This document shows positions 1 through 64,000 of a stretch of DNA of 64,000 bases, piece after piece. This DNA comes from Massalongia carnosa (Eukaryota): contig OZ287088.1 in the NCBI GenBank assembly GCA_965645245.1, positions 868,001 through 932,000 on the forward strand. The letters run 5' to 3'. Under the pieces are notes generated by a model that made no database searches, was not told the DNA's origin, and worked only from the letters and a program-made list of their open reading frames with translations. Within the stretch, counting starts at the first letter, position 1; every line of letters starts with the position of its first letter. A program made the translations under genes and the position numbers.

Positions 1-423
1 GTTAACGTCGCAGGTGATACGAATGTTTACGGATTCGATCTTATTTGATATCTGAGTCCGTGTCAAGACGACCAACTGACTCAGCACGAGTCAAAATCTA
101 TTTCCTACGGCTGGCCCTAGACACAACATTTCAGATTGCATGCGGGTGTCAAGTTTCTCCGCCCTATGCAGACGATGAATGGAAGATGTTGTGTTCGGTT
201 AGACTGCGAGCTTACCGAGTAGGATCTAGTTTTTATTCCGGAATAATAGAACATTCCTGTTGATATTGAATGCTTTCGATCTATTATGCGGGGTCAGAAG
301 TGTCCGGATAGGCGATAATTTTTTTAGTTTTGAAAAATAAACTATCATCTTTCAATTCATAATGTCATCATAACATAATTTTCAACAATTCAAAATTACG
401 CAAAAAAAAGTGTTTGTCATATT

Positions 424-1889
424 TACGCCGCGCAACGGGTTGTGTTAATGTAATGGGGTACGAGACCAGTAAGCTTATCACGAGCGACACTGATCTCGAA
501 AGGGGAAATGCTCAGCGTGAGAGGTGGAAGATAGCTACTACGTGCTGGTCTCCGAGAGTATACGTGATCCAAAGAACTAATGGATGTGAAAGTGCTTAGA
601 CCAAGAGATCTCGTCCGAGACCCAAACGTAGGTTGTTCATAGAATAAAGACTAATTGCTAACGAATACTACAGGATTCGTTCTAGTATTTATCCTACTCA
701 CCCCAAGCCTATAGCCTTGGGAGCCTTGGAACCTTAGGAGCCTTGCAACCCACTTCTGACCTTATCGCCTTACATCTAACCATCCCTCAGGATCCATCTA
801 CGAACTCGGCATTCGCTGGATCATCTAGTCAGCCTCGAGCAGCCTTCTAGACCTTCCCTTGCAAGGTAGAAAACTTCTACCTCCGGCTAGATCACTCACT
901 ACATTGCTAGCCTGCCTCTAAACATAAAGTCTAGACGCCGAGGCTATGTAGCTTCATTTCGCCGTCACCACTACCAACGTAGCGATGGAAGGTTACCTCC
1001 GACTGAATCTCTGTCTACACTGCGGACCTGCCTCTAGACACAAGGTCTAGACCACAAGGTCATGTTAGGTTCATTCAGCCGACATCACTACCAGCGTAGC
1101 AATAAAGGTGGAAGCTGAAATTTACACCGGGGAGGCCGAGCTTAAGCTGCGTCCAGCTAGCCGTGCCTCCTGCTACAACTCTTGATCCATCAAGAGATCG
1201 AGTAGCTCCGAGTAGGCCAGTAGATTCCATATAGAGTTCACGGCTTCTCCACAGGAGTTCGCCTTACTCCATGGCAATCTACCACCACGGCCTCGACAGG
1301 TGTTTGATCTGTAAGCAGTCTAGAACGTAGTAACAACTAATTCGGAGTTGTGTGGCAAGGTGGCGTCGTGTCAGCCTCGACGGCTATGCGACTAAGTACT
1401 ACGGCCTGGCTCATGCTAGTTAATCCCGCGACCGCCATAGGCGATCACGTATCCATCTAGCGCCATCCGTATTACAGTTAAACCCGTCGAGTTACTCAAC
1501 CCGTCGGGTTTGGGTCGGGTTTTGGGGTCGGGTTGGACTCCCTCGAATGCGACCCGACGGGTTCGGGTTTTTTATGCGAGTTTCCGGGTTAAACCGTTCA
1601 ACCCGGTCGGTTTATTCTGCGAATTAAATATCAAAATTCGACGAAAACATAACGTTTAAATTGATAAATTTTTTGCTTACTAATCATCATTTCTTGATGA
1701 CTAATTTTCACAATTCCCAGAATTTTCAAATGTGTTTAAAACGTCTAAAAATCACGTTTACAATTGACAAAAAAAATCTACCGGGTCGAACGGGTCAAAC
1801 GGGCTAACCCGGGAACGATTCCCCAACCCGGTAGCCGGTCGGGTTCGACTAGTCAAAACCCGACTCAACCCGACCCGCTGCGCGGCGTA
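424..1889. mobile_element. hAT-type MITE, long form (~430 bp core), interrupted by a solo LTR
   Basis: TIR TACGCCGCGCAACGGG ... CCCGCTGCGCGGCGTA; 8-bp TSD GTCATATT at 416-423 and 1890-1897; many internal AACCCG/CGGGTT motifs; no ORF. Confidence 0.85.
449..1476. mobile_element. Solo LTR, family A (1028 bp)
   Basis: TGTAAT...ATTACA termini; 5-bp TSD GTTAA (444-448, 1477-1481); closely similar copy at 32763-33822. Confidence 0.9.
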
Positions 1890-2088
1890 GTCATATTCAG
1901 AGTTAAAAGGTACGATATAAATCTTGTCGACGTTTTCGTTAATATTATTCCCGAAAATTTTTAATAATGAAATCGTTCTATCATAAAGATCATTTTGAAA
2001 AAGATTGCAACACGCAAAGATCACAAATCGAAAATAGGATTTGAACGATTGAAAATACTCACTACACGAAAAAATTGTTATTTAATAC

Positions 2089-2753
2089 TGTAATAAGGTA
2101 AGCCCAGTATGCGTTCGTTCAACGTAAGATTAGGCTATGTGGCTATGTGGGATACGTACAGCCAAGAAAACCACCAGGACAATAACTTTCCGCCTAACCC
2201 AGTAAAGCATAGTATGGGACTAAACTTATTATGATTATGGAGGTGTTTTCGTTGTATACGAAGTATCCCCTCGCCTCGCCTCACCCCCCATAGCTCGCCT
2301 GCCTAATCTCATCTACCAAAGTAATTCGGTAACCGAAGTATTTCGGAGACCGAAAATACCAGGTAGTATGGGCAAGGTACGGAAGAAGAGTTTAGGTTGT
2401 GGATTGTCCTATTCTATATAGATCAATGATCAAGCACTTCGAAAGTATAACGGTTCGACCAAGCGTGGTCCGGATGGCAGGACCTATAGCGAACATAGCA
2501 GGAGTCCCAGTTATATCAGAATAGAGCTTGGTCTGCGGACTAAGTATTATCCTTTTAGCCGGGAAGGACAGGTGGCGCAATGGTAGAAATCTATTCACTA
2601 TCTCGTTTCGTCACAAAAGGTGTAGCATTTAGTCTACCCTTTGACCCGACCCAAACTATTTTGTACCTCTATTGTGATTATCACGTTGTGTAGCCCCTAT
2701 GGATCCCGTCTTCCAGTAGTGAATGCCTACTGGGAGAAGGTCTCCCCGTTTCA
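2089..2753. mobile_element. Solo LTR, family B, with a nested insertion
   Basis: TG...CA termini; TSD AATAC on both sides; related copies at 11332-11815 and 12245-12729. Confidence 0.9.
2446..2615. mobile_element. Short solo LTR, family D, nested in LTR B
   Basis: Segment absent from the other family-B copies; TATAAC...GTCACA ends; AAAG on both flanks; an independent partial copy occurs at 32634-32762. Confidence 0.65.
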
Positions 2754-2933
2754 AATACGAGCAATTATTAAATCGAAATCAAAAAATCGTCGACAGTTTT
2801 TGGAAAAGTTGCAAGTTAACATTATATTCGATGTTTCTTTAATCATCATGAAACGACGTTTTCGAAATCAAAACGTTAATAAATAACGCGCAGTTAATCT
2901 TACGATGTTAATGGAAACTCATATTGTTGATCA

Positions 2934-3657
2934 TGTGACGAGAAGGACTCGGTGAGATAAGATCAGGTAGTAGTTTGCTATATGTAAGAGTCAGACCTGG
3001 CGATTTTCAGACACCAGGCCTAGGGATATGTGAAAATGTTAAGACACTAATGATTTGCTATACTAATATACTAAAAGAAGTATGTAGGTAAAGCGGAAGA
3101 CTAATCGTTGAAGATTGCATCTCCCTCGAGCAGCCTCCTTATATACCCGGACCGAAGCCCTTGACCCTCTGGGCCCTTGATACTGTAACTATCTTGACCG
3201 CCCATTACTCCTACCGGATAAGCCGGCTAAACACTCTGCTGACTGCATCGTGGACACTGTGCTGACTGTATCGTGGACACTGTGCTGACTGTATCGTACC
3301 ATCCGCTCACTAATCGTACGAGCATCCTCGTATATCTTGATCGCTCGTACTATACTCTCGGCAGTAGATACCAGCCGCGTAACGCAGACCAACTGCTTTC
3401 CATATGACTAAGCCTAGCCGTAGAACTAAGCCCCGCTTAGTTAGCTTAGCCCTTATTCCTTCTATGCCCTGACACTATAGGTAGGCTATCGGATATTTAC
3501 AAGACGTTCGACAAGGAAGAAAGAAAATCTCAACAGCGAAAGTAAAGATATAATCTTTCCATTGATCGCGCTACCCATGCAAAGCCTAGCCCTCGCTTAT
3601 TATTCAAGTCTTAGCACCGTGACTCGATTCTGGTGCTAGCGAGGCAGTACCGTGACA
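2934..3657. mobile_element. Older solo LTR (~227 bp) interrupted by LTR C
   Basis: TGTGACG...CGTGACA termini; flanks GATCA/GATCG (one mismatch). Confidence 0.6.
2983..3474. mobile_element. Solo LTR, family C (492 bp)
   Basis: TG...CA termini; TSD CTATA; near-identical inverted copy at 36507-37021. Confidence 0.9.
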
Positions 3658-3778
3658 GATCGATTAAATTGAATCTAATATATCAAGAGGTTATCTCTCC
3701 GTCACAGGAGAATGAAGACTTGACAAAGATGAAAAACAGACTTCAAATCGATTATCTGTGTTAAAACTCTTTACGAGT

Positions 3779-4174
3779 TGTTTAAATAGGTATATGATTA
3801 TGATTAAATGACTATGTAATAATAAGTATATATAAAACCGTGATGTTAAGGATAAAGAGTACTATTCAGCAGTCTTTAGCCTATTACTGGTCATCTTTAT
3901 ATAGCGAGGTGATCTTTATCTTATCTTGAGACTAGGTCTAATGCGGTTTTTACGGTTTCTACGCCGCGCAACGAGTCGGGTTTCTCTACTGAAAACCCAA
4001 CCCGTTTATGGCGAACCCTATAATTTTGGTATCTGGTTTGAGTTTTCCGAGAAAAAGCCTATGGCGAAAACACAATTTTGTGGCGAAAACCCAACCCGTT
4101 ATGCTGCGTAACGGTTTCCTAGTTTATTGAACTCGTAAGTATTCATTGTACTGATAAGAGTTGAATATTTAACA
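3779..4174. mobile_element. Diverged solo LTR of the Copia family found at 13224-25295
   Basis: Matches the LTR at 25064-25295 along its length; interrupted by a MITE; no TSD recognisable. Confidence 0.8.
3960..4110. mobile_element. hAT-type MITE, short form (151 bp)
   Basis: Same TIR as 424-1889; 8-bp TSD ACGGTTTC. Confidence 0.9.
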
Positions 4175-4414
4175 CTATCTAAGTCACCGAGTCAAAAGGC
4201 TAATACCGAATTATTAAACAGATAAAACCTCTCTGCAGTCTAAGACCCCCTTGACAATAAAACACTGTTCTAATTGGCTAATTTCTGATCTTAGGAGAGG
4301 GTTAGTTCATAAAACCAGGTCCTTTGATTGATAAGGAAAGATACATAAATTTATATGCAAACGTCATTAAAGCTTATATATCCTTTCTTAAAAATCAATT
4401 GAATCGGAAATATT

Positions 4415-4555
4415 TGTCAGGGTCCTAGCCTGACATAAGGCTGAGATAGAAGGGGTGATCACGGAATCACGTGAGGCTAGCGCGACACTCGATGCAGGTA
4501 TTTTTAGTGAGTCGAGCATAATGATTCTTTTCTTCTTTATAGATAAATTTTGGTT
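4415..4555. mobile_element. Fragment of a Gypsy-related LTR
   Basis: Begins TGTCAGGGTCCTAGCCTGAC, similar to the reverse complement of the LTR at 13250-13455; right end not resolved. Confidence 0.45.
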
Positions 4556-5337
4556 TAATAGCGGTCGATTAGAATCGACGACAGCTTCTTTACAATCTAA
4601 TCCCTCCTCCTATTCAATCTACCACCGCTTGCAAGGTCTGTTTCTTCAACATCAAAAACAGCCTTCTAATCGTTTAAGGCACCTTTTAATTCATCTTTAT
4701 TACATATTTCATATCTTTAGAGTTAACCTTCTCAGCCCCTACTTATGTTATTATTCTATTCATATCTGATTCAGGCTCTCGTATCTCCTTAATGTCTTCC
4801 TGATTAGTGGGTAACGTCCAATTTCCAACCTAAATGTCGGGTATGTCTTTGATTGACAATTTTTCATCTTCTGAACCATCAACAACGAGCAATAATCCCA
4901 GCTTTCGAAATTTTTGACGAATGAGAAAAGCGTGTTTCGTTTCCAGTTCATTCCACGATTAACCTACCAATTTTGTTAGTATAATCCGTCGATTATCTAC
5001 AGTGAAGCATCCTTTGTATTGGAAATTGCCGAGATACCTGAATATTTGCGAGCGAGGTTCTTTTGCCTCCTGCTTACTAATTTCCAGATTGAACAATTAT
5101 ATACTATATGCGAAAAGCTTCAGATATCAGCACTACTTCGACGACTACGAAGAGGCAAAGATATGCAACAAAAATGCTACATTTCGGAGGCAATTTAGCT
5201 TTTCATGATCACTAAATGTCTCGATATCTTCGATAGACAATATAATAAATTTTTGCACAGCTGAAAAGATTGAAAGAAAGCAGATTCATGTATTTGATAA
5301 AAGTCGAGATTAAGATTTCCAAGCAGTATAAAGAGAC

Positions 5338-5487
5338 TACGCAGCGCAACGGGCTGGGTTTTTGCGACAAAATTGCTTTTTCGCCACCGAGTTTTTCTCT
5401 GAAAACTCAACCCGCACATCGTAAATCATAACGTTTACCAAACGGGTTGAGTTTTCAGTAGAGAAACCCGACCCGTTGCGTGTCGTA
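5338..5487. mobile_element. hAT-type MITE, short form (150 bp)
   Basis: Degenerate family TIR; 8-bp TSD AAAGAGAC. Confidence 0.9.
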
Positions 5488-6186
5488 AAAGAGACCATGA
5501 TTTCTCATGTAGCTTAGCTTTTCAGTTGTTTAGAATTCAATTCAGCAGATAACTAAATTCGAAGTATCTTTACTGAAAATACAGAATATTTGTATCACGT
5601 TTGTCAAGCAATTCTTTTTGATTATTCTTGATAGTTTTAGATTTTTCTTCTTCCGCATTTCTTTGTCGTATATCTGATTTGTTTTTTGCTCAACAGATTA
5701 TGAGCTCGAATAGCACTTTATTCAAATTCAGGATTCTTTTCCACTAAATCTTTTATCTTAGAAAATATTATACCTGTGCTTATTTGAACTCTTAATTATT
5801 CGTTTCGATATTTGAATAATAAGACTTCTTTACTATCAGAATATCTACCTCAGAAGACTGTCAAGATATCGAAGATATACATAAGATATTTATCATTCTC
5901 GAGGCTAGCAAGATATTATTATCAAAAGACAAGTGAATAGCGACTATGACAATTATTGATAAGGAAAGTTAAATGGTATATCAGGTAGGGAGGAGAGAAG
6001 ACTGCATAAAGATGTGTTCTATTGAGATCTGTCTACATGGCTACTATATACTGCCTAGCACGCCAAGGCTCGCAGGGCTGCGCTACATCTATAAAGGGGG
6101 TTGGATGATAATTTAATAAGGGATATAAAAGAAATGTCGATGTGAAAAATAAAATAAAACTGTCAAAATTTATTAACGACAATTAC

Positions 6187-6423
6187 TGTGGGTTTACCCC
6201 AACTCGTGGCACAAGACGTATGACTACGTCAGTACTTGAGTTGGATGGTAAAGTGGTTCTATTAGCTAGTAGCGAGCGTGGGCTATATAGGCGTTGGCCC
6301 CGTTTCGGGGTCACGTGGCTAGCTAGGCGTCCCGTGCCTAACAGTGACGCGGGCCTTAATAGCCTCTAGTCGTGCCCACAGCTCGTTCTATCCAGCTCGC
6401 TCTATCTATTAGTGTTACTAAAA
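6187..6423. mobile_element. Probable solo LTR
   Basis: GC-richer block starting TGTGGG, flanked by ATTAC on both sides; terminal CA appears mutated. Confidence 0.45.
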
Positions 6424-6904
6424 ATTACAGATTGTGATTTTATTTTTTAAATCTGTATTTAATTGTCACATTGATCTGAAAATTAGTCAGTGAAGAAATA
6501 CTTGAATTATCAGAGAGTTTATCTTTGTATAAAGACTCGTGAATCCTTGATAATGTTACAGCAATTATCATCCTCATGAAAATCAGAAATGAAAGACAGT
6601 AGAAGCATGTGCAATTATAGCAATCTGTCAAAAAAGTATGGGATGCTTAAAAGAAAATTCACGACAAAGATTTCAAAATATGTTTGATTCTCATGCTTCG
6701 CCGATTTCATTAGTATAAAGTCAAGGTAATGAAAGAAGTAAATAAGATTACAGCAGAGTTAAAGATTAGAAAGAAATCCTGGCAAATATCAATTCAAAAG
6801 TGAAATCATTCGATATCATGATAAGCTTAATGTTAATGAATTCGATTAAACGTCGTAAAAGAGCATGGAAGTGAGCCGACGAAGAAAATCTAGCGAAAAT
6901 TCTT

Positions 6905-9700
6905 CGTCTACCTGTAGTCACGGAGTGGCCGCGTACCCCGCAAGTCATAGACGACTTAGCGAATCGACTACAGTCTGCCATTATTGACGCGATAAATGAG
7001 ACCATTCCCTGGACGGCTCCCTGCCCCGTCTCCAACCCCTTCTGGAACGAGCGTTGCGCTGTCGCTATGGCAGAGACTCGACGTCGAAGACGCGAGTGGA
7101 CGAGCTGGAAGACAGAGGCAACGTGGCGCAGGAATCTTAAATCGGCGGATGAAAAGAAGAAGATCATTACCAAGGAGAAGAAGCTCGACTTCAGAAGAAC
7201 CTTAGCAGAGATAACGTCTGCGTCCGAAGGCATATAGCGTCTTGCTCGATAGGCTCGTACGTGCAGTCACTTACCGCGAGACATTCCCAAGGAGCCCGAT
7301 CTGACGCACACGCTTGCGGACGGCATAGCAGTCACTGCGTCCATATTCGACGAAAAGATGTCTCTTCTCTCTGACCTGTTCTTCCCCTATGCAACCGCAG
7401 CAGAACTCAGCGACCCGACGACGTATCGCTACCTTCCCGCTGTCGCAGAAACGGAGTCTCTTATCACAGGCGAGGAGATAGAGGGAGCAATCAAGCGTTG
7501 TAAGCCGAACTCTGCTTCGGGCCCCGACGGAATACCGAATAGATTACTCAAGCTTCTAATCAAGTCGATACTGCCCACGGTGGTCCTTCTGTTTCGCGCC
7601 TGCGCAGAGCAGGGGTATCACCTACTCTGCTTTCGCGAGGCTCACACTATTGCAATCAAGAAGCCGAACAAGCCGAACTACACTCTCGCTAAGGCCTATA
7701 GACTTATCGCGCTTCTGAATACGCTTGGGAAGGTCTTGGAATCGATCATAACTAAACACATAGCTGCTATTTCGGAGACCCAAAATCTACTTTCTGACTC
7801 TCAGATTGGAGGACGACGACAAAGATCCTGTGAAACGGCGCTTGAACTCCTCACCGAACAGATACACACGGTATGGAACACGGGGTCAGACAAATTGGCT
7901 ACGATTTTGAGCATTGATGTGGCCGGTACCTTTGGTCACGTCTCGGCGGAGAGAATGCTGCACAATCTTCGCAAGAGAAAAATTCCTGAATGAATCTTAG
8001 CATGGGTCGGAAGCTTTTTACAGCAAAGAAGGTCCATACTGACAATCGGCGGTCAGACGTCTTCGATGCGCATTGATCACGCCGGTATACAGCAGGGGTC
8101 GCCAGTATCGCCCATTCTCTACATTTTTTACAACGTAGATATTTTGGAGGAGCTAGAGCGATCTCGACTCAAAGTCACCGCGTTGGTGTTTATTGACGAT
8201 ATCATTTTACTGGCATACGGCACCTCGACTGCGAGTAACTATCGAGCTTGAAAACGTGCTCACGAGATGTGCGAGCTGTAGGCTAGACGTCATGGAGCGC
8301 ACTTTGCGCCTGCTAAATACGAGCTACTACATCTCGCCAGAAATAATCGTCGCTTCAACATGACGGCTGCCGTGTGCATAGGAGGCGTGGACAAGACGCC
8401 TTCGCCGTCGGTGCGAGTGCTTGGAATTCAGATCCACTCCAAGCTTAAATGGGGCCCTCATCTAAAGTTCACACAAGGCAAAATGGCTACGCAGACCTTG
8501 GTATTATCTTGACTTACGGCTTCTACGTAGGGAGCGTGCTTTACGAAGGCGAGACACGTTTATAGCGCCGTCGTGCGACCGGCCATTACCTTTCGCTCTA
8601 CCGTCTGGCATTCGCCATATGGCAGTCCCAACGGCACGCAGAGGATCGATAAACAGCTCGGTGACATACAGCGAGAGTGTCTGCGAGCTATAAGCGGAGG
8701 ATTTCGCGCTACTCCGCAAATCATCATCGAAGCCGAAACTCACGTTTCTCCAATTCAGCTGCATCTGGCTCACATGCAGGCGAAGGCACGACGACGTCTT
8801 GAAGAACATGAACACGATCAACGCATCTCCGCTTTCTGTGAGAAGATCAAGCGCAAGCTGACTGCTTCGCGCGGTAGACGACAGCGCGCCCTTAACGCTA
8901 CGCCGGCTTAGCGTAAGCGTGACTGGTATACGAGGCAGATTGCTCGAGTCCGGCCTGCTGACATGATAGAGGACACTCCGACGGACAGAGGGCTAGCCAA
9001 GATCTTCAACAATCAGTGGAAACAGACCAGGAGCGCGTATCAAGCGGCTCATCAGCGTCAACCCTGCGCTGCGCTTACTGAGAATCTTTCGATAAAGAGA
9101 ATGGGATTACATAAGAGCTTAAGCAAATCCGAAAGCAGCCACATCATTCAAATGCGTACTGAGCGTATTTCTTGGCAGATTATAACTTCTCTTGTCGAGT
9201 TCCCAGGTTCGCTTCGCCGGCGTGTAGCTGTCTATAGGCACGCTAGACGATCAAGCAATTGCTACTCAGCTTCCCCAGGTTTGTTAACGGCCGAAGCAAC
9301 ATGTGCAGAAACGCCGGAACGACGGATAATCACCGCCTTCTGACTACCGAAAAGGGCTTACGAGCCTCCGCTCGCTAGCTTATGCGGACTAATCTACCGA
9401 CACAGTTCTCGCTAGCTGTAGAGTCTCTTTCTTCCTCCCCTTGACTGTTGCGTAGTGATGGTCACAAACTCTAGTTATAACAGAGGCAGAAGGTAGTCTC
9501 TTGATACGCATTTGTGTCGTATACGTATCGCTGGCGAAACGTAGCATTCGCGAAGTGAGGTCGAGCGATCACGTGTAGGTATACAGATGAAGGTTTTTTT
9601 TTTCCCCCTAGATGAGGGTTTTCCTTCTTTGAAACTTTGATAGCTTTTCTCGCATGGGTCGGCTGTAGCTGATGTTACAACGAGTATATATTTAATAATA
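6905..9700 (+). pseudogene. 5'-truncated, decayed Tad1-like LINE ORF2 (reverse transcriptase and C-terminal region)
   Basis: RT motifs ASGPDGI, YRLIALLNTLGKVLE, GIQQGSPVSPILY, FIDDI; repeated in-frame stops at Trp codons; homologous to the intact ORF2 at 54778-58632. Confidence 0.9.
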
Positions 9701-9726
9701 ATGAATTCGATTAATCACGAAAGAGG

Positions 9727-10370
9727 ATAATGATGATGATTATTGATTCTTGTACCGATCTGACACTGGCCGAAGGCTGGCCCATACGGGCTATCTACTT
9801 ATTCTTACAGGGAAACCCTTTTAAAGGGATAAAAACCATACAGACTGCGCTATTATCCTAAACGTGTTCTGTTTCTGGACTGCATTCTTCGCTTGATGTT
9901 TTGTGAAATCCTTGACAAAATAAGAGTTATCACTCGTACAACAGTTGTGATGCTAGTGAAAATTGGGTCAGCAAATTTGCTTTTATTATCCATGTGGTTA
10001 GTTTTTTCAACTTTTTCGATGAGCTCATGATCGTTCGATAGTCGTTGATGCCTATTTGTTTTAGCACTTCGTATCTGCGGTCGATTAGCCTGCAATGTAG
10101 AATAATGTTTTTGGCTGTCTGCTTCTGCCACTCGCACGAGCCGGCCGGGGTCATAATGCCCGGTACCCGACGATTGAATAGGAAGTTTGCCAAGCGAATT
10201 TTTTCGTAGCGGATTTGCGTGGCTAGCGCGCTTTCCACTTTCATCAGGTTGTTATGAATCTTCAGTCTCGTCCTACAGAGAGATCCCAACTGTGCCTCTG
10301 TCGGATAGGGAATACGGTTCTGGTACGTCTTCCATTTGGAGTCCCAGCGTTCCTTGATGCGTTCTATGGT
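9727..10370 (-). mobile_element. 3' fragment of another Tad1-like LINE
   Basis: ORF 9930-10289 resembles the ORF2 C-terminus (ESALATQIRYEKIRL...HC...LLTQFSLA); 3' end motif shared with the LINE at 54413. Confidence 0.75.
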
Positions 10371-10512
10371 GGATCACGAAAGATATAATACTATAAAATT
10401 GCAATTAAACGACTTGAAAAATCCCACGTTTCGAAAAATGATTGAAAAATATAAAAAAATCGAGCAAAAAATCAGAAATAACGCAAGAGTTTCTTAAGAA
10501 ATCACTAATAAG

Positions 10513-10869
10513 TGTAAGAGTTACTCTGGACTAGGAGTAGTATAGTAGGTTAAAGGTAGCTCTATAGTACTGATACGGAATGGTTACTAATTAGGTGTAT
10601 ATCAATTTAGTAGTTGAATTGTAAGATAATCTATCTAGGTGGTCCTAACATCATATTATATAGATCAGTGGGCTTAGTCGAGGTCGAGTTTCTTTAGTAC
10701 TTTGCCAACAAAGTAAACTATAGGCGGACGTTCCTCCGTGGGCTCAGGCCTTCCATGGCCTGGCCCGTTGCATGAGTCATCGCTTGACCTGACTATAGTA
10801 TGACCGTATTTAGCACCGCTGAGTTATCAAGCTTAGTAAAAATCAACCTTATACGGCGGCGTCTTAACA
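10513..10869. mobile_element. Solo LTR (357 bp)
   Basis: TGTAAG...CTTAACA termini; TSD ATAAG. Confidence 0.8.
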
Positions 10870-11331
10870 ATAAGATCTTTATCAAGTCTTATAAGTTCAA
10901 AAAAAAAGGAATCACGGCAAGAAATCTGATCACCTAAAAATCAAATTTTTGAATAACTTGTCAATGACGAAGAATAGATCTACAAGAAAGATATCGTCAA
11001 TAAGATTCAATCAAAAGACAAGAAAGTCAAGACCGAAAATAAGAAAAACAAAAAGTTAAGAAATGACAAACGCGAAAAAGGTCGACAAGATTATATTACA
11101 CGCAAAGCATTCGACACAAGAAATAACGACGAGTCAGTATACATATGATCGCATACTAATTGACCACGTGAATTAGAACGACGATAAGAATTAAATCGAC
11201 TACGTCAACAATGAGACGCGTTATCGTACTTGTCAGAAATACTTCTTTTCTAAAAATTTTGTCAAAGTGACAAAACTTACATTTAAAGTAATACTTTCGA
11301 ATGAGTAAATTATTGACTTAAAGAACAGTCC

Positions 11332-11815
11332 TGTAATAGGGTAGGCCTAGTATGCGTTCGTTGAACGTAAGACTGGCCTATGTGGCTATGTGGGATACGT
11401 ACAGCCAAAATAGCCACCAAGAGAATAAGGTCCCGCCTAAACCAGTTGGGCATAGTGTGGGGACTTAAATTATTATAGAGGTAATTTCGTAGTACACGAA
11501 GTATCCCCTCGCCTCGCCTCACCTCACCTAGCTCGCCCGCCTAGTCTCATCTACCCGTGTCTTTCGGTGACCGAAGTATTTAGGTGACCCAAAATACCAG
11601 GTAGTATAGGCGAGGTACGGAAGAAGAGCTTAGGTTGTAGATTCTCCTATTCTATATAGATCAATGATCAAGCAATTCAAATTGGTAGCATTTAGTCTAA
11701 CCTTTGACCCGACCATACCTATTTGTACCTCTATTGTTACCATCACGTTGTATAGCCCCTGTGGATCCTGTCTTCCAGTAGTGAATGCCTGTTGGGAGAA
11801 GATCTCCCCGTTTCA
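11332..11815. mobile_element. Solo LTR, family B (484 bp)
   Basis: TG...CA termini; TSD AGTCC. Confidence 0.9.
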
Positions 11816-11974
11816 AGTCCTCATATAACGATCAATAGGAAGTTATTCCCAAACTTTACACTGCAGATTAATTGAATGACGAAAATTAATAAGATAAAGA
11901 TAAAATCATTTGATAAAAATAATATATCGAAGAATAATAAGTTCAAACTCACAGAAGTATTATACGATTTGGAC

Positions 11975-12897
11975 TACGCCGTGTAACGGGTCTGGTTTGG
12001 TCTTGTTCTGTCTAGTAGAACCCGACCCGCTACCGGGCTGAGGAACCTGTAGGGCTTATTCCGGTTGGTTGGGGAACCGCTCTCGGGTTAACCCGTTTGA
12101 CCCGTTCGACCTAGTATATTTTTTATGTCAAATTTAAACGTGTTTTTTAGACGTTTTAGATACATTTAAAAATTCTGAAAATTCCGAAAATTAGTCATCA
12201 TGAAAGGATAATTAGTAAGCAGAATTTTATTTACTTTAAACATCTGAGACGGGGAGACCTTCTCCCAACAGGCATCCACTACTGGAAGATGGGATCCGCA
12301 GGGGCTACACAACGTGATAGTCACAATAGAGGTACAAAATAGGTAGGGTCGGGTCAAAGGGTAGACTAAATGCTACCCTTTTAAAGTTCTTGATCATTGA
12401 TCTATATAGAATAGGACAATCCTCAACCTGAGCTCTTCTTCCGTACCATGCCCATACTACTTGGTATTTTCGGACTTCGAAATACTTCGGTCTCCGAAAC
12501 ACTCAGGTAGATGAGACTAGGAAGGCGAGCTAGGGGAGGTGAGGCGAGGCGAAGGGATACTTCGTGTACTACGAAAACACCTCTATAATAAGTTAAGTCC
12601 CCGCGCTATGCTTAACTGGGTTAGGCGGGACCTTATTGTCTTGGTGGTTGTTTTGGCTGTACGTATCCCACATAGCCACATAGGCCAGTATTACGTTCAA
12701 CGAACGCATACTAGGCCTACCATATTAAAACATCATATTTTCGTCGAATTTTCATGTTTAATTTGCTGAAAAAACTGACCGGGTTAAACGGTTTAACCCG
12801 GAAACCCGCATGAAAAACCCGATCCTGTCAGGTCGGGTTCGAGGGGGTCTTACCAGATACTAAAATCCGACCTAAACCCAACCCGTTGCGCGGCGTA
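11975..12897. mobile_element. hAT-type MITE, long form, interrupted by LTR B
   Basis: Family TIRs at both ends; flanks ATTTGGAC/ATTTGGAG. Confidence 0.85.
12245..12729. mobile_element. Solo LTR, family B, inverted orientation
   Basis: Reverse complement of 11332-11815; TSD ACATC. Confidence 0.85.
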
Positions 12898-13559
12898 ATT
12901 TGGAGTGAATGCGAATTTGTTGCCAAGTTCAACAGAACAAATTATTGAAATGATTGTAAGATTTGAATTGAATTGCGTCAAAATTTTGTGAAGAAATATT
13001 TGTCTCGTTATTGAGTTATTGAAAAGAAAAATATATCTGCTTCGATTCGTATAAAGAGAAATAATTCTGATAATTATTGAGAATCTCGAGAAAGAAATTT
13101 CAATTATTTCGAATTCAAATATCGGCGAAAAATCTTTCGGAAATCAGAATTTGTCAAGAATGTCAGAAAATACAAAAGACAACAAAAATGCAATTAACAA
13201 TCGATTTCAATTGGAAAGAAATCTGTTGAAATAGGTATATGACTATGGCTGTCAGGCAGCTTGCCCTGATATTATTCAGTAGCTATGAACTAGAATTTAA
13301 CTACAAGGAAGGAAAGAAAAGAATAATCATCGCTGAACTCCTAAACATAATCTACCGTGGGTGCGCTGCCAGTCAAGCGACGCGCGCTACTGTTTAGGCG
13401 AGTCGCGCTGTCCCGTGACCACCAGAGCATGTCGGGTCAGGCCAGGACCCTGACACTACCCCCCCTTCTATGGACGACGTCTCGGAGTCGTGAATAATCC
13501 GCTCCGTTCATCTAGTTCTTGACTACAGAGTAAAGAAACGAATAATCCCTTATTCGAAG

Positions 13560-16500
13560 CTAAGCCTCATCGGGTCCATCTACGGTTTCCGTAGATGGTC
13601 TGACGTTATCCATCGTCTGATCCATCCCTGTGAGGTCCTCTGGCGCCTTCGGTTTTCGAGGATGTTCTCTATGATATTGCAGAACCTTTTCGATAGACTT
13701 TCTGAAGTCGGTCCATGGTTGCCAAGGTGGGTCAGCGTTCCATTCGTCCCAATTTCCAATATTTGTAGCCTTATACTGTACCCCAAATTTCCTTGTCTCT
13801 CGACAGTCCACTATCTCTAAGATTTCCCACTCTTCATGTGTTGCCTCCTCATCGTTCTCGGTGATCAAGACAGGTGGGCCGGGAGGCAGTACTTGCCCTG
13901 GGAACGGATTGGACGGAGCGAGATGCAACTTCCATGGATGAAATATTGGGGTGAGTCCCACATTCTTTAAATGCTGTGGTATGTCAAGCTCATATGCCTT
14001 GTTATCGATTATCCTAACAATTTTCCAGGGAACAACGTTTTTAAACCCGAGGGAACGACTTGGACGCTCTGATGCGAAATGTTTAGCATTAACGTAAACT
14101 AAATCGCCCACTTTGTATTCTGGGTGCGGTTGACGATCTTTGTTAGCATGTCGTGTTTGTTCTTCCTGGGCCCATGTTAGCTGATTTCTTAACCATTCTC
14201 GCATTGCTTCCTGGCGAGCGACTATTTTGTCAGCATGAAGTATCTCGGCTTTTCCCTTTTCTTCATATGTTCCTGGAGGCTCTATTCCCGAACGAGGATG
14301 AAAGCCGTGATCTGCGAAAAATGGTGTCATTCCTGTCGAAACGTTAACATGATTGTTGACGGCGAACTCGGCATCTGAAAGATAGTCGACCCAGTTGTCC
14401 TGAGCATAATTGATGTATGATCGAAGGTAGTTCTTCATTACTTTATTTGCATTCTCAGTTTGACCATCCGTTTCTGGATGATGCGCTGAAGAGAACTTTA
14501 TCTTTACTCCGTATCTTTCACAAATTCTTTTCCACAGATGAGCAGTCAGCTGACTGCCTCTATCGTTTACCGTTGACAATGGAAAGCCATACGAGGAGAA
14601 GAGTCGTCGAGACATGGCGTCCATTAATTCGTCGGTGGAGAGTGACGTAAGCGGTTCGTATAATCGTCTTTTTGTTAGACGGTCTACTATCACTAATATG
14701 TGTTGATACACTCTATTCCTTCGCCGACATTCCGGCAAAAACTCCACAAAATCTAAAGAGACGTCTGTCTATTTTCTGTTCGGTATGGGTAGAGGATTCA
14801 GTAAGCCCTGTTTCTTGACATTGTATGATTTTGACCTTCGACAAATGGAGCAGTTCACTGCGTATCTTTTGCAGTGATCCTTCATGTCGAACCAGAAGTA
14901 GTTTTCCATCAGTGACTGATACATGCTTTTATATCCCGGGTGTCCTTGCAGAGGAGGTTCGTGATGTTTCTGCAACAGGCATAATTGAAGGGGTTCATGA
15001 TCTGGGACATACAGCCTTTCTTTGACATATAGTCTTTCATCTTTCACTTTGAGATCTCCCATGGCTAATTTGATCCCTTTCTTTATAAGATGCGATGGAA
15101 GCTTGCGAAGTTCTCGTGTTTTGGCAGCGATTATGGCTTGAACTACTTCATCTTTTTCATAAGCTTCTTCAATTAATTCTTCTAGAGGTTTCGCTGATGG
15201 ATCTTCTTCCGAATCGTCGCCTAGTTCTTTCACCGGATTTTCATTTAAAATCTGACCCTGAGCCTCTTCATCGTCCTCGATGGCCTGAGGTTCCTCAGCT
15301 TCTTCGTCAGTGTCATTTGTTCTTGTGTTTGCACAGAAGATCACTGATAAAGCCTTCTTTACGTCATCGTCTAGTTGATGCTCCTGTAGCAATGTCTGGA
15401 ATTGATGTTGTTGTCGAGAGTCGTCAAACCCTTTTGGCAGATCTTGAGAACGTCGAGTAAGTGTGTCCGGCTTTTCGCCTTGTCTGCCCGGTCGATACAT
15501 GATTTTGAAATTGAACTCCGAAAGGAATTCAGCCCATCGGGCCTGTCTGCGGTTCTGTTGCTTTGTCGTCATAAAGTGTTCCAGGTTTTTATGATCAGTA
15601 TAAACTTTGATTTGCTGGTCAGGCGCAGCACTTGCTGCCTCGGGCCGCCAGACCTCGAAGCTCTTTATGATAGCGAGGAGTTCCTTATCATATATCATGT
15701 AATTACATTCGGCCGGTGTCATCTTCTTGGAGAAATATGCTACCGGTTTGAGCACTCCGTCATGCATCTGAGATAAGACTCCGGCAGTGACGAAATCCGA
15801 AGAGTCTGTTTCTATCCATGTCTCTAGAGAAGGATCATAGTGCGCTAACACTGGTGCACTAGTGAAGGCCTCTTTCAAATCTTCGAAAGCCTTTTTACAT
15901 TCTTCGGTCCAGATGAACACGTTATATCGGGTTCTCTTCTTGCCCGACTTGGTCGTTATTTGTTCTCCTTTTGTTAATTCCGTCAGACACCTTGTACGCT
16001 GAGAGAACTTTGATATGAATCGTCGATAGAAGTTTGCAAAGCCTAAAAAAGCTTGCACGTCCTTCACGGACTCCAGAGTTTCCCATTTCAAAATCGCTTC
16101 AATCTTCTCGGAATCCATTTGTATTCCTTCAGTGGTGACTATAAGTCCGAGGTACTTTACTTTAGTCACCGAGAATTCACATTTGTCAATGTCAACTTGG
16201 AGTCCTCGTTCCCCCAAGCGTTTAAGAACCTTCAAGACGTGATCTGAATGTTCTTCCTCATTATCACTGTAGATCAAGACGTCATCCAGATAAGCAGTAC
16301 AAAAGACGTCTAAATATTCCCGAACCGAATTATTTATATAACTCTGAAAAGTCCCTGGAGCATTGCATAAACCGAAAGGCATGACCAGATATTCGAACTG
16401 GCCATATCTTGTGTTAAAAGCGGTAAGCCATTCATGTCCTTCTTTTACTCGAAGACGATTGAATGCCGTACTAACGTCTAGTTTCGTGAAGCGTTTTGCC

Positions 16501-17632
16501 TGCGAGAGTTTTCCGAGCGTCTCGTTAATTAGGGGAATAGGATATCGATTCTTTACTGTGATGGCATTCAAGGCTCGATAGTCCTCACAAAATCTCAGTC
16601 CACCACCTGGTTTTCGAACTAGAAGGACTGGAGCAGCTGCTGTCGACGAACTGGGACGAATGAATCCCTTTCCCATATGTTCGTCAATATACTTCTTGAC
16701 AGCTTCCAACTCCTGTTCTGACATAGGCTTATAGTTCCTGACATAAGGGGGTTCTTTTCCGTCCATGAGGTTGATCTCGTGATCCTCCTTACGATGTTCC
16801 GGTAGTTCGTCTGCTTTATGCTTCATAAAGACTTCTATCATGCTATGATACTCTGAGGGAATTTTCTTCAACAATTCTTCGCGGGAGTACTCGGGTTTGC
16901 CTTTCATAAACTTGTCGTAATCCTTTGAGGTGACGGCCCCAGTGGTTGTGGCACAGAAGGTCTTATCTTCTCGGGGAGTCTATAAGTATCCTCGTGATCT
17001 TTCTTCCTAACCATCCGAAAGAAATGTTTCGCATTGACCGGAAGGACTTCGATATCGTCTTTTGTTCCGATCCTATTCTTTGCCCTACTTCTAACAGCAA
17101 ATTCGGTGCAGGTTATTCCACGCGAAAGGCATCCCATTTCCAAGAAATCGGCAGAGTTAAACTTCATAATTCGCTCTTTCCAGTCAATGCTGGGGTTGTG
17201 AGTTTGTAACCACCCATCTCCTAGAATAATCGCGTACACGTCCAGTTTCGCTACATAGCAAAGGACTTGTTCTTGATGATCCCCGATTTTGACGTCGACT
17301 AGGGCGGTCCTCGTGAGAAGTTAGGCAACCTCTCCGTTTCCAAGGGTCAGTTTAACCCCCGTTTCTAATTTGGAGGTGTTCAGTTTATTTACACGCGCGA
17401 AGGATTCATCAATGAACTCAGCCTCACTTCCATTATCAACAAGTAAACGAGTTTTAATTCCAGCTATGCTAGTTTTAAATACTAGATGCTTGCCCTCGAT
17501 CTTCTTTTCAGTATCGAGAACAGCACAACTAGAGACCCTTACTGTCTTCATTTCAGCGCTACCAATTTCACAAATGACATCTTTCTTAAGACGTCCTTGA
17601 TCGCGATTTTGATCAAGGACTAAGCTTTTCCC
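13560..17632 (-). pseudogene. pol: Gypsy pol (protease, RT, RNase H, integrase, chromodomain) with two stops and a frameshift
   Basis: LVDNGSE protease site; YLDD; ETDSSD/DKELLAI RNase H; HPETDGQTE integrase; EWEILEIVD...WQPW chromodomain; breaks near 17321, 16980 and 14769. Confidence 0.93.
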
Positions 17633-19185
17633 GACTCGGAGTCAGAGTCTATCTCAACAATTCTTGTAGTGTTAAGCTTTTTTTCTTTAAATTGAGGGCA
17701 GATCGAGTTGTTTCCTCGATGACCTGACCCCCGACATGCCCAACAGCGTCCCTGACGCGACGATGTCTCTCGCTCTTCCTTCTCCAACTTTTTGGGGTTG
17801 GGGTCAGGATCGTACCAAACCCCTATCCAACCAGCGGGTTTGACTATCGTGGCGCTGAACTTGGAGTTTGGATGATCACCCGACTTCTTCTCTTTTGCAC
17901 TCGATTGACGATAATCGGAAATGGAGGTTTTTCCACTCGAGGACTTGCCTTCGCGACCAGAGTTCTTTGACGGACCAGACTTCTCTGGCCGAGGAAAGTA
18001 GTGAGCGACATCCTTGCGTCGATCTTCGATTCTCCTAGCTTCGTCGAGCAAGGGACGAAAGTCGGTGAAAACTGAACCCATCAGTGAATTAGAGATGCTT
18101 GGCTTCAATGTTACAAGAAACTTCTCTATCCTCTCGTCGATGGGGGTTTTTGCCTTTTGCCAAAGCTTAAAAATTCGATGATAGTACTCGCTTACACTTT
18201 CACCACTTTTCATTGTGATGGTGATGAGTTCTTTCTTGGCATCTCGACTCTGGAGATGTATGCCCATATAATGTTCGATCTCGTCGAACAGAGCGTCAAT
18301 GGTGAGAGAGTCGCCCATGTCGACGACCCAGGAGTGCATAGCCCCAAAGATAGGCGCTTCCATTTGCGATAGAGCATAACTGACCTTTTCGCCCTCGTTG
18401 GCGTAAAGCGGAGAATCGGTCTTAAGCTTGTTTCGGAGTGAGTATTGCCAAGGACTATATTCCTCAGCGTCTTCGCCTTTCAGAGGCTTGCTGGGGGTGC
18501 TCTGGGTTGTAGCAGTGTCCTCCCGTTGGTCACGAGAGGAGTCGGGAGCTGCTAGCCGTCGCTCAAGTTTCTCCTTCTCTTTCTGTAAGTCCTGTTGGGC
18601 CTGGAGAGCTTCTTCCAACTCAATTTCTTTATGCGAAAGCTCTTCCTGAGCAAGAAGGATTTGGCGTTCGTCTTCATCCTTTTCGTCAGCGAAACGGTCA
18701 TTAATCTGCTTATATTGTTCTAAATGCTTCTTGGACTTGATAAGCTTCTCATGAAGCCCGAAGCTTTTTTCGTACAGTGTTTTGTCATAGGGAATTGCTC
18801 TGGACAAAAACTCATACCAACGAGGACCTTCGTTCTCGTCTAGGACGGCATTTCGGAAGTCTTCTAGGTTGCGAATTTTGTATCGTGCGGGATGTTTCTG
18901 AGTTTCTCGTTCGTAGTATGGATGTTCCGAGATGTCAATCTCGCGAGCCCCTTCCTTCTCATTTCCTGACCCAGCCTTCGGGGTCTTTTCTAGTGTGCAT
19001 TCTGTCTCGTCTCCCATCTGCTCACCGGGTGTAAGCTCGGAGTCTTCGAACGTCCCTGGCATACTATCAGAGCGAGCCGAATGACGGGACATGGAACTGG
19101 CGCGAGTGTTAAAAGCAGGGCCTGCTTGAGCGTCTTCGCGAGGAGCGCCGGCCTTTCGAGCAGTCAGGGGAGTTTTCGAACTCAT
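17620..19185 (-). CDS. gag: Gypsy Gag (521 aa) with coiled coil, capsid-like region and zinc knuckle
   Basis: Open ORF after the 5' LTR; MKSGESVSEYY motif; CWACRGSGH...C knuckle. Confidence 0.9.
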   Translation of the reverse strand: MSSKTPLTARKAGAPREDAQAGPAFNTRASSMSRHSARSDSMPGTFEDSELTPGEQMGDETECTLEKTPKAGSGNEKEGAREIDISEHPYYERETQKHPARYKIRNLEDFRNAVLDENEGPRWYEFLSRAIPYDKTLYEKSFGLHEKLIKSKKHLEQYKQINDRFADEKDEDERQILLAQEELSHKEIELEEALQAQQDLQKEKEKLERRLAAPDSSRDQREDTATTQSTPSKPLKGEDAEEYSPWQYSLRNKLKTDSPLYANEGEKVSYALSQMEAPIFGAMHSWVVDMGDSLTIDALFDEIEHYMGIHLQSRDAKKELITITMKSGESVSEYYHRIFKLWQKAKTPIDERIEKFLVTLKPSISNSLMGSVFTDFRPLLDEARRIEDRRKDVAHYFPRPEKSGPSKNSGREGKSSSGKTSISDYRQSSAKEKKSGDHPNSKFSATIVKPAGWIGVWYDPDPNPKKLEKEERETSSRQGRCWACRGSGHRGNNSICPQFKEKKLNTTRIVEIDSDSESGKA

Positions 19186-19806
19186 GACTGTGTTCTGGAG
19201 GTGAAAGAGCTCTGTCTTTCGATTCTGGAAGTTCTAAAGGTTCTAGAGTGAGGACCAGCTCGGATTCTCACGAGTGGTCGTTCTGGAAAGCTAAAGGAGC
19301 AGGTCGTTGTCCCTTTCTAAATGTACTGAAAGTTCTAGAAGACTGGAAGAGTACTAATAAGCATTAAAGGTAGTTAAATTATGTCAGGCAGCTTGCCCTG
19401 ATATTATTCAGTAGCTATGAACTAGAATTTAACTACAAGGAAGGAAAGAAAAGAATAATCATCGCTGAACTCCTAAACATAATCTACCGTGGGTGCGCTA
19501 GCCAGTCAAGCGACGCGCGCTACTGCTTAGGCGAGTCACGCTGTCCCGTGACCACCAGAGCATGTCGGGTCAGGCCAGGACCCTGACAATGGCTATATGA
19601 CTATGTAATAATAAGTGTATGTATAACCGTGATGTTAAGGATGAAGAGTGCTGTTCAGCAGTCTTTATCCTATAACTGGTCATCTTCTATTAAGTGAGGT
19701 GATCTTTATCTTATCTTGGGACTAACTTAGGCCTAATGCGGCTTCTACGGTTTCCTAGATGCTATGTTCATTGTACTGATAGGAGTTGGATATTCAACAT
19801 CCCCCT

Positions 19807-22800
19807 TCAAGTCCTATCATACTCTGAACCGTTAGATCTTGACTGACTGTTCGTGTTTTCCATGTGCAGCTGTCTGATGAAAGAGAAGAATTTCACATGG
19901 GTCAATGGCTTAGTCAGGCCGTCCGCTAGTATATTTTCCGTCGGTATATAGGATAAGTTGATTCGTCCATCAATGACTTCGTTTCGGATGAAGTGTGACT
20001 GAATGTCTATGTGTTTTGTCCTAGAATGTAAAACGGGATTGTTGACTAGTGCGATTGCACTTTGATTGTCGCCTTTTAGTGCTATAGCACATTCCCTTTT
20101 TAGTACTTTCACAGTTGGAGAGGTATCATCTGTCTTTATCAGGCCGAGTTCAGTCATCCATAAGCGTATCCATATGGTTTCCTTAGCAGCCAAGGTGAGT
20201 GCCATATATTCTGCTTCTGTAGATGACAATGCGACGGTTTTCTGTCTCTTGGAACACCAGCTGATAGGTCCATTGTTTAGCATGAATATATAACCGGAGG
20301 TGGATTTGCGATCTTCCCTGTCTCCGGCCCAGTCTGAATCGGAATATCCCTGTACGGACATGTCACCTCCACCATAGGTAATGCCTCTCTTTAGTGGCAC
20401 TGAGGTATCTGAGGATAGTTTTGGCGGCTTCCATGTGTGTTTTGCCAAGATTTTTGGCATGTCTGCTGACCACTGATGTTGCAAAGGCTATGTCTGGTCG
20501 TGTTTCTATCATAGCGAACATTATGGAGCCAACTATCGCTTGATATTGTTTAATTTCTTTATCAGAGGCCTGAGAGTCATTTCTGAAAAGACTGCCTTCT
20601 TTCATTGGGGTAGTAGAGATTTTTGCGTTCTGCATATGAAATTTCTCTAGGATCTTTTCAATATAGGCAGGCTGAGAGAGTTTGATTGTTCTGTTAACGC
20701 GATTCCGTTCAATTTTTAGACCCAGATAGGACCAATATCTACCATTTTAAATGCGATATTGAGTTGCTTTTTGACCTCTGTAATCATCGGAGAGCCTTTC
20801 CGGCCAATTATGTTCAGATCGTCAACAAATGAGGTGACAATGGGCCTTTAATGCCAGCTGAGGTGGAAAAGATACTATGATCTGCCTGAAGTTTGAACAG
20901 TCCTAATTTGCTCAGTAAGAATTCTGATAGACGTTCGTACCAGAGACGTAGAGACTGTTTCAAACCATATAGTGCCTTATTAAGTTTGCAAATCATGCCT
21001 GGCGTTTCATATCCTTTGGGAGTCTGGACGTAGATCAATTGATCAATTAATCAATTTTTCCATAAAGGAACACTGTCACGACATCAAGCTGTTCGATGTC
21101 TAGGTCATAAAATCCAGCTTTGGCAAATAGCAATCGAAAAGCCATCGGTTTCACGACGGAAGCATAGATCTGTTCGAAATCTACTCCATACTGTTGGAGA
21201 TAGCCTTTCACCACCAATCTGGCTTTGAATCGTGTGATCTTTCCATCTATGTCTCGTTTCAGTTTGTAACCCATCTTCCGCTAAGAACAATATGGCCAGG
21301 CTCTATTGAATCGGATGATACTAGGTCCCAGGTATTATTTTCCAAGAGACTGTTATGTTCGTCATTCATTGATCGACTCCATTCTTCTGAATATGCAGAA
21401 TTCATGGCCTGATAATATGTTTGTGGCTCGGCAACGTCGAGTTGAGACAGTGCATCATAGTTTTCCAGGCCTGATGATCCTTCCTTTTCTAGTGTTCTGG
21501 CCAGAAGGACTAGTGGATCTACTTCATCTCTGTCATCGGAAGTATAAACGTGATTTGGCTTAGTTAATGCTTTGTTTGATAGAAGAGAAAATATGTGAGC
21601 TATATGAACGTGCTTTCTGGGCCTGCCTCGTCCACATTTAGGAGATGGAATGGGAAGTATAGTGGTGACTGATTCTGACGGAATGCTTATGTCGGGGGCC
21701 ATGATTACATCATATATAGGAACTTCGGTCTGGTCTTTGGAGATGGCGTCTTCATGAATGCGTATATCTTTGACCCTGATGACCCTGTAATCCTTTTCAA
21801 GAAATACCCGATAAATAGTACATCCATCGTAGCCGCACAGAATTCCACGTTGAGCTCGAGATGAAAATTTAGCCGATTTGCTGTTGATGCCTTTCCGTTC
21901 TTCTTTATGAATAAGAACATAGACAGTGGATCCCAAAACTCTTAGATGGTTCAGAGATGGTGATTTTGATTCATAGAATTCGTATGGGCTTTTGCCTGAT
22001 AGAGCATTGGTAGGTCTAATATTCTTGACATGAACCATTGCTAGCACTATCTCTGTCCATAGATAGTCTGGAATGCCTCCCTTGATAATAGTGCACCTGG
22101 TCATGTCCATGATGGTTCTGCCTGCTCGTTTAGACACTCCGTTCTGTTCCTGAGAATGCGCAGCGGAGGGTTCAAACGTTATCCCTTCTTTGAGGAACCA
22201 TTTATCTCTTTTTTGACTTCGAAGTTCTGTACTAAAGTCGGTGCGAACAATGCTGATTGGTTTGATTTTTCCAGACTTGTTTTGTGCCAGACTATAATAA
22301 GTCAATAGATGAGTAAACCATTCGCTTTTCTTGAGACCTGTGTAGACATGAGTGTATCGACTAGCATCACAGGTGAAGGTAAAGAACTAGAGTTCATTCA
22401 GAAGTCCTAGGGGCTTGATGGGTCCAACAAGATCAGAGTGAACCTTCTGGAATAATTCCTCTGTCTTCTTCTGAGTTGACCGATTATATTGCTTTGTTGC
22501 CTTTCCTAGTTCACAGGAGGAACAGTACTAATCATCCTTGATGTCATCCAGAAACGATACGTCTAGAACCTTTAGATATTTCCGACAGCTTGAGATGTTG
22601 AGGTGACCGAGACGGACGTGCCATGTTGTCAATTTCACCTTGCTGGACGTGTGATAAATTGCCGTCTCAGGCCATTGAAAGATATCGGCTTCTATTCTTG
22701 TAAGATGAATAGCCAGGTCTGGGGTGTGCAAGGTCTTCAGCATGAAGTTGATATTGACTCTTGGTGCATAGCCTATGATGTCTCTGGTTGAAAGAAGAAA

Positions 22801-23145
22801 CAGATTCCAGTTCAGATTGTCAAAGTAGACCTTATGTTGATTGAGTAATCCAAGACTGACAAGATTTACTTGAAATTTTGGAATGTAAAGAACGCTATTA
22901 AGGACGAGTATTGACGAAGGTGTGTCATCTTCTGATGTTAACTTTATACGAATCATTTCCCTTCCTGGCGAAGTACCATTAGAAGTAGAGCCGGCCAGGT
23001 CTGTAGGATAGACTATGTAGTCAGCGAAAGAAGATCTGTTGTTACATACGTGCATGTCTGCGGCACTATCCAAAAGCCAGAAATTTCTGCGGAGACTCGT
23101 CATGGTCATAACCTTCTGCAGCCTAGTGGTCATGACCAATGTGAG
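19807..23145 (-). pseudogene. pol: Copia pol (protease, integrase, RT, RNase H) with stops and frameshifts
   Basis: WLLDSAADMH; WHVRLGHLN; QNGVSKR; RFKARLVVKGYLQ; KLNKALYGLKQS; YSDSDWAGD; RTKHIDI. Confidence 0.92.
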
Positions 23146-24069
23146 TCAACTGTTCACAGTTGGCACATTTGTTGTGGTGAGAGACATTGATGGCGTTTCA
23201 GTTTTTGAATGAGAGGTTTTTGTACCTCTTGTTTTCATAGACTTCAATGGAAATTTGGGTCGCTTCTCAGGATACTTTTGCCAGCATCTTTCTGGTGCAT
23301 GAGCGGTTGTTCCCTTACTCACACATTCCGAAAAAGTGCAAGTTCCTGGCGGTGTCTTATCGTTTCTACTTGAAACGTTGGTATGAAATGCCTTGTTGTC
23401 AAACATATTGACAGAATAAGAGGTAATTGCTCTGCACGCAACAGTGAGATTTGATTTGCCAGTGAGCCAGTCGCGACGAAGTTGAGCTATAAGAGGTAGG
23501 TAGACATCAGAAACGTTCCGTAACAAATATCCTTGAAGAACTTGTTCTGCACCCATTTCGCTCAATTCCGAGTTCTCTTCTATCATGCTCTTTATGGAGT
23601 TTAATGCATTTTCATATTCGGCGCAATATTTAACAGCGCTTTTATACTCCGTCATTCTTTTAAAGCTCATGTTGTGAAGAATGTCGGTGATGCTCATGGG
23701 TGCAATATCTTGAAACTTTGTTCTCAAAGTTCTCCACATTTCACCGGCCGATTTTTTTGCAAGAAGAGTATGATGCTGTTGAGCGACTCGCATTTGGATG
23801 ATCCCTTCGGCCTTGAGCATAAGATGATTCTGTTTTTCAATGTCCGCTCCGACTTTGGTGAAGATCTGTTCATCCTTGATATGTGCATCAGTGAATCCCA
23901 TTCCCAAGTATTTAAGCTTGAATGTTTGATATGAGATGGCTGGTATATTGTCTTGAATAGCAAAGATACAGTCTTTTTGCTTTAAAATTGCTTCCGTGTG
24001 GGTTGCCCATTGTGAATAGTCTTTAGCTTTCTCTAATAACAGGACTTTATCCTGAAGAGAATTCGTCAT
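23146..24069 (-). CDS. gag: Copia Gag
   Basis: Open ORF from ATG at 24069; DYSQW and MWRTLRTKF motifs; C-terminal C/H cluster (CTFSEC...HAPERCW). Confidence 0.8.
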   Translation of the reverse strand: MTNSLQDKVLLLEKAKDYSQWATHTEAILKQKDCIFAIQDNIPAISYQTFKLKYLGMGFTDAHIKDEQIFTKVGADIEKQNHLMLKAEGIIQMRVAQQHHTLLAKKSAGEMWRTLRTKFQDIAPMSITDILHNMSFKRMTEYKSAVKYCAEYENALNSIKSMIEENSELSEMGAEQVLQGYLLRNVSDVYLPLIAQLRRDWLTGKSNLTVACRAITSYSVNMFDNKAFHTNVSSRNDKTPPGTCTFSECVSKGTTAHAPERCWQKYPEKRPKFPLKSMKTRGTKTSHSKTETPSMSLTTTNVPTVNS

Positions 24070-24254
24070 CGCGGGTTGATAAGGTAAAATAGACAAATTG
24101 GATTGATATCTAAAGAGTTCTTATGACACAAGAAATGTAGATGATGGATGTAGGATATGAAAAGTAAATTCCTATTAAGAAAAAACTAGACAGTGATCCC
24201 TTCCTTTAATCATTTTTCATTTCTTTATTTCCCGTAGTATCTGTCTCTATGCCT

Positions 24255-24540
24255 GCATTCGGAAGAAAAACTCGTATTCCGATAGCGGCCTAAAAAGCTT
24301 TCGCATCCAGAAGAGAAAATCTCATATTCCGGAAGCGGCTTAAATAGTTCTCGCATTGGGAAGAGAAGTCTTATATTCCGATAGCGGCCTAAAAAGCTTT
24401 CGCAGCCAGAAGAGAAAATCTCATATTCCGGAGGCGGCTTAAATGCTTCTCGCATTCGAAAGATAAGTCTCATATTCCGATAGCGGCTTTAAAAAGTTTT
24501 CGCATCCAGAGAGATAATCTGATATTCCGGAAGCGGCTTT
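24255..24540. repeat. Tandem array in the Copia 5' leader: 3 x 99 bp, each a dimer of ~49/50-bp subunits
   Basis: TATTCCG core at 24275, 24325, 24374, 24424, 24473 and 24523. Confidence 0.9.
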
Positions 24541-25490
24541 GATAATTTTTTGAAAGAAGTGATTTAGACTTCAAAGAGAGAGCGGAACTCGAATAACATG
24601 AATTTATCATGTTTCTTGACAGGCTCTCGGCTTTGAGGTGTGTATCTCTTCTTGCCTTGAGCTTTCTGATTGTAGTTTTGTCTCTGATCTTCGAAGAATC
24701 TATCTTAAATAGATTCGCTCGATATTCAAGAGATCTACTAGTTTCATAATAGTACTCAAAGAAACTTTTTTTTTTAAATATTATTTCTTCTTAATCAAGC
24801 TCTTTCTTGCAAGCAAGTCTTGAACTTGATAAGATGATATCTCTTGCTTTCATGAATCAAGAATATTTGTTGTAGTTTGTATCATTCTCGTAATAATAAA
24901 TAGTCAAGGGGTTGAGATTGTTTTCAAAGACACAGACGACTCAGCTTCTTGTCTGTAAGAATTCAAACAGATACGATTTCTTAGCTTATTTAGCACTGTA
25001 GTACTGCAAATATAAGGCTTTCGATTCGTGTAGAATCAATAGCGCCCTTCCGGGCTCATAACCTGTTGAAATAGGTATATGACTATGGCTATATGACTAT
25101 ATAATAATAAGTGTATGTATAACCGTGATGTTAAGGATGAAGAGTGCTGTTCAGCAGTCTTTATCCTATTACTAGTCATCTTCTGTAAAGTGAGGTGATC
25201 TTTATCTTATCTTGGGACTAAATTAGGCCTAATACGGCTTCTACCGTTTCCAAGATGCTATTTTCATTGTACTGATAGGAGTTCGATATTAAATAAAATC
25301 CATACTTATTATAATATGATCGCATAAGACACGTGAAATATAAAGATTTATTGTTCTTCTTAAAATTAGTAATAAAGTAAAAATCACTTTAAATAATCAT
25401 GAAAAGAAATGTAAATGCATCACATGCATTTAAACGAAAATAACTCGAATCATCAATCGAAATTTATCAGAACGGGTTTTTCGTCGTCTG

Positions 25491-25758
25491 TGTAACGGGT
25501 GGGTAATAGAAAGCCTACTCAAGTGGCAGTGATGATGGTCTTGATGGCTAGCTAGCCATGTTAAATAAACAAGACAAACACAAGGAAGAAAGCTGCAATT
25601 GCTGCAGAGCTTTTTTTATAACTCCTTGATCCCTTTACTAACCTTTATAAGGTTAGCTTTCCGCTTAACCCAATGCGCTACCTCCCGCGACGCTAAATGT
25701 CGCTTAGCAACCTTCTTGTGGCTACCTTTCCCAGATTATCCTTATTCGCACCATGACA
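25491..25758. mobile_element. Solo LTR (268 bp)
   Basis: TGTAAC...ATGACA termini; TSD GTCTG. Confidence 0.85.
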
Positions 25759-26520
25759 GTCTGAAACTAGTCTATTCAGACTTTTAAAAGTTATATAGAA
25801 TACTCAATTATTAGATAATCAGATATTTTGTGTTTTTTATCAACGAAGTTATCGATTATTCGAGTTTTTATCTCGAGATCAGAAGCGAATTACAAAAGTC
25901 CTTTCGATTTTTCAAAAATCGTGTCGAGATTGAAACAAGAAAGCGTATCAGGATTCTGCGATGTGTTCTTGACGAAGCGAGAAAGTGAATAGATTTCTAC
26001 AATTGCGCCACCTGTCCTCCCTTGCCTCAGTACCTCAGACGTGCGTGGCTCAATGAGCCGGCTAAGCCCCTCCGGGTTAGCCTATTTTCGCTAAGCCCCT
26101 TCGGGTTAGCGTCGCTGCTGACTAACATCAGTGCGATAGCACGTCTGAGCGCAAAACTCAAAATTACGGTCAGATCCGCGTAATAAAAATTTTAGCAGTG
26201 CAACCATTCCTTTTATGGATTTAATACAATGATTAGGGTCGTATTAGTTTACCAGAGACTGTATTTTATACCAAAAACGCACCTCTCAAGATGGATGACT
26301 CGATAATCATGTGTTATAACTACTGTCAGGCTAAGAAAAGCGATGTGAAAGTCGATTAAGTGATAAATTGTTCGCTTTCGCTCAATTTTGAGGTTGATGA
26401 ACTGATTATTTTCATGTGGCGCGATTACATTGAGTTACAAAGATCATGATGATATGAATAACGACGGCCAATCAATGGTATTGTATGATTTATCTAGATT
26501 GAAGCTATCTGACGAAAGCC

Positions 26521-29199
26521 ATGGCTCTTGTCGGGGGCCCCTCCTCGCCACTTACCGACCTACGGACAAGTCCCTTGACTCCCGCCGGTGCGCTCAAGCG
26601 GCCCCACCCATCGCCGTCAGGCAGTAATGATAGCTCACCCTCTTCCTCCTCCCCTCCTGCCTTACCTGAAAAAAATGGAGGCGCGAAACGCCACCGCCGG
26701 CGCATATCAGATTACGACAAGCTGGTTGAGGTGCTTAAATTTCTGAGCTCTCTAAATTGGTCGGTAAAAGATTTTTTATCAACACTTTGTAAGAATCGAG
26801 CCCGTCATAGTATGCGAAAGGCGCAAGGCCAGCTCTTCGATTTTGTCTATGTCGATATTGTGCGGCAAGAAGACTTTTCAAGCCTCATTGGGCCTGGTAG
26901 AATATCCACTATCCTTCGCGAGAGAGGATGGGTTTGGGCCGCGGATGTGCTTCGTGAAGAAATCAAAGCTTTGGCAGATCACGCAGCCTTTGGCCCTTTC
27001 CAGCCGCCCTCTGCGACAGTCGAGTTTGGGACCTTGGAGGCTATTAAACTTGCTGCATCTGCCGCCAAGCAGTTGGCGCCACGATGGCTTGAGCTAATTG
27101 ATAGTGTTTGTCGCGAGGCTCGCCCGCAGGAACCTCTCGATGTGACATTGGATTCTCCCAGCGGCCGGCACACCGTTATATTGGCAATGCTTTGTCACAA
27201 ATTGCGACCAAATAAGGCGACCAATATTCAGTCCGTCTTAGGCCTTTATATTTATCAAGGTGGGGCGAGGCGGCGAGTTCTAGATACACTCTGTCATTTT
27301 GACCTGACGATGTCATATACTACCCTGCAGCGGCGCATGTTGTCCTTGATTAAGGAGGCCGAACGAAAGGTTCAGATGCTAGGACAAGGCTCAAACATGA
27401 TCTTGACATACGATAACTTTGACTTCGCAGAAGGTAAACGAGGAGAGCGCACGGGGGATAATAGAGACGTCAGATCAATCACTACCGCTCTAATTTTCCA
27501 GGGGCAAGGATTCGATGCCGGCGCTTTGAGGCAGGATATGTGGCGCCCCGCCACGCATCTTTTATCAGCTGAAAGAATTGCGCGAAAGCTGGAGACTGGT
27601 GATCTCGAGATGCAGGTGAGTTCAATACAGGACGAGGTGTATATACCGCGCTCAATCGCTAATGCACCGCGTACCTAGATTCGTCTTCATCATCTAGAGT
27701 CAGCGATTCGAGCGCTTTATGGCCCAGAGATCGGCGACGTTCAACTTCCTTGGTCGACTGCAATGCCCGTGCTGAATAAGATGAAAAAATACAAGACCAA
27801 TTACATTCCTATCAAACCAGTCATGAAGGATGAGAGCACAACATCTAATAATATTCAAATATTGGAGGATATATTTGTGCGACAGTTCAAGTTCAAGGAG
27901 GATGACTCGACGTTTGCGAGCGTCATTCGGCTTATCTATGGTGACCTCAAGACATGGTCGAGAATGCAATCTGTCAAGGAATTACGTCGTGGGATATCGG
28001 AGCAATCTTTCGATCGGTTCGACTGGATTTTACCGGGATTAGGGTTATGGCATCTTCGCTTTAACATGCTGCAGCTTATTCATAAAATACATTGGGGAGA
28101 GGCCCAGCCGGTTGATCCTTCGACTCTTCAATATGCCGCCGATCGGTGGGGCCGCGCTCGTGTCGTGCAGCCGAACGATTTCCAGGCCTTAGAGGATCTG
28201 ATCATTCAGAGCTATCAAGCTAGAATCGTTGGGACGTGGATTAGGTTTTTACGAAAGGATGGATATGCTCCGCAGCGAATCGAAGCAACTATTTCGTGGC
28301 TCACAGCGCAGACTTGCGGGCAGGATGGCACCTGGATGAATATGTTGGGCAGGATATCTCGCAAACTTCACGCGGAATTACCCTCAACGTCAATAGATAT
28401 GCTTCCTCCAACGCTTGATCAACAATTTCAGAATCATCAGAACTTCTGTGATCACGTTGAATCGTATCTAACACTTCGATACGCAATCAAATATGCGGAT
28501 ATTGGACTACTTCGTCACGCATTGCGCCACGCAACGGTGATCTTTCAGGCAAGCGTAGCTGGCACCCCGAAATATGCGCAAGCTCTTCTATACACCCTTC
28601 ATGCGATTGATTCTTCCGCAGCGACCATAAGGCTACAGGAAAGTATTTTAATGAATAGTCTTGTCAATTTACGCGGTGACGAAGAGTCGAGTTTTGAGAC
28701 TGATCGGCTTTTAGAGATACTAAACAATAACCTCAAGACGTTCCAGCACGAGCGATCTTATTTTTCAAAGTATAGTGACACCTTGCTCGAGAACTGGGCA
28801 CTCAACGGTCCATATCTTATGAAGCTCAAAGAAATCGTTGAGTTTTACTTTGGAAGAGTCAACTCTTCAAGGCATCCAGCAAAATCGGCCGCAGAGGATG
28901 TGTGGGGCATGGCTACGGCACTAGCGCATAAATCACTCTGTAAAAGAAGCTATGATCGATTTTCAACTAATCCAACAGCTAATCTTTATGTTGAGGGATT
29001 GAAGAAACTTGGAGAAAATGTATTAAAATACAATCAGCAGTATCTTTCCGAAGAAATTTCAAAAGAAATTTCAACAGACGACCTTGAGGGTAAGTATGAA
29101 GCCGAGCCCGATTTTGTCAATGAAACAAAGCAGGTCCCCGACAGCCCTGTCATTTCAATGGCCCGTCTCGAGATATCCGGCGGTATGTTTTTTGATTAA
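26521..29199 (+). CDS. Putative DDE transposase, DUF6589/Academ-like, 871 aa (exons 26521-27615 and 27679-29199)
   Basis: 63-nt intron GTGAGT...GCTAAT...TAG joins two ORFs in frame; motifs LTYDNFD, IYGDLKT, GLGLWHLRFN, LRYAIKYADIG, DRLLEILN. Confidence 0.8.
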
Positions 29200-29258
29200 A
29201 TCATCGATACCACGAGATAGCCTAGTCATGTAAATCCGCGCCGCGCGGCTTTACAGAG

Positions 29259-31434
29259 TCAGAGGTAGCGGACGGGGCACTTTCTTTCTTGTCTAGATCG
29301 TGTCGGAGGAAGGGCCATGGGTACATTCAGCGACAACGCTTCCATAGGATCTCGAGGCGCTTTTTTGGTCTTTGATGCCTTCATCGATGATTTAAGAGCA
29401 TCAACATTGTCAACAACGAGCGCCGCATCGGAGATATTGTGATTAGGCGCAGGATTCTCGCCCGATGGCTCCGTGCTCTCGCTTTCCTTCGAGACTTTCT
29501 TCTTGACCGCATTTCGCTTTTTAAAAACCTTTCTCGACATATATCCTTGTTTGATCATCCAGTTTTTCCTCCGTTCCTCAAATTCAATACTGGCGGAGTT
29601 GCATGTTAGGCTGGGTAATCGTTTTCTCTTTATGTCGTTGTGTCGTTTCCATTCCTCGAACATGTCTCCCTCGTCTAATCTCATTGCTTGACCCCGCTTT
29701 AAAATTTCTAAAAGCTCGGCGCCGTAGGGCCTAATACCAGTCCATGTGTTACCAATCCATCGCCGCATGGTGGGCTCGTCCACAATCTGATCCGCCCAAG
29801 TGGTCAAAGAATTCAGTACCTCATCGGGCATTATCAATGATGGGAAGTATCGCATATGTGAATTTGGGAACTTTTCCTGCGCCTTGGCCTCCCTCCATTC
29901 TCGAAGTTTAAGGGTGAACCAAGGCCGCCTAGACGAGTCACGCTCGGCCGTTCTATTTAACATCTCATTGGCGGCTGTTGATGTCTGAAAACTTGGATCG
30001 CAAATTGAACAGCAAGGTTGCGGCTTAACATAGGCCGACGTTGGATACACTTTATCATTGAAGAAATTCAAGCCAATACCTCGAACGCAACCATCTGAAG
30101 GCACATTGATTATCTCCCAAAGACCCGGTGGCATATCTCGTCGCCGATCAGCATCCTTTTGATTGATGCGGCGTTTACTGGCCTTGGATTCAATCTCGAT
30201 TCCCGCGTCATATCCGTCCTGTTCGTCCATTTTTGATCCGCTTCTTGGACCCATGCACCAAGAAGGATGCAAAAGAGTAAAATGCGCCTGTCCTCGACCG
30301 CAACGCAAAGCACGACCTAAACGTTGGTATAGCTTCGCCATTGACGAGGGTAGCAGCCATTGCGTAACTCTCATAACGTCTGGATTATCAATACCAAGCC
30401 CGTATGCATCCGTTGCGATCAGGATTCGAGGAAATTTACATTGATTCGAGGGCATTTCGAAGCGAGCCGCAATCCTTTCTTTGTCTTGGGTGGCCATGTC
30501 GGAAAAGAAAGGCGCGACCCAACTAGCAGCCTCAATTGGATAGGACAATTGATTCATCCATACTTTCATTAGCGCACACGTCTTTTTGATAGCTGAAATT
30601 GAATCCATGAAGATAATCGTTTTCGGAATATCAAAAGGACTCTCAGCCCGTGTTGGTAAAAGATGTTGAAGATCGATCATGCTGTTCATAGGCCGCTGTA
30701 GACTGCTTGTCTGTATGTATATCTCTGGACGATCAAGCGCTGTTTGAATAACAGTACTTTCGTTATCAAAGCCACAGCGATCTTTAACGCTCTCTAGGGT
30801 TCTTGGATCCAGCGTTGCAGACGCACCCAGAAAAGGAATACCATCTGGTAATCGTGTACGAAGCACACCGAGATTGAAGTATTCGGGCCGGAAATCTCGC
30901 CATTCGGATACAAGATGCATCTCATCAAGAGCTAAAAGACATAAATTCAAGAAGAAACTTGGATGCCTCAGAACCTCCTGATTAAACAGCTTTGACGTCG
31001 CTATCTCTGGGCTAGTAAAAACTATTCATATTAACGAGTAAGTTTTTATATTTATCTCAATCATAATTTGAATACACACCATGCGTATAATTGTTTTCAC
31101 GAATTAACTTTAAATTAGAAGAATTATTACTATCACCGTCCAACACGAAAGGCTTGCATCCCTCGATAACGTTCAATTTCTTGCACTGTTGAGCTTCTAA
31201 GGTCTTGAGAGGCATGATAATTAAAGCGATCTTAAGACAAGAGAACATTAATGGCATAGCTTGAAAGATAATACTCTTTCCAAATCCAGTCTTGGCGATA
31301 AATATCAGATCCTTTTGATCTTGTGCTAAAGTCATGATAGCGTCAACTTGCTCATTCTTTGGATAAAAGCCGAATTTACTTAAAATCACGGTCGTCACCT
31401 GCTCGCGAGTTATCGACGCTATAGGATCGTCCAT
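29259..31434 (-). CDS. RecQ-like superfamily 2 DNA helicase, 705 aa (exons 31434-31080 and 31021-29259)
   Basis: 58-nt GT..AG intron restores THVFTSPE; AKTGFGKS, DEMH, SATL, ATDAYGLGID, YQRLGRALR; Cys cluster C...CCSIC; HRDC-like LREWR...IMPD. Confidence 0.9.
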
Positions 31435-32633
31435 TTCGATGTGTTCGCGAGCGATATTCGACGATTCGCGAGTTGGATTCTTAGCCCGCAAAACGCACAT
31501 CAAGCAAGTTCATCACATTCAACGATTTTAGGCTTTCGAAAACAACGCTCGGAGGATCAGATTAATGATCAGAAGCGCCGACAATGAAAAACTGGAGCTA
31601 GTGACCCGTTGAGTCTGCTGTGGTGGTGTCGAAATTTCGAGTCAAAGTCGAGTCCTCGTCGCGAGATCGATATTGCGACTCAATTTTGCATCGATATGTA
31701 ATTAAAATATTGATTAATCGATAGAATGTATATCAAAGCATCATTTCTATTATTACATAATTTATGAAATGTCGTTGCGCGTTGTTGATTCCGCCGTCAA
31801 CTTGATTCTTGATGATTTTTGAGGTTAAGCCAAAAATTTGTATGAGCGCGCACCAAAATAAGCCGGATCTGACAAAAATACGTGCCGCCCGTAGCATGCG
31901 TAGTCAGCTAAAGGGCCGCTAACCCGAAGGGAATTAGCGACGCTAACCCGAAGGGGCTTAGCGAAAATAGGCTAACCCGGAGGGGCTTAGCCGGCTCATA
32001 GAGCCACGCACGTCTGAGGTACTGAGGCAAGTCCTCCCGACTAAAAGGCACAATACTTAGTCAGCAGAATAAGCTCTATTCTCCTATAATTGAGACTCCT
32101 GTTATAGTCGCTAAAGGTGCTGCCGTCCGCACTACAAATGGTCGAACCGTTATAGTGATAACGCTTTGTAATATAAAATACAAACTAAAACGATATTATC
32201 GAAAAAAATAATGATAAAGTATTTATACTCACGAGTAGAAGAATGTTGCTAAAAAGATTCAACAAAACGCTGTTGAATGATATCAACGATGAAGAAGTAA
32301 TCTGAATTGTTTAAATTATTTTCAGAGGACGCACTATTGACCGTAAAATATCTGAAGAATATACTTTCGTCGAAGCGATTCGATATGAAGATTTCGTAAG
32401 AGATATGATATTAGAAGAAGTCAGAAATAAATCATATAAGAATTTATGAATTTCTCGTAAACGTAAACGTTTTTAGCGAAACTCGTGCGAAGATAAATAA
32501 AATATTTCATAAAAATATTATCGTTAATGATCGATCATTTAGTCAGTATAAGATGTAAAAGTCTAATACGAAAACAATGAGAATACATATTTCAATAAAG
32601 TTTTTCCAAGATTAATCAGAAGACGCTTTATTG

Positions 32634-32762
32634 TATAACGGTTCGACTAAGCGTAGTGCGGACGGTAGGACCTACAGCGAACATAGCAAGAGTCTCAGTT
32701 ATAGTAGAATTGAGCTTGGTCTGCGGACTAAGTATTGTGCCTTTTGGTCGGGAGAGGGATGA
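32634..32762. mobile_element. Left part of an LTR D copy, truncated at LTR A
   Basis: Matches about 2446-2570. Confidence 0.7.
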
Positions 32763-33822
32763 TGTAATGGGGTACGAGACCAGTAAGCTAATCACGAGCG
32801 ACACTGATCTCGAAATGGGAAATGCTTAGCGTGAGAGGTGGAAGATAGCTACTACGTGCTAGTCTCCGAGAGTATACGTGATCCAAAGAACTAATGGATG
32901 TGAAAGTGCTTAGACCATGAGATCTCGTCCGAGACCCAAACGTAGGTTGTTCATAGAATAAAGACTAATTGCTAACGAATACAACAGGATTCGTTCTGGT
33001 ATTTATCCTACTCACCCCAAGCCTATAGCCTTGGGAGCCTTGGAACCTTAGGAGCCTTGCAACCCACATCTGACCTTATCGCCTTAAATCCAATCATCCC
33101 TCAGGATCTATCTACGAACTCGACATTCGCTGGATCATCTAGTCAGCCTCGAGCAGCCTTCTAGACCTTCCCATGCAAGGTAGAACAGTTCTACCTCCGG
33201 CTAGATCCCTCGCCACATTGCTAGCCCGCCTCTAAACATATAGTCTAGACGCCGAGGCTATGTAGCTTAATTTCGCCACCACTACCAACGTAGCGGTGGA
33301 AGGTTACCTCCGACTGAATCTCTGTCTACACTGCGGACCTGCCTCTAGACACAAGGTTTAGACCACAAGGTCATGTAGGTTCATTCAGCCGACATCACAA
33401 CCAGCGTAGCAATAAAGTTGGAAGCTGAAGTTTACACCGGGGAGGCCGAGCTCAAGCTGCGTCCAGCTAGCCGTGCCTCACGCTACAACTCTTGATGCAT
33501 CAAGAGATCGAGTAGCTCCGAGTAGGCCAGTAGATTCCATATAGAGTTCACGGCTAGTGTCCACAGGAGTTCGCCTTACACTCCATAGCAATCTACCACC
33601 GCAGCCTCGACAGGTGTTTGATCTGTAAGCAGTCTAGAACGTAGTACCAACTACTCCGAAGTCGTATAGCAAGGTGGCGTTGTGGCAAGATAGCGATGTG
33701 TCAAGGTGGCGATGTGGCAACCTCGACGGCTGTGCGACTTCGTACTACGGCTTGGCTCATGCTAGTTAATCCCGCAACCACCCTAGGCGATCACGTATCC
33801 TTCTAGCGCCATCCGTATTACA
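32763..33822. mobile_element. Solo LTR, family A, without matching TSD
   Basis: Closely similar to 449-1476; flanks GATGA versus GCCTT. Confidence 0.9.
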
Positions 33823-33825
33823 GCC

Positions 33826-34371
33826 TTCGCCGCACAACGGGTTGGGTTAAACCTGTCGGGTTCGGGTTTTCTAAGCGGGTTTCCGGGTTAAACCGTTCAA
33901 CCCTGTCAGTTTTTTCTGCAAATGAAATATGAAAATTTGACGAAAATATAACGTTTAAAGTGATAAAAATTTTGCTTACTAATTATCATTTCATGATAAC
34001 TAATTTTCGGAATTTTCAAATATGTACGCCGCGCAACGGGTTGGGTTTTCGCCACAAAATTGCTTTTTCGCCACCGGGTTTTTCTTTCAATACTCAACTC
34101 CTATACCAAAAATCATAGGGTTCGCCACAAACGGGTTTGGTTTTCAGTAGAGAATCCCGACCCGTTGCGCGGCGTATAAATATATTTAAAACCTCTAAAA
34201 AACACGTTTAAAATTGACATAATAAATCGACCGAGTCGAACGGGTCAAACGGGTTAACCCGGGAACGGTTCCCCAACCCAGCGGGTTGAGCCCTACAGGT
34301 TTCCCCAACCCGGTAGCGGATCGGGTTCGACTAGACAAAGCCCGACCCAACCCGACCCGTTGCGCGGCGTA
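33826..34371. mobile_element. hAT-type MITE, long form, containing a nested short copy
   Basis: Family TIRs at both ends; flanking 8-mers do not match. Confidence 0.8.
34025..34176. mobile_element. hAT-type MITE, short form, nested in its own family
   Basis: Perfect 16-bp TIRs; flanks CAAATATG/TAAATATA (two transitions). Confidence 0.85.
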
Positions 34372-34570
34372 ATTTTATAATTGATAAATCCGACTTTCTG
34401 CTTCTTTATTAAAAGGCTCGAAACGGAGCTTTATTCACTTAAAATATTTAGCATGCCTTGTTTAAAATTGGATTTTTTTCGTTTAATCCTGCTATAATTC
34501 TTCAAAACCTTCCTAGTATATCTCATTCTTCTACGCATCTGTAAATGACAGTTACGAGTTCGAATTATAT

Positions 34571-35127
34571 TGTGACGGTTCCACCAGGATGTGGAATTGA
34601 CTATCTACTGGGAAGCTATGCACTAGAAAATAACAAAGATACAGAAAGGAAACAAGCAAAGGGTGCCCTATCTAGGAATCTATATAGATAATCGCTTGGC
34701 CCGATCCAGCTGCTTGTGTCTTCATCGATAAGTGAACAGTTTGGTCAAAAAGTCTCTCTGCCCTTTGTTCCTTTCATCTATTTGTGTTTGCTTTAGAAGG
34801 TCGTTCCGATACGTCCCTTTTAGTCCTTTTAGACCTCTGTTGATTGTCCCTATGATTGCGAAAAGGGTTTGAGTAATGGAAGCGGTAAGTGCTCCGGCAG
34901 ATGCCGTACTTTCCTTTGATTGGTGGGTAGATGTGAGGGATAAAACGAGTTCAATTTCAATAGCCTAGTTCTACACCAAAATCTTCAGACGAAGTCCAAT
35001 AGCTTTACTCGGGCGGAGTTCTCTATAACCCCTAAAAAGTCGGTTCCTCGGCACATTACCTAATCGATGCTAGTCTGATGTCAGGTGACCTCAGGACCCT
35101 GACAGTAGATGTGGTTGAACCGTGTCA
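34571..35127. mobile_element. Probable solo LTR carrying a nested LTR
   Basis: Imperfect inverted termini TGTGACGGTTCCACCA / TGGTTGAACCGTGTCA; TSD weak. Confidence 0.5.
34932..35104. mobile_element. Short solo LTR (173 bp), Gypsy-related
   Basis: TG...CA termini; TSD GTAGA; ends AGGACCCTGACA like the LTR at 13250-13455. Confidence 0.75.
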
Positions 35128-35720
35128 GATAACTCCGTTTCAGTGGCATTTACTTCAGCAAATGCTGATCAACTGAGTAATTTGATCGAGCAATTGACTA
35201 ACAATGATTCAAATCAATTGATTCTCGATAATCTTGAAAAGGCCTGCAAATCCGCGTTGACAAGCAGTTATCTTCTCAGGATTACAAACGAAGAACTTCT
35301 TGTAGCTGCTCATCGTAAATACGAGAGAGCAAATCAAGCGAAGGGATATTATGATACTGCTAGAATTATCAGTTCGGAAGTTCTCGAGGAACGAGAGCCA
35401 GAACTAACTAGCAAAGAAAAGGAAAAGATTGATAAAAAAATGAACAAAGAGTTCAACCTTTTGATGAAATCTCTTAACAAATTCAGTCCCGATTTATTCA
35501 TGAAGTCAAAATAACGCAGTCCCATTAAGAAAGCTCTTCAAAGGCCTCCATGTTTCCTCCGTCTTCAGATTCAATCAAACTTCTCTCGCCCAGTCCTATC
35601 AAGAAGTGATCGTGAGGAAATTTATCGCCAAAAAAGACTTTAATAATTGAGCCGGAGGTGAATAGAATAATAGAAATGCGCATCAGTCGAAGTAATAAGA
35701 CAATAAATTCGTCGTAAATG
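35128..35720 (+). pseudogene. Possible 3' fragment of a pogo/Fot1-like transposase
   Basis: Charged coiled-coil ORF (NEELL...RK...ARII) resembling the C-terminus of the transposase at 46480-48411. Confidence 0.35.
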
Positions 35721-35755
35721 CTCGATTAAAGAACTCGAAACTCGCCTCGTACGTA

Positions 35756-36218
35756 TAGTACTAGGACATAAGTCTCCGCGAGAGGGTGGTTTTATACCAA
35801 AACCCGTCATGTTTATATATAGATTGATTCGTCTTCGCAGCCTGCGATTCTTTTATGATTTCAGTATTTTAATAATAATCGATTAATCAATCATAATTTT
35901 ATTCAACAACTGTTTTATTTGATGAATTGTTCTTGTTGATATAAAGTAAATATGGCACAATTTAAAAATGTTGATTTTCCCCGCAAAATTCAAGCGAAAA
36001 TCACGATTTTCAAATGATATATTAATTACACAGTTATAATATTACCACTTGATAATATAAAATAAATCATAGTTGATCAAAAGATACTTCTACTGCTTCT
36101 TGATAATACGTTTAATTCCAACGAATTTGTTGACTGAAAAGTCAATTTTATCGGTATGTAAACATGATTGGTTTTGGTATAAAACCCCCCTTTCGCGGAG
36201 ACTCATGTACTAGTACTG
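35756..36218. mobile_element. Tc1/mariner-type MITE (463 bp)
   Basis: ~63-bp imperfect TIRs starting (C/T)AGTACTAG; TA on both sides; AT-rich non-coding interior. Confidence 0.8.
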
Positions 36219-36506
36219 TAGGATCCTCCTTCTTCTAGCCAATAAAAAGTCTCTGTACGTATAAATAGTCCTTTTACATGTTTATTTGTCCTGAATTTAT
36301 CTGTCATAGATATTACTAGGACTTCAAGACTTATTCTAAAAAAAGTCCCTCCGATTCAACATAAGCAACGCCTTCTTGATTAACAGTATCGCTTTTTCGA
36401 ATCTTAAACTGAAAGACCTAGTTGATTAGAGAATATCGATTGTTCAAGGATAGTTAATAGGATAGTCTGCTGCTGTCAGACAGTTGGAAAGTGGGGTGGA
36501 AAAGAA

Positions 36507-37021
36507 TGTCAGGGCATAGAAGGAATAAGGGCTAAGCTAACTAAGCGGGGCTTAGTTCTACGGCTAGGCTTAGTCATATGGAAAGCAGTTGGTCTGCGTT
36601 ACGCGGCTGGTATCTACTGCCGAGAGTATAGTACGAGCGATCGAGATATACGAGGATGCTCGTACGACTAGTGAGCGGATGGTACGATACAGTCAGCACA
36701 GTGTCCACGATACAGTCAGCACAGTGTTTACGATACAGTCAGCACAGTGTCCACGATGCAGTCAGCAGAGTGTTTAGCCGGCTTATCCGGTAGGAGTAAT
36801 GGGCGGTCAAGATAGTTACAGTATCAAGGGCCCAGAGGGTCAAGGGCTTCGGTCCGGGTATATAAGGAGGCTGCTCGAGGGAGATGCAATCTTCAACGAT
36901 TAGTCTTCCGCTTTACCTACATACTTCTTTTAGTATATTAGTATAGCAAATCATTAGTGTCTTCACATTGTCACATATCCCTAGGCCTGGTGTCTGCTAA
37001 TCGCCAGGTCTGACTCTTACA
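36507..37021. mobile_element. Solo LTR, family C (515 bp)
   Basis: TSD AAGAA; inverted copy of 2983-3474 with one extra 23-bp internal tandem unit. Confidence 0.9.
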
Positions 37022-37599
37022 AAGAAGGAGGTGTAAAAAGATAAGGTTTAAACGTAAATACAAAGCTCAATTCCAGTTCTTTTGTTGCAGCCAATGCGTT
37101 ATATTTTAGATCAATAAATCTTCAGATTATTCCGAACCGACTTTAGCAGTTAGCTTGCGACTACTTGTAGTTCTGGTTGCATGCGAAGCTGAAAGGTAAA
37201 GGTTTTTCAGATTTTGATGGGGTGTTTAGTAACTAGCGTGTTGAAAATGAGGATGTATTGCAAATATAGATGAATGTGAGTAATCGGTGCAACCAGAAGG
37301 AATAAAAGTAGCCGTGATGTTAAAATCACGAAAGGCTTTTTTAACCTACAAATTTGTTAATTAAATAAAGCTATAATAATATTTGAATTCTATTTACCTC
37401 CTGCGTTTTTTGCACGAAAAGACATCTAAAGATTAAAATCGCCGTGTATTAGTGTCATGCAGTCCTACAATAGCGTATTGTATTGCTGTTTTAGTTATCA
37501 AATCATGACTTCCGCATTGCAGTAGGCCTTCTTATTCCACTGCACAATTACCTCTGGATCGTACATGATCATCTCTTTTCTAATTCGACGATTTTTTGG

Positions 37600-38706
37600 C
37601 CCGTCTTGTCATTTGAAAATAAGCAAGGGTTTGCAGCGATAGACGCCATCAGCAGAAACATATATCATCAATATAGATTGTCTGTAGTCTCGGCTGGATC
37701 GATGAGTTTTTACTCATACCGTTTTAGCACCGTTGAAATCGTAGCACTGTCCCTGAAGAAATTCGTAGGTATTCTAAGTTTGATCCATGTTGCCAATGTC
37801 ACAAATTCGATACCTGCCTCCTCAATACAAAGGAATCTGATGTTAAAATAGTTGAGACTTAAGACAATTGAATTGCAGCCAGCTTTCAATATTAGCGCGA
37901 AAATTCTCTAGCACCTTTGCATCAGATCGGGTAAGTCAAAATGTTTCATGTTGTTTCAATGAATGATTTACCTGTTGGGCTTTTTTGGTTGGAGTTCTGA
38001 CAGCTATACTCGTTCGACGTTTAAACCTATCAAACCAGCCATCAGACAATTTGAACCCGTTATATTCAGTCACCTTATCGGTCTCTTTGATCACACTATG
38101 AGGATACATTTCGGCGTACAATTTGCGTCCTTGACGAATAAACCAACGTTTGTTGATTTTACGCCCAGATAATCGAGCTTCTTGGAACAATTTCTAAAGA
38201 CTATTTTCCAGCTCAGGTTCTTGACAGGAATCTCCTTTACTTTCTTTTCGTCTACCTCTAGAAAGTGTTTCAATATGTGTCTTCGTTTTAATCTACCATC
38301 TTAACATAGCAGTAGTAATCTCGAGATTCGCCACTGCAGCATATTTACTGATAAGTTTTAAACCTCCATCCTATTACTGCTTACAGGTAGTCTCTGCATA
38401 ACTAACAGCAGCTAATTTCTGCTCTCTGGTGTAGGAAATATGTCGTCGCACCTCATCCTCGTCATCGGGAGCATTGTCGATTAAATTGTGACCTTTCCCC
38501 TCGCGATAAAGACGAAACTGTTCCAGAATCTGAGTCTCCTGATCGCCAGAAAAAGAGGTTGGTACGGTGGGCATGGAAGGCTGAATATACACGTTCTTTG
38601 AAATTCGGGCCTGATTTATGCTACGAAGACTTGAAGAATTCACAGCAGGCCCAAGACGAGGTTGTTTTGAAGCTTGCAGAAGATTCTGAGTATGAGGAGG
38701 AGCCAT
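37600..38706 (-). pseudogene. Decayed pogo-like (CENP-B-type HTH) transposase, N-terminal part
   Basis: SYTREQKLAAV and FKLSDGWFDRFKRR motifs in fragmented frames. Confidence 0.7.
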
Positions 38707-39209
38707 AATAACAAGAATTTTATGAATTGCTGATGAACTGAGTCAAAAACGATGTTTTTGTAGATCAAAAATGCACGAAGTTTAGCAGGGTGCACGATGC
38801 AGGTTTAGTACGTGCTTATAGGGGCTGACTAATGCTACCTCGCCCATTAAACCCCCCCTATATGAAAGACCCTATAGCCTATAAAACCCTGTCCCAAATG
38901 ACCTCCGGGCGATTAATTGACCCATAAGACCAGGGTTTTATCTGTCAAATAATTCGGTAGCCTGCTTTGTACATTCTAACAGTCTTGCGCGCAGCCAGGC
39001 GGTAGCAGAGAAGACTGTAGTCATAAGGAGGTGGGCGAGTGCGGGTATGATAAGCCAAGACAAGAAGCTGACAACAAAGGTGCCTTTATCAAGGTCATCT
39101 TAGCCCCTTCCTCATGTCTATCGTCATCCTGTTCACGACTCCTCTGTCTATCGCTTTATGCATTTCTGTATACTATTTTGTTTGTCTTCTACCTTTCTGT
39201 GTACGGGTA

Positions 39210-40543
39210 CAGTCCCGTGTCAAAAGTTTCCGACTCTAACCGCGATTTTCGTTATTTCGCGTTTTAACCTACCAACTCATCAATTTTGACCTCATCATTT
39301 CACCATGCCACGCACTCCGTTGACTTCAATTACTGGAAAGAAGCCTCGAAATACCGAATTGAATCAATGTCAAAGAGGTATGATTATTGGAGCCCAGGCG
39401 TTGGGGCATGCACGGGCCGAAATTGCAAAGACATTAAATGTGCCTCGAACCACCGTCATTTACACTCTTCAAAAGCACCCAGAATGCAACAACGAAAAGT
39501 CCAAATCGCGATCGGGTCGGCCTGGAATACTTTCGAACCGCGATCGAAGACGTATCATCAAACTTGCGCGAATCAATCCACGCATCACCTACGCGCAGCT
39601 GCGTACGGAGGTTGAGGTATAATGTAGTCTATCTACTCTCTATCGGACGCTAAAAGACTATGGTCAAATAAACTGGCTGGTTAAAAAGCGACCTTTATTG
39701 ACGCCCGAGGTGGCAAAGAAGAGACTGGACTGGTGCTTGCTTCGGCTTGAGTGGAATTTTGAGCAGTGGTTAAAAATAATATAGTCAGACGAGTGCTCGG
39801 TGGAAAAGGGGTCAGGAAAACAGCGTCAATGGGTATTCAGGTTTCCGGACGAAAAATAGAAAAGACCTATGATACAACCGTACGGCAACGGAAAAGAGGT
39901 TAAGGTCATGGTATTGGGGGCTTTTTGGGGGGGGGGAGGTCGGATCTTTACAAATTGGCCCGCGATTTCGAGGCAAATAAGATAGGGTACTCCGCGAATT
40001 CATATTTGGACTTATTGAACGATTATCTGCTTGGAATTTGGGAACCAGGTCTCATTTTCATGCAAGATAATGCCCCATTCACACTGCCAAAAAAGTAAAG
40101 AAATGGTTCGATGAAAACGGTATAACAGTTATCGATTGGCCCCCTTATTCTCCTGATTTGAATCCCATCAAGCACGTTTGGTACGTACTCAAAAACCTTG
40201 TCTACCAGGTCAATCCGGACATCGACTCGGTGACTGGTGGTGATAATAGGGTCCGCGAGGTACTTTGGAAAGCTTTTGAAGAAGCATGGGCCTTGATAGA
40301 TGAGGAAATGCTGAAGAGTTTAGTAGACAGCATGGAAAGGAGGACTGAAGCTTGCATCCAGTCAAAAGGATGGTATACGAAATATTAAAAATATATTTCT
40401 CAGCGCAATGTGATTACTATAATATATGTAATTATCGTACGAAGTTTCAAGATATCAAAATAACAACTTGATAGTTGATAATTCAAAGCAGTGGGGGGGT
40501 AAAATGTTGATAGGGGCTGTCGGAAACTTTTGACCTAGTACTG
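39210..40543 (+). mobile_element. Tc1-like DD34E element with inactivated transposase (39305-40388)
   Basis: 25-bp TIR CAGT...GTCAAAAGTTTCCGAC; TA TSD; RSGRP, (W)SDE, MQDNAP, WPPYSPDLNPI(E>K); stops and frameshifts. Confidence 0.92.
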
Positions 40544-40629
40544 TAAATATGGTTTAGCCTAAGGGAGGAAGGTAAAGCTTTGAGTTTAGAAAAAATATAT
40601 ATTTACCGTTGCTACTACTGCACATTGTG

Positions 40630-41340
40630 GATGCCGTGCGGGTTGCTGGTTGGGCTATTGTTCTCACTTCATCTCTGTAGAACTCTAGCTCCCTGATCTT
40701 GTGTTCCTCATCAAGTAACTTGTGAAGTTCCTTCTTGACTCGATCAGCATCTTCGGCTAATGTACAGAGCCCTCGGAAAGACTGGCCTGTGATCATAAGT
40801 TGTGTCTTTCCGGACTTCGTCGTCAAATAAACCTTTCACGAATGCTTTCATGATTACATCCAAGGTGGCGGATTCAAAAAGAAAAAGCGCAGCTAAGCCT
40901 GCTGTCGGACGATCCCTGGCCCAAGCACGAAGCATGAGGGCTGTGTTTATAATAGGAGGTAATGGGCTCATCGGGCTTTCGCTTCAGCTCACTAAGTTCC
41001 ATATCGAAACTCACCGTGAAGGAGTCAATGGATCTTGCAAGGAATCTTTCCTGTAATAAATTCCGGAAGGCAAGGGCAGTCTCCGCAGTGAGCTCCTTGT
41101 CTGCGAGGAGGCGAGCGGCATCCGGGTTTGTTACTGCCCACTCGGCAGCTTCGTCCGTGAGCAGTAGGTTGATGCATTCTAGAAGTGTTGCTGGAGGGAC
41201 CGCACCATTCACCCGATGCGGGGTAAGCTCATATTCATAACTTCGTCATCTTGCAAGAGGTCTCGCAAATAGTCTTGGAGTCTGTCAGTGCTCTTGAATT
41301 TTCGTAGCTGAAGAGTGAAATCGCCAACTGTGGTGAGCAT
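40630..41340 (-). pseudogene. Retrotransposon gag-like fragment
   Basis: LTDEAAEW...LQERF...LKRKPDEPITSYY; frameshifted. Confidence 0.55.
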
Positions 41341-43199
41341 TGTTAGAATTCAAAATTCGGTTGTGTTGTAGTAAATTGATCGAAGAACACGACCTGTTAT
41401 GCCTTGCAATAGAAAATTAGCAACAACGCTAGATACAAATAGTCAAACACTTCGGTTTAACCCTCGAATATTCTCCAAAAAGTTAGTTCTTAATAACTGC
41501 ATCTTTCCCTTGTATTGTATCATATCAGGGGTATGGACGCACTCACAACATCTAACTCCAAACACTTTGCCCGGATGACAAGAATTGTTTTTACTTTGCC
41601 GTCTCGGCCTACATGATTATTTTTTGTCAAAGGGAATGAAGGGGTAGAATCGGGATCGATAGATATACAGAGAATGACAGGCACTACACGATATTTCTCA
41701 AGCTGTACGATTGATCACATCCTGTGATGTCAGCGCTGGCAGGTAAATAGATATATTCGTATTTATCTCGATTTGCAACACGCTAGAATTTACTACGGCA
41801 AAACGACTCAAAAAGTATGGGAATATGACTATTATATCTACTCTCGGGTACTTACTAATTAATGTAACATTAGGTACCTCTTATAGGTGCCTGGCAGGCA
41901 CCCGTGGGACTCTCGATGGATGCATATTGATGGTAGCCTGACTATTCAATTGATGGTAGCCTCACCATTTAATATGATCAAATATCTGATTCGAAGCTTA
42001 GAGCCTCCAGGATGGATTAACAATATGAGACTGCCAACTGCCTTCGAAAACTATTCTAGCAATCAGATATTTCAAATCTCTAATCTTAACAATCAATCAT
42101 CTTCCCATTGTTCTTAGTTTCATTAGACGTTCATTCCAATGTTTCCTTTCTCTGTTTCAAAAGGCGAGTAGCCAAGTATTGAAGGATTCCCATAGGGTTA
42201 AAGCCTCTCGGGACATGATAACTACGTTTTAGCTTGTTTATCAGGGTATCTGAGCAGTAAAACCACACTTTGTAAAAGTATAATTGCTGTCTAAATGTTA
42301 GAGCTGAAACTATCCTTTCCCCTTTTCTTCTTGGAGGATCGGAGTTGGAGATGCAGCATAACAAAGCGGTGTAGCGATATTGATTCCCTACTAGTGAAAC
42401 GCAGCCACCTTGTGTTTATTGCTATTCTAGTGTTTGGGTAAAGTCCTGACCCTAGGGTGTGGCATGATACCGTTCGTGCGCCGTCCCCGCCGGGTACGGA
42501 GCCGGAACGGGTAGGCTACGGGGTCCATAGACGCTGTAGATGCGAACCCTGGGGTCAAGACATACTCCATCTATCTAAGCGACGGACTGTATAGGAGAGG
42601 GCGGGTGGGAGAAACAGCGAAACACGATTTTTGACGAGTGTTGATGAGGAAAGAGAGAAGAGATGGGGGGATAGAGGAGGTGAAGAGTTTTTCACCTCCC
42701 TGCTAGCGTCCGGCCCTATCCCACTTACACGCGTGATGCCTTCCGTCACGGTGACAACTTCACTAGCCCCCAGCAAGCTGGTGCGTTTTGTAGAAGTATG
42801 AGGTTATTCATTTTGTTATATTTATAATTCTATGACTTTCTACTTCTAAGGTCTAAAATTATATAAGTCCAGGATGCGTGCCGCTTACCGGAATAGGTCT
42901 ACTGTTATACGTGACTATAATAATTTCTAGCGCCATAGGTTGGTCTCTAATACTATTTTACGTACCTATATATTAAGACAGGAGAGCTACGACCTTAGTC
43001 TTCATGATTCGGGCATGAAAGCACTTACGCTTCCATGTCTTACCCATCTTGGAACTATGTCGCCGGCAATGAATAGAAACCTTCATACTCACAACAACTC
43101 TTCAACGATGATTACACGAGAGTTTTCTTCTATGATAACGCACAACCCAACCACACTCCCACCGCCCCTATTCAATCATCTATAAGTACAACCACCTTC

Positions 43200-43400
43200 T
43201 CTAGACAATCAAAACCTGCGAAGCGACGAATTATGACGAGAGCAAAGCAGGTGCGTTCTGATGGATTGATCAATAAAAATTATTTACTTATCGTATTAGG
43301 CATGTGATACTTGTTGTCACTTGAAAAAGAGAAGATGCGACGAGAAAAACCCCGAATGCGGCTCCTGTCAAAAAGATTGACAACTCTGTACCTATGACAA
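43200..43400 (+). pseudogene. Zn(II)2Cys6 binuclear cluster relic with an in-frame stop
   Basis: Intron 43251-43299 gives RIMTRAKQ|ACDTCCHLKKRRCDEKNPECGSCQKD*QLCTY. Confidence 0.75.
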
Positions 43401-43704
43401 GAGTGCATCCGACAACTACAAGTTCTCGCATTTTTTCTTGTGTTATACTTACATTCGAAGGTCAGATTATGGGATCAGAGATATCAAAAGGTGATTATGT
43501 TCCCAACAACACGAAATAGAAGAATTGAAAAAGATGACTAGCAAATTGAAATCGGAGCATGATAAAACCATACAGATGTTAAAGGATAGGAATGGACTTG
43601 AATCAAAGTATGTCAGTCAAGAAAGCTGAGGATGTATAATATTAATATCTTATAATCTTTTCTTAAAACGCGATAGAGGTATGTTTGACACTTGATTTAT
43701 ATTT

Positions 43705-43827
43705 TTTGAATAGGTATATGGCTATGTAGCAATAAAGATATGTATGACCATAATGTTAAGGATAAAGAGTTGCTATGCAGCAGTATTTTCCTATTACTGG
43801 TCACCCCCTAATAGTTAAGTGAGGTGA
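43705..43827. mobile_element. Diverged fragment of the Copia-family LTR, cut by a Tc1-like insertion
   Basis: AATAGGTATATG...GTTAAGGATAAAGAGT...GTGAGGTGAT matches the LTR at 25064. Confidence 0.65.
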
Positions 43828-43829
43828 TA

Positions 43830-45155
43830 CACCCTGGCACGCGGGTGAAAAAAAAGATGCAACGTGGGCCGAGGTTAACCCCTGATTACCCCACCAAAAA
43901 ATCCTAAATAATCAACAAAATCACGTACTTTCAACTACATCATGCCTTCTAAACGTGGTGCTATTCACTATGATACTTCTCTGAAGGCTAAAGTTCAAGA
44001 TGCGCATCAATATCTTTCTGCTACAGGAATTTCACACGACGTGCGCGATATTTTCAAAGACTTTGGTGTCAGATCCGAAAGAGGAGGATATAAAATGCTG
44101 GAAGAGGGAGTATCGTCACGAAAGTAATATTATATTTCAGAAATAAATGACACTCGAGGTCGCAAATCAAAAGTCACTAGAGAACAAGTGCGAGAGGCTG
44201 ATCAAATTCTACAACAAAGTAATTTAGAGCTCGAAGGAAAGAGATATACTTGGGAACAAATTGCAACGGAGGTAGAAGCTGAAGTGGTAGGACGAACCAT
44301 GCATAATATTCTTCGAAAAGCTTTGGATTATGAGAAATGCCTGGCCTGCGTGAAAGGATGGCTTGATGAGACTCCTATGGAACGAAGAATTGAATATGCT
44401 TCGGTAATGAAAGCAAGATATCCCAAATCAGAAGACTTGTATCGAGTTCGATTCAGCGACTAAGTGCACTTCGGACACGGTCCCGAAGGTCAATTGTGGA
44501 TAGTTCGTCAGCCTAGTACTCGATATCGCTAGGATTGTATTCAGCATCGTGATCCTCTACCCGAAAAGACTAGAAAACGAATGCATTGCTGGACTGCAGT
44601 CGGGTTCAATTTCAAATCTAATATCATATTTTACGATGTTCCGGGCAACAGCAATGGTAAAATGACTCATCAGGTCTACATCGACTCCATTCTCGAACCT
44701 GTAGTCAAGCCGTGGCTTGACAGAGACGACGACTTCGTTTTGGAAGAAGATGGGGACTCCGGACACGGCACCGGTAGAACGAGAAATGCTGTGAAAAAAA
44801 AGAAGGAGGATCATCGTTTGGAGCATTATTTCAATTGTGCATCATCACCCGATTTGTCCCCCATTGAAAACTGCTGGCAACCGATTAAACAGCATGTTCG
44901 TAAATATCCACATTGGGATGATGAAACTTAGAAAGAACTGATTCGGGCTGGTTGGGACCGTGTTTCTCAGGAGTTTATAAATGAACGTATTCGTTCCATG
45001 CCTAAACGACAGCAAAGTATGATTGATAGTCACAGTTCAATGGCTGGCTATTAAACATGTAAATAATAATATTTTGATAAATTTTATGGGAAAGTTTTTG
45101 TTGGTGTGATCAGGGGTTAACCTCGGCCCACGTTGCATCTTTTTTTTTCACCCGC
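43830..45155 (+). mobile_element. Tc1-like element with DD38E spacing, inactivated; right TIR tip missing
   Basis: TIR match about 43841-43887 versus 45109-45155; transposase 43942-45054 with RFSD, EEDGD...SPDLSPIENCW and several stops. Confidence 0.85.
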
Positions 45156-45904
45156 TCAAAAGTTTCCGCGATTAAGCGGGATTTCCTAATTTTCGTGTCG
45201 CAATTTCATCAACCAATTCATTTGTAAAAATCCTACTACCTTGGTACAAACACCTTTAGCTACCATATCTGCAAATCGTGTTCCCAAGACTGACTCCTTA
45301 TCAAAGAGGAACTTTAGTGGGAGCAGCTAGTTTGGGAGCCTCTGGAGTTCGCGAATCAACAGTCGGGTACATTCTCGCTCAGGCCTCATGACGTAAGAGA
45401 TCCGGTCGTCCCAAATCAATCAGTGACCGCGATGAACGTCATATAATAAGAACTGCACACTTCGAGCCCAGCCCAAAATAACCAACAGGGAACTGATAGA
45501 AAAGACTGGGGTCAAATTTTATCGTAAAACGATCTACCGAGTCCTCAAAGAGTAACTATGGCATAATCAATTGGCTGGCAAAAAAGCGGCGAAAAGATAT
45601 GCATGGTGCTAGGACCGACGGGACTGGACTTAAGACGAGTGGAAGTTAATGTTTGGTAGAGCGAGGCACAGGAAAATGTCGGGATTGGGAGATGATTCAG
45701 CCATACAAGAAAGGAAAAGATGTCAGCGTCATGGTTTGGGCTGCCTTTTGGGGGAATGGTCGCTCTAATCTGGTGAAATTGTCTCGTGATTTAACTGCCC
45801 AGCGAGGTTACTCCGCTAACTAACTCCTATCTACAAATTTTGGACGAAAATCTTCGAGGAATTTGGGAATCGGGTCTCACGTTCATGCAGGACAATGCGT
45901 CCAT
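45156..45904 (+). pseudogene. Heavily deleted Tc1 relic related to 39210-40543
   Basis: Starts TCAAAAGTTTCCG; colinear motifs (VMVWAAFWG, FMQDNA); cut by an LTR at 45905. Confidence 0.7.
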
Positions 45905-46358
45905 TGTAAACCATAACTCTAGTATATCAAAAAATATTTAGGTAGAAGGGGTTATTTATTAGTTAAGAGATTTTATCCTCTCCAAAATGTACGCTCAGCC
46001 TAACTGAGCAGTCACGAACCGCCTAACACATTCTAGTTTAGGCTCGCCCTAAAACCGCATGCTCTTGCATAGTCTAGCTAAACAACGGGCATTTCGTACG
46101 TCAACTGCATTCCCTCTGTCACTTGACTCATGGTGCTTTTCGACTTATTGTTAACTGGTAAGATGCTCGTCATAGTGGATAGATAGATGGATAGATGCTG
46201 ATCCTGGATATAGGATAGAGTGAGTACTGGATGGATGCTAGATGGAAGCTGGATAGATGAATGCTGGGTAGATGCTGGAAGGATGGCTCCCACGAACGAA
46301 CGAACGAATCGATGGAAAAGTTCGCTAATCTTAATCCGCATCTATGTCAAGCTCCACA
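45905..46358 (-). mobile_element. Probable 3' LTR of a decayed minus-strand LTR retrotransposon
   Basis: TG...CA block followed by TGCCTTCTATCCCCCCTTG, a polypurine tract on the minus strand. Confidence 0.55.
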
Positions 46359-46406
46359 TGCCTTCTATCCCCCCTTGAACGATACGGGTTTTTTGCAAGG
46401 GAGGTA

Positions 46407-48575
46407 GAAGATTTCCCGAGGAAATGCCGCACCCGACGAAATGCCGCATCTTCTCACTTTCCAACCATTACTTTCAGACATGAATAAATCCACCCTCAAC
46501 GCTCGTATCGAGCTCGCAATTGCTGATCTGAATCAGCAAGATCAGCCTAACCTCAGGGGGACAGCTAAAAGGTTTAGCCTAGTCGAAAGTACCCTCCGGA
46601 GGCGCTGGAAAGGCCAAACGGTGTCCCAAAAGGCAGCCGCGTCAAAATACAAGCAACGACTTACCTTGGCCCAGGAAGAGGCCTTAATTCAGCAAATCAA
46701 TCGCCTTGTCGATCGTGGACTGCCCCCAACCGCCAGAATTGTACGAAACCTAGCGGAGGAGGTGATAGGAGGGCCTGTAGGGAAGAACTGGACAGGGGAT
46801 TTTGTCCGCCGATACAAGGATAGGCTTAAAAGTCTTTATCTTCGAAATATGGATAGCCAGCGTATAAAATCTGAGTATCCGCCTTTATTTAAGCAATTCT
46901 ACGATTTGGTAGCGTGTTAACTACCCATTCCTATTTGTTGAATATTAATTATGATCGAAAATAACTAATGTTTCTATTAGCTAATCGCCGGTGTCGAAAA
47001 ATACAATATCACGAGGGAAAACCTTTACAATTGGGACGAAAAGGGCTTTGTGATTGGCCAAGCAAGCGCCATGCAACGTATCATGTCGCTAGAGGCCCTT
47101 GAATCAGGGCGGATCACACATGCAAGCCAGGACGGGAATAGGGAGTTTATCAGCCTCCTTGCTTGTATCGGGGCCGACGGAACCGCTTTACCTCCTGCCT
47201 TGATCTATAAAGGCGACTCTGGCATACTCCAGGATACATGGGTTGAGGATGTAAATCCTAATGACGAGGCGTTCTTTGCAGTATCGGCGAAAGGATGGAG
47301 TTGTGATATCCTTGGCCTAAATTGGCTAGAGCAGGTTTTTCAGCGTTATACGAAGCAAAAGGCTAGAAATAGAAGACGTTTACTGATAGTAGACGGTCAT
47401 TCTAGCCACGTGAATCTTAAGTTTATCGATAAATGCGATAACTTACGTATTCTTCTCCTGATTCTACCTTCGCACTCTACGCATCGTTTACAGCCTCTGG
47501 ACGTTTCTCTATTCGCGCCGTTAGCAACGTTCTATACCAATGGGCTGAATAGACTAATGTTCGAGAGTCTAGGCATGATAAACATGTCAAAAAGAGCCTT
47601 TTGGAGCGTTTTCTTCCCTGCATGGCAGCAGGCATTTTCGGAGGAAAAAATTACTTCTGCCTTCGAAAAAACCGGTATTTGGCCTTACAATCCGAGCCTT
47701 ATACTAAATGTTATCACACCACAGATAATCGAGGCTCCTTCTCAGTCGCCAAAAACACCAATGACAAGCCGTGCTATTCGCCGTACGCAGCGAGCGTACG
47801 ATATTGCGCCTACAAATTTATTACTAGCAAAGATCTTCCGGGCTAACGAACGCCTTGCTGCCCAGGACTCTATCAACAAATACGTGATCAAAGGGCTCTG
47901 CAATACCCTTCAGGACGAAAAGAAGAGGAGGAAGAGAGGTAAACGGCTTAATTTAGTTGGGGAAGAGGACTCAGGCCCTCAATTCTTTAGTCCTAGGCGA
48001 GTACAGGCTGCCAGGGAATTTCAAGCAGCAAAAGAGGAAGAAGAAGCACAACGCCAGCTAGATATTAGCGAGAAGCGACGACAAGCTACTGCTAATAGGT
48101 TACAGAAAGAAGAGGAGAAGCTAGAAAAGGTAGCAATCGCTCTAGAGAAGCGGCGATTGACTGCAGAAGCAAAGGTAGCAAAGGCCGCTGAGAAGCAGGC
48201 TCAGAAGGAGTTACGTAAAACAGCAAACAGATATCCTAAGGGACAGCTCGGGCAGCAGAAGCAGTATACAGGGTCTAATAAAGTTCAAAAGACTCGAAAG
48301 AAGAAGGTAAAGCCGCCTACTCGTGTTATTATCGCTAAAGAGGTAGAGGAGGTGGTTTTAACTACCTCGACTGGAAGAAGGGTCCAGCGCCCAGGGCGTT
48401 TTGCTATGTAAGGTTTTTAAGGTCGGATATCGTGTATATACTTTCTATTTATACTATATTTAATACACATTCCATTAATCGTTGTAGTTGTTGATCAACG
48501 ACGAAAACAATATTCTAATGCCGAATTGTAAAGTGCGGCATTTCGCCGGGCGCGGCATTTCCTCGGGAAATCTTC
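46407..48575 (+). mobile_element. Intact Fot1/pogo-family DNA transposon (2169 bp)
   Basis: ~42-bp TIR GAAGATTTCCCGAGGAAATGCCGC with an internal GAAATGCCGC direct repeat; TA TSD. Confidence 0.95.
46480..48411 (+). CDS. pogo/Fot1 DD35D transposase, 619 aa (exons 46480-46908 and 46981-48411)
   Basis: 72-nt intron with ACTAAT branch site; HTH region; YNWDEKGF, IVDGHSSH, LQPLDV with 35-residue spacing. Confidence 0.93.
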
Positions 48576-49963
48576 TACGGGGGTGATGACTTTTATGCGG
48601 AAAACCTTGCTCAAGGCTATAGATACGTATATTGGGCTCGATTCGTATAGTCAGAAAGCTGAAAATCAGACAGATCGCACGCAAACAGACTGCCAGAACG
48701 TCCGAGCCTATTACGAATAGTTACGCCTTCTTAGAATCGTTAACGTCGTATGTCAAGGTATAAAGGGGAACTTTTTGAAAAAAATATCCCAATGAAATGG
48801 GTTAGGATAATTAAAGAGAACCTCGACATTAAGAAGTCAGATAGCCAGTCTTGGAGCCTTTCCTCTTTCCAAACAGCGTTTATAGATCGTTGCCAAGGCC
48901 TACTGAATCAGAAACCTCTATGTGGTGCAAGCTATTAAATACCTCTTCGGAGGTGGCCAATATCTGATCATCTCCCTATTTGCCCCACTCGCCATCCACT
49001 ATCATCAGCACCCACGCCCTCCTCCTTCATCATCTTATACTGTAAACGCATCGCGATTCTAGTACGTCTTCGAAGTCGCGCGCCAAGAGCAAAGGATTGA
49101 TGACGTTTGGAGGAGGTGATTTGAGAGATTAATAAGCCCGATTGGGGGGGGGCGCTGCAATCATATTTGATGCGAATGTCGTCGGGGTCATATGAAATAT
49201 AAATTCACTTTTTAGGTATAGTAGCATGATTGTCATTGAAGATGTGGATTATATGTGAGCTATCTACTTATTGGATAGCAGTTATATTTAAGACCTTTCG
49301 GCGACCCTTTTCATAAGAAGTCAGCCGGTCCACTGAAGCTCGGCCCCCGGAGGTCACTCCGGTCCCCGTAGTAGAGTCGCCGAAGATAAGTACTAGATGA
49401 ATGCCTATGATGGTAGTCCTTACCATCTGACAATAAAAATAAAGTATATAATACCTGATTCAAATAACTTACTTGAAGGGGTGATATATTGATATATATC
49501 ATAGCTATCTCGCGACGACGACGTGACATAATTAAGAAATGAGAAACATGCGCGGGTACTCCTACTGCCCTTAAGATTCCTTTCATGTGCTCCCATTATG
49601 CTTATCCTTTGTTCCCACCCTGCTTCACACTACACGAGATCGATTTAATGCGTTCATGGCGATCACGCTTGTGAATGAGCTCATCATCCTTCGAATATAG
49701 AATTAAATAGATCTTTGACTGTTTTCCACTTTGAGCTCATTTCTCTCTTCACTTGACTTCTCAATTATCCCCAATCCCTCATCTTCTGTATCCATTTCCT
49801 CGTCTGATATACTCTAATATATCTCCGCTATATCTTGTACTTTCGTGCCAACATTTCTCGCTGCTAGTTGACATGATTGACAATTTGAAATGTATATATT
49901 ATCATGAAGATTTCTATATGTATTTTTTCGAGTGCTTTGAAGCCGAATGATGTACAAACTTCT

Positions 49964-50175
49964 TGTCAGGGTCCTCGTAGGTGCTGCACTGTTGGTCCGA
50001 CCTCGCCGGTCACGGAACAACGTGACTCACCTAATCAATAGCGCGCGACGCATGAGTAACTAGCTAGCGCGCCAGGATGGATTTTGTTTAGGAGCTCAGC
50101 GACGATTATTCTTTTCTTTCTTTCCTTGTAGTTTAAATTCTAGTTCAAAATAATATCAGGGCCAGCTGCCTGACA
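49964..50175. mobile_element. Solo LTR related to the Gypsy LTR at 13250-13455
   Basis: TGTCAGGGTCC...CAGCTGCCTGACA; 3' half strongly similar; flanks do not match. Confidence 0.8.
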
Positions 50176-50179
50176 GCCT

Positions 50180-52860
50180 TCCTCTTGTGTGCCCCATCAA
50201 CACGCACCAACTGCCTCCTCTGAGCCTGCTCTTGCGAAGTAGAAAATAAACCAAATCCGCGTGATAACCGGAACTCCGAACCCTTAACACCCATACTACT
50301 TAAAGAGGCTGGATAAAGATCGTGCTAAGCTGCCGATACCAGATCTCATCGGGTTAAACGCACCTGGCACCACAGACGGACCCCCGGAAGCTCTAGGAAA
50401 CACATCCTTTTCATCCCGGTTGGACTCATCTGCATAATCGACAGCTCGGAAGACGATAGATTTGCGGCCAGAACGGTTATTGATAACAGCGTAGGAACCA
50501 TCTATCCGATGGCCGTACTGCAGATCACTCGCTCATAGAAACTGAGAGCCCAAAACCAGCTAATGGTTGGCAGAGTCCACTTAAAATATAGGCTGCATAG
50601 TCCGCAATCCACCAATACAGAGCTCCACCTTGGATAGACTCCGTCGAGGTTTTTCTTATGACCAGTGTGAGAAACCAAACCAAGATTGGGGCTAGGACTA
50701 TGAGTCGGGAAGTCATAACGTTCACTTCGGCGCCAGAGTCTAGAAGTGCAGTAGCCTTGCAAAGGCCTTCCAACCGAACCGGAGCCTTCGGGATAGCAAG
50801 TGAATACTATGCCTTCGAAACTTGACCGCTTCCCATCAGCAATTCATCGTCAAGTGCTATAGAGCTGACACGTGCAACGGGAGGTTCCTGTTTAATTGGC
50901 TTTGAGAACAAATCGCGAACTCTCGGGGAGATGATCCATTACTCAGATAGGTTCATAGTGATAGGCAGTTCTGTAACCCGACGCATCAGGGCATCATCAT
51001 CGATATCCTTTTTCATCATCTCTGGTAGTCGAAGCGAACGCGGCGGCTTCTGTCTTGCCTCAAGTTTTGGCACGACTTCGACATTTTCATCTTCTTTCTT
51101 GAATTTCTCTCTAATATCGGAGACCGAGAAGGTACCGTTCTTCGGCTTGCTGGCCTTTGGTGCACTACTCTTGAATGTGTGCCGGGGTTCTTTCGCTTCA
51201 ATCATCTCCGTGTCTTCCTCCACCTCTTGTACCTTCGGTTGCTGCTAGTTTCTAAATCTAGAACTCTTGGGTGTCGGGGGTTTTTCTTCCTTCTCCGCTC
51301 TTCTTTTTAGAATTCTTTTCTCAGGCTCATGAAACTTCGGAGTAGGTGGAGGCCTCTCGCTCATCCTTGCTGCGTTCACAATAGCTTCCTTCGAGTCCTG
51401 TGGGGAGTGTTCTACTACACGAAGCTCAAAGTCTTCATCATTGACTTCATCGTCACTAGATAGCGGCTCAGGTTCTAACTCTCCAACACGCATAGTGTTA
51501 GTTTCCACCGTGGCAGACGGTGCAGAATATTGACTTTTCTCCTGCTCGGCAACACAATGGTGCTGTGAACGATCTAACCTCATTTATACCGGTCGGGCCC
51601 CTGGATTTGGAGGTCCACGGCAGACCTTACTCTCGAACTTCAAATGAATGCAGCCGCTAGCCATGTCGGCTCTATATTCAGGATAACGCCGGCGTTAACA
51701 CTGGTCCGGAACCCAACAATAACCGCACTTATCCCTGCGACGTCCACTGCCATCAAGACCCTATGAGTTGTGGAGGTACAAAGGAATTGGGAGGCGGCTG
51801 GGGGTAGGAAGAGGAGGTGGAGGCTGCGAAGACTGAGCGGGTAGGGAACCCGTCATGAAAGAGTTGATACGAGAAGCCGAAGGAGCATGTATAATGTGCT
51901 GGGTGTTGGTTTGTATCCCGGAATTCAATGCGCTGTCCACTGATAGCATTATATTTCGAACTCCATAAATAATTTCTTCAACTGCATCTTGCACTATCGT
52001 TTTAGAATCGGGAGAGGTGGGCGACAGGTGGCTGCAAAAGGGAAGAGATAGGCCCTGTGCCAATCGCAGCATTGAACTTTCGGCCATAGTTTATCCGCCA
52101 ATGCACTAATGTTCTTCTGGCGACGGTCCGTCAACATCAGCTCTTCCAATCGTCGGCGCTAGGTTCAGCACATGTCGAGAAAGAACTTCCAGATAAGCAG
52201 GGCTTCGCTTTCGGGGTCAACGCCATATCGACTTACTAGCTCAGTGCGCAACGCTTCCGGCAATCCTTGAAGAAACTATAGACTCTGAGTGTAACGGTCG
52301 AGCTTGTTGGCCTGTGCAAGTTTTTGGGAGATGGCCGAAAAACGGCGACAGTAAAGTGGGATATCATCATCTTCAGTGCGCAGTTTGTCCTAGAATGCCT
52401 CCTAGAAACGACGAGAGTTGACCTGCTAGGAGGTGTCATTATTGCGGTATTCCTGGCACATGGCCCTCTGGAGCTCTTCTCAGTCTCCAGCAACAGACTC
52501 TGTCATAGACTTGATATTTTGTCCAATGATGCTCTCACAGTACCATGGGAGACGGCTTATGACTTGATCTTCGGGGAAGCGATAATCTTGACACAAGCAA
52601 ATAGCGGTCCAGGAAGTCGGTAAAGCTCGCTCCTTCGAAGAAAGGCGTTCCTGGTGAACCAGGTAGGACATGGTAGCGTACCAACGAGGAACTATAGCTC
52701 GCGGAAGGAATTCTAGATTAGTGGAACGATCAAGAGTGACAGAGGACTCAGGAGTCTCGGTTTGTATCTCTTTTCGCATTGAGTGCAGCTCGAAGGGTTC
52801 ACTACTGGACATAGTCTCACCATCCAACAGTTTAGCCAGTGGGTGTTCATAAAACACCCA
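50180..52860 (-). pseudogene. Decayed Gypsy-type gag-protease region
   Basis: ATALLDSGAEVNVM aspartic protease motif; gag-like fragments (RLPWYCESIIGQ); many frameshifts. Confidence 0.7.
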
Positions 52861-52961
52861 CGATAGATAATGATCGAAACTATTCCCTTCTAAATATTCG
52901 TATCATGCACCAAGTGATCAGTTCACCTCATAAGGAGGGACAGAATTTTGATTGCTGATGG

Positions 52962-53314
52962 TTAGCCCTCCATAAGCAATTGCTCATGAGAAATGGGCCT
53001 TGTGTTTGGCTGTAATAGAATCTTTGGATAAGTCTGTTCCAACTTGGATAGCTTCATAGAGATTTTTGCAGTATCTTGGGAGTCCTGCTCATTAGTATTA
53101 TGCTTGTTGGTGAATGTATTTCTCTGCAAACTTGAATTATCAGCGCTGTGATTAAACAAACGTTTCGTCGAACCCAGTCCGTGACGCGAGATATTGGATT
53201 CCTCGAGACGTGATCCATCTCGATCCAAATCTGGATCTTTGATGGTATCATCAACGGATGGGTCAAAGGCCGAAAGTGGCATGACAGGAGATGTTCATCT
53301 TTCATTTTCACCAC
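52962..53314 (-). pseudogene. Truncated host-gene relic (LLQPxTRPISHEQL motif family)
   Basis: ILLQPNTRPISHEQL followed almost immediately by a stop; motif recalled from a fungal protein family, not verified. Confidence 0.4.
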
Positions 53315-54777
53315 CTAGGTTTAGGATTATGGATTCGTTACCACTAGACGATGGCTTCGATTTCATTGCGTATCAGTTAGACAACTAGTTTTGTTTCTTG
53401 TGATGTAATCTCTTTCGCGAGCTGTTCCTGTGATGGCGGTGATCAAGAGTATGGAGAAGTACAATTTCTGGATAGATAAACGTCGCTACAGACTGCCTTG
53501 TGTGATGTGGATGCGTCTGGTAAGACAGTTGCGGGAACCTCCAGAAGTCTGAGGATGAGCACTAGTACCCCAGCAGCTTCAGAATCAAGGCCATTCCGTA
53601 CAGCTTGAGGAGTAGGAATGGGAGATCAAGCGGATTATTGACGAACATACAGTAAAGGAGGCAGGAACTGAATTGGTGACAAGATATAGATTACGCTGGG
53701 TCGACTCATGGCTGACAACAGATGAACTGGTTAACGACCGGAACTGTTACGAAAGTACAAGGCAAGAGGCGGAGCACAACACAGACCCAGGCGAGGCAGA
53801 GTGACCCAGAGAACGAATATATATTCGTAAGGAATGCATTGGGTGTAGTTGAACTACTTCCGATCCGTATACGCAACAAGGATGCAGTCTATCAGGATCA
53901 CAACCACGCCGATGTAGGAACGGATAGGCGAGATTATGACGGCGGAACCTCGGAGGAGGTACGTGCATTGGTATTGGTCACTGCGGTAAGAGTGGTCGTC
54001 ATTGCGACAGTGGGGTTACCATGTATGATCGATCAGCTTTATGGTGGACGCTCGAATAAGGGCTACTCCTGTGAACTAATTCGTCGATAATGACTTTCAT
54101 TTTTGAATCCACGGGATTTATTTTAGTTGTGGATTTAAGTAGAATATCAGTCTATTGAAATTTCTTCCAGTGCCATGATGCTCACTGGTAGCTTAGTCCT
54201 TCTGTCGTCTTAAAAATCTCCCAGCTACCGCAACAACCTCATCTAACGTTATGACGAGAGCCTTGTAAACCAACCGTCATTATGAAAACGCAAGAAACGC
54301 TCAGACTCCAAACAGGCACTCATACATTCTGAAAGTAGGATCGCCCGAACTCATGTACGAGACTACAATTAGATGAGATTTCAAAGAAGCTCTTCATTTC
54401 TTGCCACTATGTTGATTGATTGATTGATTGATTGATTCATACACCGATCCAAGGGCCGAAGGCCCTTATGCGGGAGTACTAAACTACATCGGGGGGTGTC
54501 CCAGGGGATTGGTATCTAAGTCTGCTGAGGGCAGAATTGCTGCACTAAGCGCTGAAAGTACAAAAAATACAAAAACTCTTTTAGCTGTACAAGGGGTTGT
54601 GAATGCAAGGAAGAGGGAAAAGAAGACATGAACAGAGGGACAAACCGCTTGAGACAAATCGATAAATAGAACTCCAACGCCACCCTCCTGGGCCCCTGTG
54701 CTTGGTGTTGATACATGCAAGCCCTACCATGGTAGAGACTATTCTGTGAGCGGGATAAAACAAGAGCCGGCCTGCCG

Positions 54778-57700
54778 TTAACTCGTGGATTGTTCGGTTG
54801 CTATCCTCACGTCTCCAAATTGGCCGAGGAGACGTGAGGATAGCATGAATTTGGATGCTGCCTTGGCCAGTCTGGGGGTGCTAAAAATTTCTTGGAGATC
54901 GAATACCTTCCGGCCTATCCAGATAGTCTCCATGCGCAATCGATGGTGCCTGACGCACTCCAGAAGCACATGGTGAACTGTTTGATAACCGAAGCCGCAT
55001 GGGCATTCGCCCGTTTCGGTGCGGCCTATATCTGAGAGATACTTGCGTAGACCAATCTTACCTGTTCTCATCTGCACCAGGGTGGAACTCATTGACTTGT
55101 GAAGCCCCTGGTAGAGCTGCAAGACCTTGTTAGTGGGCTGGGGGAGGAGCTTTTTCGTCATCTGTCCGCGTTTTTCTGCCTCCCAATCCCCAGCCCATTC
55201 TTTGCTGATCATTGTCCTCATGTTGCGTTTTATCGCCGACTTCACTGTGTGTCCGAGGAAGTCGAAGTGGGTGATGGAGGGACTCTGGCCAGGTTCTAAC
55301 CAGCCTGATGCTTCTTTTGCTGCTTGGTCTGCTATCTCGTTGCCTTCTACTCCCATATGCCCAGGTATCCAGCAGAGTCTGACTCTGGCCTGCATCTCCC
55401 GGCATGCGTGGAGTTTTCCAATGATCTCGCGTAGTATGAACTGACCTGATTGAGTTCCGGGGTCGGCTACTGATTTGATGGCTGATTGATTATCTGCAAA
55501 AACCGTTATTATCTCCCCTTGCCATCGTGCAATAGCCGCCGCCAGTCCCAGGTCGATGCCCACTAGTTCCGCGAGGTAAACTGTGGCTTCTTTGTTCGTT
55601 CCGAGGCGGGTTCCTACCCGTGTGTTGTCGCTGGGGATGACTGCTGCCGCACCAACTCCGAAGGGGTTATCACTCCCATCCGTGTATATGACTATTTGGT
55701 TCGGCTCTGATGTCATCTTGTCATGCTCTTTGATTGCTTCCTCTTTACTGGAAGCAATGTGCGTTTCGGGGGGAGACCACCATGGTTCCACTATGAATGG
55801 AAGAATGACCTCTAACCGCCAGGGTTGAGGGCATTTCCCCGAAGTCATTAAGCGGGACTCTAGCTTAGCTAGAGGGCTCCAGTATCGATAGTGGGAGTCC
55901 GCTTGGCTTGTCCAGGCGCGGATCTCACGTATTATGGCGTAAAGGGGGCTTGAACGTATGCGCAGTAGTGACTCGTTCACTGCCTGCTCCATGCGTTGCC
56001 GGCCAGGCAGGAGGTGAAGCTCCATATCCAAGGCCGGGCCCGAGGTTGTTCTAAATGCCCCTGAAATGATCAGTGCCGCCCGTCGCTGAATAGATCTGAC
56101 GGCTTTGAGCACGGCGGTTGCTTGCGTGATAGTCCCGTATCCGCCCTCGGGAACATACCATGCAGAGCATCCAAAGGTGAGTTGCGGTAGTATGGTGGCT
56201 TGATAGATCCTTCGAAGGCTCGCAAGACTGGTGCCCCATGTGGAGCCCGCAAGGCTGCCTAGGGCCCCCAGTCTCTTTGAGGTTTTGGCTTCCAGTTTCC
56301 TTAAATGGGCGTGCCATTTGAGCTTGTCGTCGAATGTGGCGCCCAGGTAGGTGGCGGTATGCTGTGGCTTGATGGTTTTGCCCGCTAGGGAGATAGCTCT
56401 CTCTGGGGGGTTCAAATCCGTCTCTGAGGGTCCTTTGATAAAGTGCAAGAGCTGGAATTTGGCGGGGGCAAATTTGGAGGCGTGTGTGTCCGCCCATTTC
56501 TGCTCTCTCGTCATGAACGAGGCTTCGAGATTTCTACAGTTCTGTTCTGCTGAAGTTCCAATAATTAGTTTGGATATGTCATCGACATAGCCCAAGTTCA
56601 TCTTTTTGGGCCCTTCCTCTTCCATAAGGTCGGCGTTGTAGAAGAGATAAAGAATAGGAGATATAGGGGATCCCTGAGGGACTCCAAAGTTCGTGGTGAA
56701 TGGTTGCGAGGTGTAGTCGGGCATGGCGATGGTCGTTTTCCTTTCCTGAAGGAAGCTTTCGATCCATTTAGCTATGTTGCCGCCTATTCTTCTCTTCCGT
56801 AGGTTGTGCAGTAGTCTTTCGTGGGATACGTTATCGTAAGCACCCGAGATGTCCAGCATGAGCACTGTGGCCACTTCGTTGTTAAGCCAGGCTGCGTGGA
56901 TGGCCTCTAGGAGCAGATGGAGGGCGTGTTCGGGTGATCTAGCTCGCCTGCCGCCTATATGGAGTCTGGGGAGTAGGCTCTCGGTCTCCACCGCGTGATT
57001 GATTCTGGTTGCAATGATCTTCTCCATAGTCTTACCTAAAGTGTTGAGCAAGGCTATGGGTCTGTATGAATTCGGCAAACTGTAGTCGGCCTTAGCTGGT
57101 TTTCTGAGAACCACCGTGGTGGATTCTCTGAAAGCATTGGGGTGATGACCCAGTTCCCAGCTGGCGTTATACAGAGCTACAAGTGTGGGCATGATGAGCG
57201 GTAACACATCTCTGAGGATTCTATTAGGCAGTCCGTCGGGGCCTGGGGCCGAGAGTGGTGCTGCCTTTGTGATGGCTTTAGTTATTTCCCGAGCTGAGAT
57301 GGGAGCAAATTGGATTGGCTCTGGATAGTGATAATCGGCGATGTCTTCAAGATTGGTGGCGTCCGGGATAGGAAAAAACTGTCTGCGAAGCAGTTCAGCC
57401 TTGCCCGAGGCCTCCGTCACTTTGGAGCCATCGCTTTTCATTAGGGTTGGGGTGAAGGCTTGGAATGGGGTCGACCTGTTCTTAGCCCATTTCGCAAGCT
57501 TCCAGAGACCATCTGGAGTGCTGGTGGCCTCCTCTACCCTGTCCCTATGTGTTGTCTTAAGAGCTTTTTGTACGATTTTGTTTTTGCTGTTTCTCGCCTC
57601 TCGGTAGGCTTCCCAGTCTTCCAGAGAGCGCGTTTCCTTATGCTTGCGCCTGAGACGTCTGCATAGGGTGACTGCCTCTTTGCATTCCGGGGTAAAGCCA

Positions 57701-58632
57701 GGTTTTGAATGATTGCACCCTCTAGAAAGTGGGACTGCTGTCTCCACTGCGTGCTGGATAGCTTCAACTAACTCATGGGCCAAGTTGTCGAGTTCTTGAA
57801 CTGTGCTCACGCTCCTAGGTGCCGGGAGCTTGTCTGTCATCGTGTCTAGTAGCTTTTTCCTATCAGTCTTAGACCACATGCGAGAGGACCTTATGGCCCT
57901 CTTAACTGTGGTGATATCGAATGCTGTGCCAATGGGGTAGTGATCTGAGTCACAATCCAACTCTCTTCTCACATCGCACATGAGTACGGCTGAAGCCACT
58001 GCGGGGGTTGCGAACGTTAAGTCTATCGTGCTCTGTGCTGATCTATGATCGTATGTTATGGTGCCAGGGGGGAGCAGAAGTTCTAGCTCGCTTTGATCGA
58101 GAATCTCCAGTAGTTGGTCTGCCTCCGGGTGTTGATGATGGTAGTCTTCGCCAGTCCATAGGGGATGGTGAAGATTGAAGTCCCCTACCACTATGTGTTC
58201 TCCCTCCACCTCTAGCGCCTTGCTTAGGTCTGGCAAGGTGCTGTAGTTTCCCTGAGAGGGGGAGGGATTGTAGATGTTATGGATATTGATGACTCGCTGG
58301 GTTTCGCCAGGAAATTCCAAGTGCAAAGTCATCAGATCGGGAGAGTGGAAGGTTACCTTCCAAGAGGCGCTTGCTATGTCTTTGTTAACGAACATGCATA
58401 CTCTCGGAGGGAGCTCTTGTTCTCCTGTTTCGGGGGGATAGAGAAGGTGGAAAACATTTTTGACCGGATTGTGCGTGGTGTGTTGATAGGGGTTCCCCGC
58501 CCAGGGTTCCTGGATGGCCAGGATGCCGTATTTCATGCTTTCCTCCCTGCGAAGGAAGTCCGCCATGACAGTGTTCTTGGATTTGTTGCAGTTGTACTGA
58601 AGTATGGACAGATAGTGGGTGTATTCACTCAT
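54778..58632 (-). CDS. LINE ORF2: APE endonuclease, RT, RNase H, C-terminal Cys/His motif (1284 aa)
   Basis: QYNC, IQEP, GDFNLHH, SDH; GVPQGSPISP, YVDD; YTDGS, WIPGHMGVEGNE; CPCG...HVLLEC. Confidence 0.97.
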   Translation of the reverse strand: MSEYTHYLSILQYNCNKSKNTVMADFLRREESMKYGILAIQEPWAGNPYQHTTHNPVKNVFHLLYPPETGEQELPPRVCMFVNKDIASASWKVTFHSPDLMTLHLEFPGETQRVINIHNIYNPSPSQGNYSTLPDLSKALEVEGEHIVVGDFNLHHPLWTGEDYHHQHPEADQLLEILDQSELELLLPPGTITYDHRSAQSTIDLTFATPAVASAVLMCDVRRELDCDSDHYPIGTAFDITTVKRAIRSSRMWSKTDRKKLLDTMTDKLPAPRSVSTVQELDNLAHELVEAIQHAVETAVPLSRGCNHSKPGFTPECKEAVTLCRRLRRKHKETRSLEDWEAYREARNSKNKIVQKALKTTHRDRVEEATSTPDGLWKLAKWAKNRSTPFQAFTPTLMKSDGSKVTEASGKAELLRRQFFPIPDATNLEDIADYHYPEPIQFAPISAREITKAITKAAPLSAPGPDGLPNRILRDVLPLIMPTLVALYNASWELGHHPNAFRESTTVVLRKPAKADYSLPNSYRPIALLNTLGKTMEKIIATRINHAVETESLLPRLHIGGRRARSPEHALHLLLEAIHAAWLNNEVATVLMLDISGAYDNVSHERLLHNLRKRRIGGNIAKWIESFLQERKTTIAMPDYTSQPFTTNFGVPQGSPISPILYLFYNADLMEEEGPKKMNLGYVDDISKLIIGTSAEQNCRNLEASFMTREQKWADTHASKFAPAKFQLLHFIKGPSETDLNPPERAISLAGKTIKPQHTATYLGATFDDKLKWHAHLRKLEAKTSKRLGALGSLAGSTWGTSLASLRRIYQATILPQLTFGCSAWYVPEGGYGTITQATAVLKAVRSIQRRAALIISGAFRTTSGPALDMELHLLPGRQRMEQAVNESLLRIRSSPLYAIIREIRAWTSQADSHYRYWSPLAKLESRLMTSGKCPQPWRLEVILPFIVEPWWSPPETHIASSKEEAIKEHDKMTSEPNQIVIYTDGSDNPFGVGAAAVIPSDNTRVGTRLGTNKEATVYLAELVGIDLGLAAAIARWQGEIITVFADNQSAIKSVADPGTQSGQFILREIIGKLHACREMQARVRLCWIPGHMGVEGNEIADQAAKEASGWLEPGQSPSITHFDFLGHTVKSAIKRNMRTMISKEWAGDWEAEKRGQMTKKLLPQPTNKVLQLYQGLHKSMSSTLVQMRTGKIGLRKYLSDIGRTETGECPCGFGYQTVHHVLLECVRHHRLRMETIWIGRKVFDLQEIFSTPRLAKAASKFMLSSRLLGQFGDVRIATEQSTS

Positions 58633-60317
58633 AGTTCCTCTTCTGTCTGAGTACTGGGCTGCAAGCGACGGGTTGCCGATCTGGTGGTCATTGAAGAACT
58701 ATCGTCGTTCTCCTTATCGCTCAAGACCTCCACAGCCTTCGAGGAGGGTTTCTTCTTTCCCTTCTTAGAAGCTGCTTGTGCCATGCTCCTGTTGGTAGAA
58801 CTGGGGTTGTCTGCCAGGGGCTCTACCTCCGCATGCGCCCGCTTCTTCCCCTTGCGGAGAGTTGGCACGGTTTGCCAATCTTTCTCTCGTACAGAGCCCG
58901 TTCGAGGGCCCTGTTCCACCTGGGTTGAGGCTGGGGTCACCTCACTGCTTGTCGTGACCGTCGGCGTGGTCGATGCCGGCGGACTGCTCCGTTCTTGTTC
59001 CTGACCATTTAGGGTCTCCCTTGAGGAGGCCCTGAGAGGCCAGAAGGGGAGAGCTTCTTCTTTGGCTCGCTTCATTCGGGCCTTTTCCTTCTTTCGCTCC
59101 GGGCAAGACTCTGCGCTTGCCCCGTGGCCCTCCTTGCCACACGCATTGCATTTGAGAGTGACCGATTTGCAATCGATCATGTGGTGACTTTCGGAACATT
59201 TGAAGCATGTTTGATGCTTCTGTCGGCAAGCATGGCTCGTGTGACCATACTTACCGCACCGGAAACATTGCCTAAGCCTGGCCTCCGGAACATGTCTTTC
59301 CACCGCGAAAGATCTCCCATCCAAATATAGCTGCGAGGCCAAAATGGCATTGCAGTCTAATTCGTTCTCAAAGTATACCACCATGGATCTAGCTGTGGCT
59401 CCTGCCTTACTCGTGCGGGACAACCATTCTACTCCTGTTACCCTATTCCTAACGGGCATATGTGACTTATTTTCCTCCCAGAGGCGTTCCTTGATGTCTG
59501 TCATGCTTAGATTAGCCGGTACAAAGTGCGCGATTAAGCCGAAGCTTGGCTGTATTATAGTAGCTTTGCTCGATAGCCTGATGGCCCATCGGGTGTCTTT
59601 TCTTAGGCGTTCCGTGTCTGAGGCGTTGTTGAGTATTACCTGTAGGTCTCCGCTAGGGAGGACCCTTGCTGCTATTGCTACGGCTGCTGCCTTGGCTGTG
59701 CCATTGGAAATAGGGGGGGCGGGAGCGTTTTGATTGGTCGGAATTCTCGTGTTGTTATGATCCTTTAACGCGTTAGATATTGCCGCGTTGATTCTGTCTT
59801 TGAGCGCTGAGGAGGCCAGTTTGGCCAGATCCTTTGCTATAGCTTCGTTGTTCAGTTTGACGACGATTTCACGAGCTTTCTCTTCTAGTATAGGAGCGGG
59901 GATGGACGTCCCCGAAAGCGTAGAGATCGTTGGGGCCGAGGCAGCAAAGGCTGCCCGTTCTGCCCAGGTTATCGTCCTCTTGTAGCCAGTAGTGGCCGCG
60001 GAGGAGGTAGTGGGTGTTGTGCGGACGGTGTCTTGCTTGCGCTCGACATAGGTGACTTTAGTGAGCGTTTGCTCTGTAGTGTTCTTTATTTGGTTGATGG
60101 TAGCTTGGAGCTGATCCATTGTGGGCTGGTTGCGCATCTTCTCCAGTAGGCTGAGCATACTGGAGAGTAACGGGGTGTAAGACTGAACCTTCATAGGTCT
60201 TTGCTTCTGATATGCCTCGCAGTTAGTTAAGTTATTAAGCACATTGGTGAGGAAGTGACGATGCTCGTCTAGTGAATCGGGGGGGGCGTCGTTGGGCACG
60301 ACAAAAGAGCTTCCCAT
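58629..60317 (-). CDS. LINE ORF1 Gag-like protein with three zinc knuckles
   Basis: QCFRCGKYGHTSHAC, CFKCSESHHMIDC, CNACGKEGH...C; first ATG at 60317. Confidence 0.93.
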   Translation of the reverse strand: MGSSFVVPNDAPPDSLDEHRHFLTNVLNNLTNCEAYQKQRPMKVQSYTPLLSSMLSLLEKMRNQPTMDQLQATINQIKNTTEQTLTKVTYVERKQDTVRTTPTTSSAATTGYKRTITWAERAAFAASAPTISTLSGTSIPAPILEEKAREIVVKLNNEAIAKDLAKLASSALKDRINAAISNALKDHNNTRIPTNQNAPAPPISNGTAKAAAVAIAARVLPSGDLQVILNNASDTERLRKDTRWAIRLSSKATIIQPSFGLIAHFVPANLSMTDIKERLWEENKSHMPVRNRVTGVEWLSRTSKAGATARSMVVYFENELDCNAILASQLYLDGRSFAVERHVPEARLRQCFRCGKYGHTSHACRQKHQTCFKCSESHHMIDCKSVTLKCNACGKEGHGASAESCPERKKEKARMKRAKEEALPFWPLRASSRETLNGQEQERSSPPASTTPTVTTSSEVTPASTQVEQGPRTGSVREKDWQTVPTLRKGKKRAHAEVEPLADNPSSTNRSMAQAASKKGKKKPSSKAVEVLSDKENDDSSSMTTRSATRRLQPSTQTEEEL

Positions 60318-60769
60318 GGTTGCCACAATGCAGCCACAACAGAAGGGACGATATAACTTTCGGCCAAGATAGCTACAGAGTCGGGGAGCAATTCTACGTG
60401 ATCACAATGACTATTGAGGGCTTGTATGGGTAACGAATGCAATTTCTAGTGCTAGCTAAAAAAGTGCGAAAGTTTGCTTGCCACTATGTGATCTTTACCT
60501 GTTAGTTACTAGCTCTGCCGGTCGAAGATCCACCGTTGTAGTGGCCGCCGGACAGTTATTAGGCGAAGTCTGCACGTGATCAACGCCGAGAAGAAACGAG
60601 CGAATGAATGCTGCCAGTAACTCCAGGTGTCAGCCGCGCTGGCCTACCTCCTCGGCCTCGTCGAGCTGATACTCTCTACAACCCAGGAGCGGCCTTGCAG
60701 TTGTGTGTGTACACGAGTGTCTACTGCACGTTTATCGTCAAACCCAGCACCTCCGCTGAGCCTCGCATT

Positions 60770-63700
60770 ATGGATGGCGTTTCGGGAGCAGCAAGTGTCA
60801 TCGCTATCATCGACATATCCGTTAAAATCATCTCGCTCTGTTTCCAGTACTCAGCCGCCGTCAAGGATGCGAAGAAGGACATCGAACGCCTTCAAAAGAA
60901 GGTTAGCGACATCAAAGACGTCCTCGAAGATGTCAAGAAGCTATTGGATGGACGGGACAAAACGCGGCTTTCGACTACCCACAAGTTAACGGGCTGGCTC
61001 AAAGAATGCTCTCTGCAGCTAGAAGAGCTGAATTCGCAGCTGAAACCCGGGAAGACTCGCAAGGCCATGAGCCGGTTTGGGGTTCGATCTTTGCAATGGC
61101 CTTTTACGAGCGAGAAGGTGGAAAATCTTGTCGCTAGTCTTGAAAGATCCGAGCAGAAATACAATCTAGCACTCCAAGTGGACCAAACGTGAGTCCCTGA
61201 GCTCCCGAGTCTTGTTGCGGACGAGGGTGGCTGATAAGCTATGTAGGGGCATCATGCTAGACGTTGATCAGAAGATGAACCTCGCCAAACTGCCGGTCGC
61301 TAATGGAGCGTCATTCGACTCGCACATGGAGGAGCACAATGCAAGATGCCTTGCAAATACTAGAGTGGAGCTGCAGCGTCAAATTAAGGAATGGGCGAAG
61401 GACGGGTATGGCAAACCAATATTCTGGTTAAACGGTATGGCTGGCACTGGAAAGTCTACGATTGCACGGACTGTTGCCCGGCTATTTGCCGATGAATATC
61501 AGCTTGGCGCAAGCTTTTTCTTCAAGAAAGGGGAGGGTGACCGGGGAACTGCAGGCAGACTCTTCACCACTATCGCCAAAGATCTGATGGCTCATGTACC
61601 AGGGTTAAAATCAGGCATAGCGAAAGCAATCGATGCTGACCCAGGGATTTCCGATAAAGCTCTAAAAGAACAGTTCGAGAAGTTGATCGTCCAGCCACTC
61701 TCAGAACTGAGGCAGGCTCCTCCAAATGTATCGGGACTAGTTATCGTAATAGACGCGTTAGACGAGTGCGAGCGAGATGAAGATATAAAAGTAATCCTTC
61801 AACTTCTCGCACGAACCAAGTATCTTGGGCCAATTTCGTTACGGGCTTTTGTAACGAGCAGACCGGAGCTCCCCATTCGTCACGGCTTCAAGCAAATGTT
61901 AGACGGAATGCATCAGGACCTAATTCTTCACGATATACCAAAAGAGACAATTGAACATGACATAACGCTCTTCTTAGAGCATAAGCTCAGGATGGTAGGT
62001 GAGCAGCGCTCATTGCCCCAAGACTGGCCTAGCAAGAATCAAATCCAGGCCCTAGTTGAGATGGCCATTCCCCTGTTTATCTTCGCTGCCACGGCCTGTC
62101 GATTTATTGAAGATAAACGAGACAATCCTAAAAAGCGCTTGGAGAACATTCTTCAGTATCAAACGACAAATCAGGTCTCCAAGCTGGATAGAACGTATCT
62201 TCCAATTCTAAATCAGTTATTTGATGATAAAGACGAGGTAGACAAAGAGAGGAGGACTAGCGAATTCCGAGAATTAGTCGGGAGTATTGTTGTTCTGGAG
62301 AGTCCCCTCTCGATTGTCTCACTTGCACACCTCCTTAATATTCCTAAAGAGGATATTAGCTGCAGGCTAGACTTACTACACTCTGTGCTCAGCATCCCTG
62401 TTGACGAGGATATGCCCATAAGGCTTCTACATTTATCTTTTCGTGACTTTCTCCTTGATACTCAAAAGCTTGGGAAGAGCCCGTTCTGGGTAGACGAGCG
62501 GGAAACGCATAAGAGATTAGCTAGCAAGTGCATTCAACTAATGTCCAGTCCAAAGGGTCTAAGGCAAAACATGTGCAACTTAACGAGGCCTGGAACTCTA
62601 AGAAGCGAGCTCAATAATCAGATAATAGACAATGCTTTATCACTAGAAGTCCGATACGCCTGCCGCTACTGGGCGCACCACTTAAAGCAGAGTGAAGGCT
62701 GTATCCGTGACGGAGACCCAGTTCACGTATTTCTACAAAAGTACTTCCTTTACTGGCTAGAAGCTATGAGTCTTATGGGAGAGACATCCAATAGCATTTG
62801 TATAATTAACAACCTGCAACCGCTTACAGATGTAAGGTATTATTAGGCCCTTTGTATTGGTTCCTATTCTTACTTGTCAATCTAGGCCGATAAAAGTGCC
62901 GCGATATCGGCCTTTCTTCACGATGGAAAGCGCTTTGCCCTGCGGAACAGATCAATACTAGAAGAGGCACCTCTACAACTCTATTCTTCAGCCTTAATCT
63001 TCGCTCCAGAGATGAGTATAACACGGAAAATATTCGACGATCATATTCCTAAATGGATTACTAGACTACCAAAGGTGCAAAAAGATTGGAATGCCTTACT
63101 GCAGACGCTCGAGGGTCACTCGAGCTGGGTCATCGCTGTAGCCTTCTCGCCGGACGGCCAGCTGATAGCGTCTGCCTCGCTCGACAACACGATCCGGCTC
63201 TGGGACACAGGTACAGGGTCTTGCCGCAGCACTCTCGAGGGTCACTCGGCCGTGATCAAGGCTGTAGCCTTCTCGCCGGACGGCCAGCTGATAGCGTCTG
63301 CCTCGTACGACAAGACGATCCGGCTCTGGGACGCAGGTACAGGGTCTTGCCGCAGCACGCTCGAGGGTCACTCGGACGAGGTCAGGGCTGTAGCCTTCTC
63401 GCCGGACGGCCAGCTGATAGCGTCTGCCGACAAGACGATCCAACTCTGGGACGCAGGTACAGGGTCTTGCCGCAGCACGCTCGAGGGTCACTCGGACGAG
63501 GTCAGGGCTGTAGCCTTCTCGCCGGACGGCCAGCTGATAGCGTCTGCCTCGGACGACAACACGATCCGGCTCTGGGACGCAGGTACAGGGTCTTGCCGCA
63601 GCACGCTCGAGGGTCACTCGGGCTGGGTCAGGGCTGTAGCCTTCTCGCCGGACGGCCAGCTGATAGCGTCTGCCTCGTACGACAACACGATCCGGCTCTG

Positions 63701-64000
63701 GGACGCAGGTACAGGGTCTTGCCGCAGCACGCTCGAGGGTCACTCGGACTGGGTCAGCGCTGTAGCCTTCTCGCCGGACGGCCAGCTGATAGCGTCTACC
63801 TCGCTCGACAACACGATCCGGCTCTGGGACGCAGGTACAGGGTCTTGCCGCAGCACGCTCGAGGGTCACTCGGGCTGGGTCAGGGCTGTAGCCTTCTCGC
63901 CGGACGGCCAGCTGATAGCGTCTGCCTCGGGCAACAGCACGATCCGGCTCTGGGACGCAGGTACAGGGTCTTGCCGCAGCACGCTCGAGGGTCACTCGGA
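60770..64000 (+). CDS. Fungal NLR: HeLo-like N-terminus, NACHT, WD40 repeats (exons 60770-61188, 61247-62831, 62886->64000; runs off the window)
   Basis: N-terminal MDGVSGAASVIAII helix; GMAGTGKST P-loop; IVIDALDEC Walker B; HLSFRDFL; two GT..AG introns preserve the frame; TLEGHS...WD repeats. Confidence 0.95.
63105..64000 (+). repeat. Near-identical 126-bp WD40-coding tandem repeats (7 complete units plus the start of an 8th)
   Basis: Units start at 63105, 63231, 63357, 63477, 63603, 63729, 63855 and 63981; the third unit is 120 bp. Confidence 0.97.

Follow-up and report, generated by a model that had tools for sequence, protein, structure and literature searches.

Two convergent genes, one for a DUF6589 protein and one for a RecQ-like helicase, lie between inverted repeats in the window, i.e., the 64-kb stretch of DNA that was analyzed. 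This raises the questions of what kind of mobile element the locus represents, whether the element still moves, and what a helicase contributes to it. Academ is among the least studied superfamilies of DNA transposons, and we know of no Academ transposase whose structure has been solved or that has been assayed. Why some Academ lineages carry a helicase is a question that this element could address; it offers intact genes, base-exact ends, a confirmed empty-site sequence and signs of current activity. The evidence described below makes it likely that the element is an autonomous, recently active cut-and-paste Academ DNA transposon of the AcademH kind, which is known by description, and that its host is probably a lichen-forming ascomycete.

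Boundaries and insertion of the element

The element measures 6,009 bp (26022-32030) and has terminal inverted repeats (TIRs) that differ only at TIR position 31, bordered on both sides by an exact 8-bp duplication, GTCCTCCC (Table 1). The inverted-repeat search returned arms of 96 nt (26021-26116 and 31936-32031, 99%), but the outermost pair, C26021 and G32031, is part of the duplication and the true TIRs are thus 95 nt long. The termini read 5'-TTGCC...GGCAA-3', and the first ca. 20 nt of the left TIR form the conserved family terminus TTGCCTCAGTACCTCAGACG. Two matches to the 24-nt terminus were found in the 64-kb window, and none in 100 shuffles. TIRs flanked by a target site duplication, as in the Academ superfamily, are therefore present.

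Table 1. Features of the element and its insertion site, in window coordinates.
Feature	Position	Strand	Evidence or remark
Left copy of 8-bp target site duplication GTCCTCCC	26014..26021	.	Single octamer in uninterrupted host-repeat copies
Left TIR, 95 nt	26022..26116	+	Inverted-repeat match; match of X5 contig starts at 26022
Palindromic sub-repeats of left TIR, 21 nt each	26061-26081; 26090-26110		
Transposase exon 1, residues 1-365	26521..27615	+	ATG at 26521; motif Y-D298-N-F-D301 (first catalytic motif)
Transposase intron, predicted, 63 nt	27616..27678	+	GT..AG, in-frame TAG; sequence and gap in L001
Transposase exon 2 and stop, residues 366-871	27679..29199	+	DUF6589 domain
Helicase exon 2 and stop	29259..31021	-	RecA1 end (DEMH), RecA2 (Helicase_C), four-cysteine cluster, conserved C-terminal region
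Helicase intron, predicted, 58 nt	31022..31079	-	GT..AG; colinearity with WRN across junction
Helicase exon 1	31080..31434	-	ATG at 31434; Walker A AKTGFGKS
Third right-side palindromic sub-repeat	31918-31938		Just inward of TIR
Right TIR, 95 nt	31936..32030	-	Inverted-repeat match to left arm
Palindromic sub-repeats of right TIR	31942-31962; 31971-31991		
Right copy of 8-bp target site duplication GTCCTCCC	32031..32038	.	Exact match to left copy

Other copies and sequencing depth were read from Logan contigs and unitigs of public runs (X1, X3, X5 and X6). Contigs of the host repeat from elsewhere read ...CACCTGTCCTCCC/GAC... across the site, with one octamer only. Since the uninterrupted host-repeat copies carry GTCCTCCC once, the insertion and its 8-bp duplication are real, and the element inserted through an 8-bp staggered cut, as measured on this one copy. 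The sequence-only reading had proposed 95-bp TIRs with one mismatch, TTG termini and a perfect 8-bp duplication, all of which were confirmed by the inverted-repeat search, the reading of the termini and the uninterrupted copies. A search of the 64-kb window for the predicted empty-site sequence gave 0 matches. The joint 26018>32035 (skipping 6,016; depth 845; side 23) was excluded as evidence for an orthologous empty site, since its depth indicates an origin in paralogous repeat copies.

In unitigs of run X1 the depth of the element interior was 5,687-5,925 compared to 165-178 for the unique flanks, a ratio of ca. 33-fold that, being Logan contig depth, is not a formal copy number. This k-mer depth indicates a multi-copy and young family. 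A near-identical copy with a different flank was found in run X5, in a contig where the match begins exactly at 26022 and runs inward, with 29 unlike letters beyond it. The joints 26129>31971, 26110>31965 and 26108>31943 resemble derivatives of the element with internal deletions. The earlier proposal of a young, intact element agrees with the depth ratio, the copy with another flank and the paralogous empty sites, and the element is probably still mobile.

These observations leave almost no room for a fixed or domesticated pair of host genes that came to lie between repeats by chance. On three metagenome contigs (L005-L007) that carry the same DUF6589 gene, neither ends nor a helicase within 10 kb were found, a pattern which suggests that domesticated copies may exist elsewhere. 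At the present locus, however, the TIRs, the exact duplication and the paralogous empty sites contradict such a gene pair, and both the elevated depth and the near-identical copy with another flank argue in the same direction.

In runs X5 and X6 the element was present with 0-3 differences per contig at a depth of 2-3, and its flanks were absent. Horizontal transfer as an explanation was set aside, since for an element with tens of copies at this depth single-copy flanks would not assemble and their absence is uninformative. These two runs may hold traces of the same fungus. The host-repeat contigs with a single octamer appear as joints on opposite strands, connecting 26015-26021 with 32749-32754, in 5 contigs of X1, 3 of X3 and 2 of X5. 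The loose ends behind 32754 (5 in X1) and 32753 (2 in X3) are identical to the left flank when reverse-complemented.

The two genes and their products

Both genes are intact, each with one predicted intron, and their stop codons lie 59 bp apart (29199 and 29259). This matches the gene models first proposed from the sequence, namely two undisrupted, convergent, spliced genes for putative products of 871 and 705 aa with stops ca. 60 bp apart. The first gene encodes an 871-aa protein whose second exon matches Pfam DUF6589 with an E value of 2.3e-62. In locus L001 a gap of similar size occurs at the place of the transposase intron, between the matches to the two exons. Exon 2 holds the motifs G-D454-L-K-T, W481..P484..H490 and D707-x3-E711.

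The fold was examined with an AF2 model of P0052, a full-length homologue and not the element's own protein; P0052 is 39% identical to it in exon 2 and 26% in exon 1. The model (pLDDT 86.2, pTM 0.82) has RNase H topology with an all-helical insertion. Strand 1 carries D302, strand 4 ends with D441, and E690 belongs to the helix that follows the insertion. This confident homologue model points to D298, D454 and E711 as candidate catalytic residues of the element's transposase. The first 21 ranks of a Foldseek search and the first 40 rows of a VIA-align search with the model all consisted of P element, Hermes, ISCth4, RAG1 and Transib proteins. The VIA-align Z scores were 9.8 for P element (354 residues aligned), 9.0 for Hermes, 7.6 for ISCth4, 7.1 for RAG1 and 6.9 for Transib; the next row was unrelated, with a Z score of 4.6. 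Modeled through P0052, the 871-aa DUF6589 protein is thus an RNase H-fold DDE transposase, with the D, D, E core expected of the Academ superfamily.

P element, hAT (Hermes) and Transib/RAG1 proteins are structural neighbors only, without a detectable sequence relation to the DUF6589 family, and in contrast to them the element's transposase has no THAP, BED or C/DxxH signature. A profile of 71 sequences of the transposase family matched 0 PDB chains at E values up to 10, and a word-index protein search with P0052 gave no match besides the query.

The Academ DDE transposase was reportedly defined by Yuan and Wessler in 2011 through its RNase H-like domain. An RNase_H_Academ profile is available from the supplement of Muszewska 2017 (PMC5751038), and we compared the 871-aa protein with four blocks covering 38 of its 465 positions. 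The blocks were picked after the profile had been read, and positions 127-177, which are without a conserved motif, were left out. The best single matches of the four blocks fell in order at residues 297, 449, 480 and 704. The ordered chain scored 43.6 bits compared to 15.8 for the reversed protein, and none of 2,000 shuffles reached this score (mean 18.7, sd 4.0, maximum 36.1). Six unrelated open reading frames of the window scored 13.8-25.1 and eight other DUF6589 proteins 30.8-49.8. The spacing agrees as well, with profile positions 3, 191, 214-223 and 450-454 corresponding to residues 298, 454, 481-490 and 707-711. The protein thus matches the Academ profile on this partial test of 38 positions.

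It is quite improbable that the DUF6589 protein instead belongs to a separate superfamily that resembles Academ at the catalytic motifs only, which would make the element a new helicase-carrying TIR kind. Such a reading could draw on the small part of the profile compared, on a duplication of 8 bp and not 9-10 bp, and on the listing of DUF6589 in Pfam as a domain of unknown function; no literature linking DUF6589 or PF20231 to a transposon superfamily was found in the searched library. However, all four blocks rank first, in order and with matched spacing, at a score that no shuffle attained. The distance from D to E, 413 aa, agrees with the Academ profile of 465 positions and not with those of Kolobok (273) or Dada (304). 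Distant relatives moreover make 9-bp duplications, as cited for AcademH, and the taxa of the DUF6589 clusters (arthropods, Basidiomycota and Mucoromycota) agree with published accounts of AcademH. The comparison at the sequence level links Pfam DUF6589 to the Academ transposase. This link would be of help in recognizing transposon genes among many 'hypothetical proteins' of fungi and animals; the family comprises at least 1,032 representative sequences.

The second gene encodes a protein of 705 aa when read from the ATG at 31434, or 727 aa from an upstream in-frame ATG at 31500, and the predicted splice leaves it colinear with WRN and RecQ. Its motifs include Walker A (GKS), DEMH, SAT and QRxGRxxR, and both RecA-like domains are present. 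RecQ-family proteins made up 37 of the 40 PDB sequence matches (RecQ at 4.6e-17, WRN, RECQ5, RECQ1, BLM and RECQ4) and all 44 rows listed in a structure search with exon 2. The exon 2 fold aligned over ca. 460 columns with the catalytic core of BLM and RecQ (best E value 1.3e-14). The sequence and fold matches identify a RecQ-family helicase with intact motifs, in line with the 705-aa RecQ-like SF2 partner of the transposase described initially. A structure search of both proteins, as suggested at the outset, thus gave a RecQ fold for helicase exon 2 and an RNase H-like DDE fold for the transposase homologue P0052 in place of the transposase itself.

The helicase is only ca. 19-24% identical to RecQ (1OYW), WRN, BLM and RECQ1/4/5. 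Among 20 relatives of the helicase 39 columns are invariant, including C313, C338, C339 and C342, a four-cysteine cluster at the position of the RecQ zinc site. The helicase core and zinc-binding subdomain typical of RecQ were accordingly found, the latter with only weak Pfam RecQ_Zn_bind matches, in 3 of the 20 relatives; HRDC matched weakly in 2. No Pfam match to RQC was obtained in the helicase, and the exon 2 fold aligned as a whole with catalytic cores that take in the winged helix. Unlike RecQ helicases, the family has a conserved C-terminal part of its own (W377-R378 and W428), and its basic tail is disordered.

Comparison with described transposon families

AcademH elements are described as low-copy elements of Basidiomycota, Ascomycota and Mucoromycota in a 2024 paper citing Kojima 2020 (Mobile DNA 11:15; citing papers PMC10045372 and PMC10799480). 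Their target site duplications are given as 9-10 bp in PMC10045372, as the sequence-only reading had stated. The present element shares with AcademH the TIRs, a DDE transposase with Academ blocks, an SF2 helicase gene beside the transposase gene, and occurrence in fungi including Ascomycota. It differs from the cited description in its 8-bp duplication, read in the sole copy measured, and in a copy number that looks high (ca. 33-fold depth). The duplications of four distant relatives that share its terminal motif are 9 bp long (two exact, two with one mismatch), in keeping with the cited 9-10 bp. Given this published range and the 9 bp of the relatives, a duplication of 8 bp extends an already variable range by a single base; as a variant measured on only one copy it is minor, and taken alone a small point.

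AcademX elements carry an XPG nuclease, not a helicase, and make 3-4-bp duplications according to PMC10045372. The element resembles them in belonging to the same transposase superfamily by its profile blocks. Its duplication is 8 bp, however, and no XPG domain was detected when the four exons were searched as translations, nor among 8 long DUF6589 proteins.

The other fungal lineage of DNA transposons with a RecQ helicase is KolobokH, and we consider an assignment to it extremely improbable. KolobokH is reported from fungi only, a rhodophyte Kolobok carries a RecQ helicase on the complementary strand, and the best structural neighbors of our transposase model, P element and hAT, share the motif group of Kolobok. 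The element is thus like KolobokH in being a fungal DDE transposon with a RecQ-type helicase. Kolobok elements, however, make TTAA-specific 4-bp duplications and have 5'-RR..YY-3' termini (PMC9587614), whereas the element has the 8-bp GTCCTCCC and TT..AA termini. Read by eye, its conserved histidines after the second D lie in G-L-W-H and H-K-I-H (GLWH and HxxH), not in a C/DxxH motif. Furthermore, its helicase is a separate convergent gene and is not located downstream of the transposase domain.

The element is therefore most likely a new, active-looking member of AcademH, a fine specimen of a known kind and not a new kind. The initial proposal of an AcademH member or sister lineage is supported for the Academ/AcademH assignment and overstated for a sister lineage with its own stagger. 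A different target-cleavage stagger finds no support in one measured copy when distant relatives whose ends carry this motif give 9 bp, and an ascomycete host is no novelty in itself since AcademH is already cited from Ascomycota. A search of the library for Academ together with lichen transposons found no literature.

Linkage and possible role of the helicase

A relative of the DUF6589 gene was present in 37 metagenome loci, 14 of which also contained the helicase gene, convergent in all 14. Where at least 9 kb of downstream sequence was available, the helicase was found in 9 of 17 loci, and none was detected at an E value of 1e-5 in the other 8. The gene pair spans relatives with 25%-63% transposase identity, and it is shared together with the first ca. 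20 nt of the ends down to 25% protein identity. These terminal nucleotides are conserved over 15 ends, with 12 invariant columns and the consensus TTRCCTYAGYA.SCYYAGRC. Two candidate left ends were seen in locus L025, without a clean duplication. We also asked whether loci L003 and L004 each hold half of a single insertion, but their flanks have only 5 bases in common and no duplication was read from the pair.

The loci without a helicase bear on whether the helicase is a passenger, i.e., a captured host RecQ paralogue with no part in transposition. Locus L026, which has ends and a 9-bp duplication and in which no helicase was found, fits a passenger, as do the 8 loci mentioned above and the wide shuffling of TE-derived helicase domains in fungi discussed in the literature. 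In such loci the helicase is either dispensable in cis or the copies are non-autonomous. A passenger is nevertheless improbable given the uniformly convergent arrangement across divergent relatives, the agreement in groups between the transposase and helicase trees, and an intact helicase reading frame with all motifs and 39 invariant columns. In addition, sister Academ lineages are cited with a nuclease in the same role. We infer that the helicase has long been associated with the transposase and is not a newly acquired cargo.

For transposition itself, the transposase would recognize the conserved terminal ca. 20 nt and perhaps also the palindromic sub-terminal repeats. It would then cut the 3' ends and join them to the target DNA. 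Since sister Academ lineages have an XPG flap nuclease in the place of the helicase, the helicase is taken to serve the same step. Tentatively, at the nicked ends it might free or process the 5' strand that is not transferred, unwinding from the nick, after which repair synthesis or a flap nuclease of the host would finish the process. A second and rather doubtful possibility is that the helicase steers repair of the emptied donor site by synthesis-dependent strand annealing, so that the donor would regain the element and the copy number would rise.

A joint reading, which we regard as unlikely, would combine a fixed 8-bp stagger, one base below any described AcademH, with current amplification to tens of identical copies and a helicase that does the job of the AcademX XPG nuclease on the non-transferred strand. 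If true, this one intact element would make it possible to test directly why a helicase is needed by a DDE transposon and whether the accessory enzyme sets the duplication length.

Element borders, insertion site and copies

The element (see table) ends in terminal inverted repeats (TIRs) of 95 nt each with one mismatch, at TIR position 31. The repeat finder returned 96 nt because C26021 and G32031, both bases of the duplication, pair by chance. The termini read TTGCC...GGCAA, and the 24-nt terminus occurred at two sites in the window, both of them element ends, and in none of 100 shuffles. In each TIR some 25 unstructured terminal bases are followed by short palindromes, among which a 21-nt unit occurs two or three times.

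Coordinates of the element, its genes and its insertion site (window positions)
Feature	Position	Strand	Details
Whole element	26022-32030		6,009 bp
Target site duplication GTCCTCCC	26014-26021 + 32031-32038		either side of element
Gene 1 (transposase)	26521-29199	+	one intron, 871 aa
Gene 1 predicted intron	27616-27678	+	63 nt, GT..AG, in-frame TAG inside
Gene 2 (helicase)	start ATG 31434, end 29259	-	705 aa
Gene 2 predicted intron	31079-31022	-	58 nt, GT..AG
Host foldback or MITE-like repeat	32034-32754		721 bp; inverted arms 121 nt, 84%; directly right of element, high-copy family

Logan contigs from four public sequencing runs (X1, X3, X5 and X6) were aligned to window positions 24500-33500. 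The element was inserted across the left edge of the host repeat, and at other copies of this repeat contigs pass from the window's left flank directly into the repeat arm. Opposite-strand joints between 26015-26021 and 32749-32754 were found in five contigs of X1, three of X3 and two of X5, and the loose ends behind 32754 (X1, n = 5) and 32753 (X3, n = 2) match the left flank in reverse complement. Combined with the arm sequence, the host-repeat contigs show ...CACCTGTCCTCCC joined directly to GAC..., with a single octamer. They are paralogous empty sites and fix both element borders and the 8-bp duplication. The TIRs and the perfect duplication described in the sequence-only reading both stand. 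A 9-bp duplication was rejected since the ninth bases are unlike (T26013 versus A32030 and T26022 versus G32039); it is also disfavoured by the ends of relatives, which start with TT as in the window element. No orthologous empty site was found in the Logan contigs of the four runs; a single joint that skips 6,016 was rejected as such, having a depth of 845 and deriving from repeat paralogues.

The repeat unit must be longer than its arms, since other host-repeat copies in the public runs extend into left-flank-like sequence. The stretches 32627-33500, 24801-25101 and 25704-26004 reached a summed X1 contig depth of up to ~146,000 versus ~170 for the unique flanks, and the element therefore sits in a nest of high-copy repeats. 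The window is also transposon-rich at 13560-19233, 21259-22386, 46981-48411, 54778-60401 and 61170-62846, a NACHT/NLR-type gene included; the transposons comprise a Ty3-type pol (RT, RNase H, integrase), a copia-like fragment, a pogo/DDE_1 transposase and a LINE (endonuclease-RT-RNase H).

The unique flanks in X1 showed zero differences to the window at depths of 165 and 178, and four long unitigs within the element had a depth of 5,687-5,925. This ~33-fold excess is one of contig depth and should not be read as a formal copy number, but it suggests that tens of nearly identical copies exist. Clusters at 90% identity held 72 and 43 member sequences for the two element proteins. One X5 contig matches the element inward from exactly 26022 with 2 differences in 1,782 bases and continues outward with 29 letters unlike the window's flank; it is a further insertion site with the same terminus. 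Three X1 joints (26129>31971, 26110>31965 and 26108>31943) link the element ends across short unrelated fillers, which is what internally deleted derivatives from interrupted gap repair would look like. The changes in diverged copies among the Logan contigs were not mainly C>T or G>A, and an obvious RIP signature is thus absent. The depth and the further insertion site bear out the earlier suggestion of a young, possibly active element, which is real, intact and apparently active. A host gene pair fixed at this locus is excluded by the inverted ends, the duplication, the paralogous empty sites and the high depth and copy number. Just inside the right sub-terminal region, copies vary by the presence of 18 additional nt inserted behind 31879, with the longer form in X3 and X6 and the window's form in X1.

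The DUF6589 protein of gene 1

Both reading frames are undisrupted and the two stop codons are separated by 59 bp, which agrees with the initial description of two spliced genes with stops about 60 bp apart. DUF6589 was the sole Pfam match of gene 1 (E 2.3e-62). With an E cutoff of 1e-3 this family numbers 1,032 representatives, and its clusters come most commonly from arthropods, Basidiomycota and Mucoromycota. The nearest named relatives of the gene 1 protein are from the lichen-forming fungi Teloschistes, Icmadophila and Xanthocarpia; the host is probably a lichen-forming ascomycete.

No solved structure related by sequence to the gene 1 family was found. Because the intron splits the catalytic region of the window protein, a full-length Xanthocarpia homologue was folded instead (P0052, 838 aa; 39% identity to exon 2 and 26% to exon 1). 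Its AF2 model, built from a 71-sequence alignment, was of high confidence, with a pLDDT of 86.2 and a pTM of 0.82. The strand and helix order is that of RNase H, with a conserved YDN motif in strand 1, GD at the end of strand 4, then an all-helical insertion of ~170 residues and a conserved DxxxE in the following helix. The structure search proposed earlier was carried out with this model: Foldseek ranks 1-21 were all P element, Hermes, RAG1 or Transib, at a best E of only 2.3e-3 and a probability of 0.99. After structural re-alignment the best 40 rows were all P element (Z 9.8 over 354 residues), Hermes (9.0), ISCth4 (7.6), RAG1 (7.1) or Transib (6.9), and the row that followed was unrelated (Z 4.6). 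The model and its matches therefore identify the gene 1 product as a DDE transposase that contains an insertion domain; D298, D454 and E711 of the window protein are the candidate catalytic residues.

In the literature searched no link from DUF6589 to a transposon superfamily was found. Muszewska et al. 2017 (PMC5751038) give in their supplement an HMM that they built for the RNase H domain of Academ, a DNA transposon superfamily, with 465 positions from 44 sequences. Within its positions 1-23, 127-228 and 433-457 the conserved stretches are f-D-N-w-D, v-v-l-t-g-d-q-p-l-y, e-w-l-v-p-f-l-g-f-f-H and l-D-e-a-l-E. Four position-specific blocks covering 38 of the 465 positions were run over the spliced gene 1 protein, as a partial test with blocks picked post hoc, the profile having already been seen. 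The chain score was 43.6 bits, a value reached in 0 of 2,000 shuffles (mean 18.7, sd 4.0, maximum 36.1 bits). The reversed protein scored 15.8 bits, six unrelated window ORFs 13.8-25.1 bits and eight other DUF6589 proteins 30.8-49.8 bits. The single best matches of the blocks, at 297 (YDNFD), 449 (RLIYGDLKTW), 480 (DWILPGLGLWHL) and 704 (FETDRLLEILN), lie in profile order with near-equal spacing (3/191/214/450 in the profile versus 298/454/481/707 in the protein). This is good but not final support for Academ membership, and together with the adjacent helicase gene it supports the earlier suggestion of an element of the kind of AcademH, the helicase-bearing Academ lineage.

The helicase, its linkage and its possible role

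RecQ-family helicases made up 37 of the 40 PDB sequence matches of gene 2, and WRN was the only PDB match of the N-terminal exon. With the predicted splice, the protein stays colinear with the structures of WRN and RecQ; an alternative in-frame start codon at 31500 would lengthen it to 727 aa. Walker A (GKS), DEMH, SAT and the arginine-finger motif are intact. Cysteines C313, C338, C339 and C342 in exon 2 are unchanged in 20 of 20 relatives and lie in the same region as the RecQ zinc site; Pfam RecQ_Zn_bind and HRDC matched weakly in 3 and 2 of the 20, respectively. The AF2 model of exon 2 (pLDDT 75) aligns over ~460 columns with the catalytic cores of BLM and bacterial RecQ (best E 1.3e-14), and all 44 structural matches listed were RecQ family. 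The final ~90 residues are basic and disordered. Gene 2 thus encodes an intact RecQ-type motor, in line with the sequence-only reading.

In a scan of metagenome contigs, DUF6589 relatives (24-63% identity) were detected at 37 loci. A helicase was present in 14, in all of them convergent with the transposase; where at least 9 kb was available downstream it was found in 9 of 17 loci at E 1e-5, with weak matches in 2 more. The same groups appear in the transposase and helicase trees, which lends weak support to co-divergence, few independent lineages being represented. All lineages have the outermost ~20 nt of the ends in conserved form (15 ends, 12 invariant columns). In the farthest group (~25% identity, elements of 9.4-12.8 kb) 9-bp duplications flank four elements that have both ends, exact in L026 and L028 and with one mismatch in L019 and L023; a fifth, L025, is tangled. 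Six loci of this group (L017, L018, L019, L025, L027 and L028) have a transposase-helicase gap of 6.5-7.7 kb, versus 59 bp to 0.8 kb in other groups, and these elements therefore hold several kb of extra internal DNA.

Duplications of 9-10 bp are given for AcademH and of 3-4 bp for AcademX, the lineage with an XPG nuclease, in PMC10045372. The relatives agree with the former, whereas the window element, its family's duplication length being known from one copy only, lies one base below that range. The unusual 8-bp stagger noted earlier is hence true of the window copy, but distant relatives with like ends have 9 bp. KolobokH, the other lineage of fungal transposons that carries a RecQ helicase, is a very improbable identity, since the hallmarks described in PMC9587614 (a TTAA 4-bp duplication, 5'-RR..YY-3' termini and a C/DxxH motif) are absent. 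The element most likely adds a new member to AcademH, a kind already known, and the proposed lineage novelty was not upheld. Its value is that of a clean experimental specimen, and through it DUF6589 gains a name.

The borders, the 8-bp staggered insertion, a DDE fold with conserved D, D and E, the intact RecQ-type motor, recent amplification and the long-standing two-gene linkage are established. The transposase would bind the conserved termini, cleave the 3' ends and insert them 8 bp apart. In the preferred, still tentative reading the helicase may act at the nicked ends on the strand that is not transferred, because sister Academ lineages have a flap nuclease in its place (PMC10045372). An alternative, only slightly less favoured, is that it assists template-directed repair at the donor gap, which would explain both the deletion derivatives and the high number of copies. 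That the helicase is mere cargo is unlikely in view of the conserved linkage and orientation, the co-divergence and purifying selection.

In L026 (189-9592), a 9.4-kb relative with good ends and an exact 9-bp duplication, no helicase was detected even at E 1; this element is either non-autonomous or evidence that the helicase can act in trans. Three loci (L005, L006 and L007, match 8846-11116) carry the same DUF6589 gene, 40% identical to window exon 2, with neither a helicase within up to 10 kb nor inverted ends found, and this gene may be a helicase-less or domesticated copy. In L001 the transposase gene is preceded, at a distance of 5.9 kb, by a left terminus (position 2865) near-identical to that of the window element, and paired left-end motifs in the same orientation, 1,387 bp apart, occur in L009 (972/2359) and in L011 (7467/8838, with a like arrangement), which suggests nested or rearranged copies.
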